DNA from: Candidatus Bathyarchaeota archaeon
GTDB lineage: Archaea > Thermoproteota > Bathyarchaeia > 40CM-2-53-6
Reading direction: 5' to 3'
DNA length: 64,000 bases
Assembly (NCBI GenBank): GCA_963726255.1
Contig: CAVSBL010000002.1
Location: 1,984,001 to 2,048,000 of the forward strand
The first letter of the stretch is position 1, and each line of letters starts with the position of its first letter. Positions 1 through 64,000 of this stretch are shown here, in pieces. The translations under genes and the position numbers were made by a program. Under the pieces are notes generated by a model, which worked only from the letters and a program-made list of their open reading frames with translations, searched no databases and was not told the origin of the DNA.

Positions 1-1011
1 CGGATTTCCAGCGACATCCACCGAGCCGTGTATCCGTTCCCTGAGGTTTTCCGGTATGGTAACTATCTTGTAATGTGCGGCCCTTGCTTCGTCGACCATC
101 ATGGTTTCGGTAATCATCTGATTTGGGGTGAGGAATACAACCTTCTCCAGCGAATTGAGGATTTTGACCGCATGCTCCTGAACGTCCATCCATTTTAATT
201 CGTCATGCGTAGTTCCAGCGTCGAAGTTCTTCAGGTCGTCTGTTAATGCCTGCGCGACTTCCTTGCCGCTGCATGACAATAGGATGGCTCTTATCCGTTC
301 AGAATAGGCGCTTCTTCCAACATTGGACCGCTCCCTGTTCAGAGCCCTCTTGATTGCTTCTGTGATTGAGATTATGTTGTAACTGAAAAGAAAATTCTCT
401 TCTTCAGCGACCTTCACTCCGTTGATGTAGATTCTTCCATTCTTTCCTTTCTTCCTGAGGACGTCGCCGTATTTCGCTCCTTCAATCGAAGCTTCTCCTG
501 AAAACTTCAAGAACAGGTCTTTCGCCTTCTCGACATCTTCGCGGGTCACCCCATGGAAAATGAATTCCGTGCCGGTGAATTTCGGGTCGGATGGTGGCGA
601 TATGTATGCATGAAGCGTCTTTACGTCCTCGAAGCCATGCTTCTGCACTCTGCCTAGCGTGATATCTCCGTGCTTGGATCTGATGAAGACCTTCACGTCG
701 TGCCTGTCGAAAGTTGCGAGAGCATCTTTGAGTCCTATTCCGAATTTGCCAATCATGTTCGGGTTTGACAATTTCTCTGCGTTTTCATTTTGAGTCAGAT
801 GGTCGTGCCGAAGCCCTCGTCCATAATCTCTGATGTGCCAGTTGCCTGACGAATCTTCCGTTATCTCTATGTCTTTCGTGTTAGTGAGTAATTGCTCGTC
901 CAATGCGTTTGCAATCACTTCCCGCAGTCCATGATGGACTTCCCAATCTTCCAGAATCTTCTCTATGTTAAGGTCAAACGGCTTCGCGTCCGCAGCGCTC
1001 ATTGTCGACAT
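1..1011 (-). CDS. GHKL (HATPase_c / HSP90-MutL-MORC-like) ATPase; 3' end beyond the window edge; absent from the ORF track
   Basis: Manual translation from ATG 1011 (or 1002): MSTMSAADAKPFDLNIEKILEDWEVHHGLREVIANALDE...IRDYGRG...IGKFGIGLKDA...FTGTEF. Contains the Bergerat-fold N box (ExxxNAxD), G1 (DxGxG), G2 (GxFGxG) and G3 (GT). Starts 1 nt after the rad50 stop. Confidence 0.85.
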   Translation of the reverse strand, partial: MSTMSAADAKPFDLNIEKILEDWEVHHGLREVIANALDEQLLTNTKDIEITEDSSGNWHIRDYGRGLRHDHLTQNENAEKLSNPNMIGKFGIGLKDALATFDRHDVKVFIRSKHGDITLGRVQKHGFEDVKTLHAYISPPSDPKFTGTEFIFHGVTREDVEKAKDLFLKFSGEASIEGAKYGDVLRKKGKNGRIYINGVKVAEEENFLFSYNIISITEAIKRALNRERSNVGRSAYSERIRAILLSCSGKEVAQALTDDLKNFDAGTTHDELKWMDVQEHAVKILNSLEKVVFLTPNQMITETMMVDEARAAHYKIVTIPENLRERIHGSVDVAGNP

Positions 1012-1012
1012 C

Positions 1013-3046
1013 TCATGATCCAGCTCCTGATTGGATTTTGGATTTACCATTTGCCTTGTCGACTCTGATGATTTGGTCGGCAAAGCTTTCGAGTTCTGTT
1101 TCATGGGAGACAAGTACGACTTGCGGACACTGCAGCTCGTGAAGGATATCACGAATTTTGTACAGCTGCTCCTTGCTGAAACCATCAGTCGGTTCGTCCA
1201 ATATGAGAAGGTTCGACTTCATGCCGATTGAGACTTGCTGCACGACACTATTGAGAGCAAGTCTGTAGGCAAGCGCGGCGCTCGTCTTCTCTCCACCGCT
1301 TAGGAAGTCTACATCCTGGTCATAGCCGTCCTGCGTAACGGTCGGCGTGAAATCTTCGTCTATTCCAACATCTTTCGTTGGGTCCTCTACAAGAAGGTTG
1401 AACCACTTCTGGAACTGGCTGCTGAACCCTTGATTGATTGCAACAAGCACCTGCCTTTCGATAAGCGCCAAGGTATTGACGAAATAGTCGTTCAACCAGA
1501 CGTGGAAATCCTTGAGCCTCATCGCAGCGTTCTTCGCGTCATCCATCTTCTTGATAGCCTTGTTCAAATCATCAATTTCATTCGCCAGGTCGGTGATTCT
1601 CTGCCTGAATGAGGAGAGATTGTTTCGGGTTTCCTTCAGCGATTCCTCTTTCCCAACGATTGACTTGTCCAGTTCATCGATCTTTATTTGGACGTCCTTG
1701 AGACTTTCTGCTTCCTTCTTCTTTCCTCCGAGTTCTTTGCCGAGCTCATCCGTCTTTTCTTTCAGCTTGGAGATCTGCGGCCCATTAGTGCCCAGAGTAT
1801 GTTTGTATTCTTTTGCTCGCTCGCTGAGTTGATTCAACGTTTCCTGATTGGCGTCAAACTTCTCCAGAACTTTGAGCAATCCACGCGCTCTTTTCGTTTC
1901 GTCCTCACAGTCCTTGAGGGCTTTGCTGGCCTTGCGCAGTTCCTCCTGCTTCTTCTTCACAAGCGCGTGAAAGTCCTTCCCTGTTGCGGGTCTGTCGCAG
2001 GTCGGACATTTCTTGTCCTTCTCTATCTTTTCATAGTCTTCGAGTTTGTCGCTTATCCTGTTCTCGGCTTTTCCGAGCTTCTTCTCCTGTGTTTGGAGGT
2101 CCTCGATTCTCTTTTCGAGTTGGTCGGTCGTCTGTGTAGTTGGGCGTTTTTCCTTCTCAAGCGGTTCCATCTTCTTTTGGAGTTCCGCGAGTTTTGTCTT
2201 GGCTTCGTCAGAGGCGTCGGTGAGGGTTTTGACGTCGAAGGTTTTGTCATCAATTTGCTTCTGAATTTGCGGCATCTCAGCCTGAAGCTTGTTGAGCTTG
2301 ATCTTATCGTCCTGCAGTCTACCTAAATCCTTACCCAGTCGATCAATGTCGCCTTGCAATCCAGTTTCTGTCTTTTCGAATTCGCCAACCTTCTTCGTCT
2401 TCTCGGTCTTCTCTGCGTCTCTGTCACCCAGTGTCTTCTTCTTGTCTTCGAGTCCCTTGGCTTCCGTGTCTAGCTGCGTTATTTTGTGTTCAATTCTAAG
2501 GTCCAACTTGCCCGCATTGTCCTGAGCAGTCTTGTATTCTTCAAGTCTGAACGCTTTCCTCAGGGTCTGAAGTCTCATGTCGGGCTTGTAGGATAAGATA
2601 GCCTTCATTTCCTCCTGGGGGGTAAAAACTGCGTATCTGTAAATCCAGCTCTGTGCCTTCGGGTCTTCCGGCTCATTGAAGTGGAGAATTTCGAGAATCC
2701 TTTGCTTCAGCTCAGAAGCTTCTAGGCTCAGCTTGCCGCTCGGCTCGATGATATGTCCGGAGCCCTGATGGATTGACTTTGACTTGCGTTCGAGGGTCCT
2801 GTGGACCGTGTAGTTCTGGCCATTTACTTCGAAAGTCAGCGTGACGTTACCTTCCTTTTGGCCAAGCCTGAGCAATGAGCCTCCCTTCAGAGATCCCAGA
2901 CCGAAGAGAGCGAACTCAATAGCCATGAGCACGGTCGATTTGCCCGAGCCGCTGGCGCCTTCAAAGAGGATGGTCCCTTGCGGGAAATCCAGTTTGAGCT
3001 TGTCATAGCTGCGGATGTTTTCGAGTTCAAGGCTCTTGAGCATCAT
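1013..3046 (-). CDS. rad50: Rad50/SbcC SMC-like ATPase
   Basis: Walker A GASGSGKST, Q-loop TPQEE, long coiled coil with zinc hook CPTC, signature LSGGE, Walker B LLILDEP, H-loop VSH. 4-nt overlap with mre11. Confidence 0.95.
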   Translation of the reverse strand: MMLKSLELENIRSYDKLKLDFPQGTILFEGASGSGKSTVLMAIEFALFGLGSLKGGSLLRLGQKEGNVTLTFEVNGQNYTVHRTLERKSKSIHQGSGHIIEPSGKLSLEASELKQRILEILHFNEPEDPKAQSWIYRYAVFTPQEEMKAILSYKPDMRLQTLRKAFRLEEYKTAQDNAGKLDLRIEHKITQLDTEAKGLEDKKKTLGDRDAEKTEKTKKVGEFEKTETGLQGDIDRLGKDLGRLQDDKIKLNKLQAEMPQIQKQIDDKTFDVKTLTDASDEAKTKLAELQKKMEPLEKEKRPTTQTTDQLEKRIEDLQTQEKKLGKAENRISDKLEDYEKIEKDKKCPTCDRPATGKDFHALVKKKQEELRKASKALKDCEDETKRARGLLKVLEKFDANQETLNQLSERAKEYKHTLGTNGPQISKLKEKTDELGKELGGKKKEAESLKDVQIKIDELDKSIVGKEESLKETRNNLSSFRQRITDLANEIDDLNKAIKKMDDAKNAAMRLKDFHVWLNDYFVNTLALIERQVLVAINQGFSSQFQKWFNLLVEDPTKDVGIDEDFTPTVTQDGYDQDVDFLSGGEKTSAALAYRLALNSVVQQVSIGMKSNLLILDEPTDGFSKEQLYKIRDILHELQCPQVVLVSHETELESFADQIIRVDKANGKSKIQSGAGS

Positions 3047-4302
3047 GGCGAGAGCACCTCCCCGAGTCCGAGTGTTTCGATTGCCTGCTCTTTCATATGC
3101 TCATCGTAGCTTTGCTTCGACTCCCCAGCCTTTGCCGCTCTTCGGAGGACTTTCAGCAAAGTGATGGCAAGCTTGGCCCCATCTTCCTCCTTGAGAGAAT
3201 TCTCCGAGACCTTGACAGTGCCGATGTTTTCCTGCAGCAGCCTGCTCTCGATTGTCTCGACGTCTTCTCCGGCAGCTTTGATTGCGGCAAACTCCTTCGA
3301 TGTCAGGCCATGCCTGTTTACGTACGCCGAGATTGCGCCTCGTTCCAGGAGGTTTTGTCTTAGCCTTGCAAAATTGATATCAGACGTCTTTCCGCCAGAG
3401 AGCTCGCCTCTCACTCGGAGCATCATGACTTTATTCTTGACATCGAGCGAGTCCAAGCTTTCCTCCAGCCAAGCTTCTGACTCATGCGCGTTTCTGTCCT
3501 CTACGTCAAAATCCTTGAAAACAAAGTCGCAGACCTGGATGGGTACGAACCGGACAGAATCGATTGTGCTGCCGAAAGAGACTATGTAGAAGCCACGTTT
3601 TGCGCCTTTGCCGCTCGCCTCATGGTCGCGAGTCTGGCTTCCAAAGAGGGCTCCTGGAAAAACCACATGATTGTAGCCTGGCAGATTCTTCTCAAGTCTT
3701 TCATGTATGTGACCGCCGGCATAGTAGTCGAATCCCTTGGGTAGCAGAGAGATCGGAATAGACTCCATGTCCGACAGATACTCGGGCTTTAACTCGTCTA
3801 AGCCTGCGTGAAATGCGAAAATCCTGAAGCCTTTTTCGGCCTCCAGACTCGCACGATCGAGCATCTCATAGTATTCGCGGTCGAGTCCGCCTTTTCTCCC
3901 AGAGATACCCACTAGCTTTGCTCCGGTCTTGGGATCAACAAAAAAATGAAGTCTGAGCTTCTCTTCTTCTATGTCGCCGCTTACTATCCTCTTGATGAGA
4001 CCGGCGCTCTCAATGATGTCGACAACAGACTTGCCATTCGGAGTAAAGTCATGGCTCCCGTAGATCACATAAACGGGAATGCCGCGGTCGGCGATTTGTT
4101 TCAGCTTACGAATTGCATCGTCGACAACTCCGAGGTCTGGAATGCTGACGTGAAACAAGTCCCCGCAAATCAGGATAAAGTCTACGTTCTCTTTGAAGCA
4201 TTCGTCAACTGCTTGCTCGAAAGCTCGCATCTCAAACTTCGATAGCACCGGGTCCGAGTTCGCTCCCAAGTGAATATCTGCGATGTGTGCAAATTTCGCC
4301 AT
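3043..4302 (-). CDS. mre11: Mre11/SbcD metallophosphoesterase nuclease
   Basis: Motifs ADIHLG, GDLFH, GSHD (variant of GNHD), FHAG, GHIH. Adjacent to rad50. Confidence 0.93.
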   Translation of the reverse strand: MAKFAHIADIHLGANSDPVLSKFEMRAFEQAVDECFKENVDFILICGDLFHVSIPDLGVVDDAIRKLKQIADRGIPVYVIYGSHDFTPNGKSVVDIIESAGLIKRIVSGDIEEEKLRLHFFVDPKTGAKLVGISGRKGGLDREYYEMLDRASLEAEKGFRIFAFHAGLDELKPEYLSDMESIPISLLPKGFDYYAGGHIHERLEKNLPGYNHVVFPGALFGSQTRDHEASGKGAKRGFYIVSFGSTIDSVRFVPIQVCDFVFKDFDVEDRNAHESEAWLEESLDSLDVKNKVMMLRVRGELSGGKTSDINFARLRQNLLERGAISAYVNRHGLTSKEFAAIKAAGEDVETIESRLLQENIGTVKVSENSLKEEDGAKLAITLLKVLRRAAKAGESKQSYDEHMKEQAIETLGLGEVLSP

Positions 4303-4308
4303 CTGGAA

Positions 4309-5847
4309 TCACCTTGTGAATTGAACCTTCTGCTTCTTCCCTTGCTCAGTGTGCTGGCTGGCCACGTAGTCCTCAAACTTCGGAATCTGAATGGGGACGG
4401 CGAACTTCGCGAACACGCTACTGAGGATCGCTTCGCCCTTGTCCAAGCTTGCTATGTTCCTGTCGTCCTGCGAAAGGTCTTGTGAAGCGCTGTCAATGAT
4501 TGAATGCCGCTCTGCAGACATCTCATTGCCCAGAATGATCTTCGTGTTGAGATTGGTCAAGATGTCCCTGGGTATCGCACTAGTGATTTGCGTTACCGCA
4601 ATCAGGCCTATCTTGAATTTTCTTCCCTCGCGCGCTATGGTGCTGTATACATTGTCGCCGGCTTTCTCCAGCCTGTCCTGACCGAGAACCCTGGGCGCTT
4701 CTTCTATGGCTATGCTCACAACTGGCTTGTCATCGAGACTTCCCTCCGCCTTGTAGCTTTGGTATCTGTCTAGAATTTCGTTGGCGATAATGCTCCCAAC
4801 GAGTAGTTCGGCTTCATCACCGATCTTTGAAGTGTCAACGACAACTATCTTTCCCTTCTCAAGGGCGTTCACAATATCGGATATTGTCGACTCTCCAGCG
4901 CTGTCTGAAAAGATCCTGTTCGAGCAGATGAGATTTCCATCGGAGTCTACCCGAATGCCGAACTTGGTCCTGAAGATTCTTTGGAGTACCGTTTTTGTTG
5001 TATCCTTCACCCCGTTGACGTCCGTTCCTCGTACTATGTTGTCGATCCAGTCTTGTCGGAACTCTTGGAAGTAGGCTGTGAAGGCTTGTTCCTGTGCATC
5101 TGTCAATCTCACAATGCCGTTGAGATGGTCGGGCGTGATAGAACGGAGATTTATGACAAGGGTGTTTGTACCTGCAGGAGCATTCACTGAATAATAGAGC
5201 AGGTTCCCTTTCGCATCATTGTGGTCTTTCAGGCCGATGGAACTTCTACCGTAATACTCGTCGTGCGGATCGAGTACGAGAATCCCAAATTTCTTCTGCC
5301 CTAGAACGCTCCAAAGCATGACTTTGACTAGATTGCTTTTTCCACGGCCGGTCGTCGACGGGATGAGTACGTGGTGTCGGAGCGCTTCCTCTCCGTCAAG
5401 ATACACATCAGCATCGATTATCTTGCTTCCGCTTCTGACCTTTCCAAGGTACAGAGGATTTGCAGGGCGGGTAAGGAACTTGAGGTCATCTGCGTTGACA
5501 GACCTCACTGTACCAAAGAACTCGGGGAGAATCTTCGGCGAATGAGGAGTTTCCTTGATATCAAGGACGGCCTTGCATTCGGCCAAGATGTAGTTGCGCA
5601 ATCCTGGCTCAAGGAACTCAAGGCTTGCACCGAGTCCCTCAAGCTTCATGCCAGCAAGGTGTTCCCTTGTGGACTGTGGAATCTGACTGCCGTAGAGCAG
5701 ATTATAGACTTGAAGAATAAGAAAACCTTCACTCGTCTCAGCGACGAGGAGGTCACCCAGTTCGATTTTTGTGCCGCTCTTCTCACGAATAATGACCTGA
5801 GCGACTTGCCCGCCGACAATCTGGCCACAAATATCTGTATCTTCCAT
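4309..5847 (-). CDS. herA: HerA/FtsK-family helicase-translocase
   Basis: N-terminal HAS-barrel-like region, Walker [17 protein letters not shown], Walker B IAIEEA, arginine finger AREGRKF, VTQ sensor. Confidence 0.92.
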
Positions 5848-5850
5848 TTC

Positions 5851-6966
5851 TTACCACTCCTTCAAATTATCAAGAACGTCATGAGCATCGAGCGATTCAA
5901 TGTGACGGGAGAATTTTGGCCACGAGCCATTCTTGGAAATCTCGGAAAGCAGCATCACACGATGCAGCTCTACATCCGAACCGATGACCTTTGCATTTGC
6001 ATCCGCATCAACGAGCCCGTACGGATAGCCTGGAAAAGCTATGTCACAAGAGTTTTCGGACAGCCCTGAAAAGATCTCACATAATTGCTCTTCAGTGAGT
6101 TTTCCTGCCTGATTGGCCTGAATCTCGTATCTGAAGATGCGCATGCTTTCCGGCCTGAGCCTAAGCAGGAAGATCGCAGCCTCATGTTCAGGGCTCTTCG
6201 ACTTGGCAATCGGATAGTAGTACCAAGGCGGCTCGACGCTCTTGTCTTCCGCGAGCTTCCTGACAGCTCCTAGCAAAGACAGACCTGTGGTGGTGAACAA
6301 ATTGCTGGTTTTGGCCAGACCAGTGTAGAGCACGCCTCTCTTTCTCGCTGCGGAATATCCCTCCCTCGCGTAGTTGTCCTCATTCTTGAAAGCGGTCCTA
6401 AGCGTACCATCCATTACGATAATGTCGCCATCAGATAGTACATTCTCGACTACGCTGGTCGCTAGCCTCCATTCCGCGAATCTCCGTGCGATGGTCGCAA
6501 CTCTTCTGATATCAGCTCTTGATGTGCCCTGCATTAATCGCTGGTCGAACGAGCTAAAAGAAAGGTCCGCTTGGTCGGGCAGAAACGCCTCATTGCCTTC
6601 AACAAGCGGGAACAACGATGTCTCGAAGACTATCTCATTACCTTCGAAACGAGCCACGGTTGCAGAAACGAACTCGACCTTCTGAGGTATGCTTGCCTCG
6701 TGATTCACCCGCTTAGGTCCGCAGAAGACATTGAAGTACAGCCTATTGAACTGGACCGAGAAGTTGGGTGCCTGCAGCAGCGGCTGATTACCGCCGTCCA
6801 CGAAGGCAATCCTCCGTGCTGAATGTGAGTGCTTGAGAGGATGAAAATTCGACAAACCAAGAGGAACGGTGTCGTAGTTGTGGCTGCTTAGGTCGGGGTT
6901 TCCGAGATCCATCTCGCTAACTCGTGCGTCAAGATCTTGTGCAACCCTTTCGGCAAATTGGCTCAT
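5851..6966 (-). CDS. nurA: NurA 5'-3' nuclease
   Basis: RNase H-like motifs FVDGG, VMDGTL, GLAKTS, GYPYGLVDAD. Directly upstream of herA. Confidence 0.88.
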   Translation of the reverse strand: MSQFAERVAQDLDARVSEMDLGNPDLSSHNYDTVPLGLSNFHPLKHSHSARRIAFVDGGNQPLLQAPNFSVQFNRLYFNVFCGPKRVNHEASIPQKVEFVSATVARFEGNEIVFETSLFPLVEGNEAFLPDQADLSFSSFDQRLMQGTSRADIRRVATIARRFAEWRLATSVVENVLSDGDIIVMDGTLRTAFKNEDNYAREGYSAARKRGVLYTGLAKTSNLFTTTGLSLLGAVRKLAEDKSVEPPWYYYPIAKSKSPEHEAAIFLLRLRPESMRIFRYEIQANQAGKLTEEQLCEIFSGLSENSCDIAFPGYPYGLVDADANAKVIGSDVELHRVMLLSEISKNGSWPKFSRHIESLDAHDVLDNLKEW

Positions 6967-6977
6967 ACCATTCTCAC

Positions 6978-9272
6978 CTATAGCAACACCATGTTATCTT
7001 GAACCATGACGCCAGCAGAGATGTTCTCGCCGAGGTTCTGCGTCAGTATCTGAGGGAGGGCAAACTTGCCCTGCCTGAAAATCGAAGACCAATTCAAATG
7101 AGTAAGCCTGTAGTATTCATCGATGATCTGTTTGATGTGGGGTCTTGGTGTGGCTTCACAATTGATGCAAAGATGCTTCTTGAGCGATATCTCGATGGGC
7201 TGTGCGGTTCCAAACGGAGCTGCGCACGAAACGAGCAAACCTACATTATCGTTGTAGGCAATGGCGGTGCCTTCTCGAACATTGGTCGTCGAATCACCGG
7301 TCTGTTCGATGATGCGCTTGTTGGGGGACTTGTTTACTCCTATGACGTCAATGATCAAGCTCTTCGGATAAGTCTCCTTTCTGCTCAAGAGGCTTGGTAT
7401 CGGTTCCTTTCTCTCTTCTGGGATGCCGTGTAGTATGACGCTCTCAATCATGTCTGCCTCGTCTTCTCTTATGACGCCGTCTTTGGCGAACACGAGACGG
7501 CGGAATGAAAATACTCGACCGTCGATGTGGCCGAACTTCTGGCCAAAAAGTGCTATCTTGCTGAGCAGGTCGATGAGAACGTCGTAGAAACCAGACGGAG
7601 TCAGCTTTTCGCCGCCAATCGGCTTGGTGCCGGTAGCGATGTATCTTCCGTAGGAGTCAGTCATGGCACTATAGGCGGTCGCAGAGGCCTTGAGCTTAGG
7701 TCTTCTAGATACGTCGTGATATGCATAGCATGAACAGCCGGGGGTTATGCCAAAGATTGCTGAGTCAGCGGGCTCCTTCAGAATCCACGCCGCAGTCCCC
7801 GTTCCTCCGAACTTGATGTAGCACTGAGAAGCGGTGTTCACTTTAATGCCGTACGATGCTGCAGATGATGAAAGGATTTTTCGAAGCGTTCCAAGCGCGA
7901 TTGCTTGTGAGGGGAAAGGTTCCGTTCCGAACAGTCTTTCAAAGAGTTTCTCGCGTGAGCGATAGTAGACTTCGGACGCAAAAGTGTCTGGAAGTACAAT
8001 GAAGGCAAGCACTCTCTGGTTTGTCTCGGCTCGGAGTTGGGTTATTGCTGAGGTGTAGTCCGCAACGCTCTCTCCACCTGTATCTATGAAGCCGTCCTCG
8101 CCGATCGTGGTTGCTCTTTGAAGCGTTCCAAAACCTAGTTCACCGTACGTGTCCTCAAGCGAGTTCAGAGCAACCGAAATTTCGTCTCTAGTGCCGTTGT
8201 GGATTACGATGTATTTGCCGTCCAGCGACCCAGCAAAAGGACCATGTTGTTTGAGAGAGGCGTGTATCGAAGCGACGGGTGTGATTGCTTCATTGCCGAC
8301 AACCAACGCAAGTTGTGAACGTGGAGCAAGAGATAATTCCTCGAATCTGACGGAAGACGGGCTCGATGGGCCTTCGAGCTCAATTCTCTCGCCGATGAAT
8401 TTCAGGTCGGCTAGCTTCTCGCGTACAAAATCCGTTGCGAAGTTAATTCGCAAAGCTGGGTCTTTCTTGAGATTGCTTGGTAGTGGTTCTCCCTGCCTAA
8501 ACTCTTTGAACACGCATGACTTCGGGTAGGAAACCTTGGACCGAAAGAGAGGGACGAATACTTCGAGCATTTCTTCATTCGGGTCAACAAAGTCAACATG
8601 ATGTTTGATGCGCCAGTAATCAGAAGTCTTGCACTTGCCTTCGCCAAGAGGGAATTCGAGCTGATCTGCTTTCTCAGATTTCCTCCCAACGAGCACTCCA
8701 TAGATCCAATGCGGGAGAACACGGACTTTCACTTCAGACTCTTCTGCCATGTGTACGGCTTCTGCAATTTGTGACTCTGAAATGGGGGTCATGATTCGAG
8801 TTCTGATATCTACCCAAATCGAAAGGCGCGAATCAACAATTTCTGATTGAATTCGGTAGGCGCGTTTCATGTTCGAGGATTTATCTTGAATGTCGCGGGC
8901 CAGAACGTAGCGATCCCCCGTCTTGAGGAAGCCTCTGCTGAGAATATGGTACCTAACTCGGTTCTGCCAGGCCATCTCCACTGCAGCCATCGGGACTGAG
9001 CTCATGGGTTCAACCTTTAGTCCGAGGCTGTCGAACCTGACTAACATTTTCACGAGTTGCTGTGGCTCTGCGTCTAGGACAACAATGTCAGACTCCTTGG
9101 TCTGGAAAACCGCAGCGTCAAAACCATTTCTGATGATTGTGGCACAAACCGCTTGGAGCTTGGCCCGCTTCTCCTGCTCCATCTCCATAACGATGGAAGA
9201 GAATTTGATGCTGCTGCCTGAGACTTGTTGCGGGACTCGAGTTTTTGATTTGTACAAGTTGAGCACTTTCAC
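6978..9272 (-). CDS. ago: Long prokaryotic Argonaute (N-L1-PAZ-L2-MID-PIWI)
   Basis: 764 aa. PAZ-like DYWRIKHHVDFVDPNEEMLEV...SYPKSCV. MID pocket YYRSR / PSQAI / NTASQCYIKFGG. PIWI motifs YHDVS, GGEKL, FAKDG, IGVNKS, GTAQPI, YRLTHLNWSS..LPQILTQNL. Hydrophobic C-terminus MVLL. GTG start overlaps the upstream stop, with GGAGG upstream. Confidence 0.88.
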   Translation of the reverse strand: MKVLNLYKSKTRVPQQVSGSSIKFSSIVMEMEQEKRAKLQAVCATIIRNGFDAAVFQTKESDIVVLDAEPQQLVKMLVRFDSLGLKVEPMSSVPMAAVEMAWQNRVRYHILSRGFLKTGDRYVLARDIQDKSSNMKRAYRIQSEIVDSRLSIWVDIRTRIMTPISESQIAEAVHMAEESEVKVRVLPHWIYGVLVGRKSEKADQLEFPLGEGKCKTSDYWRIKHHVDFVDPNEEMLEVFVPLFRSKVSYPKSCVFKEFRQGEPLPSNLKKDPALRINFATDFVREKLADLKFIGERIELEGPSSPSSVRFEELSLAPRSQLALVVGNEAITPVASIHASLKQHGPFAGSLDGKYIVIHNGTRDEISVALNSLEDTYGELGFGTLQRATTIGEDGFIDTGGESVADYTSAITQLRAETNQRVLAFIVLPDTFASEVYYRSREKLFERLFGTEPFPSQAIALGTLRKILSSSAASYGIKVNTASQCYIKFGGTGTAAWILKEPADSAIFGITPGCSCYAYHDVSRRPKLKASATAYSAMTDSYGRYIATGTKPIGGEKLTPSGFYDVLIDLLSKIALFGQKFGHIDGRVFSFRRLVFAKDGVIREDEADMIESVILHGIPEERKEPIPSLLSRKETYPKSLIIDVIGVNKSPNKRIIEQTGDSTTNVREGTAIAYNDNVGLLVSCAAPFGTAQPIEISLKKHLCINCEATPRPHIKQIIDEYYRLTHLNWSSIFRQGKFALPQILTQNLGENISAGVMVQDNMVLL

Positions 9273-10048
9273 TTTCTCCCCTCCAGCTTGGTTTGGAACG
9301 TTGATGCCTGAGTTCGTGTCAAGTATGGGCCTAGGATTCTGTCGGCGACGTACCTCAGAATCGCCGCCTGTTCCGAGAGAGTGAATGTGTCGGCGGCTGC
9401 GTGAATGGTCACTACCCCCGTCTCACGGAAACCCACTCTCGGCTCAGAATCGAGCTGGGTAAGCGGCACTTTCACAAATGCAAGCGGCTCGCCGCCGTAG
9501 GCCGCCCAGAATTCAGTCTCGGTGACGGACGCTCGGCTCGTGGCTGAAATCAGATCAGGTTCCTGTTTCTTCGACGGTTTGACGTCCACCTTGATGACTT
9601 CTGGCACGGAATCGATGACAGCTTTCAGAGTGCTTTGGTTGAACTTCAGTATGGAAGTCGCAAGGCCTGGCAAAAGATTATGCTCCATTACGGACTGGAG
9701 ACGGTCTGCTATGGTGCTGGGGCATACCCCGACGAATAGAAAACCAGAGTCAAGGATAACTACCGGCACTCTCTTGAGTTCAACAATCGATTTCTTTGCC
9801 ACGCTTCCTTTCTCGATGGTCTCGTATTCATGCGGATACGCGAATCCCAGTTCGAACACAATTCCTCCCTCAACTTGGTGAATGCTGTCAGGCATTGTCC
9901 CCTCGGTAAAATCCGGAATTTCGGACTCGACCTGAATCGACTTCACTTTCTGGGATAGAGAACGGTCTTTTGCAACATTCTTCGGGATTGGTGTGATGTT
10001 GTAGCTAGGCAAGAAACTCGCCCTCCTGTGCAACTTTCGTCTGAACAA
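9269..10048 (-). CDS. Hypothetical protein translationally coupled to Argonaute (likely real start TTG 10012)
   Basis: Stop overlaps the ago start (GTGA). GGAGG precedes TTG at 10012. No motif recognised. Confidence 0.75.
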   Translation of the reverse strand: MFRRKLHRRASFLPSYNITPIPKNVAKDRSLSQKVKSIQVESEIPDFTEGTMPDSIHQVEGGIVFELGFAYPHEYETIEKGSVAKKSIVELKRVPVVILDSGFLFVGVCPSTIADRLQSVMEHNLLPGLATSILKFNQSTLKAVIDSVPEVIKVDVKPSKKQEPDLISATSRASVTETEFWAAYGGEPLAFVKVPLTQLDSEPRVGFRETGVVTIHAAADTFTLSEQAAILRYVADRILGPYLTRTQASTFQTKLEGRK

Positions 10049-11135
10049 ACGGGACGACTTCTGTTTTCACTTTGTAAAATGCGGAACGACCTATCCTCTC
10101 GGTTGTCAGGAGCTTCATTGATGAAAGAGTCGATAGATGATACGAGATTGTTGCCTTATCTTTGCCAAACTTCTCGGTCAGGGTCGAGGGTCTGGTACCC
10201 CGCTCATCATGTTCGAGCAGCATGTGCTTGAGCAATAGCGTGTGAAATTCTGAAAGCTGGGACAGACGTTCCTGAATGCCCTTTATGCCCAACCTGTCCG
10301 CAGCGCTTTCTATCGATTCGCGGTCGACAGTCTTCTTGTGCTGGAGGAAAGTCTCTTCAAGTCCTTGAACGAAAAGCCGCAGTGCCACTCCAGGCACTCC
10401 GAAAGATAATCGAAATACTGCATCGGCAACTTCCTCGGGGACTGTGAACTCTGCGTTGCTAATTATGGCAGAGAAAGAATCGATGATCTCGGTGATGTCG
10501 TCCTTGGACAGCGGATCCAAGTAGACCTGTTTGCTGACAGGTATCACGTCGCTCAGTGAGTCTCGCTGGACGTTCCATGATTCCGGAGTCCATGCGGTGA
10601 TGATGACCCCATGCCCCATAGCTCGAACGATCTCTTTGATGGAACTCGCTGGGTCTTTGTCCTTGTCGAATGAATCCACAACCAGCAGATCCAGTTTCTC
10701 TTTTCGAATCTCGTCAAGAAAGGTGAAGAACCAATTCGGCTCTTCTTTTTGTTCGTCGATTTCCACGAACCTACACGCATCAACGAGTCGCTTCTTAATT
10801 TTTGATTGGATTTTTTCCAGGGAAGAACAGAGCGCGTTCAGGAGAGCAGTCTTTCCGGACTGCTCGACACCTATAACAGGAATATGATAGATGCCTTCCC
10901 GTTCTTTCTCAAAGTAGCCGATGAACTCGGCAGTCTTCTGTAGAGCTTCTTCGCGATCCGCGAGAAGGCTCGGGTTCTCGGTAATCGATTTCGTGAGGTC
11001 GGTTGTCGTCAACAAGCGAGGCTCGATTCGCTGCTCCTTTAGCCAGACCTGCAGGCTGCTGACTTCGCCACGCAGACCCTTCTCGTACGCTTCTTCGAAC
11101 AAATCCAACGTTTGACGTTTATTCATACCAATCAA
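10005..11135 (-). CDS. P-loop (AAA-like) ATPase with C-terminal ArsR-type winged HTH; probable operon regulator (likely start ATG 11126)
   Basis: Walker A GVEQSGKT, Walker B LLVVDS, SFGVPG sensor-like motif, C-terminal KDKATISYHLSTL...ERIGRSAFYKV. Confidence 0.75.
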   Translation of the reverse strand: MIGMNKRQTLDLFEEAYEKGLRGEVSSLQVWLKEQRIEPRLLTTTDLTKSITENPSLLADREEALQKTAEFIGYFEKEREGIYHIPVIGVEQSGKTALLNALCSSLEKIQSKIKKRLVDACRFVEIDEQKEEPNWFFTFLDEIRKEKLDLLVVDSFDKDKDPASSIKEIVRAMGHGVIITAWTPESWNVQRDSLSDVIPVSKQVYLDPLSKDDITEIIDSFSAIISNAEFTVPEEVADAVFRLSFGVPGVALRLFVQGLEETFLQHKKTVDRESIESAADRLGIKGIQERLSQLSEFHTLLLKHMLLEHDERGTRPSTLTEKFGKDKATISYHLSTLSSMKLLTTERIGRSAFYKVKTEVVPFVQTKVAQEGEFLA

Positions 11136-11194
11136 ACTATATTTAAGCTGTTCTTACTAATCAAACAATTATTGCTTCAAGTATTTAAATCTAT
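11130..11194 (-). promoter_or_regulatory. AT-rich putative promoter of the Argonaute/resection operon
   Basis: Minus-strand TATA-like TTTAAATA (11182-11189) and TTAAATA (11140-11146). Near-direct repeats aatcaaactat (11130-11140) and aatcaaacaat (11159-11169). Confidence 0.5.
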
Positions 11195-11202
11195 CATCGG
11201 CC

Positions 11203-11816
11203 GGTTCTGTCTAATCTTCGGTAGCTTCGGGTTCTTCTTCGGGCTGTCCAAACTCGGTTGCTGGCAGTAGTTGATTACTTCATTTGCCGCTTCTTGCGGG
11301 CAAAAGCCCGGAGCATCGGGACGTCCTCCCGGAAGGCCTGCGCCAGCATCCCCCTCATCTCGTCCGCGAGCGCCTTCGGGGCCAGCACGTAGACATCGAT
11401 TCCGGTCTTTTTCCCCTTTGGAGTGTAAATGAAGACCATCTTCGAGCCCGCGTAGGAACCCTCCAGGTCCTCGGTGATGCGGACAAAGGGAGGAATGGTC
11501 GTTAAACGCACCTTCAGCTTCATCCACCTGCCTCCCCTCACGACTTCGCAGTCGGCTAAGCCCGTTCTCTCATCGATTTTCTTCCACTTCATGTTTCGCA
11601 GGCTCTTACTGTGAGCCTGTGGGTGGAACTCTTCGTCGTTCAGCATGAAATCCCAGACCACGCCGATGGGGGCGTCGAGGACGCTTCCCTTGTCCTCGAA
11701 GTAGACGAAGTCCTTGGGATCTTTTGCCTTTGCGGGGCGGGTCGCCATGACAGGAGATGTGGTAGGGGGACTATAAAGAGCCCACGAGGCCGAACTACCG
11801 AAGATTAGACAGAACC
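11203..11816. mobile_element. Non-autonomous IS6-like element (MITE/cassette) carrying a passenger gene
   Basis: Perfect 22-bp terminal inverted repeats: GGTTCTGTCTAATCTTCGGTAG (11203-11224) and its reverse complement (11795-11816). 8-bp direct repeat CATCGGCC immediately outside both ends (11195-11202, 11817-11824). No transposase inside. Confidence 0.88.
11275..11748 (-). CDS. SRPBCC/START-like (Bet v1 fold) ligand-binding protein, passenger of the element
   Basis: SVLDAPIGVVWDFM N-terminal pattern and C-terminal amphipathic helix. ATG 11748 lies about 24 nt downstream of TTTATA (11772-11777, minus strand), inside the element. Confidence 0.65.
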   Translation of the reverse strand: MATRPAKAKDPKDFVYFEDKGSVLDAPIGVVWDFMLNDEEFHPQAHSKSLRNMKWKKIDERTGLADCEVVRGGRWMKLKVRLTTIPPFVRITEDLEGSYAGSKMVFIYTPKGKKTGIDVYVLAPKALADEMRGMLAQAFREDVPMLRAFARKKRQMK

Positions 11817-11959
11817 CATCGGCCGTCATTGCGGCCTTCGTCCAGACGAAATCACGGGGGGCTACACTAGCAAGAATTTCGCCATGCAGTCCAGAGGGAG
11901 ACGATGCTTCTTGCCGCTGCTGGCGAAGCTGACAGCGGAGCTGAGCTGACTAGCAACAA

Positions 11960-14326
11960 TCAGCTTCGTTCAAGAAACCTATGGAAATAGGCCGTTTTCT
12001 TCGGGTTCATGGGGGGGATGTCAGCTAACTTTCTCTCAGTATCACCGATCGAGAAATCCAATGCAAATCGGTGGCTGTCCTTGATCGCTAGCAACATCCT
12101 GCCGAGCACTTGGATACTATCTGGTTCTGTTTGAGAAATCAAGTTGTCGCATAACCTAGCCACCTCGTCATCCACGTCATTGGGGCTGAGGAAATGGGTT
12201 AACATCCCGCAGTAGGTTTCTATGAAGTCCTCTTCGTCGAATCCTTTCTCGGGATAATACCGCTCGGATAGCTCCTTCACGAATTCTCTTGTTTCATGAT
12301 AATTGCTTCCAATCGTCATTTCGGAGCACGAAACCAGGTCCCTCAAGTACAGGTGCGGAAACGGATAGCCGTAGCAGTAGGACGCGGCAAGCAATCGGGC
12401 GCAGAAGCTTACAATGTCTGACTTGGCGCAGTCACTTCCTTGTATGTTCTGGAGGTTTGTGTCGATGGTCTGGGAAAGCCTGTCCAGCATATAGGCATCA
12501 ACGCCTTGCCTGAAGATTCTCAGGAAAAAATCCATGAGGATAGATTGAGCGTTAAGGATCGAGTTGGACGGTGTCGGGCTCTTCACGGTGGAGGCTGAAA
12601 GCATGATGATCTTGTTCAGGTTGGACAGTATTCTCACCACGAGTTTTGTCCGCTCTTCCTCCTGATCCAAGTAGCTTGGGTATCTAGGGTGAGGCGATAG
12701 CTCCTCCTCATCGCCTGAAAATGATGTCTCGGTGTCCCTGAGCATACTCTTCTTGGAGTTTGTCCAGCGCAGTAATGCTTCAAGGTCGCGCAAAAGCGAG
12801 TCCGGACTTGATATTCCGCTCATTCTGCTGGGTAGATAATGCTTCCTCTCCTCCTTCGTCTCGCTGGGAGCGCTCGTTGTCATCTCTGGTTCAAGCGTTC
12901 TCCTTGCAAGCCCGCTGATGATTGCCAACACTTCTGAAATGTCCACCGAGAAATCCCGGTACAGTTTCCTAGAGATTTCTTCAAAGGAGGCTTGGGACCT
13001 TGCAATTCGCTTGATGAAGTAGTGCTTGTCGAAGAATATGCGCCTCCGTCCGCTCCTTCCTCCGCATGTGACCACGACCTCCTTGGGATTTCCCTGCGGT
13101 ATGTCCAAAGCAATCTCACGCGTGACGGGACCAAATTCGCCTTCAATTGTTCCCGCTGTTTCCTCCATCGTAACTACGGCCGTTGCTGGGCCCTTCAATG
13201 GCTCGGTTCTCACCGTGAGAGTGCGTGAAATGTCGTCGAAATCGGCAGAGAGTATCCTTAACGAGTCACTGGCAGGCGACTCCATTGGTCCGGATGCTCT
13301 GAGCAGGCTCCGGACATCCTTGGGCTCTGTGAGAGCGATGCTATCCAGAATTTCGGCGAAATCTTGCCCTCTATGCAGCACTGCACATTCGAGATTTCCG
13401 GATTTAGCCGTCGCAAGCAGTGCGCTTGATGTCAGATTCGGAGAACCCACGAGAAGATGCTTCTCAGGCCCGTCAATGCAAATCACCTTTGAGTGGAACT
13501 GGCGTGAGGGTTCGCTGAACTTAGCTTCCACCACGCGAAATCTAACCCCTTTTGATGCCAGGAGCTGTTCGTAGCGTGATATGTCTGTCAAGTTGTGATT
13601 ACCTCTCTGGAGCGCCAGCGTAACGCTCTCGGTCTTGACTCCGTCAGTAAGCTTGTCCACGACTATGGGATCTTGCGAAAGAAAAGGAGCCATCAGAAAT
13701 ACATCTGTGGTCTTTGCTTGTCCCAAAAGCTCCAGCATCTGCTCCAGAATCGGTCTATTCAGGTTGTGCATAATCGAAAAGCTTCTGTCATTCGGTTCGG
13801 CTGTGACTTTTGCCAGTTGGAATGCTTTAATCAAGTCTTGAAAGAGGGAGGTGACCTTCCGTTCCTCAACGTAACCTTGCAATAGGCCCGCAACCAGTTC
13901 TCCCAGGGTCCTGTACAATGCCCCGTCGTTGGCCGCGCCTAAGCTGACTTTGGTGATGAGTTCCGCATTGCTTGTGAAACCGTGCAGCGTGATATTTCCG
14001 CTTCCTATGTATAATGTGCCTGTGCGTCCGTTTTCCGACAGGAAAAGGAACAGCTTCGGGTGAAATACTCCATTAGAAAGATAAACCGGGACGAGATGGT
14101 AGCTCCTTCCGGTGTGATTCGTAAATCTGTCATAGCTTCTTTCGTATTGTGCGCCGTCGACCAGAACGACGATTTCTGCTCCCGGATTGTTCTCTTGAAG
14201 GGCTTTCAGCAGGCAGATGTCGAAAAAGAAAGGATCGAAGCAGTAAGTAGTCAACACAATGTAGTCGTTGTTCTTCTGCTTCTCTGTAAGTTCCTCGATG
14301 AGGTCTATTCGATGCGCTTTAGCCAT
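11960..14326 (-). CDS. Phospholipase D-superfamily nuclease with two HKD-type motifs and a long C-terminal region
   Basis: LTTYCFD, FHPKLFL...GSGNIT...SNAE, and MAPF, FHSKV...GSPNLT...GNLE. Confidence 0.85.
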   Translation of the reverse strand: MAKAHRIDLIEELTEKQKNNDYIVLTTYCFDPFFFDICLLKALQENNPGAEIVVLVDGAQYERSYDRFTNHTGRSYHLVPVYLSNGVFHPKLFLFLSENGRTGTLYIGSGNITLHGFTSNAELITKVSLGAANDGALYRTLGELVAGLLQGYVEERKVTSLFQDLIKAFQLAKVTAEPNDRSFSIMHNLNRPILEQMLELLGQAKTTDVFLMAPFLSQDPIVVDKLTDGVKTESVTLALQRGNHNLTDISRYEQLLASKGVRFRVVEAKFSEPSRQFHSKVICIDGPEKHLLVGSPNLTSSALLATAKSGNLECAVLHRGQDFAEILDSIALTEPKDVRSLLRASGPMESPASDSLRILSADFDDISRTLTVRTEPLKGPATAVVTMEETAGTIEGEFGPVTREIALDIPQGNPKEVVVTCGGRSGRRRIFFDKHYFIKRIARSQASFEEISRKLYRDFSVDISEVLAIISGLARRTLEPEMTTSAPSETKEERKHYLPSRMSGISSPDSLLRDLEALLRWTNSKKSMLRDTETSFSGDEEELSPHPRYPSYLDQEEERTKLVVRILSNLNKIIMLSASTVKSPTPSNSILNAQSILMDFFLRIFRQGVDAYMLDRLSQTIDTNLQNIQGSDCAKSDIVSFCARLLAASYCYGYPFPHLYLRDLVSCSEMTIGSNYHETREFVKELSERYYPEKGFDEEDFIETYCGMLTHFLSPNDVDDEVARLCDNLISQTEPDSIQVLGRMLLAIKDSHRFALDFSIGDTERKLADIPPMNPKKTAYFHRFLERS

Positions 14327-15990
14327 TCTCTCCCCTTATCGGTGAGTGTCAGTTTCGACCTACTTTCTTGAACGAATCCTGCGTCGTTGAGCAGGCTTCG
14401 TATGGCGTCCCAGCGGTTGTCGCGAGTTCGGAAGTCGACTGGCTCTGTTCTTGCAAAGAAAAGGCGGCCTCCGTCCTCCGTAAATATCCAGTTTTTGGTG
14501 CCGTTGTTCGCGAATCTGTTCGCTGCCTCAAAGAGGTGTCTGTTAACGATCATGAGGGCCAGGTTGACGAGAAAGTCGTGCGCTTTCACGCTGTTGCGAT
14601 CAGAGAATGAGATGATATTGTGGATCGAGATGGGGTCCTCAGTGAGTTCAGCCTTGTTCGACGTGCCGTATTCTCGTAAAATCTGCTCCGTGTCCAAGTA
14701 CCGTTTATGCAGAAGGCATAGCATGACGGCGATTGCCCCCAGCGTGTCCTCCGGCTTCTCGGCATTGTAAAGCAAGTCGTACACTTGCGACTCGTTTATG
14801 CGCGACCGAGTGCTCGTCCTCCGGCTGTGTCCGTTGCGCTTCTCTACGAGTCTGATCAGGTCATCCATGGTCGAGTTAGAATCGATGTGGGCTGAAAGCG
14901 TCCGTGACAAGCCGCTGTAGACGGCGTTCCATTTGATGACGGAAAGAACCCTTGATTTCTCAATGCCGTGGTAGTTGGCAACTACTCTCTGGATCACATC
15001 TAAGAGCATCTCAATCGCGAAGACGTAATAGACGTTCAGTTGAAAGAATTCCCAGAAGTTCCTGGCTTTCTCAAGTCGACCAAAATCAATCTTGGCACGC
15101 GTGTTCCTGTTCTCCGAGAAGTAGATGGCGTCCCATAAATAGCGTTCAAATCCTGCGACAGGCGGATTGGTCTCGTCAATAACGTTCATGAACAAAAAGA
15201 GCGTATTTCTTCTGCGCAGACCCCATTGTCTCACAAACTCGGCATCCTCGAAAGTTAGAATATTCTCCAGGCTAATCGAGTCCTGAGGCAATCTGTCCTC
15301 GAATTCAAGCTGAATCTTACCTTTCTTGAATGCGAGATATTCGTGGTCATCTATGTCCCAGTTATCACCCTTCTTGCTCAAGAAGCCAAAGAGTAGTTTC
15401 GACATGACCTCCTTCTCGCTCTCATTGCGAGGCGTTGAGCAAATACACAGGCTCCTGAAATCCAGCAGCTCCTTCCGACGAAATTTTGTCTTCCTGAAGA
15501 ACTTGGTGTCCGGGGCGTTAAGGCACGAGGCGAGCTTCGAATTTATCGGCGATGTCTGCAGTCCGCCGAGGTAGGTCCAAGCACACCTAAGAATCTCCAG
15601 TTGCCTGCTGTAGTATGTTCTGGCAAAGCCATTGATGGCGAAGCCGAGATCGAACTGGTTGGTTGCGCTCCACTTTCCCCTGAACCGTTGCTTGTTGAAC
15701 ACATTTCTCAGGCTAGGATCAGTATCGTCTCCATTATGGTGCGCCAGGCATGAGAGTATGAATATTCGTTCGTAGTCTAACATGTCAATGGTTTGGCTTC
15801 GAGCCAGGTTTTCAAAATACCAGGCGAGGAGAGTGTAGTACCGAATGCGCCTCGTTACTGAGGTAATCCCTGGCGTGAAATCTTCTTGGATTTTGAGATG
15901 TCGCCCCCACAAGCCCAGCAGGTTGACAGCGCGCGAATCCGATGGGATTCTTTCAGACCAGTCCAGCGTGGTGCGCTCGTCAAGCTGCAT
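14305..15990 (-). CDS. Hypothetical protein coupled to the PLD nuclease; N-terminus resembles DUF6361-type defence-associated proteins
   Basis: NLLGL...FTPGITSVTRRIRYYTLLAW motif. C-terminal wHTH-like end (LLNDAGFV...LTLTDKGREWL). 22-nt overlap with the PLD gene. Confidence 0.6.
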   Translation of the reverse strand: MQLDERTTLDWSERIPSDSRAVNLLGLWGRHLKIQEDFTPGITSVTRRIRYYTLLAWYFENLARSQTIDMLDYERIFILSCLAHHNGDDTDPSLRNVFNKQRFRGKWSATNQFDLGFAINGFARTYYSRQLEILRCAWTYLGGLQTSPINSKLASCLNAPDTKFFRKTKFRRKELLDFRSLCICSTPRNESEKEVMSKLLFGFLSKKGDNWDIDDHEYLAFKKGKIQLEFEDRLPQDSISLENILTFEDAEFVRQWGLRRRNTLFLFMNVIDETNPPVAGFERYLWDAIYFSENRNTRAKIDFGRLEKARNFWEFFQLNVYYVFAIEMLLDVIQRVVANYHGIEKSRVLSVIKWNAVYSGLSRTLSAHIDSNSTMDDLIRLVEKRNGHSRRTSTRSRINESQVYDLLYNAEKPEDTLGAIAVMLCLLHKRYLDTEQILREYGTSNKAELTEDPISIHNIISFSDRNSVKAHDFLVNLALMIVNRHLFEAANRFANNGTKNWIFTEDGGRLFFARTEPVDFRTRDNRWDAIRSLLNDAGFVQESRSKLTLTDKGREWLKRIE

Positions 15991-16188
15991 AGATGATTTA
16001 TTGTGAGGCCGTGCTTTAATGAATTGCCGGACGAATCCTGTGAAAGAAGTACGAAAACTGGAAGCGGATTTTGAAGCTTATTGACCATCACGATGAACAC
16101 TATGCGATTTAAGAGGAATTGGCGCGCCTGGCCAGGAGTGGCGAAATTTCCGACTGAGTTTTCACGCCTTTTCCTTGTGATTTTGCTT

Positions 16189-16803
16189 TCACAGCCACTT
16201 GGAAAGGTGCACTCTCGTGTGGGGGACGTTGATCGGGTAAATCGGTAAACAAGTATAAAGGCAGTCGACTTTCCCGTAGGGCATTTTGATTTCCTTGTTT
16301 TCTCCTGTTCTTGGTTTCGCAGTCCACTCCCTCACGTCTGAGCAGAATGATGCAACAGCTTCCTTGGCTATGCCGCCGAGGAGGCAGATTCTCGGAGCGG
16401 CCAATTCCTCAACTTCTCTGCCCAGGAATCTTGGGACGCATGCCTCTAGCGCTAATCGCGAAAATGGTGTGCCGGCCTTCAATGTTCCACTGGACTTTGT
16501 CGCGCACTTCAGAGCATGAACCAGAAAAAAGCCCTTGCTAAGAAATTGGGATGTGTCCTTCATCTTTAGAATGTCAAGCAGATTGTTTCGGAGAGTATCA
16601 CCGGAGTTGTTCCAGAAGTTGTCGCTGGCTTGAGTCTTGGCGCTCGTGTTAGGCGGGTTCCAAGAAACAAACAGGCAGTCCAGGCGGTTTGGGGGCGCTG
16701 GAATGCCAATCGAGGTACGAGGACATGCGACTTCTGAAGTCCATTCGGAACAGGCGATACATCGGTCTGCCTGCATTTGCAGATTATCCCAGTCCGTCGA
16801 CAA
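16189..16803 (-). CDS. Uracil-DNA glycosylase-superfamily protein with Fe-S-like cysteines
   Basis: CIAC, FVSWNPP, HALKC, ACVPRFLGREV, ICLLGGIA pattern of the family-4-like UDG fold. Confidence 0.7.
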   Translation of the reverse strand: MSTDWDNLQMQADRCIACSEWTSEVACPRTSIGIPAPPNRLDCLFVSWNPPNTSAKTQASDNFWNNSGDTLRNNLLDILKMKDTSQFLSKGFFLVHALKCATKSSGTLKAGTPFSRLALEACVPRFLGREVEELAAPRICLLGGIAKEAVASFCSDVREWTAKPRTGENKEIKMPYGKVDCLYTCLPIYPINVPHTRVHLSKWL

Positions 16804-16866
16804 ATTTCCGCTCGGTTACAGTAGTCTTAAGCGCCGGATATGTAGGCTTGGATGATGTGACGCTGT

Positions 16867-17472
16867 TTGTCGAGGCAGGCGCCGAGCAGTTACATGAAAC
16901 AGCCGCCGACAAAGAAGCAAGTTTTGCGGCTAATCGAATCCTGTGACAGTCCAGGGGCTAGATTGGCGGTCGCGCTGGCAGCCTTCTCTGGGCTAGACCC
17001 GGGGCAGATCAGAGCGCTTGTCTTTCAGAATCTGGTGGAGTTTTCGACGGCGCGGAAGCAGTTCTCGCAGGTGCCCGCCAGGATCGAGTTGTGGAATCAT
17101 CGTTCACCTCTCAGGAGGAAGTACTACACTTTCTTGTCGACGCATGGGTGTCGATACGCGCTCGATGAGTTGAAGGCGAGAAATCAGACTCTTTCCACGG
17201 GCTCACCGGTAGTTCCCCCGCAAGCGTTCAAGGAGGCAGATCGGGCGCTTCACGATGCGGCAATGAAATGGCACGTGCTGCGAGACTTCTTCGCTTCGTC
17301 GTTTCTTCGACGCTTCGTAACGTTGGGCACGTCTTCAATCGATCTCCGTTTCAAATTCGGTCATGCGGTCAAGGAGGATGATCTGACTCATGTGTGGCAG
17401 TTCTTCAATCCAGACAGGATTGAGTGGATGAGAGACAGGTACACTCAAGTCGAGAAGCAGTTCTTCATTTGA
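16867..17472 (+). CDS. Degenerate tyrosine-recombinase catalytic domain, probably inactive
   Basis: AAFSGLDPGQI (SGxR box with R replaced by D), YYTFL, HVLRDFF (HxLR), FKFGH. No Tyr at the expected position after GH. No N-terminal binding domain. Confidence 0.6.
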   Translation: MSRQAPSSYMKQPPTKKQVLRLIESCDSPGARLAVALAAFSGLDPGQIRALVFQNLVEFSTARKQFSQVPARIELWNHRSPLRRKYYTFLSTHGCRYALDELKARNQTLSTGSPVVPPQAFKEADRALHDAAMKWHVLRDFFASSFLRRFVTLGTSSIDLRFKFGHAVKEDDLTHVWQFFNPDRIEWMRDRYTQVEKQFFI

Positions 17473-18323
17473 GTCGAACCTTGAAAACCCCGACATTGCC
17501 CTCGACTCGCATCTACGTAGTCGCATTTCACGCGGCGCCTGTCAGCACGACCGCGACCTTGGCAGGAAACGAGTGGCCTTACGACAACGGTGACGATCCT
17601 TCGTTCCGCGCCATGCGAAAGTTCAGTGGGCAATTGACTTGGGGAGTATGCCGACAGGACGTCAGGAATGCGATTAGGGAGGGCGACGTCGCAGTCTTCT
17701 TTTCGTTTCGCAAATGCAGCAAAAATGGAGAAGCGGATTATCGTTTCTGCAGCGTCGCTACCGTCCGGCGAAAGGTGAGCCAGTCTGACATCTGGCAAAA
17801 AGAAAGTTTGAGGGTATTCAGAAAGTATTGCAACCTCTTGATCCGACCTCCGAAATCAAAGGAAATTTGGAAATATTTTGAACCGAGTTTCCAAGGCGCG
17901 CGTCCCCACGAGGACTGGCTTTGGCGAATCGCCGATCACGACGGTCTAAGAAAGAAGGACTTCAGGAATATCGAGAAGACTAACCGTTTCAAACAAGGTA
18001 CCCATATGGGGGATTTCTTGGTTGAAATTGCCCCAAATTACGTTATCTTTTCTTCAGACCCCACCAAAACGGTTACTCTCTCCAATCCCCCTGTAGTAGC
18101 CAGCCACATCAAAGGCCAACAGCACGAGAATTGGAAAAAGGACGACTTGAGTAAAGAAATCAAGAGGCTCACCCTCGAAGAGAGCGAGCGTGTCAATGGC
18201 ACAAGGAGGTGGCTCCGAACGACTAACCTCTATAACCCTCACCGTCAGATTGTCTTTGAACTACCGAAACGTGTTGCGGAGAAATGGCGGGCGCGCCTTT
18301 TGCGATGCGTTAGAACACGATGA
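17469..18323 (+). CDS. Nmad2-like (nucleotide-modification-associated domain) protein
   Basis: YDNGDDPSF...LTWGVCRQDVRNAIREGDVAVF resembles the D.G..P...T...C...R....GD pattern of Nmad2. TTG 17469 overlaps the upstream stop (TTGA). Confidence 0.55.
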   Translation: MSRTLKTPTLPSTRIYVVAFHAAPVSTTATLAGNEWPYDNGDDPSFRAMRKFSGQLTWGVCRQDVRNAIREGDVAVFFSFRKCSKNGEADYRFCSVATVRRKVSQSDIWQKESLRVFRKYCNLLIRPPKSKEIWKYFEPSFQGARPHEDWLWRIADHDGLRKKDFRNIEKTNRFKQGTHMGDFLVEIAPNYVIFSSDPTKTVTLSNPPVVASHIKGQQHENWKKDDLSKEIKRLTLEESERVNGTRRWLRTTNLYNPHRQIVFELPKRVAEKWRARLLRCVRTR

Positions 18324-18377
18324 TTTATCCATGCCGATAGTGCCAATCAGACAAGTAATTAAATTGGAGGCATCGGA

Positions 18378-18923
18378 ATGTCTCAAATCGAAATAAAGAA
18401 AACGATTCAGCGACTCGAAACTTTTCCCTTTAGAATACGGCAGGAATACTATGATTGGTGCATCCCAGCAAACATTGAAGCAGTAACGAAATATTATCAA
18501 CCCGATTCAAACGTAACACAGGGCTATCTCGTTACTCAGTTTGGCGATATGCCGCACATAGGATTCGAATCCATTAAGACCAAAGTTCTAGACGTGGACA
18601 AGAACTTCTCTTGGGCTAGAATAATGTATTTCAAGGATTCCGATTTCAATCAATCATTTGACAAATTCGCTGATTTCGTTCAGAAATGTGTGGACGACAG
18701 TACGCCGCCAATGATTTCGGTACCTGCCGGTGGAGGATCGTGGCATATTCTAACGGTGGTTGGGTACGGTGACGAACATTTCTTGGTCTACAACCCAGCC
18801 CCGCATATCATAACAAGCCAAGTGCCAATCTCGAAAGGTGGGATACAAACCGCACTCGGGGCAGCCAAGAACCTTCAAGAGGCTGCAACCGACAGTCTCG
18901 TATTAAGTCGCAAGAGTGGCTAG
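18378..18923 (+). CDS. Papain-like C39-family cysteine peptidase
   Basis: RQEYYDWC (Q...C), WHILTVVGY (H), VYNP (N in place of D). Confidence 0.65.
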   Translation: MSQIEIKKTIQRLETFPFRIRQEYYDWCIPANIEAVTKYYQPDSNVTQGYLVTQFGDMPHIGFESIKTKVLDVDKNFSWARIMYFKDSDFNQSFDKFADFVQKCVDDSTPPMISVPAGGGSWHILTVVGYGDEHFLVYNPAPHIITSQVPISKGGIQTALGAAKNLQEAATDSLVLSRKSG

Positions 18924-19082
18924 AAATTTAGACAAAACCAGAGAGACAGACAAAAGCTGCGGTTATCTCGAAACCCTGCGAGAATCGTCGTTGATTTTCC
19001 AGATGAAATTCTGGGGTCTAAAGAGCCTCGCAGCCTCAAATATCAGAAACCCCGCTTCAACATCAAGTAGCGGATGGTGCCG

Positions 19083-19346
19083 ATGCCCGACGATTACGAG
19101 TTCGGTGAGGACGAGATAGAGACGGCTTTCCTGAGGGCGGGAGGACACTGTGAGTGTTGCGATAAGGAACTTGTCTGGGAGCGAAGTCGCGCGAACCCAG
19201 GACGAGGCAGTTGGGAGGCACATCACGGTAATCGTGACTCTCCCGTAATCCTATGTACCGGAGGAGTTGAGAACTGCCATCTTAACTGCGGTCACAATGG
19301 AGACTTTCGCAATCCGGGCATCACGCCACGTCACAGGAGCGCCTAA
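19083..19346 (+). CDS. Small Zn-binding HNH endonuclease-like protein
   Basis: RAGGHCECC...WEAHH...VILC...NCHLNCGH. Confidence 0.65.
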   Translation: MPDDYEFGEDEIETAFLRAGGHCECCDKELVWERSRANPGRGSWEAHHGNRDSPVILCTGGVENCHLNCGHNGDFRNPGITPRHRSA

Positions 19347-19576
19347 GCTCTTTCTCGGCAATCCTTGAATCGTCAGCAAATACGCAGGCCATGCCTGCTT
19401 ATTGATTGTACCCACGATATTGGTGGGTACAAATCCCACCGGCCCCACCACTTTAGTGGATCGGATTGAAACGAATATGGACGGCCATGGACTAATTCGT
19501 TTTCTTTAGGTTTGCGTTGTCTTCATCGAATGATACTTGTAATTGTGCAAGTACAGCATCTTTAGTTCTCTGCTCG

Positions 19577-19819
19577 TCATGTTAGTCGCTCCTCAAGAGG
19601 CCGGGAGTGGTAATCTGCAGATTCGTGGTTTTCCTCCTTGACTCGTAGGCGAATTAGCTCTGGTGTAACTGTGAGAAGGCCTTTCTCGTCAAGATAGAGT
19701 TGGACTTCTCCAATCGCCTGCTTGAGGATAGATGGAAAATCGAACATATCGTAATAGTGCGCTAAGATTCCACCCAAGTCGAATAGAATTGTGTTCCTCA
19801 ACTTAATGACCAAACTCAT
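19577..19819 (-). pseudogene. 3'-truncated HAD-superfamily hydrolase
   Basis: ILFDLGGIL resembles HAD motif I, followed by a cap-like helix. ORF stops at 80 aa without motifs II-IV. Confidence 0.55.
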
Positions 19820-19821
19820 CT

Positions 19822-20385
19822 TTAATGAACGGTTAGAGTTGCAAGTGTCATTAGTGCGCCTGCTGTGATCGGCATTGTGAGATTGTCATCGGGCATGTCG
19901 AGAATCTCCATGAGCATGGCCGATGTTGAGCCAACAAAGGCTACGAATGGAGAGACGATCACAACCGATAGGAGTAGGGAGACCATTAATCCTGCTATTG
20001 AGCCTTCCAGCGTTTTCTTGCGCGTAATATGCTTACGACCAAATTTTCCCCCGACGTAGGCGGCGACAGGGTCGCCGACGGCAACGATAGCTATTGACGC
20101 GTAGGCAATCATCTTGGGAAAAAGAAACAATGCAAGAATGATTCCTACTGCGAGGTATAACGGTCTAACCACGAAATGCGTCGTTTCGTTAGGACGGCTC
20201 ATCCTCAACGTGAATGCTGTGATTATCGGCAATCGATGGCCTTTAAGTCGCAGCACTTCCTCCAGAGCGTAAATAATCGTAATTATGATCAGTGCTATCA
20301 GAATCACAGCCTTGGAGGTTATTTCAGCAAGGACGGGGGCCAGTAAGGCTAAGAGATGAACGACTTTCCGCAAGTTTTCAGTCAA
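19822..20385 (-). CDS. Dolichol/phytol kinase-like membrane protein (CTP-dependent kinase / CTP_transf family)
   Basis: ENLRKVVH, GDPVAAYVG, KKTLEGS, DDNL motifs; multiple TM segments. Confidence 0.85.
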   Translation of the reverse strand: MTENLRKVVHLLALLAPVLAEITSKAVILIALIIITIIYALEEVLRLKGHRLPIITAFTLRMSRPNETTHFVVRPLYLAVGIILALFLFPKMIAYASIAIVAVGDPVAAYVGGKFGRKHITRKKTLEGSIAGLMVSLLLSVVIVSPFVAFVGSTSAMLMEILDMPDDNLTMPITAGALMTLATLTVH

Positions 20386-20413
20386 GATGTGTACTCTCTT
20401 CGCTTTGAGCCTC

Positions 20414-20998
20414 TCAGAGAACTGCGAAGTAAATTATGAGTTGCAGCCATGTCGTGGCTACAGTCAACAATGCTCCAGCGAGAACCTGCTCTGTCGTATG
20501 CCCCCTCAATTTTATTCTCGCCCATCCAACAGGAACAAGGAGACTAAGGAAAATAGCCGCCCAGATTCCCAGACCATATATCAAAACAGTCACAGGGCCT
20601 GCAATGCCTGAGGCATGAACGCTGATCTTCCATCGGAGAGTTATGAGCATCATTATCAGAGTGTTGCCAGCATAACAGAGCATCAAAGCTGTAACTATTG
20701 TAGGCGCTCTCAGCAGCAATAACGAAACACTACCAACAAGGTAGCTCGATATTGCTCCTTCGAAGACTTTTGCTCGTTCTTTTTTCTCCGAGACGTAGAA
20801 ATCCGATATTAGGCCGCGCTCTGAAAGTACATAGATAATCGCAAGCGGGACCAAAGTTCCAAATGTGAAACATATTCCCATCAGTACGAGAAAGTTCTGC
20901 GTGTTTTCCCGGTACAAGAGGATGAGGAACGTGAATGCCGCTATTACTGCCGGGTTAAACGCCAAAGAAACTATTGAGGCTGTGTTTTCGGATGTCAT
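20414..20998 (-). CDS. PAP2-like membrane phosphatase
   Basis: WKISVHASG and WARIKLRGHTTEQVLAG; multiple TM segments. Confidence 0.75.
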   Translation of the reverse strand: MTSENTASIVSLAFNPAVIAAFTFLILLYRENTQNFLVLMGICFTFGTLVPLAIIYVLSERGLISDFYVSEKKERAKVFEGAISSYLVGSVSLLLLRAPTIVTALMLCYAGNTLIMMLITLRWKISVHASGIAGPVTVLIYGLGIWAAIFLSLLVPVGWARIKLRGHTTEQVLAGALLTVATTWLQLIIYFAVL

Positions 20999-21021
20999 AA
21001 AGAAACTCGGGTCTTGTCATT

Positions 21022-22170
21022 TTAGTGCTTCTTTCTTCGCGAGAAATCTCTTTGCGGGGATAATGCGTCGAAAAGGTAAGTTTCGAGGTGGGGGGTGCCT
21101 CGTGCAATGTGGTGAGCCATGTTTCTGGCGATGCCGGAGCCCATCATGAAACCCTGGCCGCATAAGCCGGCTGCAATGTAGAAGCCGCTCACGTTGGGGG
21201 CTTCTCCGATTATTGGCAACCCGTCAGGTGTCATGGGGTAGAGTCCCCGCCATAGCCTGCGGATGACGAGATGTTTGAACCTGGGAATCAATTCCAGCAG
21301 CCTTTTCGCAATAATGGGGAGAAACTGTGACGTGCCTCGCCTGTCCTCGCCTGGAATTATGGGGAATGGGGTGTAACAGAAGATCACGGAGCCGTCATGT
21401 GTCTGTCCGAAGTAGAAGTTGGCGCTCTTTCCATCAGGCCCCGGTCGTATATCAACCACCAGGGGGTCTAGGAATTGGCTCACTGGCATCGATATTCCTG
21501 CTTCATGGGAATCAGGAGATACAGGAACAGGCACGTTAACGGTGGCAGCGATTTGGCTTGCCCGGGAGCCAGCTGCGTTCAGAACGTAATCCGCTGGAAT
21601 AATTCCCTTGTCGGTTTTCAATCCGACTACTCGATCGTTTTCCACAAGTATTTGTTCGACGTTTTCCCCCAGCCGAAACTCAACTCCCAACTTCTTGCAT
21701 TCCTCGGTGAGCGATGAAGCGAAGAGCAGCGGCGAAGCTTGCCCATCTTCAATTGAGAGTGTTCCGCCTCTCAGTCCGTCACCATTTATTCCCGGGATGA
21801 CTTTCTTGATGCCATCAGCGTCTAGCCAGTCGATTTTCAAACCGTACTTGTGCTGTATCGGAAACATGCCCTTCAGTAGACTTTCGTCCTGTTCGCGGTA
21901 GACTGGGAAGCAGTATCCCCCCATCTTCCAGCCAATCTCAGTACCCGTTTTCTCCTTCCACGTTGAGAATATCTTTAGGCTGTCTTTGCAGATGGCTATC
22001 TTGGCTGGTTCTGAATGTGTTGCCCTAATTCCGCCGATTGCTGCCTTGAAGCTTCCTTGCGCGGGGGCAGGCTCCATATCGACTACTGTAACCTGCATGC
22101 CTTCTTGGGCTAGGAAGTAGGCCGACGGCAGTCCTACTGCTCCGGCTCCAATCACTACTATGTCCGTCAC
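21022..22170 (-). CDS. FAD-dependent oxidoreductase (sarcosine oxidase beta / dye-linked proline dehydrogenase beta-like)
   Basis: GAGAVG Rossmann motif, GLYPMTPDGLPIIG, GQGFM. GTG 22170 overlaps the upstream stop. Confidence 0.88.
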   Translation of the reverse strand: MTDIVVIGAGAVGLPSAYFLAQEGMQVTVVDMEPAPAQGSFKAAIGGIRATHSEPAKIAICKDSLKIFSTWKEKTGTEIGWKMGGYCFPVYREQDESLLKGMFPIQHKYGLKIDWLDADGIKKVIPGINGDGLRGGTLSIEDGQASPLLFASSLTEECKKLGVEFRLGENVEQILVENDRVVGLKTDKGIIPADYVLNAAGSRASQIAATVNVPVPVSPDSHEAGISMPVSQFLDPLVVDIRPGPDGKSANFYFGQTHDGSVIFCYTPFPIIPGEDRRGTSQFLPIIAKRLLELIPRFKHLVIRRLWRGLYPMTPDGLPIIGEAPNVSGFYIAAGLCGQGFMMGSGIARNMAHHIARGTPHLETYLFDALSPQRDFSRRKKH

Positions 22171-24275
22171 GTTCGTTCCTCCCGGAGAAGGGCTGTTAAC
22201 GGGACTTCCATCGTGAACGGTCGCTTCACATATCCAGTCACGGAATCCAGTGGGATGCCTTGTTCCTGGAAAACTTGCTTGACCAGATTTTCGCAGGTCT
22301 TCCCGTTGCATGCACCCATGCCGCAACGGGTGGCGGCCTTGATGGCGTTCAGGTCTCTGATGCCCAACTCTACTAGCTTAGTGATCTGCTTCTTGCTTAC
22401 TCGTTCGCAAAGGCATACCATTATCTCATCATTCGCCCAGCCGTATTCTGGTGTGACAGGCAATCCTTGTTCTGGCGATTGGATTCTGATGCCTGCAACT
22501 TTTGTTGCAAGCTTCGAATCCACTTCGACCTGCACCATTCTCCTTTTGTCCATCCACTTGAGAGTTCGAACATGTCGCACGGTTCCGACGCCAACATCTT
22601 CACCTTCGAAGCCGGTGAGCGTGACTTCGTTTCCAATTCTCACGGTGTTGTCGTCGAGCTCCCAAGGGATCCAGACCTGCGCCTTCTTCCCTGTTGAATC
22701 GAACCTTCTGTCAACTACAGTGATGGCTAAGCCCGGGCACACGACAGCGCACTTCAAGCATCCAACGCATTCCTGATCCCAGCGGGGAAGGGACATGATG
22801 CTTTCACCTTCCAACTGAACCCAACCTTTGGGGCAGGCTTCGACGCAGGGGTTACAGGGAATCTCTTGCACGCACCGAATTACCGGAAAGACCTTTGCCG
22901 CATCGTAGTCAGCTTCTTTCAATTCATGAATTTGGCCAGGCTTGCCTCGTAGGACCTCAAGCATCCTCAGCCATTCCGGTGGGATAGTGGATTCTCTTCC
23001 CATGTCTTGGAGCATTCTTCTCGCGATAACCTTGCCAGAGAACATCGCGGCCGAAGCTTCAGCAATCAATTCAGCGTCACCCGCCTCGTAGGTTGGAATT
23101 CCCATCCGCCGGGCTTCTTGCGCCAATTCATTAACAGGGTTCAGGCCGACAGCGACTAGCACGGTGTCAACTTCGAATCTCCGTTCGGTTCCATGGAGCG
23201 GCTTGAATTTCTCATCAATCCGTGTGATCACAACCCCCTCAACACGGCCGTTTCCATAGGCTTTGGTTACAGTGTGCGAGGTGTAGACGGGAACTCCAAG
23301 CCTCTTGATTTTGTCTAGGTGAACCTTGTACCCGCCAACCTTCGGCAATGCCTCCACTAAGCCGACAACATGAATGCCCGCTTGCATGGCATGGTACGCG
23401 GCGATTAAGCCAACATTGCCACCGCCAATGATGAACACTCGGCTTGAAGGCTTGACAAGGTCCCTGTTCACGATAGTCTGGAAGGCGCCTGCGCCGAAAA
23501 CCCCTGGCAGGTCGTGCCCTGGAAATGCCAGAACCTTCTCTCTTGCTCCGGTAGCCGACAAGAATTGTTTTGGTTTAACAAGATGGTATTTCCCGTTACG
23601 GAGCACTGCAATCTTGCCGTCAGAGAAAACTCCCACCACTGGCGAGTCTAACCAGACTTGCACATTCTTGATTTCCGCTAATTCCGCCGCGAGCTGCTTT
23701 GCTATGTTGATGCCTCTCGTTCCGGCACGGCATTCACGTACGGACCCGAAGAAGTTGTGAGTTTGGAGGGTGAGTTTTCCGCCTATCTCATGTTTGTCGT
23801 CGCAAACAATCACATCGACTCCGCTCTTGCCGAGTTCGAGGGCTGCGTTGAGTCCAGCGGGGCCTGCCCCCGCTATCAGGACATCCACCGAAATTTCTGG
23901 AACCTCGACAGGTCTCGCTGGAGTATCGTCGTCTAATAGTTTGGGTAACCCGTCGACCGCGCGAACGTCCATTCCTTGATGGACCGGGGTAATGCATGCT
24001 TTCACTGGAATACCATCGGCTATAACTAGGCAGTGCGAACACTGTCCGTTGGCGCAGAAAATTCCTTGAGGCGCACCATCCTTGTGATGATGCCCGAAAC
24101 AATCTATCCCATGTGCGATTAACCCGGAAGATATCATCTCTCCGTCTTTGGCTGGAAGCGATTCTCCCTGCCAGCGAAAACTGATATCCCGTTTTTGTGG
24201 AACTTCCAGTATCGGATGTGAAGAAATTCGTCCGGCTGGAACGTCTGGATTCATGTGAAGATTCCACAGCACCAA
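22167..24275 (-). CDS. Multidomain oxidoreductase: 2Fe-2S + FAD/NAD(P) + 4Fe-4S + BFD-like 2Fe-2S (sarcosine oxidase / PDH alpha-like)
   Basis: FCANGQCSHC, GAGPAG, GGGNVG, CNPCVEACP / CVGCLKCAVVCP, CLCERV...CGMGACNGKTC. Confidence 0.88.
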   Translation of the reverse strand: MVLWNLHMNPDVPAGRISSHPILEVPQKRDISFRWQGESLPAKDGEMISSGLIAHGIDCFGHHHKDGAPQGIFCANGQCSHCLVIADGIPVKACITPVHQGMDVRAVDGLPKLLDDDTPARPVEVPEISVDVLIAGAGPAGLNAALELGKSGVDVIVCDDKHEIGGKLTLQTHNFFGSVRECRAGTRGINIAKQLAAELAEIKNVQVWLDSPVVGVFSDGKIAVLRNGKYHLVKPKQFLSATGAREKVLAFPGHDLPGVFGAGAFQTIVNRDLVKPSSRVFIIGGGNVGLIAAYHAMQAGIHVVGLVEALPKVGGYKVHLDKIKRLGVPVYTSHTVTKAYGNGRVEGVVITRIDEKFKPLHGTERRFEVDTVLVAVGLNPVNELAQEARRMGIPTYEAGDAELIAEASAAMFSGKVIARRMLQDMGRESTIPPEWLRMLEVLRGKPGQIHELKEADYDAAKVFPVIRCVQEIPCNPCVEACPKGWVQLEGESIMSLPRWDQECVGCLKCAVVCPGLAITVVDRRFDSTGKKAQVWIPWELDDNTVRIGNEVTLTGFEGEDVGVGTVRHVRTLKWMDKRRMVQVEVDSKLATKVAGIRIQSPEQGLPVTPEYGWANDEIMVCLCERVSKKQITKLVELGIRDLNAIKAATRCGMGACNGKTCENLVKQVFQEQGIPLDSVTGYVKRPFTMEVPLTALLREERT

Positions 24276-24378
24276 AGAAAACTTGGCCTATTCGACTAAC
24301 TAAAGATGAACAACCTATTCTATAGAGAGTTAGGCCGGACCTCAGCGTGGGCCCTTAGCGCTGAAAGGTCGTCCTGGT

Positions 24379-26451
24379 TCATCTTTGCTCTTGGGTCTTG
24401 CGTCGCCTCGCTATGGCTAGAGCCACACCAAGAATCAGTCCAACAACAATTGACTCCAAGGTGAACCCAGGGATTGGGGGCATCGCCTCAGGCACGGAAA
24501 CCAGAGTCGAATTAGATGTTGGCGATGTCGTACTGGTTGTTGAAGGCGTACTCGTCAGCGCAGAAGTTACGGCGCTCGATGTGCTAACCACGGTTGTCGG
24601 CTGTGTAACGGCTGTCGTCCAGGTAGAGGACGTTGGCGTAGTACTGCTGCTTGTTACAGTAGTTGTCTGTGTCAGGGATTGATCAACTGTGAAAGTAGCG
24701 ATGGCCGAATCTCCAACCTGAGTCCCAGTCACTTTGATCGCGTACATGGCGGCCGTCACGTTAGCAACCACAAATGAGCCAGTAATTGTACCAGCGGAGA
24801 TAGAGCATGCCGGTGACGAAATGGAACCACTACTGCCCGCTATCGTACATGCCGAGTTGGTTGAAGCGAAACCGGAACCGGACACGGTAACGGTGGCTCC
24901 AGCTTGCGCAGAATTGGGATTCACCGTGATGGATGGAGTCGAAGCGGTTAGTTGGAAGTTGACTGCCGCCGAATCGCCAGCAGGGCTGCCAGTAGCAGTA
25001 ACCCCATAAACTCCGGCTCCGGCGGTAGAAACAACAAAGGTACCCGTCAAAGTGCCGCCTGAGATTGTGCATGTGTAACTCGTGATCGAGCCGCCAGTCA
25101 AAGTGCAAGAGTTATCCGTTGGAGAAAATCCCGAGCCGGATACAGAAACGGTGGCTCCGGCTGATGCCGATGAAGGATTGAGCGTGATCGCGGAACCGAT
25201 AACCGTCAAAGTGGTAGAAGCAGAATCGCTTCCTGGGCTTCCTATGGTGGTAATCCAGTAAGAGCCTGCTCCAACGCCGCCGACAACGAACGACCCTGTC
25301 AACATGCCGTTGGAAATCGAACAGGTAGACGCGCCAACCGGGCTCCCTGAGAATGAGCAGCCTATGTCGCCTGTCAAGAACCCTGAACCGGAGACGTAAA
25401 CGGTCATCCCAGTAGAAGCTGAACTTGGGGTAAGCGCGATAGATGGATTGTTGACAATTGAGGTCGTTGTTTGGCTTGAACTTGTCGTGACGTGCGTTGA
25501 AGTTATGCTTGTTTGACCTGTTGAGGTAGTACTGGTTTGAGAGGAGGAGGCAGCAAAGTCTACTTTGGCGTTTACGCCGGTAAGCGTTACTGTCTTGGTG
25601 ATTGGGCCAAAGCCTAGGCCTGAAGCTGTTACCGTGATGGTTCCAGATGTGCCAATGGGGATAGCGTAGCCGCCTGATGATGATGAGACGGCGAAGTAAC
25701 CGCCTGCGCTGGTGGTTATCGTTACGCCAGCTATGCCTTCACCGATGTCGTAGAAATTGTTGTGACTCCTATCATTGTAGACGACGCCGAGCAGGAACGG
25801 GCCGGTGTTCCCCGTGGCCCCGAAATCCTCTGTGATAAAGTCTGCAGCGATACTGTTCGGAGTGTTCCCTGCGTAGTATCCGATTCCGACTTCGTAGTAG
25901 ACGCAGGGGGCATTAGTGCAAGGGTAGGGGGTGATGAGGTCTAGGAGGTTGACGCGGTGTGGGCGCCCAGCGTTGCCAGAATCAATCATCATCAGATCCT
26001 CTAGCTCTGTGGCGGGTGCACTTGTGCTCGCGGCCATGTTTTCACCCGCCCGTACGTAATCGTAACCTGCGTGTATCATGCGCTCGAACGGAGTTGTGCC
26101 GTTCGGGTCTGTGTGGGAGAAATAGTTCAGATTGTACATATCTCGGCTGTGCGCTTCGGCTATGCCCAGCAGCATCTTATTCATGGCGAGCGGCGGACGA
26201 GGGCCCACGAGACTTGGATTCGATAGACCCTCGTGTATATCAATACCGAGACGCTGGCCCTCAGCGATGGGATTCGCTCGAGCCCGGTTAATGTACTCCA
26301 GTACGAGTTGCTCCTCGGCGGTCGGGTTGCCGGAATCGTATAGTACGGCGCCCGTGACCTTGGGCGCAATAGGGCCTAGGGAGAGCGAAAATGTAACCGA
26401 CATTAGAAGAATGAAGGCAAGAGGAGTAGCAAATCTACGTTGAATGGACAT
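24379..26451 (-). CDS. Cell-surface protein: CAP/SCP domain + three Ig-like repeats + Ser/Thr linker + PGF-CTERM anchor
   Basis: Signal peptide; INRAR, AEAHSRDM..YFSH, GENMA, HRVNLL (CAP); three repeats of PSSA..G.TV.VSGSGF...C...C.IS.G.LTG.FVV; IPGF followed by TM and RRRK. Confidence 0.85.
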   Translation of the reverse strand: MSIQRRFATPLAFILLMSVTFSLSLGPIAPKVTGAVLYDSGNPTAEEQLVLEYINRARANPIAEGQRLGIDIHEGLSNPSLVGPRPPLAMNKMLLGIAEAHSRDMYNLNYFSHTDPNGTTPFERMIHAGYDYVRAGENMAASTSAPATELEDLMMIDSGNAGRPHRVNLLDLITPYPCTNAPCVYYEVGIGYYAGNTPNSIAADFITEDFGATGNTGPFLLGVVYNDRSHNNFYDIGEGIAGVTITTSAGGYFAVSSSSGGYAIPIGTSGTITVTASGLGFGPITKTVTLTGVNAKVDFAASSSQTSTTSTGQTSITSTHVTTSSSQTTTSIVNNPSIALTPSSASTGMTVYVSGSGFLTGDIGCSFSGSPVGASTCSISNGMLTGSFVVGGVGAGSYWITTIGSPGSDSASTTLTVIGSAITLNPSSASAGATVSVSGSGFSPTDNSCTLTGGSITSYTCTISGGTLTGTFVVSTAGAGVYGVTATGSPAGDSAAVNFQLTASTPSITVNPNSAQAGATVTVSGSGFASTNSACTIAGSSGSISSPACSISAGTITGSFVVANVTAAMYAIKVTGTQVGDSAIATFTVDQSLTQTTTVTSSSTTPTSSTWTTAVTQPTTVVSTSSAVTSALTSTPSTTSTTSPTSNSTLVSVPEAMPPIPGFTLESIVVGLILGVALAIARRRKTQEQR

Positions 26452-26625
26452 GAGTCTGGTTCACCTCTCCCGGGGTCTACTATTCGAAACTGCTGTCGCA
26501 CGGCAACAATTTTCACGCGTCGATTCCTGCGTAAAAAGAATAGACCTTCCTACAAACAAGCCGAATGTAACAGTCATCGCTCCGATCGTTGAAAAATTAC
26601 AGGATCGTGTGTGAACCCGGAAGAG

Positions 26626-27561
26626 CTAGGCTGCGTCGGGCAGAACATTTCCCTTGCCCAGAACACGCATCTTCTTGGCATTTAGGTTCAATAAGAGGAA
26701 ATTATCGTCAGGTGTGTACGCGATCGGTTTCTCAGATTCGATGGCGACGGACGTTGCGTCCATCTCGGCGATCTTGATCGGAACTGTTTGCATGCCCAAG
26801 GTGGCATGGAAAGTACCTTCACTCAGGTCATCTGAATAGAATGGGCTTTTCTGGAAAGCGAGCTTAAACGACGTGCCTGTCATAGCACTGCCAGGAGCGC
26901 ATAGGACGGAACCTCTCTTCATCTCTTCAACGGTCGCGTCTTTGATTGCTAGGCCGACTCTCGACCCAGCTTCAGCTTGGTCGTAGTCTTCGTCCTGCAT
27001 TTGTATGGAGCGAACCAATACTTCCTTGTTTGCCGGAAGCAACGTGAGCTTGTCATATTTTCTCACAACACCTCTCCTAACGAAACCAAGTATCACTTCG
27101 CCGACGCCCTTAACACTGAACGAATGGTCTACCACAATCAGGGCTGACGAAGTAGTATCCCTTTTCGGCCGGTAACTCTTGAGATCTTCAAGTATCTTGA
27201 TTGGGTCTCTTTCTTCGACAATGAATGATTTGAGCGATGTATCCTTGATCATGCCGGCAATTCGGTTCGAGGTCGCGTAGGGTGACGTTACCGCAATTCC
27301 ATTAGCGACGCCAAGCAGGTCAAGCATTACCAGAGTCTCACCCAATTCCCTAGTCATTCCTGAGAATGCGACTATGGCTGCGTCTATGCTGGAGATTATC
27401 TCGCTCTTTGCCGCTAACTTGTCTCCGACAGGAGACAAGAAAGTGAAAATCTCCTCGCCCATCTTCCTGTTGAACATGGCGAGGTCGGATTCTGTGCCCT
27501 TCTTTGCCAATTCGGGGTCAAGTGTGTCGTCATGGAAGACCCCAACGGTAAGGTGATTCAT
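26626..27561 (-). CDS. Archaeal SelB/EF-Tu-like protein with degenerate G domain
   Basis: VDHSFSVKGVGEVILG, VRSIQMQD, AGSRVGLAIK (EF-Tu domain II). No intact P-loop. Confidence 0.8.
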   Translation of the reverse strand: MNHLTVGVFHDDTLDPELAKKGTESDLAMFNRKMGEEIFTFLSPVGDKLAAKSEIISSIDAAIVAFSGMTRELGETLVMLDLLGVANGIAVTSPYATSNRIAGMIKDTSLKSFIVEERDPIKILEDLKSYRPKRDTTSSALIVVDHSFSVKGVGEVILGFVRRGVVRKYDKLTLLPANKEVLVRSIQMQDEDYDQAEAGSRVGLAIKDATVEEMKRGSVLCAPGSAMTGTSFKLAFQKSPFYSDDLSEGTFHATLGMQTVPIKIAEMDATSVAIESEKPIAYTPDDNFLLLNLNAKKMRVLGKGNVLPDAA

Positions 27562-27707
27562 GCGGCTTCGAAGGCAATTTGAGACATATCAATGCTCACC
27601 TGCTTGACCTTAATGTTCCCTGACGGACCGGATAGGATTATTCACTGGGGTACAACTGATGGTCAAAGTCGGTATGGAAAATCCCCTAATCCCAAATAAC
27701 CCAATCA

Positions 27708-28076
27708 ATGTGGTTCAATTTTCAGCTGACGTCAGTCGAGGCGAACCATGTGGAAGAAGACCATGAAATTACCGTGAAGGAGCTGAAGCGTTTGCTCGAC
27801 AGCGGCGCTCACGTGAACCTAATTGACGTAAGAGAATCGCAAGAGTATGAATTGTGCCATATGCCTGGCAGCCGACTAGTACCCATAGACCAGGTCCTGA
27901 ACTGTGTCAATGAGTTCGATCCTGCCGAAGAATACATTTTCTACTGTCACGTAGGAGAGCGAAGCGGATGGGCCGTCCATTTCCTACGCCAACGGGGATT
28001 CAAAAAGATCAAGAATGTGTTAGGCGGCATCGATGCGTGGGCAGTGGAAATAGACCCATCGATGCCCCGATACTAA
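27708..28076 (+). CDS. Rhodanese-like sulfurtransferase (true start may be near 27750)
   Basis: LIDVRE..EY...H.PG, YCHVGERS, LGGIDAWA..IDPSMPRY. Confidence 0.88.
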   Translation: MWFNFQLTSVEANHVEEDHEITVKELKRLLDSGAHVNLIDVRESQEYELCHMPGSRLVPIDQVLNCVNEFDPAEEYIFYCHVGERSGWAVHFLRQRGFKKIKNVLGGIDAWAVEIDPSMPRY

Positions 28077-28160
28077 ATCAAACCCAACATGACTCATTCG
28101 GCGTAATTACGAGTCTGTCCTCATTTGTAGTCGACAAACCCTTATTTCTACACAGCCTTC

Positions 28161-29942
28161 TTGCTCGCGACGTGCTTCGTCATGCAATATTCTTTCGGTG
28201 GCATAGATGAAATATCGCAGTATATGCAAACGGCGCTCGGCCAACAGAAACCAACGCTGATCATAAACGACGCCAACATCGTGGACGTGTATCAAGGCAC
28301 AACATACGAAGGAAATGTTTGGGTATGTAATGATCGAATAGTGTCCGTTACGAAGAAAGAGAGCGAAGGTCTTGTTGTAATTGACGGCCGCGGAATGTAC
28401 CTTGCCCCCGGTTTCATGGACGCACATATGCACATTGAACCTACAATGTTGCTTCCCAGCGAATTAGCGAGGCTTGTACTTCGATGCGGGGTTACTGCAA
28501 TTTTCGCTGACCCCCACGAAATTGCAAACGTCTTTGGCGGCGACGGCGTAAGGGAACTTGTCAGGTTAAGCGAAGGCGTACCGCTGCGAATCTTCGTGCA
28601 GGTTCCTTCGAGGGTTCCGACGGCGGAGGGCCTCGAAGATAGTGGCGCCTCGTTCGACCTCGAAACAATACGCCAACTTCTTTCGATCAAGAACGCGGCC
28701 ACCCTTGGAGAGCTAAACTATCAGAACCTGTTCTCAAACCCCCGGAAGTTCATCGGCGAGATACACGTCGCGGATATGCTGGGAAAGATGGTCAACGGGC
28801 ATTTGGCTGGGGCATCCCTTGAACAAATAGATGCAGCAGCCTCAGTTGGGCTCGCCGATGATCACGAATGCGTTTCAGCCGAGGAAGCAATCGAGAGGGC
28901 AAAAAGAGGGGTCGCGGTCTTAGTTAGGGAAGGTAGCGCTGAGAGAAACCTAAGAGACATAATGAGCAATCTCAAGATCAATGACTACCGATCCTATCTC
29001 ATGTGCAGCGATGACAAGCATCCTGATGATATTCTGGCGGAAGGTCACGTAGACTTCAACGTGCGATTGGCCATTAAGTCTGGCGTGGACCCCATAGTCG
29101 CAATCCAAATGGCTACGATAAACACGGCACAACACTTCGGCTTAGAACATCTGATCGGGTCAGTTGCTCCGGGACGAAAGGCGGATTTGGTCCTCTTCAA
29201 GGGATTAGATCAAATTGACGTTAAGGCATCGATCTTTGACGGCAGAATAGCGTACAAAGACGGTAAGGTTCTTTTTTCTCATGAAGCGCCGAAACCGTCG
29301 CCTAAGTTTCTAGATTCCATCAAAGTCAATCCCGAGATCAAGGCCACGGATTTGGCGATAGAGCATGGTGGCCGAAGCGCGGAGGTCTACGTGATTGAAG
29401 TCACCGAGGGGCAAATTCTGAAAGGAAAGGGTGTTGCGAACTTGCCGGTGGAACACGGGCTAATCGCTTCAGACCCATCTTCTGACGTTGTGCACGTCGC
29501 GGTTGTTGAAAGGCATCGGGGACTGAAGTCTATTGGCCGCAGTTTCGTTAAGGGCTTCTCGGTGAAGGACGGAGCCATGGGGTCTTCCGTATCTCACGAC
29601 CACCACAACATCATAATCGTCGGGGATAATGTTGGCGACATGTACTTGGCGCTTAAGGAATTGGAGAAGATCAGAGGAGGGTTCACTTGCATATCAAAAG
29701 GTAAGATTCTTCATTCAATTCCGCTCCAGTTCGGTGGCTTGATTTCTCTCGAACGATACGAAACGCTCTTGGAGAGTCTCAAGAGACTGAATGAAATGGC
29801 TAAGTCTGTTGAGACAAAAATGAAAAGTCCGTTTATGCAACTCGAGTTTCTGTCTCTCCCTTCCGTTCCCGAGCTTGGAATAACGAACAGAGGGTTGATA
29901 GACGTCAGAAATTGGAGGATTATCAATCCGGTCTTGTCCTGA
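28161..29942 (+). CDS. ade: Adenine deaminase (likely start ATG 28182)
   Basis: PGFMDAHMHIE, DPHEIANV, DDHEC, REGS, CSDD, SHDHHN. Confidence 0.9.
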   Translation: MLATCFVMQYSFGGIDEISQYMQTALGQQKPTLIINDANIVDVYQGTTYEGNVWVCNDRIVSVTKKESEGLVVIDGRGMYLAPGFMDAHMHIEPTMLLPSELARLVLRCGVTAIFADPHEIANVFGGDGVRELVRLSEGVPLRIFVQVPSRVPTAEGLEDSGASFDLETIRQLLSIKNAATLGELNYQNLFSNPRKFIGEIHVADMLGKMVNGHLAGASLEQIDAAASVGLADDHECVSAEEAIERAKRGVAVLVREGSAERNLRDIMSNLKINDYRSYLMCSDDKHPDDILAEGHVDFNVRLAIKSGVDPIVAIQMATINTAQHFGLEHLIGSVAPGRKADLVLFKGLDQIDVKASIFDGRIAYKDGKVLFSHEAPKPSPKFLDSIKVNPEIKATDLAIEHGGRSAEVYVIEVTEGQILKGKGVANLPVEHGLIASDPSSDVVHVAVVERHRGLKSIGRSFVKGFSVKDGAMGSSVSHDHHNIIIVGDNVGDMYLALKELEKIRGGFTCISKGKILHSIPLQFGGLISLERYETLLESLKRLNEMAKSVETKMKSPFMQLEFLSLPSVPELGITNRGLIDVRNWRIINPVLS

Positions 29943-29993
29943 ATAGTTCCGAATTTTTCCTACGACAAACCTAGCGAACGGGCTAGCGACTTT

Positions 29994-31151
29994 GTGCCAA
30001 GCTTTAATAGCGCCGAACCGAGCATCGTGTCCATGCGACGGGTTGTTTTTCCCGGAAAACGTGGAATAACTAGAGTAGCCTTAGCTGCCATCGTAATTGT
30101 CGTTGTCGTCGTGGCAGCAGTCGGTGTCTACTTCTATAGCAGTAGTTTGGTTACCCCACCGCCCCCAGTGACCCAGAAAACGACGCTTAAGGTCGCCATC
30201 TTGCTACCCGGACAGAAGAACGACCTTTCTTGGAACCAGGCCGCTTACGAGTCGTACTTGAAGATGATTGCAGACCTGAATGCTGAGGGGAAGTACAATT
30301 TGGTTACGTCTGCTGCCGAGGGGCTCTACACGTCTGCCGACATCACGCCCGCATTGACCAGTCTGGGGTCCCAGGGATATGATCTTGTCATAGGAGATGG
30401 TTTCCAGTATACTGGGCCCGCGATTCAACTATCATCCACCTACCCGAACACAGGGTTCTTGATATCTGGCGGATATGAGTCAGCCAGGAACGTGGCGGTA
30501 CTTCTGCCCGCAACAGGGGAGGCTGGTTTCATCTTAGGCGTGTTGGCGGCGAGACTATCTCATACTGGAAAGGTTGGAATCATTGGTGGCGAAGATGTCT
30601 CTGAGATTACATGGGCGACCAAAGGTTTCTTGTTGGGAGTGACTTATGCCAACCAAAACTTCGGGTTGAATGTTCAGGCAATAAACACGTTCCTGGGGAA
30701 CTTCAATGACCCGGCTGGCGCGAGGGCAGCTGCAGCCGCCGACGTCGCCCAAGGCGTAGATGTACTCTACACTACTGGTGACGGAATATCGGTTGGAGTT
30801 GCAAGCGAAGCGGAATCTGCGCATGTAGCATTCATCTATAATGACTGGAACGAAACTGCGCTCGCGCCCACCGCAACAGTTGGCGGGCTCTCGTACTCGA
30901 TCGCACCCATATACGAAGAGGCACTAAACGATTGGCTCACGAATCACACGTTTAGCGCACTCCCGTATTACGCCACATTTCCAAATCAAGGCCTTTCGCT
31001 GGAGCTCACAAGCAGAGTATCTAGCAGTGATGCGGCCGTAATACACACACTCCTCCAAGCAGTCCTTGCGAACAAGATAAGAGTGTACCAAGAGTTAACG
31101 AACGGAACTCTGGTTTATTCACCTGTGACCCCCGCTTTCAACTCACTTTAG
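29994..31151 (+). CDS. BMP-family ABC substrate-binding protein (purine nucleoside)
   Basis: N-terminal TM anchor, DLSWNQAAY, SHTGKVGIIGG, FNDPA, GVDVLY. Confidence 0.88.
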   Translation: MPSFNSAEPSIVSMRRVVFPGKRGITRVALAAIVIVVVVVAAVGVYFYSSSLVTPPPPVTQKTTLKVAILLPGQKNDLSWNQAAYESYLKMIADLNAEGKYNLVTSAAEGLYTSADITPALTSLGSQGYDLVIGDGFQYTGPAIQLSSTYPNTGFLISGGYESARNVAVLLPATGEAGFILGVLAARLSHTGKVGIIGGEDVSEITWATKGFLLGVTYANQNFGLNVQAINTFLGNFNDPAGARAAAAADVAQGVDVLYTTGDGISVGVASEAESAHVAFIYNDWNETALAPTATVGGLSYSIAPIYEEALNDWLTNHTFSALPYYATFPNQGLSLELTSRVSSSDAAVIHTLLQAVLANKIRVYQELTNGTLVYSPVTPAFNSL

Positions 31152-31172
31152 TTAGTTGATTGTGATGGTCGA

Positions 31173-32237
31173 ATGGTTGCATACGCCAGAGTATTCCTGA
31201 TAGTCTTCTTTACACTCTTGGCGGTCTTTCTCAGTTCTCTTCTTTTCTTGCTCTTCGATCTTTCACCTATCACCGGCTTGCTCTCCCTCTTTCAGATCGG
31301 CTTCGGTTCGCGGCAAGGGTTAATCTCCACAGTTGGTGGGGCCGTGCCGCTCCTAATCGTGGCTGTGGGGCTCTCAGTTCCCTTTACGGCACGAGTGTGG
31401 AACATTGGCGGGCAAGGGCAATTTGTAATCGGCTCGATAGCGGCTACATGGGTCGGCTTGAAGTTAGCGGGAACTCTTCCGCCCGGGTTCATCATAATAC
31501 TAGCCATGTTCGGCTCATTCCTTGGCGGTGTTGCGTGGATTCTTCCCCCCACACTGATGAAAATCCGGCTGGGGATCAATGAGGTAATTACGACATTAAT
31601 GATGAATTTCATCGCCGTTTTCTTACTGGACTATCTAATTGCGGGGCCCATGGAGGGTGCTGCAGCCGCTGTCTCGCATGAACCGTCGAGTGCACCAATA
31701 CCTCCGTCTCTGTTGCTCCCAGCGGTTGTGCCTAGAACGAACATCGGTGTTGGGCTCTTGATAGCGCTCTTGCTGGCTCTAGGTCTCTTTTTCTTATTGA
31801 AGTTCACCAGGTTGGGCTATGAGCTACGGGTGATAGGGCAAAGTCATGATGTTGCCAAGTATGCTGGCATACCGATTGCGAGGGACATACTGCTCTCGAC
31901 GGTGATCAGCGGGGGAATTGCTGGCATAGCGGGTATGGTTGACATCTTCGGCGCCACGGGCATCTTGCTTCCACAAGTCTTCAGCGACATTACAACAAGC
32001 TACGGATACGTGGGAATACCTGTCGCCCTCATCGCTTCCCTTAATCCCCTAGCAATAATCGGGTCCGCCATATTCTTCAGCGGCATACTAACCGGCACCT
32101 ACGGGCTTGAGCTGGCTCACGGAATCCCAATCGACGTTGTCACTGCCGTTTACGGCTTAGTGATGTTCCTAGCTCCTCTAGGCGTTTATTTGAGTCTGGG
32201 AAAACGAAAACCAACCCTTGCTAAGGCGAAACAATGA
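31173..32237 (+). CDS. Nucleoside ABC transporter permease 1
   Basis: WNIGGQGQ, NEVITTLMMN, TRLGYELRVIG...AKYAGI. Confidence 0.9.
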   Translation: MVAYARVFLIVFFTLLAVFLSSLLFLLFDLSPITGLLSLFQIGFGSRQGLISTVGGAVPLLIVAVGLSVPFTARVWNIGGQGQFVIGSIAATWVGLKLAGTLPPGFIIILAMFGSFLGGVAWILPPTLMKIRLGINEVITTLMMNFIAVFLLDYLIAGPMEGAAAAVSHEPSSAPIPPSLLLPAVVPRTNIGVGLLIALLLALGLFFLLKFTRLGYELRVIGQSHDVAKYAGIPIARDILLSTVISGGIAGIAGMVDIFGATGILLPQVFSDITTSYGYVGIPVALIASLNPLAIIGSAIFFSGILTGTYGLELAHGIPIDVVTAVYGLVMFLAPLGVYLSLGKRKPTLAKAKQ

Positions 32238-33172
32238 ACTTTGACACTTTAGCATCATTCATCGCCATCATGTTAGTGGGCATGGTTCCGAGGGCCATGC
32301 CGATTATTTCCGCGGCAACAGGCGAACTGGTAGACCAGAACGCTGGAATTCTGAACCTTGGCGTGGAGGGGCTCATGCTGATTGGGACGATCGTGGGATT
32401 CCTTGCGGATTTCTACACTGGGAACGTCATACTCGCCTTTTTCCTAGCGGGATTGTCTGGATTGCTTCTTTCAATGTTGCACGCTTTCGCGAGCGTTTCT
32501 CTTAAGGCCGACCAAGTGGTTAGTGGGACAGCTCTCTGGTTCATCGGTTGGGGCCTCTCCGGCGTCATCTACAGAGCCCTATTCAGAAAGTTCCTCGTCC
32601 CACCCACAATCAGTCCTCTGGCCCACCTAAACATCCCATTCCTCTCAACGGTTCCAGTTATAGGGCCTATACTCTTCGGGCAAGATGCCGTTGCATATTT
32701 CATAATAGCCGTTCTCATAGCTACACACTATTTCCTCTTCCACACCCAAGCTGGCCTCAATCTAAGGGCCGTCGGGGAGGATCCTAGAACCGCGGAAGAG
32801 ATGGGAGTAAACCCGAAACTCTACAGGTACGCGGCAACAATGTTCGGAGGTTTCATGGCCGGGATAGGTGGTGCATACTTAGCTATCGCAATTACTGGAA
32901 CCTTTTACTATAATCTAACCGCAGGAATCGGTTTCATCGCAGTCGCTCTGATTTATTTTGGCAAGTGGAAGCCTTTTCGAACGCTCTTGGGTTGCCTGAT
33001 CTATGGAACGGTGTATCTGCTGTTCTTGACTATTCAAACACATTTTCAATCAATTCCCTACCAATTCTTCGCAATGTGGCCCTACTTGGCCATATTGATA
33101 ATAATCGCAGCCGTCGCGTCCCGAAGCCGAGCCCCATCTTCGCTAGCAAAACCTTATGAAAAAGGCGAATGA
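32234..33172 (+). CDS. Nucleoside ABC transporter permease 2
   Basis: GILNLGVEG, GLNLRAVGEDP, GFIAVALIYFGKW. Confidence 0.9.
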   Translation: MNFDTLASFIAIMLVGMVPRAMPIISAATGELVDQNAGILNLGVEGLMLIGTIVGFLADFYTGNVILAFFLAGLSGLLLSMLHAFASVSLKADQVVSGTALWFIGWGLSGVIYRALFRKFLVPPTISPLAHLNIPFLSTVPVIGPILFGQDAVAYFIIAVLIATHYFLFHTQAGLNLRAVGEDPRTAEEMGVNPKLYRYAATMFGGFMAGIGGAYLAIAITGTFYYNLTAGIGFIAVALIYFGKWKPFRTLLGCLIYGTVYLLFLTIQTHFQSIPYQFFAMWPYLAILIIIAAVASRSRAPSSLAKPYEKGE

Positions 33173-34716
33173 CCGTGGATGCTCCAATCGTTAGCATGAA
33201 GCAAATAACTAAGACGTTCCCCGGAGTCGTTGCTAACGATCAGGTTAGCTTAGACCTGTTCCCTCAAGAGATACACGTTCTTCTAGGAGAGAACGGCGCC
33301 GGGAAGACGACCCTAATGAACGTCCTGTACGGTTTCTACAAACCCGACAGCGGCGAGGTATTCGTCGACAACAAACCTATACGGATGAGAAGCCCGGTAG
33401 ATGCTCAATCGCTCGGCATTGGAATGGTATTCCAACATTTCTCACTCATTGAAATCTTCACAGTCCTAGAAAACTTCGCGATAGGCCGAAGAGAAGGCAT
33501 GAGGCTGAAACTTTCAGGCCTTGAGGCTAAGGTCAAAGAAGCAGAGCAGCAGTATAACATGCAAGTGGACGTAAACCGCAAGGTCGAGGAGCTAAGCATA
33601 GCCGAGAAGCAAAAGGCCGAGATTCTCAAAATACTCTTCAGAGGCGCCAGAATCCTCATCTTGGACGAACCGACTTCAATGTTGACACCTCAAGAAACCG
33701 AGGCCCTGTTCAAGAACTTGAACACACTCAAGAGACAGGGCAAATGCATAGTTCTGATTACACACAAACTATACGAAATCCTCGAGGTAGCTGACAGGGT
33801 AACCGTCCTAAGAAAAGGGCGAGTTGTCTTCAGGTCTGGCAGGGAGGGATTAACAGCTGACGTACTCGCCGAAGCGGCTATGGGCCAATCTGTGAACCTT
33901 GAGGAATTCAAGAGAGCGGAAGGGAAGGGCAAAGCCTCCCTAGTTGTCAAGGGCCTTTCGGTAAGAGGCGATAGAGGAGAGCGGGCAGTGGCAGGGGCCT
34001 CGTTCGAAATTCAACAAGGCGAGATACTGGGCGTAGCGGGCATAGCAGGTAACGGCCAACGCGAGCTCGTGGAGGCGTTAGCAGGATTAAGGAAAGTCGA
34101 GGAAGGCAACGTGCTGTTCGAGGGCGCAGACCTAGCCAACAAAGGAGTTAGGGAGAGAATCCGGCAAGGCATCAGGTACATACCCGAAGACCGCAAAAGG
34201 CGAGGTGTCGCGATAAACCTCCCTCTCACTCACAACGCCGTCCTACGTGACCATTGGCGTTCCCCCTACGAACAAAATCAAGTGATAAGATTCAAGGCCG
34301 TACGGGAATTTGCTAGGAGAATAATCTCCGAATTCGGCGTCGTAGCCTCATCCGAATCAGCCATCGCGAACGACCTGTCCGGAGGCAATCTGCAGAAATT
34401 CATTGTAGGCCGCGAGTTTCTACGAGATTCACGTTGCATCATAGCCGAGAACCCAACGGCCGGGTTGGATGTGGCTTCGACCAACTATGTGAGGAACCTG
34501 CTGGTCGAATACAGGAATGCGGGGAAAGGAGTGCTTTTGGTCTCCGGTGACTTGGACGAACTGCTCACGATCAGCGACAGAATGATAGTCATGTACAGAG
34601 GCAGAGCGAGTGATTATGTGGAAAGAGGTAACTTCGATAAGTTCAAGATAGGTGCAATGATGCTGGGTGAGAGTTTTCAGCAGCCGCAGGGCGAAGGTCC
34701 TCAGCTCGCGCCTTGA
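33169..34716 (+). CDS. Nucleoside ABC transporter ATP-binding protein (two ABC domains)
   Basis: GENGAGKTT, LILDEPT, LSGGNLQK. Confidence 0.93.
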   Translation: MTVDAPIVSMKQITKTFPGVVANDQVSLDLFPQEIHVLLGENGAGKTTLMNVLYGFYKPDSGEVFVDNKPIRMRSPVDAQSLGIGMVFQHFSLIEIFTVLENFAIGRREGMRLKLSGLEAKVKEAEQQYNMQVDVNRKVEELSIAEKQKAEILKILFRGARILILDEPTSMLTPQETEALFKNLNTLKRQGKCIVLITHKLYEILEVADRVTVLRKGRVVFRSGREGLTADVLAEAAMGQSVNLEEFKRAEGKGKASLVVKGLSVRGDRGERAVAGASFEIQQGEILGVAGIAGNGQRELVEALAGLRKVEEGNVLFEGADLANKGVRERIRQGIRYIPEDRKRRGVAINLPLTHNAVLRDHWRSPYEQNQVIRFKAVREFARRIISEFGVVASSESAIANDLSGGNLQKFIVGREFLRDSRCIIAENPTAGLDVASTNYVRNLLVEYRNAGKGVLLVSGDLDELLTISDRMIVMYRGRASDYVERGNFDKFKIGAMMLGESFQQPQGEGPQLAP

Positions 34717-34731
34717 TTCAAGTGGGCTTGT

Positions 34732-36993
34732 ATGAATCGCATTGGCTACAGCGAACCGAGGCTTGACGGAATCTCCAAGGCTTCAGGGAAATTCCGGTAT
34801 GCAGCCGACGTGCTCCTCAAGGATGCCCTCATAGGCAAAGTATTGCGCAGTCCGCTCCCGCACGCAGTAATCAAGAACGTAGACACCTCGCGAGCACTTG
34901 CGCAACCAGGAGTCAGGGCGGTCCTAACCTATCGCGACATAGCCGGCCCGAACCTTTTCGGAGCTGTAATCCCTGACCAGCCAGCGTTATGTCGAGATAG
35001 AGTTCGATACGAAGGTGACGCGGTCGCCGTGGTCGCAGCGGATTCCGAAGAAGAAGCGGAAATGGCTTTGGAGCACATAGACTTTGACTATGAACCCCTT
35101 CCCGTGATTACGAATCCCCAAGAAGCCTTGAACCCCGTAGCCATCAAAATACATGAGAAAGGCAACGTCGCACACCGAGTGGAATACGCAAAAGGCAGGG
35201 CTCAGGATGCCTTCCAAAACGCGGACCTGACGATTTCAGAACGGTATCATACTCCGCGGCAGAAGCACATGTATATCGAAACGGAAGCCGGCTTCAGCGT
35301 CCCAACTAAGAAGGGGGTCGACGTGTATGTGGCCAGCCAGGTGCCTTTCCAGGATAGGTTGCAGATCTGTAGAGCCCTATCGCTGCCTCAAAGTTCCGTG
35401 AGGGTAATCGCGATTGACCCAGGCGGGGCCTTCGGGGGAAAAGAAGAGATTACTGTGCAAATCCACCTCACTATACTGGCGATGAAAACAAAGAAGCCAG
35501 TGAAGATGAGTTGGACACGCGAGGAATCGGGAATATCCGCCACCACGAGGCATCCCATGGACATCGAGTTGAAAACGGGTTTTCGAAAGGATGGAACGCT
35601 ACTCGCAAATGACGCTCGTCTAATCGCGGACACCGGAGCCTACATGTCTTACGGCCCAACAGTTATCGAAGTAGCCGCCGGGGCAGTGAACGGACCCTAC
35701 AGAATCCCACACACCCATGTTGAAGCCCTGAGCGTCTACACGAACAACCCGCCAGCGGGGGCTATGCGAGGGTTCGGTGTAGCCCAAGTCAATTTTGCTA
35801 TGGAGACCCAACTCGACATAGCTGCAGAAAAACTCGGCCTCGACCCGATTGAGCTGAGGAAAATCAATGCATTAAAAGAGGGAGAACCCGACGGAACTGG
35901 CTACGCTCCAATTACGAAGCCACGCTTCATGGAAACATTGGAAACAGCCCAGAAAGTGAACCTGTGGGAAAGCAGGGTAACCTACCGCGGACGGGGAGAA
36001 CGGCCTTGGTTGTTCAGGGGCGTAGGGTTCGCGGCTGGCATGAAGAGTATGGGCTATGGGGCCTTCCCTGAACAGGTCATGGTCAAGGTTCAGCTTACTC
36101 GTGAAGGAGGGTACAGGGTATACACCAGCAACCCGGAGATGGGAAGCGGCACTTCCACTGCTCTCAGGCAGATAGCGGCACAAGCCCTCAACACATCCGT
36201 TTCAAGGATTGAACTTGCCCCGCGCGACACGAAGTACGGTGTCGACTCCGGAGGGTCAGATGCCTCAAGGGTTGTTTACGTTATCGGCAACGCAATAATC
36301 AAAGCCTCAGCCAAACTGAAACAAAGGCTGTTGAAGGAAGCGTCGCGACGTCTGAGGACAAGAGCGGATTCGCTCAAATTGAGCTCCGCAGCCGTGGTTG
36401 GCCGCGGGAAGCGATTAAGCCTCCGCGACTTGGCTCGGACGAGAACTCTAACGGCCACTGCTTGGTATTCCGTTCCCAGGCCGTCTAATCCCCTGCCTGG
36501 TACCATGAGCATTCCTAATCTTCTCTTCTCATTCGCTGCCTGTGTTGCTAACGTGGAAGTCAACACTCTCACGGGCCAGGTGAAAGTGCTCAACCTTGCG
36601 TTCGTTCCCGAGGTTGGGACGGTGATAAACCCGCAAGGATTGGAAGCTCAAATCGAAGGGGGAATGATCCAATCAATTGGCTACGCCCTAATGGAGGACA
36701 TGCAAGTTGACGCGGGGAAAGTTAGGACCCCGAATTTTACCACATATTTGGTTCCAACCATGGAAGATACGCCCAAGCCAGTCGTTGTACCTGTGGCAGG
36801 TGTGCATGAGCCTACGGGGCCCTTCGGGGCCAAAGGTGCCGGTGAACTATCAACGATAGCAGTTCCCGCAGCGATCTGCAATGCTATACACGACGCTGTC
36901 GGAGCCAGAGTCAAAGCGATACCAGCAACGCCCGAACGGGTTTTCACTGCAATCCAAGTATCCCAACACATGCATGAAGACGATTCGGAGTAA
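34732..36993 (+). CDS. Xanthine dehydrogenase-family molybdopterin-binding large subunit
   Basis: RSPLPHA, GGAFGGKEE, GAMRGFG, AQIEGG, GPFGAKGAGE. Confidence 0.9.
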   Translation: MNRIGYSEPRLDGISKASGKFRYAADVLLKDALIGKVLRSPLPHAVIKNVDTSRALAQPGVRAVLTYRDIAGPNLFGAVIPDQPALCRDRVRYEGDAVAVVAADSEEEAEMALEHIDFDYEPLPVITNPQEALNPVAIKIHEKGNVAHRVEYAKGRAQDAFQNADLTISERYHTPRQKHMYIETEAGFSVPTKKGVDVYVASQVPFQDRLQICRALSLPQSSVRVIAIDPGGAFGGKEEITVQIHLTILAMKTKKPVKMSWTREESGISATTRHPMDIELKTGFRKDGTLLANDARLIADTGAYMSYGPTVIEVAAGAVNGPYRIPHTHVEALSVYTNNPPAGAMRGFGVAQVNFAMETQLDIAAEKLGLDPIELRKINALKEGEPDGTGYAPITKPRFMETLETAQKVNLWESRVTYRGRGERPWLFRGVGFAAGMKSMGYGAFPEQVMVKVQLTREGGYRVYTSNPEMGSGTSTALRQIAAQALNTSVSRIELAPRDTKYGVDSGGSDASRVVYVIGNAIIKASAKLKQRLLKEASRRLRTRADSLKLSSAAVVGRGKRLSLRDLARTRTLTATAWYSVPRPSNPLPGTMSIPNLLFSFAACVANVEVNTLTGQVKVLNLAFVPEVGTVINPQGLEAQIEGGMIQSIGYALMEDMQVDAGKVRTPNFTTYLVPTMEDTPKPVVVPVAGVHEPTGPFGAKGAGELSTIAVPAAICNAIHDAVGARVKAIPATPERVFTAIQVSQHMHEDDSE

Positions 36994-37068
36994 GCCTTGA
37001 ACAGCGCCACAAAAGAGAAGAGCAAAGCATATTTCAAAAGCTCAAACTGTGCTTGGCTGAGTTGTTCC

Positions 37069-37538
37069 ATGAAACTACCCACTGAAAATATCGATGAAAA
37101 ATTCATGCGTTTGGCGATTGCCGAAGCCATTGATGCCGCAAGAGAAGGTAATGCACCCATAGGGTCAGTGATCACAAGAAATGGGCGAGTAGTTGCGCGG
37201 GTCACAACCAGGTTTTCACCAAACATGACGTTACCGCGCACGCAGAGATTGTGAGCATTCATAAACTCACCAAACGTACCGGGAGTTTCAATTTGAGTCA
37301 TCATACATTATACTCAACTTTTGAACCCTGCGCGATGTGCATCGTAGCCGTGCTTCGGACGAATATTCCTAGGGTAGCCTATGGTGCGCTAGGAGTGGAT
37401 GCGCCTCAATTCTCAAGCGGGATGCTCCAGCAAGCTAATCGCCGCATCCACGCCCCCGCGAAAAGCAGACTCACATTCGTCCCTGGAATACTGAGGCATG
37501 AATGCGCGCGACTGTTAATGAACGCTACACCGGACTAA
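37069..37538 (+). pseudogene. Frameshifted Zn-dependent nucleoside/guanine deaminase (TadA/GuaD-like)
   Basis: One extra G at about 37199-37201 joins MKLPTENIDEKFMRLA...GRVVAR to GHNQVFTKHDVTAHAEIV...TLYSTFEPCAMC, restoring the HAE and PCxxC motifs. Confidence 0.8.
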
Positions 37539-37571
37539 GGATTGAGGCGAGCCTAAATCGACTTCAGAGGC

Positions 37572-38084
37572 TTATAGTTCGAGCATCATCTCCCACGTGC
37601 GCTTGAAACCGTGCCGGACATAGAGCCTTCTACCCATTGCGCTTGCATGAAGCCAAAGCCCCGTGTACCCGTTCCTCTTCGCCCATTTCACGGCCTCGTC
37701 AACAATCAGCGAGGCCAGGCCTCGTCTACGCCATTTCGGTTCAGTATACATAGAAAGGAGGTAGGGTTGAACTAGGTGTGGCACTCTAGGCCGTGTTATG
37801 GCAGGGCGTAACCACACGATCCCCCCAGCCACAATGTCCTTTCCTTCTGTCTCTATTACCCATCCAACCACTCTCCCATTCCTCAACCGTGGCTGAACCC
37901 AACGCCGAAAGGCTCGGTCGTGCTCGTCCAGTTTGGCCCGGTTTCGCTTACCCATGTCCAGCCACATGCCTCGCCGCTGGTGAACGAGCATGTCAATGTC
38001 GCGGAGCCTCGCACGGCGAAGTTTCACACGAGCTCTCTTTAGGTCCCGGTGTCTAGCGCTACGAACGAGTAACGAGTTATCCAT
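37572..38084 (-). CDS. GNAT-family acetyltransferase
   Basis: MYTEPKWRRRGLAS, LHASAMGRRLY..HGF. Confidence 0.88.
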   Translation of the reverse strand: MDNSLLVRSARHRDLKRARVKLRRARLRDIDMLVHQRRGMWLDMGKRNRAKLDEHDRAFRRWVQPRLRNGRVVGWVIETEGKDIVAGGIVWLRPAITRPRVPHLVQPYLLSMYTEPKWRRRGLASLIVDEAVKWAKRNGYTGLWLHASAMGRRLYVRHGFKRTWEMMLEL

Positions 38085-38390
38085 GGAATAGTCCGGCGAG
38101 ATACATTGAGTAGAACCCGATTAGCGAAGCTATGATATAGACCGGTGCGATGTCTTCGTCAACAAAATTAGGAATCAGTTTGCATTCGACGTAGACAGCA
38201 GCCGCGCCTCCTAACGCAAAGAAGTACGTTGAGTTGATGGGCGTCAAGAGTGCAAGGCCTAACCCCATAACGGTTGGCACTCCCGAAACCAAACCTAGAA
38301 TGAAGATGCCCGTGGTTGTTGACTTAGCAGCGGTCGCAACTGCACCGATGACGAGTCCTTCCAGAAACTTGTGCAGAACATAGGCAACGC
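38077..38390 (-). pseudogene. C-terminal fragment of a ZIP-like metal permease
   Basis: Frame of ORF 38077-38292 extends upstream as VAYVLHKFLEGLVIGA...LVSGVPTV (ZIP-like HKxxEG helix). The N-terminal half is absent. Confidence 0.55.
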
Positions 38391-39352
38391 TCCTGTGAAG
38401 TTTAGCTCACTGGCTACAACTTGCAGAAGCTCGACGGTGCCGATTGCAAGTGCCACAACGACTGAAATGATTGTTACCGTTAGGTGGTAGTAGATTTTTC
38501 GAATGGAATTGATGAAAGCCCAACCGTAAGCGAGCCGCATCGCCACGCCATCGGTTGTATCAATCAGAACCATTCCGCACGTGAACATGAAAGGCAAGAC
38601 TAGGATCATCCAAATTGGGATGGAGGATGAGACGCCAACCCCGACGCTTATTGCGATTAGGGCGATCTCGGTGGCTGTGTCAAAGCCCAACCCGAAAATG
38701 ACTCCGATAGGGTATATCTGCCAAGGCCTCTTGACGATTTTGAATAGAGGCCGGAAATAACGGTTCAAGAACCCTCATTTGTCGAGAAGGTTCTCAAGTT
38801 CAGACGGTTCTAACTTGCCCTGTTTCATGACTTTGTAGATTCGGTAAATGCCAAGAACGATGACAAGGTTGACTATGCCCATCAGCCACAGAAAGACTCC
38901 GGAAACGGTAGTGCCAATTATGGCTCCACCACTCGCCAAGGCAGGTATGTCTCCGATTACCGTTCTAGTTGCGAATACTAGTGCCACGATAAGCGCAACC
39001 ACCACGGTCGAGTGGCCCAACGAGAACCACAATCCGACGGTAAGGGGGGATGCTTGTCTTGTACCAGTTTCCGAGTCGTATTGTCGATCGCCGCTATATG
39101 GTCCGCGTCCACACCGTGGCGTAACCCAAAAACGTAAGTTATGACCCCGAGCCCCGCGAGCAAAACAGAAAATCTACCTACGACAGCGGAAGCTATGAAA
39201 CCGATTAATGTTGCAACGCCAATCAACGAATAAACGATGCCGATCTTGAGCTTCTCATCAAGCGACAGTCCCTCCTTAGAATCTACAACCCCTCTATCGC
39301 TTGACACCTTGAGCGACCGCTCCTTCCTGGTTCGAGGAAACGATGCTTCCAT
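38390..39352 (-). pseudogene. HoxN/NixA (NiCoT) nickel-cobalt transporter, disrupted
   Basis: LRHGVDADHIAAID, FSLGHSTVV, GLGFDTATE motifs spread over three ORFs. Frameshift at the C6 run (39044-39049), in-frame TGA at 38775-38777, C-terminus lost near 38390. Confidence 0.85.
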
Positions 39353-39504
39353 AACCTTGTAATTTTCGGTTTCGGCTCACATTCTCATTAGATTCTGATT
39401 CTTGGAGTACAGTCCCGTGAGGCTGCTAGAGAGTTAGGTAACTGTAGGTGACCTCGGGCTGGCAGAAAGCTGCCGTTGAGTTTTAGCTGTCCCGGTGGGC
39501 TTCT

Positions 39505-41490
39505 TCATCTAGAACGCAAGCGGCGTGTTCGGGTGCTAGTGGTTCTTCGCCGAATTACCTTCCTGCCGGATTCGCGTGCTCCTTTTCTCATGAGCAGCCA
39601 CGCAAGTGTGACACCTACGAGTATCCCGAGAGAAGCTGCGAGAATTAGGTAAATCGGCCCGCCGCCAAGCAGTACCGGTGGAGTACCCTGAGACAAGCTG
39701 CTCATCATATTGTTCGCTGTAGACTCGGCTTGTAGAACAGACGCCAACGCCCCTACATAGTCCATTTGATTGTATTTTGTGTCAACGTCTCTTAGTTGAG
39801 TGAGTATCTGGCCTACGTCAGCTCCTCTTTGGGCGAGTTGGTTCATGGTTGATTGGACTTGTTGGTAGATGCTATCCACGTGGGCGCGGCGCAACATGTC
39901 TTTGTCCGCTTGGCCGAATGAATCATCATATGTGAAATAACTCATCGGGGTCAGAATGAAATTTCCTATGGGCCCGAAGTCGAAAGGATGTGGTAATCCA
40001 AGCATGTGGCCCGCTTCATGGATCACGTCATGGGTGAAACCCAAACCTTTGCCCTGTTGGGGCGGGGTTATCAAATCGCCTCTTGCGAACTCGTATTGGC
40101 TGAAAGATACGAAGGCTATGTCGCCTAATGCGACGCCGCCAATCGGAGTAATGAGCCATTTGTCTGTGAAAGCCATAGTCGTTTCATTGCTGAAGGCGAA
40201 TAAATAGACTGGAACAGTGTATCTGGTTCTATCGCGGCGGTAGTTTGGTTCGAAAACATTGATGTTGTCCTGGAAGTATCGGTAAACGGGTCTTCCGTCG
40301 ACAATGCCGTATTGTTGGGGTTGGGCGAATTCAACGCCATACGTGAATGAGTCGGCGTAGTGGTAACTTGAATGAAGCATCGCTTGAAGAGTGGGATATT
40401 TGGCTAGGTCCTCAAAGGTTACGGAGACATCAATCTTGGAATACGGCACTAGGTTTTCGAACGCTTGTTTGACGACGTTGCCGTCTACTGTTGACCGAAT
40501 GTCAACCGCATTCTTTTCGGCTGCAGTTCTGTTGTCAAAGACGTGAATATCGAAACTATATTCTTGTGAATAAACCGGGTCATAGATGAGAGGTGGGGTG
40601 ACTAGGTTCAGCATTGCTTGTGAAGTGTAGTCGGCGAGGTATTCTGAGAACCAGAGCTTCCCGTATGGGCTGTGGAGGTCGTAATTATTGTCTCTGAGCG
40701 CGATTTGGATTGGCAGTTCTTCAGGATATGACGTGAAGCAGGGGCCAGCGCTGAGGTCGTTAAACCAGAATCTATGCACGCCGCCCCAGCCAGACATAAA
40801 ATCGCGGTACCGCAGGTTGTAACCGAGGTCTGTGTCAGTGTAACTGACACCGTAGTAGTGTGCTGTGCCATTGGGCGTCCCATACCTTGACGTTTTCAGG
40901 AAAGCGCTATAGTTTTCAAAATCGTACGAAGGTAGTTGAGTGAGGTTCAACCACATCATCGTCCAGCCATTAGATGGGAAGCCTCCCAAATCCTGCTGGT
41001 TGTTGTAAATCCAGTTCTCAACCTGATTGGCGTCATAAACGACGTAGTTCATAGAGTGATAGCCTTGAGATACGTAGCCCGTGGACGGGTCCTGCTGGTA
41101 ATAGTAGAACCACGGGTTCACGCCTGTCTTCGCTACTTGAATGCTCTGAAGGTATGAAATGAGTTTCGACTTGAACGCGTCGCTTGCGAAGGCGTAAGTA
41201 TAATCTACTTTGTAGACGACGCCGGTCAGGTATGGCTGCGGGGATAAGACTTGCCCGTAGATCGTGGTCGGAATGTTCACGTTCCATTTGCTGTAGTCAA
41301 GGTCAACCGTTGCCGGGTCAATGCCAACAAAGACAACCTTAACTGGAATCGAAACTACACGGGTTCCATTTGCAGCACCGATCGAGCCGCCGATGCCGTC
41401 AAGTGGATGTGTACTGGAATAGACTTGGTTCGGGACGAATAATAGGCCAATGATTGCCAAGCACAATAGGACCAAACAGCTTCTTTTCAA
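39505..41490 (-). CDS. Secreted, membrane-anchored zinc metalloprotease-like protein
   Basis: Signal peptide; HEAGHMLGLPH (HExxHxxGxxH) and Met-turn PMSY; C-terminal TM helix plus basic tail. Confidence 0.75.
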   Translation of the reverse strand: MKRSCLVLLCLAIIGLLFVPNQVYSSTHPLDGIGGSIGAANGTRVVSIPVKVVFVGIDPATVDLDYSKWNVNIPTTIYGQVLSPQPYLTGVVYKVDYTYAFASDAFKSKLISYLQSIQVAKTGVNPWFYYYQQDPSTGYVSQGYHSMNYVVYDANQVENWIYNNQQDLGGFPSNGWTMMWLNLTQLPSYDFENYSAFLKTSRYGTPNGTAHYYGVSYTDTDLGYNLRYRDFMSGWGGVHRFWFNDLSAGPCFTSYPEELPIQIALRDNNYDLHSPYGKLWFSEYLADYTSQAMLNLVTPPLIYDPVYSQEYSFDIHVFDNRTAAEKNAVDIRSTVDGNVVKQAFENLVPYSKIDVSVTFEDLAKYPTLQAMLHSSYHYADSFTYGVEFAQPQQYGIVDGRPVYRYFQDNINVFEPNYRRDRTRYTVPVYLFAFSNETTMAFTDKWLITPIGGVALGDIAFVSFSQYEFARGDLITPPQQGKGLGFTHDVIHEAGHMLGLPHPFDFGPIGNFILTPMSYFTYDDSFGQADKDMLRRAHVDSIYQQVQSTMNQLAQRGADVGQILTQLRDVDTKYNQMDYVGALASVLQAESTANNMMSSLSQGTPPVLLGGGPIYLILAASLGILVGVTLAWLLMRKGARESGRKVIRRRTTSTRTRRLRSR

Positions 41491-41731
41491 ATTATTTCAT
41501 TCCTTTGATTTCAGAACGAGTTCTGACATACCGGAGCGCTAAGACAAACCCAGGTTTCTCCAGCCAAAGGCCAGAGAGTTCAACATAAGAATTGCTCTCG
41601 CCTCTGCTTCTCATATTCTTGGGCCTGTGTAGGCAAGGTTCAACAGCCATCCTACCAGCTGCTAGGTCGCGATGAGTACTTCTCTCGATTTTCAAGCTTC
41701 GACGATGCGTGGAATGAGGGAAAACTAAAAT

Positions 41732-41764
41732 ATTAGGATAACCCTAACTTAGGGCATACCTAAT
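41732..41764 (+). promoter_or_regulatory. Tandem DtxR/MntR-type operator
   Basis: Two palindromes TTAGG-N5-CCTAA (41733-41747 and 41749-41763), ending 19 nt before the ATG of an operon that ends in a DtxR-family gene. Confidence 0.75.
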
Positions 41765-41782
41765 CCGACGGGAGCATATTTC

Positions 41783-42739
41783 ATGAGAGGCCGATACCTA
41801 GCGATCGCTGGTATTATTCTAGTAGCCGTCTTGGGAATGTCGGGTGCTTACGTATTCTTTGCGAGCTCACAAGGTCTGGCTTCGTCGACTGCGAGTTCGG
41901 AACAGGGCCGGCTGAAGGTGCTAGCCACTTTCTTCCCGGTATATGATTTCACACGGAACGTGGGAGGAGACAGGATTGACCTGTCGCTTTTGGTTCCTGA
42001 GACGGTGGATGTGCATGAATTCGAGCCCACCCCATCAGCTGTACTGGATGTCGCCAGCGCAAACGTAATTGTCTTCAGCGGCGCTGGACTCGAGCCTTGG
42101 ATTCCTCAGTTAGTTAAGGCTGCAGGCAGTCCAAACCTTGTCGTCGTTGACTCAAGCGCTGGTATACCCTTTCTGCCGGTTCCACCGCAATTCCAAAAGG
42201 ACAACCGAACGGTTGACCCACACATGTGGTTGGACCCTGTCTTAGCAAAAATGCAAGTCACAAATATCCTTCGGGGGCTATCCCAAGCCGACCCAGCTGA
42301 CGCCAACTACTTCGCGGCTAATGCGCGGGCTTACGACGCTAAACTCGACTTCCTAAATGATGAAATCATCAATGCGACGGCGAATGTGAAAACCCGATAT
42401 TTTGTAACCTTCCATGAAGCCTTCGGTTACTTCGCCCAGCAGTATAATCTAACCCAAATTCCAATCGCAGGACCCTTCGAAGAGGAACCAACCCCAGGCG
42501 ACATTCAGAACGTAATCAATGCGATTCACCAATACCAACTCTGCTACGTTGGCTACGAATCCTTACAGAATCCAGCAATCGCCCAGTCGGTAGCGAGCCA
42601 AACGAAAGCCACCCTCGTTCTAATGGACCCAATCGAGGGCCTCACCCAGGCAGACCACGTGGCGGGGAAAACGTACCTCATCAAAATGCAGGATGACCTG
42701 CAAGTATTCATGTTGGTGTTGAACCATGTCGGCTGCTAA
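41783..42739 (+). CDS. Zn/Mn ABC transporter substrate-binding protein (ZnuA/TroA family)
   Basis: DVHEFEPTP, DPHMWLDP, FHEAFGYF. Confidence 0.92.
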   Translation: MRGRYLAIAGIILVAVLGMSGAYVFFASSQGLASSTASSEQGRLKVLATFFPVYDFTRNVGGDRIDLSLLVPETVDVHEFEPTPSAVLDVASANVIVFSGAGLEPWIPQLVKAAGSPNLVVVDSSAGIPFLPVPPQFQKDNRTVDPHMWLDPVLAKMQVTNILRGLSQADPADANYFAANARAYDAKLDFLNDEIINATANVKTRYFVTFHEAFGYFAQQYNLTQIPIAGPFEEEPTPGDIQNVINAIHQYQLCYVGYESLQNPAIAQSVASQTKATLVLMDPIEGLTQADHVAGKTYLIKMQDDLQVFMLVLNHVGC

Positions 42740-43484
42740 GCCCATTGCTGAGCTCTCAGATGTTACAGTTCAGTACCCAAACGGGGTACGAGCGTTAGAT
42801 CACATCAATCTCACGATTGACGAGAAAGACCTGGTCGGTTTGATAGGGCCGAACGGCGCGGGAAAATCAACGTTGCTCGGCGTGATTCTTGGTTTGATCA
42901 GGCCGACCTCAGGTTTGGTAAAGTTATTCGGTGAAGCGATCTCATCAAGTAACCTGAGAAGGGTGGGGTTCGTACCACAGACTGTGCAGTCTTCTATCGC
43001 CGATTTTCCTGCGACTGTGTTTGAGGCAGTGCTCTTTGGCAGAATCCCACGGGCTCGGCGGTTGCATCGACTTGGGAAAGATGATTACAAGAAAGTCGAG
43101 GAGTCGCTGGAACTCATGGAGATATCAGAGCTCAGGGGGAGAAAACTGGGCCAACTTTCAGGCGGGCAACTGCAACGTGTGCTCGTAGCGAAGGCGCTGA
43201 CTCTCAATCCTGAGTTACTTTTGCTGGATGAACCGACCAGCGGGGCAGATGTGCACTCCAAAACTGAATTCTATGATTTGCTCAGGCGGGTTAACAACGA
43301 ACATGGGACGACAGTGGTTCTCTCTTCCCACGATGTGGGAATAGTGACCAACTTGGTCAAGAGGGTGGTTTGCATAAACACTGTGCTGTTCTTCTGCGGG
43401 CTCAGGTCAGAGTTTACGCCGAGTGTACTCAGCCAAACCTACAACTATTCGGCGGCGGTCATTGAACATGGTACTCACATTTGA
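42726..43484 (+). CDS. Zn/Mn ABC transporter ATP-binding protein
   Basis: GPNGAGKST, LSGGQLQR, LLLDEP. Confidence 0.92.
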   Translation: MSAAKPIAELSDVTVQYPNGVRALDHINLTIDEKDLVGLIGPNGAGKSTLLGVILGLIRPTSGLVKLFGEAISSSNLRRVGFVPQTVQSSIADFPATVFEAVLFGRIPRARRLHRLGKDDYKKVEESLELMEISELRGRKLGQLSGGQLQRVLVAKALTLNPELLLLDEPTSGADVHSKTEFYDLLRRVNNEHGTTVVLSSHDVGIVTNLVKRVVCINTVLFFCGLRSEFTPSVLSQTYNYSAAVIEHGTHI

Positions 43485-44331
43485 CGTGTTCCTTTCGATG
43501 ATGGCCCAGGGGTTCATACAAAGAGCCTTCATAATCGGCATTGTAGTGGCGTTGCTCAGTTCAGTCCTAAGCGTTTTCATTGTACTCAAGAGAATCTCTT
43601 TGATTGGAGACGGACTGGCGCACACCGCATTCGGTGGCCTCGCCTTAGGCTATTACTTGGATCTCGTGCCGCTCTGGGTGGCTGGCGTTATCGTCATCCT
43701 TGGCTCCATAGGGATAACGAAGGTCACTCGGTCCTCCAAGATTTCGGGGGATGCAGCAGTCGCAATATTCCTTCAACTCGGCCTTGCTTCCGGTATAGTG
43801 CTCCTCAGCCTGGCGCGCGGCTTCGGGTTCAGCCTAGAAAGCCTCCTTTTCGGTAGCATTCTATTGGTGAGCGGCGACCAGATTCTATACGCAGTAATCG
43901 TTCTCGCAGCAACTCTAATTGTAGTTTTCATTTTCTTCAAAGAGCTGGTCTACACTATCTTCGACGAGACCCAAGCAAAAGCCTCAGGTATCAAGACATG
44001 GTTCTTCGACTACCTCATCAGCATACTGGCGGGAATGGCGATAATTGTATCAATTCCAATAGTTGGCGTACTGTTAATTTCCGCCCTGCTGGTTCTCCCA
44101 GCCGTCACCAGCATGCAAGTCAGCAGCTCATTCAGACAGACCGTTATTCTGTCGCCAGTAGTTGGGTTACTGAGCGTGATACTCGGACTCTGCGCATCAG
44201 TTATCTTGGATACCGCATCGGGTGCAACCATCGTGCTCGTGGGCCTGGCTCTCTTTCTTCTTTCGGTACTCATCAAGAGGACATTCATCACTAAGCGTTA
44301 TGAATCTGTTCGGACAGAAGGAGGTACATGA
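43468..44331 (+). CDS. Zn/Mn ABC transporter permease (ABC-3)
   Basis: SLIGDGLAHTAFGG, LLFGSIL, VGVLLISALL. ATG at 43468. Confidence 0.92.
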   Translation: MVLTFDVFLSMMAQGFIQRAFIIGIVVALLSSVLSVFIVLKRISLIGDGLAHTAFGGLALGYYLDLVPLWVAGVIVILGSIGITKVTRSSKISGDAAVAIFLQLGLASGIVLLSLARGFGFSLESLLFGSILLVSGDQILYAVIVLAATLIVVFIFFKELVYTIFDETQAKASGIKTWFFDYLISILAGMAIIVSIPIVGVLLISALLVLPAVTSMQVSSSFRQTVILSPVVGLLSVILGLCASVILDTASGATIVLVGLALFLLSVLIKRTFITKRYESVRTEGGT

Positions 44332-44744
44332 GCTTGATTGACCTAAGCCGATCCGAAGTCGCATACCTGGAAATGATCTATCGACTGAACGAAACTCACG
44401 AAACAACATCAGTCTCGGCCTTAGCGAAGAAGTTTGGTGTCAGGCTACCCAGCGCGATTGAAATCCTAAGCAGGCTTGAGAAGAAGGGGCTCGTCACTAA
44501 GAAACCCTGGAGGACACCGGAATTGAGTAAACGAGGGGCGGAGCTCGCAGAATCTGTCATGCACCAACACAGAATACTCGAGCTTTACCTTAACAAGAAG
44601 CTAGGCTTGGGTTCTGACCTATCTTGTGCGCAAGCAAGCAAAATCGACTACTTACTCGACGGGGCAGTTGTTGAGAGGATGTGCAAGGTACTAAACCGAC
44701 CGTCGAGATGCCTTCACGGAAACCCAATCCGACACGGCGATTGA
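44328..44744 (+). CDS. DtxR/MntR-family metal-dependent repressor
   Basis: YLEMIY, HTH, HRILELYL, PSRCLHGNPI. Confidence 0.9.
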   Translation: MSLIDLSRSEVAYLEMIYRLNETHETTSVSALAKKFGVRLPSAIEILSRLEKKGLVTKKPWRTPELSKRGAELAESVMHQHRILELYLNKKLGLGSDLSCAQASKIDYLLDGAVVERMCKVLNRPSRCLHGNPIRHGD

Positions 44745-44896
44745 ATCTAACTCGAAGCTCAATCTGAACTTTCCTCCGCGTGATTTGCTCAAATAGAAAC
44801 GATCGTATCTTGTAATCAAGCCTGCGTTAGGCTTGGGTTTGGACCGAAGGGCATCTAAATAACTCGCTTGCTGACTAAAAGGTAAGGCCTGCTAGG

Positions 44897-46108
44897 TTGA
44901 AACTGCTGATTGCCGATCGGCTTCCACGTTCTCATGTCGACATGCTTCGTAATATTGTGGAAGAAGTAGAGTATGCTCCGGATTTGACTGCTGAATCGAT
45001 GCCTGAACACATTTCTGGCACGAGAATTCTCGTAGTGAGAGGAACCAAGGTTAGCAGTGACACGATTGAGAAAGATGTCGAATTAGAACTCATCGTGCGC
45101 GCAGGGACTGGAACCGAAAACATCGACTTGGACGCTGCCTCAGCACATGGGGTTTATGTGACGAATTGCCCAGACAAGAACTCAGCCGCCGTGGCCGAAC
45201 TGACTTTCGGCTTGCTACTGGCTGTAGACCGCCGTATCCCAGAACAGGACATGGCACTACGGGCGAGGAAGTGGGACAAATCAGATTATTCGAAGGCAGA
45301 CGGCCTGAAGGGCAAGGTCTTCGGCGTCATCGGTACGGGCGCAATTGGGAGGGAGGTAATCAAACGCGCCAAAGCTTTCGACATGCCGGTCGTCGCGTGG
45401 TCGCGCTCCCTCACCGATGAGAAGGCTGCTGAGCTCGGCGTCACTCGCGCCTCCACCATTGACGAATTAATTGAGAAATGTGACATCATTTCCCTTCACG
45501 TAGCCTTGACGCAGGAAACAACTCACTTATTGTCAGCGGAACGGCTTGCGAAGTTGAGGCCTGGGGCTATCATCCTGAATACTTCGCGCGGCGCTATCAC
45601 CGACAACGCTGCCTTAGTAGAAGCCCTGAAAAGTGGCCGGGTGCGCGCGGGGCTTGACGTGTACGAAGATGAACCAACAGAAGGTGAGGGAAAATTCGCG
45701 AGCGTCCTCGCCGCCGTCCCAAACTTGGTGGGAACACACCACATAGGGGCCTCTACAACCCAAGCGCAGGTCGCAACTGCGGGTGAAACTGTTCGGATTA
45801 TTGAAAAATACGTGAAGGCAGGAATCGTGGAAAATTGTGTGAACTTCGCCAAGGAAACACCGGCAGTCTACGAGCTAATCGTGAGGCATTACGATAAGAT
45901 AGGCGTGTTGACTAGGATTCTGACCGAGCTGAGGGAATCAAAAATCAGCGTCCACGAAGTGCACAATAGAATATTCGAGGGGGCCAAAGCAGCCGTCGCC
46001 CACATCCAACTCGACACCTATCCGCCGCAGGCAACACTCGATAAGATCTCCGCACGCAAAGACCAGATTATCAACCTGAAAATCGTGAAGCTTCAACCAG
46101 TATCCTAA
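44897..46108 (+). CDS. serA: D-3-phosphoglycerate dehydrogenase-like 2-hydroxyacid dehydrogenase with ACT domain
   Basis: RAGTGTENID, GTGAIG, NTSRG, LDVYEDEP, HIGAST, C-terminal ACT domain. Confidence 0.8.
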   Translation: MKLLIADRLPRSHVDMLRNIVEEVEYAPDLTAESMPEHISGTRILVVRGTKVSSDTIEKDVELELIVRAGTGTENIDLDAASAHGVYVTNCPDKNSAAVAELTFGLLLAVDRRIPEQDMALRARKWDKSDYSKADGLKGKVFGVIGTGAIGREVIKRAKAFDMPVVAWSRSLTDEKAAELGVTRASTIDELIEKCDIISLHVALTQETTHLLSAERLAKLRPGAIILNTSRGAITDNAALVEALKSGRVRAGLDVYEDEPTEGEGKFASVLAAVPNLVGTHHIGASTTQAQVATAGETVRIIEKYVKAGIVENCVNFAKETPAVYELIVRHYDKIGVLTRILTELRESKISVHEVHNRIFEGAKAAVAHIQLDTYPPQATLDKISARKDQIINLKIVKLQPVS

Positions 46109-46161
46109 GCAGAGAGCTATGCGTAACCTCGTAATGGAGTACTTTGGGGGTGGAGTGAGAG

Positions 46162-47040
46162 GTGCTATTCCTCGCCTTGGCGCTAATCATGGCGGCCGCC
46201 TTCTTGCACGCGGGCTGGAACGTTCTTGCCAAGGTCTCGAAGGACACATTCGCTTTGATGTGGTGGGCCAGTTTATTCGGGAGCTTCGGGTATGGCGCGT
46301 GGCTTCTAAGCGGTTCGGGCATATACCTTAATTCAGCTTCATTGGCGCCGTACCTGATCAGTGCCGCCGCTGAGACTGGATATTTCGTAACACTGGTTCG
46401 AGGGTACTCGGAGGGTGACCTATCGCTGGTCTACCCAATCTCACGTGGTTCCGCGCCAATTTTCGCAGCAATCTGGAGTGCATTGGTCTTTACGGAAAAA
46501 CTTCCTTTGTTAGGGTATGTGGGCGTCGCCCTGATTGTGTGTGGGATTTTCATTGTTTCAATCCCGATTAATCGCTCAGAGTCATTGGATGGTTCCTTGC
46601 GTGTCAGTTCGCTTTTTCGGAAAGATGCGGCAGGTTGGGCGCTTGCCTGCGCAGTTTTCATCTCAATTTTCTCCGTTTCTGATAAGGTCGCGGTGACGTA
46701 TACTCCACCGCTGATATACAACTGGTGGGTAGTAGCCGGCAATACCGTACTGTGGGTTCCCATAGTTTGGCGTAGATCCCGCCTGCGAACGAACCTTAAT
46801 GAACTCAGAACCAATTTCCGAGGCGTGATTGGGACAAGCATAGCCATGCCGAGTGCTTATGCGGCCGCATTAGCCGCGCTTGCCCTCACGAGCGCGAGCT
46901 ACGTAGTGGCCGGCCGTGGCTTTAGCGTAGTTATCGGCGCAGTTGTCGGAACATTGCTGTTGAAGGAGAGTTTCGGTTCCAACCGAATAATAGGTGCGGT
47001 AATAATGGTCACAGGCCTTGTACTGATTGCGTTTTCATAA
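46162..47040 (+). CDS. EamA/DMT-family transporter
   Basis: HAGWNVLAK, GDLSLVYPISRG, about 10 TM segments. Confidence 0.88.
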   Translation: MLFLALALIMAAAFLHAGWNVLAKVSKDTFALMWWASLFGSFGYGAWLLSGSGIYLNSASLAPYLISAAAETGYFVTLVRGYSEGDLSLVYPISRGSAPIFAAIWSALVFTEKLPLLGYVGVALIVCGIFIVSIPINRSESLDGSLRVSSLFRKDAAGWALACAVFISIFSVSDKVAVTYTPPLIYNWWVVAGNTVLWVPIVWRRSRLRTNLNELRTNFRGVIGTSIAMPSAYAAALAALALTSASYVVAGRGFSVVIGAVVGTLLLKESFGSNRIIGAVIMVTGLVLIAFS

Positions 47041-47103
47041 TAAGCGTCGGAGCGGTGTCGCTTTAAGAACAGGTTACACGTATTATCGGGTTGAGGAATA
47101 GGG

Positions 47104-47367
47104 ATGAAACCACTGAAATTACTCGTCTTAGCTGCCGTCGGTGGGATCGTGATCACCTTACTAACCGGTCTGCTGGAGAATACGCCGCAGATGTTGGTTG
47201 GTGCGGTGTGGTACGGGTACCCCCTTGCGTGGCTGGTGCGAATGGTCGTTGCGCCACAATATTTCCCATGGGTCGTACGGCTGCTGCGCCTAATCGCAGA
47301 CATCGTGTTCTGGGCCGTAATAGTGGCAATCATCCTCTTCGCTTACACGAAAACCAAAAAGAAGTAG
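47104..47367 (+). CDS. Small membrane protein
   Basis: Two TM helices, YGYPLAW motif, basic C-terminal tail. Confidence 0.65.
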   Translation: MKPLKLLVLAAVGGIVITLLTGLLENTPQMLVGAVWYGYPLAWLVRMVVAPQYFPWVVRLLRLIADIVFWAVIVAIILFAYTKTKKK

Positions 47368-47436
47368 CGGACGCTCGTCCGTTACTCTCCATTTCTTTCG
47401 TTGCATTCCCGTGAGGGTTGTCTCGATAAGCTAGGG

Positions 47437-47601
47437 TCAAGGTTCAATGTGCCAGAGTATGACCCCTATAGAAAATAGAATTACGCCGCCCAGACCGAAA
47501 ACTGATGCGAGTTGCATGAATCCGATTAGTGCGAGTAGTCCAGTCGCGAGGACCATAAGAAGTCCAAGCAAAATAAGGAGAATTGATGGCGTCAGGTGCA
47601 A
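47437..47601 (-). CDS. Putative 54-aa two-TM membrane protein (not in the ORF track)
   Basis: TTG...HLTPSILLILLGLLMVLATGLLALIGFMQLASVFGLGGVILFSIGVILWHIEP. TTAAAGA TATA-like element about 35 nt upstream. Confidence 0.45.
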   Translation of the reverse strand: MHLTPSILLILLGLLMVLATGLLALIGFMQLASVFGLGGVILFSIGVILWHIEP

Positions 47602-47898
47602 TTCTGCTATCAGCTTCCCCGTTGAAGCTCGTTATCTTTAAGGCCCAAGGTCATCTGGCTCGGACGCTATCCTGTAATAGTCACACTTATGGTCCCTGCT
47701 TCAAGGTCATAACGAGCCCCAACAAGGCTGATGCTGCCGGCGTCGAGGGCGTGTGAGATTATTGCGCTTGAAGACGTAAAGCTTATGCCATTGCTCGCGA
47801 AAATCTCACCTTGAAATTTGCTTGGACAGGTACAAAATCCTAATCATCCGTCTAGGCGTGATTTGACGTATTAGCCTCAACCATGGAGAAAGTAGGCC

Positions 47899-49440
47899 TT
47901 GGCTTCAATTCAACTCAAACAGTTAAAACACAATGGCGTCCTCATTCCTGACGCCTACACCCCCCAAGGCTTGACCATCACCTTCCGCGGTAACCCACTA
48001 AAACTGAATCCATTGCAGGAAGAGATGGCAGTCAAGTTCGCGCAGAAATTCGGAAGCCCCTACACGGAAGATCGGGCATTTTGCTCCAATTTCATGAAAG
48101 ACTTCGCAGAGGCTCTGGGGATCAAGGAGAAAATTGCCGTTGAAGATTTCGACTGGACGCCGATTGTGAAGTGGATTGAGGCCGAGCGAGCCCGTAAGGC
48201 TAACATGTCGAAGGAACAGAAGAAGGAACTAGCGCAATCCAGAAAGAAGGTTCGAGAGGAACGAAAGGAACATTATGGGTGGGCCATCGTTAACGACGCG
48301 AGAATGGAAATCGGAAACTATGCTGTCGAGCCTCCTTCGATATTCATGGGCCGCGGCAAACACCCGATGAGGGGTCGCTGGAAGCCTGCTGTAACCACCA
48401 AGGACGTTACATTGAACCTGAGTCCGGAGGCGCCCACCCCACCAGGCGAATGGGCGGGACGCGAATGGCGGCCCGATGAGCTTTGGATTGCGAAGTGGAC
48501 TGACAAGTTGGCCGGGAAGGTGAAGTACATTTGGTTCCACGACGCCACACCAATGAAGCAAGGACGGGTTCAAGAAAAATTCGACCTAGCGCGAGAGTTG
48601 GAGTCGAAAATTGGCAAGGTTCGAGCCCATATTGCTTCGAACTTAAGCAGCGAGGATGTGAAGCGCCGGAAGGTGGCAACGGTAGCGTACTTGATTGATG
48701 TTTTCAAGATTCGTGTCGGTGATGAGGAAGAGACTGAGAGCGGCACAGTCGGGGCGACGAGCCTTCAGAGCGAACATATTCGGTTCCATAATTCATCCCC
48801 CAGAGTCAAGCTACATTTCCTCGGTAAGGACTCGATCTTATTCGAACGGGAACTATCCGTCTCTCAAGAGGCTTACCAGAATTTGAAAGAGTTTGCCTCA
48901 AATGGAGGAAGGATCTTCAGCGGAATAACCACAGATGCCGTACGTGACTTCTTATCCGAAGCAATGCCTCGCCTCAGCCCAAAGGTGTTCCGCACATTTT
49001 CCGCGACGCAGTTGTTTAGGCAGGAACTTGACACGAGTAAGGTCACCGCGGAGAGTTCTGATCCTGAGAAGAAGATGGCTTTGATGGAATCGAACGCGGC
49101 TGTAGCGCAGTTGATGAACCACCAGAAAGCTGTGCCTAAGAAATGGGAGGAAACATACAAGAAACGCCTTGAAATGTTGCGGTCACTTAAGGGCAAGGAA
49201 GGCAAGTCGGCCGCAAAACGGAAGGCTTCACTAAAACTTCGCCTCGCGCAAATGAAAATGAACAAGAAGTGGAACTTAGGAACCTCGCTCAAGAACTACA
49301 TCGACCCGAGAGTTTCGGTGACGTTTTGCAAAAGAGTAGACTACGATTGGAAATCCTACTATCCAAAGACTCTCGTGGCCAAATTCATGTGGGCAGAGGA
49401 AAAGCAGCAAGATTACGCGACGCCATTAGCCAGGGCTTAG
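47899..49440 (+). CDS. DNA topoisomerase IB (eukaryote-like)
   Basis: LKHNGV, EPPSIFMGRGKHPMRG. Catalytic pentad IRVG (R), GKDS (K), KVFRT (R), MNH (H), SLKNYIDPR (Y). Confidence 0.93.
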   Translation: MASIQLKQLKHNGVLIPDAYTPQGLTITFRGNPLKLNPLQEEMAVKFAQKFGSPYTEDRAFCSNFMKDFAEALGIKEKIAVEDFDWTPIVKWIEAERARKANMSKEQKKELAQSRKKVREERKEHYGWAIVNDARMEIGNYAVEPPSIFMGRGKHPMRGRWKPAVTTKDVTLNLSPEAPTPPGEWAGREWRPDELWIAKWTDKLAGKVKYIWFHDATPMKQGRVQEKFDLARELESKIGKVRAHIASNLSSEDVKRRKVATVAYLIDVFKIRVGDEEETESGTVGATSLQSEHIRFHNSSPRVKLHFLGKDSILFERELSVSQEAYQNLKEFASNGGRIFSGITTDAVRDFLSEAMPRLSPKVFRTFSATQLFRQELDTSKVTAESSDPEKKMALMESNAAVAQLMNHQKAVPKKWEETYKKRLEMLRSLKGKEGKSAAKRKASLKLRLAQMKMNKKWNLGTSLKNYIDPRVSVTFCKRVDYDWKSYYPKTLVAKFMWAEEKQQDYATPLARA

Positions 49441-51507
49441 AGCACGGCTTCGCCTAGGGCGTTGTCGGCCACGTTGGCGACGTGCTCGTCCAGTCAGCTT
49501 ATGGTATAGGTAAACGTCAGCTATTGTGAGCACTAGCAATGCGATTGTCATGGTTTCTACAATCGTTCGATTCATCTGCAAGATTGGCACAAGAATTCCC
49601 AGCTCTCTGGCCACTCCTTGAGCGAGAGCCGATGCGTCGCTTAACTCTGCTACGGCAGCGGAGTACCAACTTTCGTTGAAATTACTCTCCCCTTCACTCA
49701 TCAGCTGCTTGGCTCGGTTGTATGAAGCCGTGACGTTCGCGGGCAAGCCAAGTGTTTGGTCACTACTCAGATGTTCAATCTCCATCAAAATCAGTTGCAA
49801 ACTCTGCAATCTAGCCTTGAAGGTAAGGTAGTTTCCAATTGCGAATGCCCCGAACGCGATATCACCCCCGTACCTTGGCTCGAACCCTATGCTTGGCCAC
49901 CAACTCCAAACCATCTTCATGAATTGAGGGCCACGGCTTGCCATTTGGTAGTCGATCAAGTTGAAGTCCACGTTGAAAGTTCGCTCGAACCACGTTCGGT
50001 TTTGGTCTAAGATAGACTGAGGGTTGCTTTGCCCTTCCTTGACGAATGAGGGTATACCCGCCTTCTCTATCATGCGCATATCGGGTTGGTAGAACTGCGG
50101 GTAAAGGCCCCACCAACTAGAGGAAACATATTTTGTGACGGCCAAGGCTTGAAGTGGAACCAGTGAAGTGTCAGGGTAACGCATTCGTGTTAGCCAGTTG
50201 GCTGCGAGCAAGGCGGCGCCTAAGTATGTCTCGTTATTCGTCGTCTCTGAGAGGAGGAGTAAGCCGCGTATGGAGTAGGCGGCGCTCCACAACGACAGAG
50301 CGACGCTTGAACCAAACTCACGCCTCTCTGTGTCGTAACCATAGTAGTACCCGCCAACTGCCATCGGATCGTTCGCGTAAGTATGGTTGCCCCATGCCGT
50401 GTTCGTTGGAGTTACTTGGAAACTCATTAACCATTCAGCGTACGTTTCCGCGGCATTCAGATACCGTTCGTCTCCCGTCAGCCTGTAAAGCTGAGACCAC
50501 GCCAAGAGTGTGAAACCTGCATGGTTAGTTGAAACCGATCTTGTGTACACTGTCCCGTTCCACTCGTAAGGCAACGCGCCATAGACGGGTGTGTTGAGCC
50601 ACTCTTGGCCAGTAAACTGTCTGGACAACATGTATTCGCCTGCGGCTTCAGCGGAGTTGAGGTAGGTGCTGTTACGTGTCAGGAGGTAGAGTTCAGCGAG
50701 AATCCAAGCCGATTCGGTTGTCTCAAACATTCTAGGCTTCCAGCCAAGTGCCCAATAATACTGGGTAACTGGAAAGGCGCCGCTGAAATTCCCGGTTTTG
50801 ATTTGCGTTTTGACTAGCCAACTTCCGTATCGGTTCAGTAGTTGGAGGGCTTTGTCATCGTTTGACCAGCGGTAGTAGGAGATTAGGGCCGCAGCTATTG
50901 GGTTGCCATGTTCAGGGGACGGAAATACAGCATGCAAGTTAGTGGAATCGTCTGGTGTTCCGAATTGCTCGTCTTTGCCTCCAGAGACATCGGCCTGCTC
51001 AGCCCAAACTCCGACATTGTCAAGTGTAATGTTGCGCCCATGAATCGTGGTTAGGACTAGTGGGGGTGTGCTGGCTCTTCCGCTTGGAATTTGTGCGGCC
51101 TGGAAGTAATCGTAGTAGACATTGAAGATCTTGAGGTACATGGGATCTCCACTTTCCAAGTAGGCGTCTAATGCGGCGGAGGCTCCCAGGCCGGAGTCGT
51201 GGCCGGCAATCAAGAACGCAAGCTGCTGCCTCTCGCCTGCCGCAATACCGCCAGTCTCAGCGGTAATCGTGCCGTTCTCAAAGTAAAACGGATCCAGACC
51301 CCACGTACGCACATCTTGGTATGGAATCCCCCATGACGCGTTGAGAGGCGTAACTTGGAAGGCGGTTATCCAATTCGTAGCCTCCAACCCTAGGTCATAA
51401 TACCGCGGACCGGGATCGGATTCTTGTGTAGCGAGGCTTGGAGCAGGCTGAAAGGCCGCCGCCAAGAATACCAGTAAGAAAGGGATGAGGAACCGTTTGA
51501 GCTGCGT
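49426..51507 (-). CDS. Secreted alpha/alpha-barrel (six-hairpin glycosidase-like) protein with C-terminal TM anchor; start uncertain
   Basis: Repeated LY.LT....YL.AA...A.WL...Q helices. A signal-peptide-like stretch begins upstream of the track start (TTG 51465), at an ACG codon (51507). Confidence 0.6.
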   Translation of the reverse strand, partial: TQLKRFLIPFLLVFLAAAFQPAPSLATQESDPGPRYYDLGLEATNWITAFQVTPLNASWGIPYQDVRTWGLDPFYFENGTITAETGGIAAGERQQLAFLIAGHDSGLGASAALDAYLESGDPMYLKIFNVYYDYFQAAQIPSGRASTPPLVLTTIHGRNITLDNVGVWAEQADVSGGKDEQFGTPDDSTNLHAVFPSPEHGNPIAAALISYYRWSNDDKALQLLNRYGSWLVKTQIKTGNFSGAFPVTQYYWALGWKPRMFETTESAWILAELYLLTRNSTYLNSAEAAGEYMLSRQFTGQEWLNTPVYGALPYEWNGTVYTRSVSTNHAGFTLLAWSQLYRLTGDERYLNAAETYAEWLMSFQVTPTNTAWGNHTYANDPMAVGGYYYGYDTERREFGSSVALSLWSAAYSIRGLLLLSETTNNETYLGAALLAANWLTRMRYPDTSLVPLQALAVTKYVSSSWWGLYPQFYQPDMRMIEKAGIPSFVKEGQSNPQSILDQNRTWFERTFNVDFNLIDYQMASRGPQFMKMVWSWWPSIGFEPRYGGDIAFGAFAIGNYLTFKARLQSLQLILMEIEHLSSDQTLGLPANVTASYNRAKQLMSEGESNFNESWYSAAVAELSDASALAQGVARELGILVPILQMNRTIVETMTIALLVLTIADVYLYHKLTGRARRQRGRQRPRRSRALSPG

Positions 51508-51570
51508 AGCCCTACGACTCGTGCTCTTTGGTCTCGTCGTCTCTAGAAAGTAGTTCGGACTGGGCTCAGC

Positions 51571-52071
51571 TTAGCCTTTCGTTATAAGGCCGTATATGAT
51601 GAAGGGAACGCCCGTGATGAGCGCGAAGTCGAAGTAGGTGGATGTGGCTGCAGCGAAGACTACTCCTGAAAAGACCCAGACTATTCCGACTGCTGTTGTA
51701 ACTCCCCATTTCACTGTCCAACCTGTCACAAACATTGCGGCGCCGAAAATCACCAGCCAAAAGCCGAGGGTCAATGAGGTAACTTGTGCCATAGACATTC
51801 CTGAAGGCATCATTGAGGCCATGAAAGGAGCGCCTAGTGAGTAAACTGCTGTCAAAACCACGGCTAGGACTATGGTGAACTTCCAAAGCTCCTCGAGCAT
51901 CGGGGGGCTTCTTCTGGGCATGGAAACCCTACCTATGAGGTAAAGGATCACTGAGAAGATTATGACGCCGAGCAGCCAAGCGGTATACTGAAGTGAATTG
52001 AAAACACCGGCCTGAAATGCAAAGAATACGAGAACTTGTACTACGCCTAATCCAGTTTGCTTAAGTTCCAT
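51571..52071 (-). CDS. Multi-pass membrane protein of unknown function
   Basis: ATG start, about six hydrophobic helices, TTTAATA TATA-like element upstream. Confidence 0.7.
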   Translation of the reverse strand: MELKQTGLGVVQVLVFFAFQAGVFNSLQYTAWLLGVIIFSVILYLIGRVSMPRRSPPMLEELWKFTIVLAVVLTAVYSLGAPFMASMMPSGMSMAQVTSLTLGFWLVIFGAAMFVTGWTVKWGVTTAVGIVWVFSGVVFAAATSTYFDFALITGVPFIIYGLITKG

Positions 52072-52228
52072 TTTTCATCGGCCCAAATCTTTCGGCTGTA
52101 TTAGTATTAAAGACCATCGACAAGCAACGTGCATTCCTTGTGGCGGTTGCCGGTCGCTATTTCCTAAGTCGGGTTTTCCACTCAAGCCATAAGGAGACTT
52201 TCACATCCTTCTGCCAGGTGATGCCACG

Positions 52229-52858
52229 TTGGAAGTCACAGTCCAGGAAGCTATCAGAACTCTGCGCAGCATGCGGCGCCTCAAGAGTGATCAAGTAGAA
52301 CCGGAGAAGATTCACACGATTCTGAAGGCGGCGGGTATGGCACCGTCAGGTGGAAACTCGCAACCATGGGAGTTCATTCTGATTACCGACCCCACTGTCA
52401 AGGGGCAGCTGCGCGAACTTGCGGTCGAGGGGCTTGAGATATACGCGAGGTCTAACTTGCGGATTCCGAAGGATGCTATTTCGGAATTCCTATCCCCCAC
52501 GAACCCTGTGGCCTCGCTCGCCCAGAATACCAAGGAGGTCCCAGTCCTAATCCTCGCGTGCCTCAACACGAAGCGGGCGAAGCGGCTTACAGATGAGTGG
52601 GCATGGCTGGAGGAGCAATCGAACTGGGCCTCCGTCTTTCCCGCCGTCCAGAACCTTCTACTGTCTGCGCGAGCGCTAGGCTTAGGCACCGCCGTTTCGA
52701 TTTTCCCATTATTTCGAATTGCTGAACTAAAGCGGCTACTTCAACTCCCCGACTTTGTAAAACCAGGAATACTCATTTACGTGGGATACCCCACCACGCG
52801 ATTCAGCGAACCCAAACGATTACCCATTGAAAACTTCATCCACGAAAACAAATGGTAG
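52229..52858 (+). CDS. Nitroreductase-family protein
   Basis: RSMRR, APSGGNSQPWEF, AVQNLLLSARALGLG. Confidence 0.9.
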   Translation: MEVTVQEAIRTLRSMRRLKSDQVEPEKIHTILKAAGMAPSGGNSQPWEFILITDPTVKGQLRELAVEGLEIYARSNLRIPKDAISEFLSPTNPVASLAQNTKEVPVLILACLNTKRAKRLTDEWAWLEEQSNWASVFPAVQNLLLSARALGLGTAVSIFPLFRIAELKRLLQLPDFVKPGILIYVGYPTTRFSEPKRLPIENFIHENKW

Positions 52859-53465
52859 ATGGTCGACCATAACGTCGCAGACTCGTACCCCGTCGGAGCT
52901 GATAGCCCAATTTAGCACCCAAGTAAGAGCATCAGGCGGTTGTTTTGCCGCCGTCCCAAACCTATCCGCTGTAGGCGACTACGTAGTAAAACTAGCTTTA
53001 GCAGCAAAAGCAAAGCAGGTAGTGGTCTGCGGCAATGCAATAGCGTCCATCTTCGCCTCTGGAGTCACTGTGCCATTCCAGGTCGCAAGTTCCGTGAAAA
53101 TGGATAGGAAGAGTTTCTTTGAAACGCTACAGTCGGCGGAGATCGGAATTTCCACTGCCGACCTTGGCGTTGCGGATACTGGGACATTGATCATTTCGAC
53201 AACGAATGAATCCGACCGGCTCGTCACAGCGCTGCCGATAATCCATGTCGCTGTTCTTCCCCGTTCCAAACTCGTGTTCTCGCTCGAAGATGCGTCACAG
53301 TATATTTCCCAACTCCTCACCAAGGATTCCAAAGCGGTCTCTATCTCACTCATTTCAGCCTCAAGTAGGACCTCTGATGTTGGGGGCATCACAATTATGG
53401 GCGCGCATGGGCCGAAAGAGTTGCACGTTCTACTTCTCGATGGAGAACTTCCTGGTGAGTCGTAG
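52827..53465 (+). CDS. LUD-domain protein (LutC/YkgG-like)
   Basis: GVADTGTL, LPIIHVAV, SRTSDV...GAHGPKEL. Confidence 0.85.
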   Translation: MKTSSTKTNGRWSTITSQTRTPSELIAQFSTQVRASGGCFAAVPNLSAVGDYVVKLALAAKAKQVVVCGNAIASIFASGVTVPFQVASSVKMDRKSFFETLQSAEIGISTADLGVADTGTLIISTTNESDRLVTALPIIHVAVLPRSKLVFSLEDASQYISQLLTKDSKAVSISLISASSRTSDVGGITIMGAHGPKELHVLLLDGELPGES

Positions 53466-53467
53466 CT

Positions 53468-55597
53468 ATGGATAGTACCGGCCTCGAAGCCCATGAACGA
53501 CTGATCAGCAAAGTCCGGGACGGCATCGCTGACAAGCGGCGAAGGGCTCAACTATACCTCGGGACTGAGGGCGACCGGGAAGCAAGCGAAAAAGCGTATG
53601 CGGCTCTTCCCAACGGGGACTCGTTGCTTCAAGAAGCGCGGAGAATCAAACGTGAATCAATAGGGAACTTAGACGAGAACGCTAAACAGTTCACTAAGGC
53701 CGCAAATGCGTCTGGGGTGCAGGTGCATTTTGTTCAGGACGGAGCGGCCGCCGTCCGAATGATAATCGACCTAGCCCGCAGGGCAGGAGCCAAGCATGTT
53801 GCCAAAGCAAAGTCGATGACCGGCGAGGAGATTGAGCTTCGCCAGCATCTCGAGGAGGAGGGTTTTGACGTTGTCGAGACGGATCTTGGTGAACGCATAA
53901 TCCAGATTGCCCACCAAAGGCCATCCCACATTACAGCCCCGGCACTCCACCTGACTGTGGAACAGATTACTGAACTCTTCTCAAAGAACCTAGGAAGGGA
54001 GCTGCCTCCGGACCCGGGGATGATCACGGCGGTCGCGCGAGAATCTCTGCGTAGCAAGTTCCTGCAGGCTGATGTTGGAATTACCGGAGCGAACTTTGCG
54101 ATTGCCGATTCGGGTGCGATCGTGATTGTAAGCAATGAGGGCAATGCCCGCCTTGTCACAGCCCTTCCGCGCATGACCATAGCCATTCTGGGTTCAGAGA
54201 AGATAGTGCCAAACGCAGCTGATGCGATCACGCTGCTGCAAGCGTTGATATTGAGCTCAGCGGCTCGAAAATTAACCAGCTACGTCAGCATCGTAAGAGG
54301 TGGGAGTAAGCTCGCCCAAACGGGCCAGGAACAGGAACAGCATGTTATCGTCATTGACAACGGTCGTTCGAGAATGTTGGCCGACCCGAACTTCCGTGAG
54401 GCCTTGTACTGTTTACGTTGCGGAGCTTGCATGGATGCGTGTCCCACCTTCAGGTTACTCGGAGGTCACGTCTTCGGCCACGTCTACCCCGGCCCCATAG
54501 GAATTCCTTGGACTGAGTATACGGCAAGCCCGGACGCCGCAGGGGAGTTTGCACCTCTCTGCATTTCGTGCGGCTTATGCCAACGCGTCTGCCCGGAGGA
54601 TATCAACATACCCCTACTCATAGCCCAAGTCAAAGAAAGATACACTGAACGGCACGGGCAACTATCAATAAACAAAACCCTATGCAATTATGAAACGTTC
54701 GTTAGCTTCGCAAGCGCAACATCCCCAGTCTCCAACTTTCTACTGAGCCGCAAGGCCTTCCGCTTCATGCTCCAAACCTTTCTGGGCTTAGATTCTCGCC
54801 GGCCTTTTCCAAAGTTCACTCGGCACACGTTCAAGAAATGGTTCAGCTCACGGACATCCAGCGGCTCAAGATCAGTAGCCTATTTCGTTGACACCTACGC
54901 CGACATGTGCGAACCGGAAATTGGCAAAGCGGTCGTCGGAATCCTAGAATACAACGATTGCCGGGTGATTCTGCCGAAACAGGTCGGCAGCGGAATCCCT
55001 GCCTTCCTCTATGGTGACATGAAGCGAACGGCACGTGCAGCCGAATTCAATGTCCCCCAACTTGCCGAGGCCGTAAGGAGTGGCTGTGAAATAGTTTCTT
55101 CAGAGCCAACGGCAACCTACTGCCTGAAAGAACTCTACCCTAGGCTGCTAAGCTCTGATGAAACCCGTCTGGTCGCAGCTCATTCTCACGACCTCTTCGA
55201 TTACCTATTAGAATTACACAGGGAGGGAAAGCTGAGAAACTTTCCAAGGGCCAACATGCAACCAGTCGCGTATTACTCACCATGCCACACGAGAAGTGTT
55301 TACGGAAAATCCAACGCGCTGGAAGTTCTGAAGCTCGCAGGAATAGACGTACGACCTGTAAGGTACAACACATGCTGCGGAATCGCGGGGACCTTCGGAT
55401 TCAAGAAAGGCCCCGAAGGGTATGATGTTTCTATGGCAATTGGCGAAACACTCTTTGAGAGGCTGAAAGCCCTAGGCCTTAGCCAAGTCATGACAGAGAG
55501 CAGCGTTTGTAAGATGCAAATAGAGCACGGCACGTCGCTGCCAGCTATCCATCCCGCCGTCGCCTTATGGAACCTGTGCCAAGCCTCTCGCAGCTGA
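53468..55597 (+). CDS. LutB-like Fe-S protein fused to CCG-domain (GlpC-like) module
   Basis: ETDLGE, PSHITAPALH, NEGNAR, CLRCGACMDACP, CISCGLCQRVCP, CCGIAG. Confidence 0.85.
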   Translation: MDSTGLEAHERLISKVRDGIADKRRRAQLYLGTEGDREASEKAYAALPNGDSLLQEARRIKRESIGNLDENAKQFTKAANASGVQVHFVQDGAAAVRMIIDLARRAGAKHVAKAKSMTGEEIELRQHLEEEGFDVVETDLGERIIQIAHQRPSHITAPALHLTVEQITELFSKNLGRELPPDPGMITAVARESLRSKFLQADVGITGANFAIADSGAIVIVSNEGNARLVTALPRMTIAILGSEKIVPNAADAITLLQALILSSAARKLTSYVSIVRGGSKLAQTGQEQEQHVIVIDNGRSRMLADPNFREALYCLRCGACMDACPTFRLLGGHVFGHVYPGPIGIPWTEYTASPDAAGEFAPLCISCGLCQRVCPEDINIPLLIAQVKERYTERHGQLSINKTLCNYETFVSFASATSPVSNFLLSRKAFRFMLQTFLGLDSRRPFPKFTRHTFKKWFSSRTSSGSRSVAYFVDTYADMCEPEIGKAVVGILEYNDCRVILPKQVGSGIPAFLYGDMKRTARAAEFNVPQLAEAVRSGCEIVSSEPTATYCLKELYPRLLSSDETRLVAAHSHDLFDYLLELHREGKLRNFPRANMQPVAYYSPCHTRSVYGKSNALEVLKLAGIDVRPVRYNTCCGIAGTFGFKKGPEGYDVSMAIGETLFERLKALGLSQVMTESSVCKMQIEHGTSLPAIHPAVALWNLCQASRS

Positions 55598-55604
55598 GAA
55601 CCTG

Positions 55605-56846
55605 CTACGGTTGCTTTGCGCTACAGTAGGGGCATGTAGTGGATCCAAGGGGAAGTTGCGCACCGCATTGAATGCAGTACCGCGCTTGGCCAAGTTGTGC
55701 CGGAGGCAATGTTGGTTGACCAGTTGCGGGCAATTCCAGTTGTTGCCTTGTCTGGATTGTTTTCATCAAATCGTCCCGTGTGACTACGCCAAGCAGTCGG
55801 TCGCCCTCCGTAACCAGAATCATTTCAACTCTCTCGCGCGCCATTCTTTGTAACGCATCCAGTGCCGATACTCCCGGCTGAATCATGGGTGCGCGCTCGA
55901 TGGGGATCATTGCTTGAGCCACCGTTTCTGTAATCCTCTGCTCTTTCGGAATAGCTCGCGCAGACTGCAATGTAACGAGCCCCAAGAGCCGGCCGTCTTT
56001 CATCACCGGGTACCCGGCATGTGGATGGACTAGAAGGTAGTCGGACACTAGCTGTTGCACTGTAATGTCGGGGGGCACTGTCAGGACTCCTTGAGTCATA
56101 ATGCTCCCTACCGTTAGCCCCGTCAAGGTTTCACCAATGAGCGTTTGCCTTAGGCTCGTCTCGGCACCGGATTTGATGAACCATCCGAGGACAACGATCC
56201 AGATTCCATCTACGAAGTCGCCGAAGATTATTGCAACAAAGCCACCCAACATCATGAGAAGTGAGAGTCCCTCACTAACGCGTGTGGCAGTCCGCGTAGC
56301 GCCAACAAGGTTCTTGGAATGTTTCCAAAGGCTACCGCGAAAAACTCGCCCGCCGTCTAGCGGGAACGCGGGAAGTAAGTTAAACGCGCCCAGAACCGCG
56401 TTGATGAGGGCTCCATAGCCCACGGTCGCCGTTACTACGATGGGTACGCTCGCTGCCTGTGCTATGTACCAAAAACCTCCCAAAACACCGGCGATCATGA
56501 AACTCATCAACGGTCCGGCTGCTGCCATGCGGATCTCCAGACCCGCGTCCTGTGGTTCCTCAGTCATTTCCGACACTCCGCCAAAGAAGAAGAGCGTAAT
56601 TCTGGCAATTGGCAAACCATTCTTCTTCGCAATATACGAGTGGGAGAGTTCGTGGATGAGCACAGAAGCGAACAGAACTATTGCGGAGGCAATCCCAATC
56701 GTCCAGTACGTTACGGGACTTAGGCCGGGGTATTGGTGGGGCATATACCCATAAGCCAATGACCAAGCGATCAAAACGAAAACTAACCATAACGTGTAGT
56801 GAATTCTAACCGGAATTCCCATAATCTTCCCAAGCCTAATTGACAA
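55605..56846 (-). CDS. Site-2 protease (M50) with CBS pair and C-terminal zinc ribbon
   Basis: HELSH, NLLPAFPLDGG, CBS repeats, CIQC...CPYC. Confidence 0.92.
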   Translation of the reverse strand: MSIRLGKIMGIPVRIHYTLWLVFVLIAWSLAYGYMPHQYPGLSPVTYWTIGIASAIVLFASVLIHELSHSYIAKKNGLPIARITLFFFGGVSEMTEEPQDAGLEIRMAAAGPLMSFMIAGVLGGFWYIAQAASVPIVVTATVGYGALINAVLGAFNLLPAFPLDGGRVFRGSLWKHSKNLVGATRTATRVSEGLSLLMMLGGFVAIIFGDFVDGIWIVVLGWFIKSGAETSLRQTLIGETLTGLTVGSIMTQGVLTVPPDITVQQLVSDYLLVHPHAGYPVMKDGRLLGLVTLQSARAIPKEQRITETVAQAMIPIERAPMIQPGVSALDALQRMARERVEMILVTEGDRLLGVVTRDDLMKTIQTRQQLELPATGQPTLPPAQLGQARYCIQCGAQLPLGSTTCPYCSAKQP

Positions 56847-57014
56847 ATTCTACGGCCTCACACTTCGCCTACGACATACGAATCGGGAACGTTACTGAAA
56901 AGTGCTTCCAATCTACTGAAGCCAGCCCTCAAGACATGAATGCCATCTGCGGGACTGCTAGGAAAAGGTTTTTTGCGAACGGCCTTTCCTCGCGAACCGG
57001 TTGGAGATACGGAG

Positions 57015-58166
57015 TTGGAAACGAAACAGCTGATCATGTTGCCTGGGCCGACAAACATTCCGACGCATGTCGCGAATGCGATGCTGCGGCCTATGATTAA
57101 CCATCGTGGGCCGGAGTTTCGCGAACTTCATTCACGAATAATCGATAACGCGAAATACGTTTTCGGTACAAAAAACGACTTATTTGTTCTATCCGCGTCT
57201 GGAACGGGAGGTGTGGAGTGCGCCGTTCGAAACATTTGCTCGCCGGGCAGTAAGATCATTGTGCCCGTCAACGGGGTTTTCAGCCAGCGTTTTCTGGAGG
57301 CCGTGAAATTACTCGGCGGCCAAGGTGTCGAAATACCTGTTGAGTGGGGTAACGCCGTAACCGTCGGCCAGATTGAGGAAGCCCTCAAGAGGAATCCCCA
57401 GGTTACAGCCGTAGCGATAATCTACAATGAAACGTCAACGGGAGTAACCACGCCTGACCTGAAGCAAATAGGCGAAGTCTGCCACAAGCATGGCGCACTC
57501 TTTCTCGTTGACGCCATATCAATTCAAGGCGGCGTTCCACTTCCAGTTGATGAGTGGGCGGTGGACATCTGCGTAACTGGCAGTCAGAAATGCCTCATGA
57601 CCCCGCCAGGGCTCGCCCTCATCTCCGTGAGCCAGAAAGCATGGGACGTCATCAAGAATGCCCCTCGCTCTTACTACTTCGACCTTCAACTCTGCAAACA
57701 GTTCTGGGATGAGAATAAAGAAACCCCCTACACTCCTGCCGTGACCCTTTTCTTCGCGTTGGATGAGGCGTTGCAAATGATCCGCGAAGAAGGCCTTGAG
57801 AAACGCTTCAAGAGGCATGCAACCTGCGCTAGCGCCATGTACGCCGCAGTAGAAGCCATGGGCCTGGAAGGCTACGCACGAAAACCAGTCAGATCAAACA
57901 CTGTCGTAGCAATCAAATATCCGACCGGCATTGATGACAAAAACTTCCGAGGCACTCTCAACAAAAAGTACCGAGTGGTGGTTGCTGGCGGCATGGGCAA
58001 AACGAAGGGACAGTTGTTCCGCATCGGAATAATGGGAAGCGTTTCAGAATTCGAAATCTTAGCCACGGCAACAGCGGTCGAATCCGCCTTAATAGAACAA
58101 GGTCACAAACTCAAACCGGGAGAAGGCGCAGAGGCTGCGCGTGCAGTTTTCGCCAAGACACCCTAA
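57015..58166 (+). CDS. Alanine-glyoxylate / serine-pyruvate aminotransferase (class V)
   Basis: MLPGP, SGTGG, NETSTG, VDAIS, GSQKC. TTG at 57015. Confidence 0.92.
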   Translation: METKQLIMLPGPTNIPTHVANAMLRPMINHRGPEFRELHSRIIDNAKYVFGTKNDLFVLSASGTGGVECAVRNICSPGSKIIVPVNGVFSQRFLEAVKLLGGQGVEIPVEWGNAVTVGQIEEALKRNPQVTAVAIIYNETSTGVTTPDLKQIGEVCHKHGALFLVDAISIQGGVPLPVDEWAVDICVTGSQKCLMTPPGLALISVSQKAWDVIKNAPRSYYFDLQLCKQFWDENKETPYTPAVTLFFALDEALQMIREEGLEKRFKRHATCASAMYAAVEAMGLEGYARKPVRSNTVVAIKYPTGIDDKNFRGTLNKKYRVVVAGGMGKTKGQLFRIGIMGSVSEFEILATATAVESALIEQGHKLKPGEGAEAARAVFAKTP

Positions 58167-58212
58167 GCACGGTTAACCGCGAGGCTGCCCAAACCTACGC
58201 AACGGAGGGGCA

Positions 58213-58917
58213 ATGTCTTCGAGGATACTTGCTTTCACGGATTTTCATGGCAATCATGAGGCATATCGGCACGCGAAAGAGCTGATTGCGAATAAGAAAC
58301 CGGATTTCGTGATAGTCGCAGGAGACATCGTTAACCGCGATTCTAACCGAGCGAAACAATTCCTATTCGACTTGGCATCGGCCGGGCCTCCTGTTTACTT
58401 TGTCCCAGGGAACATGGACAGTGACGAACTGGGAGACTGGCCAGGAGGCGAAAACGTTCACGCACTCCATGCGCGATGCGAAAACATGGAGGCTGTGAGC
58501 CTGATTGGTCTAGGCGGATCGCCGCACGGTCCCTTTCGAACCATCTTCGAATACAGCGAGAATGAAGCCTCGGGGCTGATCGAGGCGGCGGCCAAAAGTT
58601 ACCGAGAAGGACAACTGATTTTCGTGTCACACTGCCCACCCAAGAACACGAAACTCGATCAAGTTACCAGTGGTGAGCATGTTGGGAGCACGGCTGTTCG
58701 AGAATTTGTTGAAAAGAGGCAGCCGATGCTAGTTGTTTCGGGTCATGTTCACGAAGCCCAAGGCACCGATACTATCGGTCCGTCCATTCTAGTGAACACT
58801 GGACCAGCCCAGCTAGGACAGTACGCCGAAATAACTCTCGGAGACAATGTCACAGTGAAATTTGGAAGATTTTCTAAATCGAATGGTGGCGTGAATCATT
58901 TGTATGGAGAAAAGTAG
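58213..58917 (+). CDS. Metallophosphoesterase (Icc-like)
   Basis: DFH, GD, GNMD, SHCPP, GHVHE. Confidence 0.9.
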   Translation: MSSRILAFTDFHGNHEAYRHAKELIANKKPDFVIVAGDIVNRDSNRAKQFLFDLASAGPPVYFVPGNMDSDELGDWPGGENVHALHARCENMEAVSLIGLGGSPHGPFRTIFEYSENEASGLIEAAAKSYREGQLIFVSHCPPKNTKLDQVTSGEHVGSTAVREFVEKRQPMLVVSGHVHEAQGTDTIGPSILVNTGPAQLGQYAEITLGDNVTVKFGRFSKSNGGVNHLYGEK

Positions 58918-58982
58918 CGGCCTGTGGCGGCAAGTTATTATGAGCCTGATTCCTAATCGAGCGGGAATTAACTAAGGAGTGT

Positions 58983-60146
58983 ATGATAGTGCCTAGGCGA
59001 GCACGCCATCGAAGGGTAAGAGCTTTTCGAGTTGTTCGGCGAGAAACTATCGCCGTCCTCTTGGTGCTCGTCGTAGCCTTAGGCTCGCTTGCCGCGTACT
59101 ACGCCCTCGCCCTCAGTGCGGAGAAATCAACCAGCCTAGACCCAGCGCAAATCTACGCTAACGCAAGTAATAGCGTCGTAACTATCCAAGGATACAAGGA
59201 TCAGGCTGTGGATACTGGGACGGGCGTGGGAACAAGTTGGGTTGGCATCTATGCTTCAGGATTTGTCGTGCAATACTCAGGGTCGTATTACGTTGTAACG
59301 AACTTTCACGTAGTAAACTCCCTCGTCAATACGACGGTAACTTTCTGGAATGGTGATGCTTTCAGAGGAAACGTTGTAGGTTTGGATGCTTACGCCGATT
59401 TGGGTTTAGTTTCTACGCAGGCCCCATCTCAAGAGTATTCTCCATTGGAATTTGCTCCGTCATCCGCACTCAGGGTTGGTGAGCCTGTGGTTGCGATCGG
59501 AAACCCGTACGGATATGCGGGCACGATAACGTACGGGATCGTAAGCCATACTGGGAGGACGATAAGTTATGATACTGGTTCAGGTTCCACAGGGTACCCT
59601 ATCGCTGACGCGATACAATTCAGCGCGCCGATAAACCCTGGCAATTCGGGAGGCCCGCTGTTGACCGGTGATGGAAGGGTAGTTGGAATCACAACGGCTG
59701 GAATAACCGGTGCAGAAGGCCTTGGTTTCGCGATACCGTCAGACACTATCATGCGCGAGCTTCCATCTCTAATGACAACGGGCAAGTATGACAAGCATCC
59801 TTACCTAGGTGTTCAAGTGGCGGATATGACCTATGAACTGTCAAAAGTTGCAGGTTCCAATGTGACCTATGGTGTATTGATCGAGAAGACTGTCCAAGGT
59901 AGCCCGGCAGCTCAATCCGGCCTCAGAAGCGGAACCAACAATGTTAACGTCAGCGGCCAATCCTACCTCATCGGTGGAGACATCATCATATCAATTGATG
60001 GAACCAGGATTGTCAACTACGACTCGATGTCAACGTACCTTGAACGGAATACGTTTCCAGGTCAAACCATACAAGTTGGCATTATCAGGTCAGGTACCTT
60101 TATGGTCGTTCAAGTAGTGCTGGGCGCAAGGCCCCCCATCTCTTGA
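58983..60146 (+). CDS. HtrA/DegP-family serine protease with PDZ domain
   Basis: TNFHVV, ADLG, GNSGGPL, PDZ GGDIIISIDG; N-terminal TM. Confidence 0.93.
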   Translation: MIVPRRARHRRVRAFRVVRRETIAVLLVLVVALGSLAAYYALALSAEKSTSLDPAQIYANASNSVVTIQGYKDQAVDTGTGVGTSWVGIYASGFVVQYSGSYYVVTNFHVVNSLVNTTVTFWNGDAFRGNVVGLDAYADLGLVSTQAPSQEYSPLEFAPSSALRVGEPVVAIGNPYGYAGTITYGIVSHTGRTISYDTGSGSTGYPIADAIQFSAPINPGNSGGPLLTGDGRVVGITTAGITGAEGLGFAIPSDTIMRELPSLMTTGKYDKHPYLGVQVADMTYELSKVAGSNVTYGVLIEKTVQGSPAAQSGLRSGTNNVNVSGQSYLIGGDIIISIDGTRIVNYDSMSTYLERNTFPGQTIQVGIIRSGTFMVVQVVLGARPPIS

Positions 60147-60306
60147 AACCCGAATACTACGCCTTCAAGGCCCTTTGAAAACTTCTGTCGCAGCTTTCTA
60201 GCACGAGTTCATTGACAAACCGATTAAGTACGCTTAAGTCGGCGAATCTTCTCTCCGGTAAGTGTCATAAAGCCTTGAATGGTGATTCGTAGGTTCGGCA
60301 TTCAAA

Positions 60307-61137
60307 TTGATTGACATGCTTGTCGTTCTACTCATCTCGGTTCTTGCTGGCTTCCTAGGCGCCCTAACCGGCCTTGGTGGTGGAAGCATCATGATTCCGA
60401 TATTGGTTGCTTTCGAAGTACCCCTGAAGTATGCAATCGCCGCAAGCATGGTGACTATTATCGCCACATCAAGCGGTTCGGCGGCATCATACGTACGAGA
60501 ACGCATAACGAACGTAAAGGCCGCATTCTACCTAGAAATGTTCACAATAATAGGAGCAATCATCGGGGCTACCATAACATCGTTCATTCAGCCTCGGTTC
60601 TTGTACTTCTTTTTCGCAGCGTTTCTTCTGACCTCCTTCCTGGGTTTGTCGGGGCACCTGAGCGAGGAATTTCCAACGCGAATGAAACAGGACAAGTTTT
60701 CACGATGGCTGGAGCTGGAGGGCAGTTACTACGATGAGGCTGCTAAGAAAAAAGTCAACTACAAAATGAAAAACGCCCTTTGGGGCGGTCCTGGGATGAT
60801 GATTGCAGGGTTAGCTGCTGGAATGCTGGGCATCGGTGCTGGCGCCTTCAAAGTCTCAATACATGAACTGATTTTGAAAATGCCTTCCAAAGTTTCCAGC
60901 ACGACCAGTAACTTCATCATTGGGATAACCGCCTTGGCAGGTGCAAGTGTCTACTTCGCGTCGGGCCTACTTTTCCTCGGCCTAGCTGCACCGATGGCTG
61001 TGGGAACGACTAGCGGCGCGGTGGTAGGCGGGCGAATTTTGAACCATTTACCCAATCGAATGGTAAGGTACCTATTCCTCATAGTAGTGGTCGTGCTGAT
61101 CGTCCAAATGCTCTACAAGGGGACAACTTCACCATGA
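60307..61137 (+). CDS. TauE/SafE-family sulfite exporter
   Basis: GLGGG and GIGAG repeats, multiple TM segments. Confidence 0.88.
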   Translation: MIDMLVVLLISVLAGFLGALTGLGGGSIMIPILVAFEVPLKYAIAASMVTIIATSSGSAASYVRERITNVKAAFYLEMFTIIGAIIGATITSFIQPRFLYFFFAAFLLTSFLGLSGHLSEEFPTRMKQDKFSRWLELEGSYYDEAAKKKVNYKMKNALWGGPGMMIAGLAAGMLGIGAGAFKVSIHELILKMPSKVSSTTSNFIIGITALAGASVYFASGLLFLGLAAPMAVGTTSGAVVGGRILNHLPNRMVRYLFLIVVVVLIVQMLYKGTTSP

Positions 61138-61520
61138 AAAGGGGTCGGAATGAAGAGGGCCTCGAACTGGCGATAAGCTATGTTCTAATTACGGGCGTGC
61201 TGGCCAGCGTCGCGGTCGAAACGTTTGGGATCGTAAGCTACTATTTGGCAAACGGAAACCTGAACATACTCTTCCAGCCAAGCTCCGCGATGAAGGGAAC
61301 AGATTTTTTCAGCTACACGACGAAGCTGGCACAACAACTTTCGGTGGGGGTACTAACGCCGATGCAGATACTTGGGTTGGGGATTGTTCTATTGATGATG
61401 ATACCCTACCTGAGAGTGGTGGCCTCCGTTGTGTACTTCGGTTTGGCTAAGAACCCAAAATATCTGTTCATAACCCTGTTCGTTCTGATTGTCCTAACCG
61501 CGAGCCTCTTGAAACACTAA
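61134..61520 (+). CDS. DUF1634-like membrane protein
   Basis: GIVLLMMIPYLRV pattern; coupled to the TauE gene. Confidence 0.7.
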   Translation: MKRGRNEEGLELAISYVLITGVLASVAVETFGIVSYYLANGNLNILFQPSSAMKGTDFFSYTTKLAQQLSVGVLTPMQILGLGIVLLMMIPYLRVVASVVYFGLAKNPKYLFITLFVLIVLTASLLKH

Positions 61521-61626
61521 CCCTTAGGCAACGGTTTGCAACACTTTGTGGCTCAGAGTGGACGCTTGTTCTAAGCGCGTTTCACGTAAGGGCTTCATCA
61601 GAGCAATTGGAGGTGAACTTGAAGAA

Positions 61627-62031
61627 ATGACGGAGGAGAAACCAACTGCCGCCTTCATACTTTCGTTGCTGGCGGGCGTCTTCATCCTTCTCGGTGGAGG
61701 TATGATGACAATGATAGGATTATGGTTAGGCAATTACGGTATGACGAATTACTATGGCAGATGGGGAGGAATGATGGGAACAGGCTTCGGAATGTTGCGA
61801 TTCGCGTTCGGCGCCATGGGTGTGCTAGGCTTAATCTTCGGAGCCATCGTAATCATCAGCGCTTTAATGCTGAACAGCAAACCCGAGCAGCATCAGACTT
61901 GGGGATCGCTTATTGTGCTCTTCTCAGCGCTCAGCATATTCGGTAGCGCGATGGGCGGTTTTGGCGTTGGCCTTGTTCTCGGCCTTATCGGCGGCATACT
62001 TGCGATAACGTGGAAACCAACCGGGAAATGA
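61627..62031 (+). CDS. Gly-rich membrane protein of unknown function
   Basis: MTEEKPTAAFILSL...GLIGGILAITWKP. ATG at 61627 with GGAGGTGA upstream. Confidence 0.7.
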   Translation: MTEEKPTAAFILSLLAGVFILLGGGMMTMIGLWLGNYGMTNYYGRWGGMMGTGFGMLRFAFGAMGVLGLIFGAIVIISALMLNSKPEQHQTWGSLIVLFSALSIFGSAMGGFGVGLVLGLIGGILAITWKPTGK

Positions 62032-62172
62032 GGGGGCCTCATCATCCGGAGTTTCACATTTTTCTGGACTGGATCTGAACAAAAGTCCTCGTAGCTGAGC
62101 TAACCGTTTCTGAAAGCTTAATGTAGAACGGGCAAATCTAGGCTTCGCCTTCACGATTCAAGGTGCTAATGG

Positions 62173-62937
62173 TTGCCGCTCAAGAATAGTGACTTCATAC
62201 TCGCCAACTACAGCCTTAAGATTAAGGAAACCGGCGAGATAGTCGGCACCACGCTCGAGAATGTTGCCAAGGAGGCGAAGCTTTACCGCGGCGAAGAACG
62301 CTACGAACCATTCTTCATCATTGTGGGGGAAGGATGGGTCCCGAAAGGGCTAGACGAAGCCTTGACCGGCATGGAAGTTGGGAAGGCGAACACCATAGAA
62401 CTCCCACCGGACAAAGGATACGGAGTGCGAGATCCGAAGAAGGTTCGTTTGGTCCCGCTTCGCAAATTCACAGCTGAGGGCCTAACTCCCGTCCCAGGGT
62501 TACAAGTGAATGTCGACGGCAAGACGGCGCAAGTCCGCTCGGTTGGCGCCGGCAGGGTCCAAGTCGATTACAACCACCCATTCGCTGGCAAGACCCTGAT
62601 CTACGACCTGACTGTGGAGAAGATTCTTGAGACGGACGAAGACAAAATACGGAGCCTTGTCCACAAACGGATTCCGACCGTGAGCCAAGAGAAGTTCATT
62701 GTCAAAGTAACGCAGGGGAAACTGGAGGTCGAAATACCGGAGGAAGCCTTCTTCCTGGAGGGGTTGCAGGTCGAAAAGCGAACGGTGACGGCCGACATAG
62801 AGAAGTACCTTCCAAAAATCGATACCGTCGTTTTTGTCGAAGTGTTCAAGAAACCTGCCGCCCCAGCTGCTGTTCCAACTCCTGAAGCAGAAGCGATGCC
62901 GGCCGCTCAACCAGCAGCGGCGCCTTCATCTGGCTAG
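62173..62937 (+). CDS. Long-type archaeal FKBP peptidyl-prolyl isomerase (SlyD-like)
   Basis: GLDEAL, PPDKGYG.RDP, VDYNHPFAGKTL. Confidence 0.92.
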   Translation: MPLKNSDFILANYSLKIKETGEIVGTTLENVAKEAKLYRGEERYEPFFIIVGEGWVPKGLDEALTGMEVGKANTIELPPDKGYGVRDPKKVRLVPLRKFTAEGLTPVPGLQVNVDGKTAQVRSVGAGRVQVDYNHPFAGKTLIYDLTVEKILETDEDKIRSLVHKRIPTVSQEKFIVKVTQGKLEVEIPEEAFFLEGLQVEKRTVTADIEKYLPKIDTVVFVEVFKKPAAPAAVPTPEAEAMPAAQPAAAPSSG

Positions 62938-63617
62938 AGGACTTCGTGAATCGCTTCTATCGCCTCTTTGGCTACGAAACCTAAGATCACGACTGTCGCC
63001 GCATAGTCAACCCATGGAACCTTCCAAACAAAGTTGATTGTAAGGCCAGCGAGCAAGGCTGCAGACATCCAGAAACAAGTAGCAGACTCAGCTGCATCAA
63101 TCGTCAACGGCAAACATTTAGACGCTTTACCAATGCGTTTCTTTTGATACCACAAAACCGGCATGATCACAATCGCCGCGATGGCGACAGTGATGCCGAG
63201 TGGCGACGATTCGGGTCTTATGCCAATTAGAAATGAATAGACGGCCGCAACTCCAATCACGGGTATTAGCGAGAACAGAAGAAACGCTGTGGCCAATTCA
63301 GTTCGCTTGGTCTCCCTCTCGCCTTCAGAACCTGTCAAAGCATTTCTCAGATGTTGTACCACAGCAAGAGACGACAGTAATTCGACTAGGCTGTCGCCGC
63401 CGAAAGCCAGAAGGGCAAGGCTCCAAACCACTATGCCCGAATAAATTGCGGCAAGGCACTCAATCATCATCCAGGTAACGCTAGCATATTCTACCCACAA
63501 TCCACGTTGTATGAGTCTCCGGCTGGGCGTCACTCTCCTGACCGGCTGCTTCACAAGCGTAGCCTTTGGAAATGCTAGAAGTCGCGAGCCGTCCGACGAA
63601 ACAGACGGAATGCCCAC
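62934..63617 (-). CDS. CDF-like cation transporter (true start probably downstream of 63617)
   Basis: SLALLAFGGDSLVE, LTIDAAES, WVD; multiple TM segments. Confidence 0.8.
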   Translation of the reverse strand: MGIPSVSSDGSRLLAFPKATLVKQPVRRVTPSRRLIQRGLWVEYASVTWMMIECLAAIYSGIVVWSLALLAFGGDSLVELLSSLAVVQHLRNALTGSEGERETKRTELATAFLLFSLIPVIGVAAVYSFLIGIRPESSPLGITVAIAAIVIMPVLWYQKKRIGKASKCLPLTIDAAESATCFWMSAALLAGLTINFVWKVPWVDYAATVVILGFVAKEAIEAIHEVL

Positions 63618-63808
63618 TACCTGATTCTTCTGTACCGGTTAAGCGTGTGAGTTTGCCAAGAATAGCCGCGGAGTTTCCGACTGGCACCAAAACCACATGC
63701 GGAACAACGTTTCCATCTGATGTGGTACGAGCGTCGGCCGCAGCGTCGACAGCGAATATGAGTTTTTGCACGTCCTCGTCGGCCGAAGGACGTTGTACCC
63801 TTAGTCAA
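63617..63808 (-). CDS. rpl37e: 50S ribosomal protein L37e
   Basis: KGTTSFG, HIRCRRCGRRSYH...CSACGFG. Confidence 0.97.
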   Translation of the reverse strand: MTKGTTSFGRRGRAKTHIRCRRCGRRSYHIRWKRCSACGFGASRKLRGYSWQTHTLNRYRRIR

Positions 63809-63845
63809 ATTTCCTCAACCCGCAAAAATTTGGTATTGTAGTCTT

Positions 63846-64000
63846 TTACCTCTTCGGCGGGGGCGAGACCAGAACCACATTGTCGCCCCTGACAACGATT
63901 GTGCCTATACTGCGTGTGTTCTCTGGGTTGGATACGTCCTCTGCATCCTCAAGGACTAGGTTCATGTGTTGGTCGTAGCTGTAGAGTTTGCCGCGTATTG
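63846..64000 (-). CDS. Sm/LSm protein (SmAP1), 5' end outside the window
   Basis: Manual translation [21 protein letters not shown]...[14 protein letters not shown] (Sm1 and Sm2 motifs). Lies upstream of rpl37e, the usual archaeal arrangement. Confidence 0.92.

Follow-up and report, generated by a model that had tools for sequence, protein, structure and literature searches.

An Argonaute gene (ago) is joined, with an 11-nt spacer, to genes for NurA, HerA, Mre11 and Rad50 family proteins in the 64,000-nt stretch of archaeal DNA analyzed here, which is referred to as the window. The pairing recurs in other genomes while the resection genes themselves differ, and it is somewhat probable that the locus is a self-contained, horizontally mobile immune module built on Argonaute and coupled to its own dedicated end-processing machine. 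A literature search found no description of an ago plus NurA-HerA-Mre11-Rad50 gene set, in agreement with an earlier note on this DNA, whose author knew of no characterised prokaryotic Argonaute (pAgo) system of this composition. The genes are as follows.

10005..11135, minus strand: AAA-wHTH protein, 376 aa, or 373 aa if the ATG at 11126 is the start
9269..10048, minus strand: ORF259, 247-259 aa, predicted RdgC-like fold
6978..9272, minus strand: ago, 764 aa, divergent long pAgo with N, PAZ-like, MID and PIWI regions
5851..6966, minus strand: nurA, 371 aa, NurA-family nuclease
4309..5847, minus strand: herA, 512 aa, HerA-family hexameric translocase/helicase ATPase
3043..4302, minus strand: mre11, 419 aa, Mre11/SbcD-family metallophosphoesterase nuclease
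1013..3046, minus strand: rad50, 677 aa, short Rad50/SbcC-family ABC ATPase with coiled coil and CPTC zinc hook
1..1011, minus strand: GHKL gene, 469 aa in full, crossing the window edge and ending at G000:C2:1983602

All eight genes are co-oriented, and neighbours overlap or lie at most 11 nt apart by ORF coordinates and by the sequence letters. The ORF259 stop and the ago start share a GTGA, and 11 nt separate the ago stop codon (TAG) from the nurA ATG, both read from the sequence. By coordinates, the gaps are 3 nt between nurA and herA and 6 nt between herA and mre11; mre11 and rad50 overlap by 4 nt, and 1 nt separates rad50 from the GHKL ATG at position 1011. The layout and junctions first given in the earlier note stand. 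Two starts are uncertain: a TTG at 10048 yields 259 aa for ORF259 where the public gene call has 247 aa, and the AAA-wHTH gene possibly begins at the in-frame ATG at 11126 instead of the TTG at 11135. The spacing of the genes suggests that the ago operon may be co-transcribed. An assembly chimera, which the earlier note had named as a possible source of the linkage, is ruled out because the same gene order is found on dozens of other contigs and because the ago/nurA junction is spanned by contigs from a second run (X2 record 11, over 6179-7056).

The ago product (764 aa) had no sequence match in Pfam, NCBIfam or PDB. It does match the PADLOC pAgo profile PDLC02436 (1.5e-44, residues 339-753), and PF02171 is precomputed on three of its homologues. 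An AF2 model (pLDDT 79.7, pTM 0.80) displays the full-length N/L1/PAZ/L2/MID/PIWI architecture and aligns over about 800-870 columns with full-length Argonautes. In Foldseek the model matches PliAgo, CbAgo, Siwi and KmAgo (E 1e-25 to 1e-27, TM 0.57-0.61), with E 9.8e-27 and TM 0.59 to PliAgo 7r8h and TM 0.59 to CbAgo 6qzk. By profile and fold the protein is a full-length Argonaute; the earlier note had called it an Argonaute from the letters. Its relatives are few, with only 101 at E<=1e-3 among 1.84 billion representatives.

Every one of 30 Ago sequences has D520, E555 and D598, and the MID-pocket-like residues Y436, R440, Q456, N479 and K487 are kept in at least 28 of the 30. Lysine is among the residues that can fill the catalytic tetrad's fourth position. 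Within the Ago alignment neither D, H, N nor K was seen at this position; a glutamine, Q745, occupies it by register in 19 of 20 near and distant relatives, the remaining sequence being truncated. This register is based on the canonical motif, the VbAgo numbering and a low-confidence part of the model, the C-terminal residues 727-764 being modelled at pLDDT below 50. H712 is not kept in distant relatives. The X of the DEDX tetrad is given as D, H or N in the accessible text of PMC10448046. In the window Ago the fourth residue is probably Q745, and with an invariant glutamine aligned there the protein cannot be counted on to slice: it may be a poor slicer or no slicer. The Ago clade is very divergent and rare, its invariant glutamine is unusual, and its biochemistry may be unusual too.

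The glutamine bears on a reading in which Ago only recognizes the invader, by guide-directed binding and perhaps nicking, and the resection machine is purely the effector, degrading the marked DNA in the manner of the nuclease effectors of long-B and short pAgo systems, with no guide biogenesis. According to the accessible text of Ryazansky 2018 (PMC6299218), pAgos with impaired sites are typically paired with effector nucleases; in addition, the cassette of resection genes exists, and presumably works, without Ago. However, an invariant D-E-D core is unexpected for a non-catalytic PIWI domain. HerA-NurA and Mre11-Rad50 require DNA ends, and a non-cutting Ago would supply none. The established precedent of CbAgo and RecBCD, as far as the available portion of bioRxiv 10.1101/2020.03.01.971358 goes, also concerns guide production. 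We consider this reading unlikely.

The four resection families are all present and clustered at the window locus. NurA matches PF09376 over its full length (2-254/254) at E 8.6e-10, its 39 bits exceeding the cut-off of 21, and it has acidic residues that are conserved across 25 homologues. HerA matches DUF87 (97 bits, E 1.8e-27) and has a conserved Walker A G169-K170. Mre11 matches Metallophos (59 bits, E 9.3e-16) and Mre11_Pyroc (122 bits, E 3e-35), with D9, H11, D48, H165 and H200 conserved in 39 sequences. Rad50 matches PRK03918 (202 bits, E 1.1e-59), as well as SMC_N and AAA_23; a coiled coil bearing a CxxC zinc hook (CPTC at 347-350) separates its ABC head motifs, and Walker A G30-K36, Q144, C347/C350, D617 and H648 are kept in at least 90% of 34 sequences. 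Compared with Rad50 models of 870-890 positions, the coiled coil lacks about 200 aa. The family calls of the earlier note are thus supported by Pfam and NCBIfam profiles, at scores far below the NCBIfam equivalog cut-offs that mark orthology to the housekeeping proteins (NurA 18.7 bits vs 400, HerA_Thermprot for HerA 102.5 vs 800, Mre11 121.9 vs 600, Rad50 202.3 vs 700).

Related loci were collected with Ago patterns only, with no selection for neighbours, and the 45 distinct loci with at least 1.3 kb downstream of ago were taken as informative. NurA/HerA/Mre11/Rad50-family genes follow ago directly, within 3 kb and on the same strand, in 37 of the 45, a count that overstates the number of independent events since many loci are close kin. 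The neighbourhood search suggested in the earlier note therefore finds the linkage on other contigs as well. The pairing is found in Nitrososphaerales, Bathyarchaeia, Archaeoglobi, haloarchaea and one gammaproteobacterial MAG, and in nearly all loci ago and the cassette share a strand and are at most 11 nt apart. No cassette lies downstream of ago in the other eight loci; among these, an AddA-like gene is present in one, and another has Mre11-Rad50 upstream.

The ago-linked cassettes vary: two gene orders occur, and the versions that are unrelated to one another number at least three. One group has the order nurA-herA-mre11-rad50, and another has mre11-rad50-nurA-orf205-herA. Between the two groups the Agos are 41-45% identical, but HerA, Mre11 and Rad50 only 20-26%. 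The loci L055 and L056 have Agos that are 91.5% identical, encoded by genes with 89.6% nt identity over 2,293 nt; their cassettes show at most 30% identity, or no alignment. In L022 a UvrD plus PD-(D/E)XK AddA-like protein is encoded directly after ago instead of the cassette, and in L020 a Dna2-like protein (Cas4-nuclease plus SF1-helicase) follows ago and is itself followed by Mre11-Rad50. These alignments indicate that cassettes are swapped while the pairing with ago stays.

Ago was found in none of 60 relatives searched, and close Mre11 homologues (46-49% identity) in three of the 60, i.e., the cassette displays no conserved vertical presence in the lineage. The ago-cassette set is accessory, not housekeeping. 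Its flanks in the window are type I R-M hsdM/S/R genes downstream and a PLD-family gene of 788 aa upstream; in relatives, cassettes without Ago lie beside OLD-family nucleases, DNA methyltransferases and an integrase. The cassette is also far commoner than Ago, with 2,478 Mre11 matches at E<=1e-20 vs 31 Ago matches, and because it occurs without Ago it can work alone.

This distribution disfavours the alternative, raised in the earlier note for break repair, that Ago serves genome maintenance (break repair, recombination or chromosome processing) with the resection machinery of the cell and not defence. The partner genes do belong to archaeal double-strand-break repair families, and the predicted fold of ORF259 is that of RdgC, a recombination-associated protein. 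The earlier note had proposed to look for a second herA-nurA-mre11-rad50 locus; the operon Mre11 is the only match to Mre11 models in the window genome, and the operon Rad50 is the best Rad50 match. However, the patchy presence among the 60 relatives is unlike that of housekeeping genes, the spread crosses phyla and domains with exchanged cassettes, and the context is a defence island. In addition, Halobellus clavatus has a canonical Mre11 elsewhere in its genome (Mre11_Halo, 635 bits), separate from the Ago-linked Mre11, which scores 69 bits. A role in genome maintenance is quite improbable.

Equally improbable is a co-location of two defence systems that act without coupling, one of them a pAgo on its own and the other a NurA-HerA-Mre11-Rad50 module on its own: defence genes generally cluster, and the cassette stands alone in defence islands of relatives and is much the more abundant, but the tight same-strand spacing in nearly all loci, an adjacency that survives Ago divergence down to about 41% identity as well as cassette replacement, the different end-processing enzymes in the same slot after ago, and the rarity of Agos of this clade without such a neighbour (the eight loci above, including those with AddA-like and upstream Mre11-Rad50 genes) all argue against it.

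The coupled immune module is preferred because adjacency is conserved, cassettes are exchanged, other end-processing enzymes also adjoin ago, and the set is accessory in a defence island. The same observations strongly favour the single, self-contained interference system envisaged in the earlier note; its mechanism, whether guide making, target degradation or both, is drawn entirely from the analogy with CbAgo and RecBCD. Mre11-Rad50, as end sensor and nuclease, would together with HerA-NurA engage and degrade the free ends of foreign DNA that is invading or replicating. Ago would capture short 5′-phosphorylated fragments as guides and, once loaded, nick or cut complementary DNA. The new ends would feed the same machine, in a feed-forward loop that would destroy the target. 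A regulatory or licensing role is probable for the AAA-wHTH protein, the RdgC-like protein (ORF259) may bind processed DNA or restrain recombinase loading, and the GHKL-HExxH protein would be an optional add-on. Against the coupled module count the eight informative loci with no downstream cassette, the much greater abundance of the cassette and its occurrence without Ago, the apparent glutamine at the fourth tetrad position, and the RNA cleavage by VbAgo.

A wider proposal is put forward tentatively, with a less than even chance of being correct. The whole Ago clade may depend on a cis-encoded resectosome of any kind (NurA-HerA plus Mre11-Rad50, Dna2-like or AddA-like), with the RdgC-like protein shielding resected DNA from recombinational repair, and the short-Rad50 cassette without Ago may be a stand-alone anti-invader system and not a repair operon. 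Such a clade would be the first example of a pAgo whose own operon encodes the means of guide biogenesis or target clearance. The short-Rad50 nurA-herA-mre11-rad50 cassette without Ago is widespread in archaea and bacteria.

Of the companion genes, the AAA-wHTH gene encodes an AAA+/STAND-like P-loop ATPase with a weak ATPase_2 match (residues 59-111) and a C-terminal ArsR/MarR-type winged helix (ArsR/SmtB HTH at 312-361, E 3.5e-8, with Csa3/CasR-like wHTH matches). Its atlas neighbours are AAA_22/AAA_16 plus HTH proteins. It lies within 1.5 kb upstream of ago, co-directional or divergent, in 25 of 33 informative loci, and probably serves the module as regulator or DNA-binding sensor. ORF259 lies directly upstream of ago in 18 of the 33, and its family counts only 52 members among 5.8 billion proteins. 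Pfam, PADLOC and NCBIfam scans gave no family for it, including RdgC in the Pfam scan. Its AF2 model (pLDDT 84.1) has E. coli RdgC 2owl_B as best PDB fold in Foldseek (E 1.3e-7, probability 1.00, TM 0.54/0.48, rmsd 6.5), followed by CENP-L. An RdgC-like, DNA-binding fold is thus predicted, with moderate similarity to RdgC.

The GHKL assignment of the last gene is weakly supported. HATPase_c gives E 0.0043 (17.9 bits, below the cut-off of 26.4), with Bergerat-type motifs visible, and a sacsin-type ATP-binding domain gives E 4.7e-4; the protein as read from the ATG at 1011 had no match in a Pfam scan. The C-terminus of the full sequence has HEASH, an HExxH metalloprotease-like motif. Homologues follow rad50 in L046 and L052 (HATPase_c_3 at 1.6e-4 in the latter), and a protein of the same architecture follows it in L048 (HATPase_c_3 at 9.3e-16, plus WLM). 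The GHKL gene follows rad50 in four of the 13 loci of the same cassette type that extend past rad50. The last gene, called a GHKL ATPase in the earlier note, is an occasional accessory and not a core part.

Among known systems, CbAgo, a long-A pAgo, is a close functional parallel. In the accessible part of Kuzmenko et al. (bioRxiv 10.1101/2020.03.01.971358), the small DNAs that CbAgo loads come from double-strand breaks processed by RecBCD, and RecA limits the processing. CbAgo shares with the window Ago its full length, the conserved D-E-D core and an end-processing helicase-nuclease as functional partner; RecBCD/AddAB, however, is a host housekeeping enzyme encoded elsewhere, whereas the partner in the window is dedicated and in the same operon. 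The window Ago also differs in having no Pfam match and apparently Q as fourth tetrad residue. The archaeal herA-mre11-rad50-nurA resection operon has the same four families, with zinc hook, phosphoesterase motifs and Walker A; unlike it, the window cassette scores far below equivalog cut-offs, has a Rad50 of 677 aa and the order nurA-herA-mre11-rad50, is patchy and in defence islands, and is joined to the ago operon.

Known pAgo effector systems include long-B BPAN/BPAS/BPAM, short SPARTA/SPARSA/SPARDA and SiAgo-Aga1-Aga2. These have single effector partners, usually abortive-infection toxins, and Agos without catalytic residues, in contrast to the four-protein, ATP-driven resection machine and invariant D-E-D of the window. 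Shared with them, on the available text of Ryazansky 2018 (PMC6299218), are operon-encoded partners in defence, with nucleases frequent. The same text describes og_6, pAgo operons with UvrD-helicase/PD-(D/E)XK proteins, exactly the neighbour of ago in L022, and gives 10% as the share of long-pAgo operons with "hydrolases and phosphatases". Mre11, Rad50, SbcC, DUF87 and resection are absent from its main text, Figure 6 and supplementary tables aside. In bacteria, NurA-HerA degrades viral DNA according to the accessible part of a 2026 review (PMC13748450), and such NurA-HerA and SbcCD-type anti-phage activities are, with Lamassu, among the closest known systems.

The window Rad50 also matches LmuB, the SMC-like ATPase of Lamassu, over its full length (PADLOC PDLC03859, E 7.3e-39). 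A Lamassu system was rejected: a PADLOC scan of ten proteins matched neither LmuA nor LmuC, Rad50 models give the higher score (202 bits), and the neighbour, with its 4-nt overlap, is Mre11-type.

Of the solved Argonautes, VbAgo from Verrucomicrobia (PMC10448046, PMC13219720) is the only one that a sequence profile detects (E 6.3e-4, with a shared LTHLNW helix). The similarity is very weak, and the VbAgo tetrad is D-E-D-D in the accessible text of PMC10448046. In that paper VbAgo cleaves RNA, not DNA, with DNA guides, which counts against a DNA-targeting reading of the window Ago; the word "operon" is absent from its main text.

The guide source and the self/foreign discrimination of DNA-guided pAgos are an open question, for which CbAgo with host RecBCD is the best evidence. 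An Argonaute with its own resection machine would make the link between guides and resection genetically explicit and directly testable. To our knowledge archaea lack RecBCD; the module, if real, would show how they solve the problem that RecBCD solves for CbAgo. It would also make the widespread NurA-HerA-Mre11-Rad50 paralogue set immune hardware, not repair hardware. The cultured haloarchaeon Halobellus clavatus carries the full locus (L027), and the labels of ORF259 homologues name Haloarcula argentinensis and Haloplanus halobius. The module is present in cultured haloarchaea, and experiments are therefore feasible.

Eight co-oriented minus-strand ORFs lie within the first 11.1 kb of the window, in the order AAA-wHTH, ORF259, ago, nurA, herA, mre11, rad50 and GHKL, a layout that matches the earlier note on this DNA exactly. 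As read from the sequence, the ORF259 stop and the GTG start of ago have the nucleotides GTGA in common, and 11 nt separate the ago stop from the ATG of nurA. By coordinates, the gaps are 3 nt (nurA/herA) and 6 nt (herA/mre11), mre11 and rad50 overlap by 4 nt, and 1 nt separates rad50 from the GHKL gene, whose start is at position 1011. The GHKL gene extends past the window edge and has a full length of 469 aa in the source genome (G000), on the 2.36 Mb contig that holds the window (C2). In two additional runs of the same study, contigs tile the region, and one of these contigs spans the ago/nurA junction. There is no compositional sign of recent import, the GC content being 0.48-0.52 over the operon and 0.511 for the contig. 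Two A/T-rich TATA-box-like elements, TTTAAATA and CTTAAATATAG, occur in the 139 nt ahead of the AAA-wHTH gene (window 11136-11274), a candidate archaeal promoter of the operon.

Ago-derived peptide patterns were used to retrieve related loci, 15 from species genomes and 40 from metagenomes. After removal of four duplicates, 51 distinct loci were left, 45 of them informative (at least 1.3 kb downstream of ago). The proposed placement of ago beside resection genes recurs elsewhere: NurA/HerA/Mre11/Rad50-family genes are found on the same strand within 3 kb downstream of ago in 37 of the 45, a type of count that overstates independent events, since many loci are close kin. Labelled archaeal carriers belong to Nitrososphaerales, Bathyarchaeia, Hydrothermarchaeota, Archaeoglobales, Halobellus clavatus and Haloquadratum, and the labelled bacterial carriers are one Dehalococcoidia MAG and one gammaproteobacterial MAG. 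Among the exceptions, ago of L022 is followed directly by an AddA-like helicase-nuclease that combines UvrD and PD-(D/E)XK, L031 has an Ago fragment of only 39 residues, and L023, L025, L060, L077 and L078 have other or unknown neighbours. The remaining exception, L030 (a Haloquadratum walsbyi J07HQW1 scaffold), has a truncated Ago of 448 aa, with Mre11 and a 1090-aa Rad50 encoded upstream, not downstream. In L020 a Cas4-nuclease/SF1-helicase (Dna2-like) protein is encoded between ago and mre11-rad50. Truncated or split ago ORFs are present in L030, L028, L072-L074 and L078; they could be copies in decay, or reflect frameshifts from sequencing.

Two cassette orders are found. One is nurA-herA-mre11-rad50, in which Rad50 is short; the other is mre11-rad50-nurA-orf205-herA, in which Rad50 has 900 aa. 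Between the two types the Agos are 41-45% identical, and HerA, Mre11 and Rad50 only 20-26%. In the Ago tree the second type forms one clade (SH-aLRT 100), and members of the first are scattered among a third cassette version, the Dna2-like locus and others. The most informative pair is that of the metagenome contigs L055 and L056, which have Agos that are 91.5% identical in protein, and L055:6107-8397 and L056:1555-3846 share 89.6% nt identity over 2,293 nt of ago. This identity ends where ago ends; the downstream cassettes show at most 30% protein identity or are unalignable, and are unrelated at the DNA level. The pair looks like a recent cassette replacement beside one Ago, judging by these alignments. 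Cassettes are thus exchanged while the pairing with Ago is kept, which argues for selection on the combination. In the second cassette type (L026/L027/L064-L070), nurA and herA are always separated by an additional gene of about 205 aa.

The Ago operon is a mobile, accessory module of defence islands. Among 60 relatives searched (22 from its genus, 14 from its family and 24 from its order), none yielded Ago, and a close Mre11 (46-49% identity) turned up in only 3. In two of these three the same four-gene cassette has no Ago; OLD-family ATPase-TOPRIM nucleases and DNA methyltransferases come after it, and an integrase is close by. In Halobellus clavatus a canonical Mre11_Halo is encoded elsewhere in the genome (635 bits), and the Ago-linked Mre11 scores 69 bits. 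The window-type Mre11 family is large (2,478 matches at E<=1e-20, over 100 of them at 52% identity or more) and has members labelled Bathyarchaeia, Zixibacteria and [Eubacterium] cellulosolvens. Within G000 the window Mre11 is the sole match to the Mre11 model, and the window Rad50 the best Rad50 match. Other NurA-domain/HerA-family genes are present on C2 at 892-894 kb, 401-404 kb, 58 kb and 1974 kb, other Rad50-model matches at 521 kb and 1118-1124 kb, and six other Metallophos matches at 30 kb and 1608-2043 kb. A second complete resection locus in G000, for which the earlier note proposed a check, did not emerge among these matches: the other Rad50 and Metallophos matches are not near the other NurA/HerA genes. 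As to a vehicle of mobility, no Ago relative was detected in IMG/VR viral contigs, or in PLSDB plasmids with tblastn at 1e-10.

NurA, HerA (DUF87), Mre11 (Metallophos; Mre11_Pyroc, 122 bits) and Rad50 (PRK03918, 202 bits; SMC_N) are clear family members, and all four score far under the NCBIfam equivalog cut-offs. Rad50 is short (677 aa) and retains the Walker A, Q-loop, CPTC zinc hook, Walker B and H-loop; Mre11 retains the phosphoesterase histidines and aspartates. A Lamassu assignment, suggested by an LmuB match, was rejected, since the partner gene is of the Mre11 type and Rad50 models give higher scores. The GHKL protein ends with an HExxH motif. Homologues are found 3′ of rad50 in L046 and L052, and L048 has a protein of the same layout (HATPase_c_3 and a WLM-type HExxH). 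Among the 13 loci with this cassette type and sequence beyond rad50, the window included, only 4 have a GHKL-type gene there, and unrelated genes take its place in the others. The GHKL gene is thus an occasional add-on, not core.

Searched alone, the window Ago (764 aa) gave no useful match in Pfam, NCBIfam or PDB sequences; residues 339-753 match the PADLOC pAgo model (1.5e-44). Modelled with AlphaFold2 from 30 homologues (pLDDT 79.7), the protein matches the full-length Argonautes PliAgo, CbAgo, Siwi, KmAgo and hAgo2 (E 1e-22 to 1e-27, TM 0.5-0.6), and by this predicted fold it is a genuine long Argonaute. A single-sequence search retrieved 31 relatives in 5.8 billion proteins, and a profile search of 1.84 billion representatives gave 101 at E<=1e-3, 72 at E<=1e-10 and 33 at E<=1e-30; on these searches, the clade is rare and isolated. 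D520, E555 and D598 are invariant in 30/30 homologues, and MID-pocket-like residues are also conserved. H712 aligns with an aspartate of VbAgo and was considered as the fourth catalytic residue; it was dropped, as an alignment of distant relatives shows that H712 is not conserved and that Q745 is. The register of the fourth tetrad position rests in part on what we take to be the canonical C-terminal motif. It also uses VbAgo D756, as given in PMC10448046. By this register the fourth position would fall on Q745, an uncertain assignment, and Q745 sits within an invariant motif that is poorly modelled by AlphaFold. Slicer activity is plausible from these residues, not assured. The tail, residues 727-764 (window 6978-7094), ranks with the best-conserved parts of the family (motif LPQILTQNLGENISAG) but is modelled at a pLDDT below 50. 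PDB sequences had only chance matches to the C-terminal 74 residues. C-terminus-mediated target cleavage is reported in a 2026 paper on VbAgo, and the tail of the window Ago may be functionally special.

Upstream of ago, the first operon gene encodes a P-loop ATPase with an ArsR/MarR-type winged helix, and such a gene is found within 1.5 kb upstream of ago in 25 of 33 informative loci. ORF259, upstream of ago in 18 of the 33, is absent from loci with a divergent AAA-wHTH gene. It has no family match, and its own family is as small as that of Ago (52 proteins, every one at E<=1e-23). The predicted fold is confident (pLDDT 84.1), with E. coli RdgC as the best PDB match (E 1.3e-7, TM 0.54), followed by CENP-L. 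RdgC is a ring-shaped, recombination-associated, DNA-binding protein. A structure-based prediction of Ago binding to ORF259 residues 12-247 gave a score of 0.00, which favours neither binding nor its absence. Speculatively, the AAA-wHTH protein could regulate or license the system, and the RdgC-like protein could bind resected DNA or restrain a recombinase.

It seems that the module supplies an end-processing engine of its own; the carriers labelled as archaea would lack RecBCD/AddAB. The engine slot can be filled by unrelated helicase-nucleases, which suggests that end resection is the activity under selection. The closest functional precedent is CbAgo with RecBCD: according to bioRxiv 10.1101/2020.03.01.971358, CbAgo small DNA guides arise at RecBCD-processed double-strand breaks, and RecA restrains this processing. 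For the module as a whole we infer, and favour, a feed-forward loop in which DNA ends would give rise to guides, guides would lead to cuts by Ago, and these cuts would create new DNA ends. Its main rival is a purely sensor-effector arrangement, because of the glutamine at the putative fourth tetrad position. With this system the Ago-resection link becomes testable in cultured haloarchaea.

The earlier note knew of no characterised pAgo system with this gene set, and full-text searches of literature outside subscription journals likewise turned up no account of an Argonaute with HerA/NurA/Mre11/Rad50. Mre11, Rad50, SbcC, DUF87 and resection are absent from the main text of the 2018 pAgo census (PMC6299218), where some long-pAgo operons are described with UvrD/PD-(D/E)XK proteins and 'hydrolases and phosphatases'; its Table S2 may include relevant orthogroups. 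The module falls among pAgo systems with operon partners.

Next to the operon, type I hsdM/hsdS/hsdR and a YgjP-like peptidase gene lie downstream, and upstream lies a 788-aa PLD-family gene, which with the ORF overlapping it is probably another defence gene pair.

Features neighbouring the operon and related loci
G000:C2:1977084-1983408, just outside the window on the side of position 1, minus strand: complete type I R-M set (hsdM, hsdS, hsdR) and a YgjP/SprT-like metallopeptidase gene, after the GHKL gene
Window 11960-14326, minus strand: 788-aa PLD-family protein, two PLDc_2 stretches, DrmC/ZacB-like PADLOC matches
Window 14305-15990, minus strand: 561-aa ORF overlapping the PLD-family gene, no family match
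L027:17599-18222: example of the extra gene of about 205 aa, no Pfam match
L017:13670-15472, L047:17854-19644, L027:20255-22174, also L066 and L067, opposite strand: convergent HerA/TraG-like ATPase
L041:14287-16311, L042:14282-16162: OLD-family ATPase-TOPRIM nuclease after the Ago-less cassette
L048:19828-21636: OLD-family ATPase-TOPRIM nuclease, Ago-linked locus, one gene past rad50
L064:19829-21490: OLD-family ATPase-TOPRIM nuclease, Ago-linked locus, directly after herA

Past the type I R-M set, the opposite strand encodes a DUF87/HerA-like ATPase of 824 aa, and a gene for a Dam-class methyltransferase is also present. A convergent HerA/TraG-like P-loop ATPase of 596-676 aa recurs downstream of the Ago operon with both cassette types (DUF87 in L047, TraG-D_C/TrwB in L027), and could be part of the Ago system or of an adjacent element. 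The OLD-family nuclease is a recurrent third neighbour, at Ago-less and Ago-linked loci.
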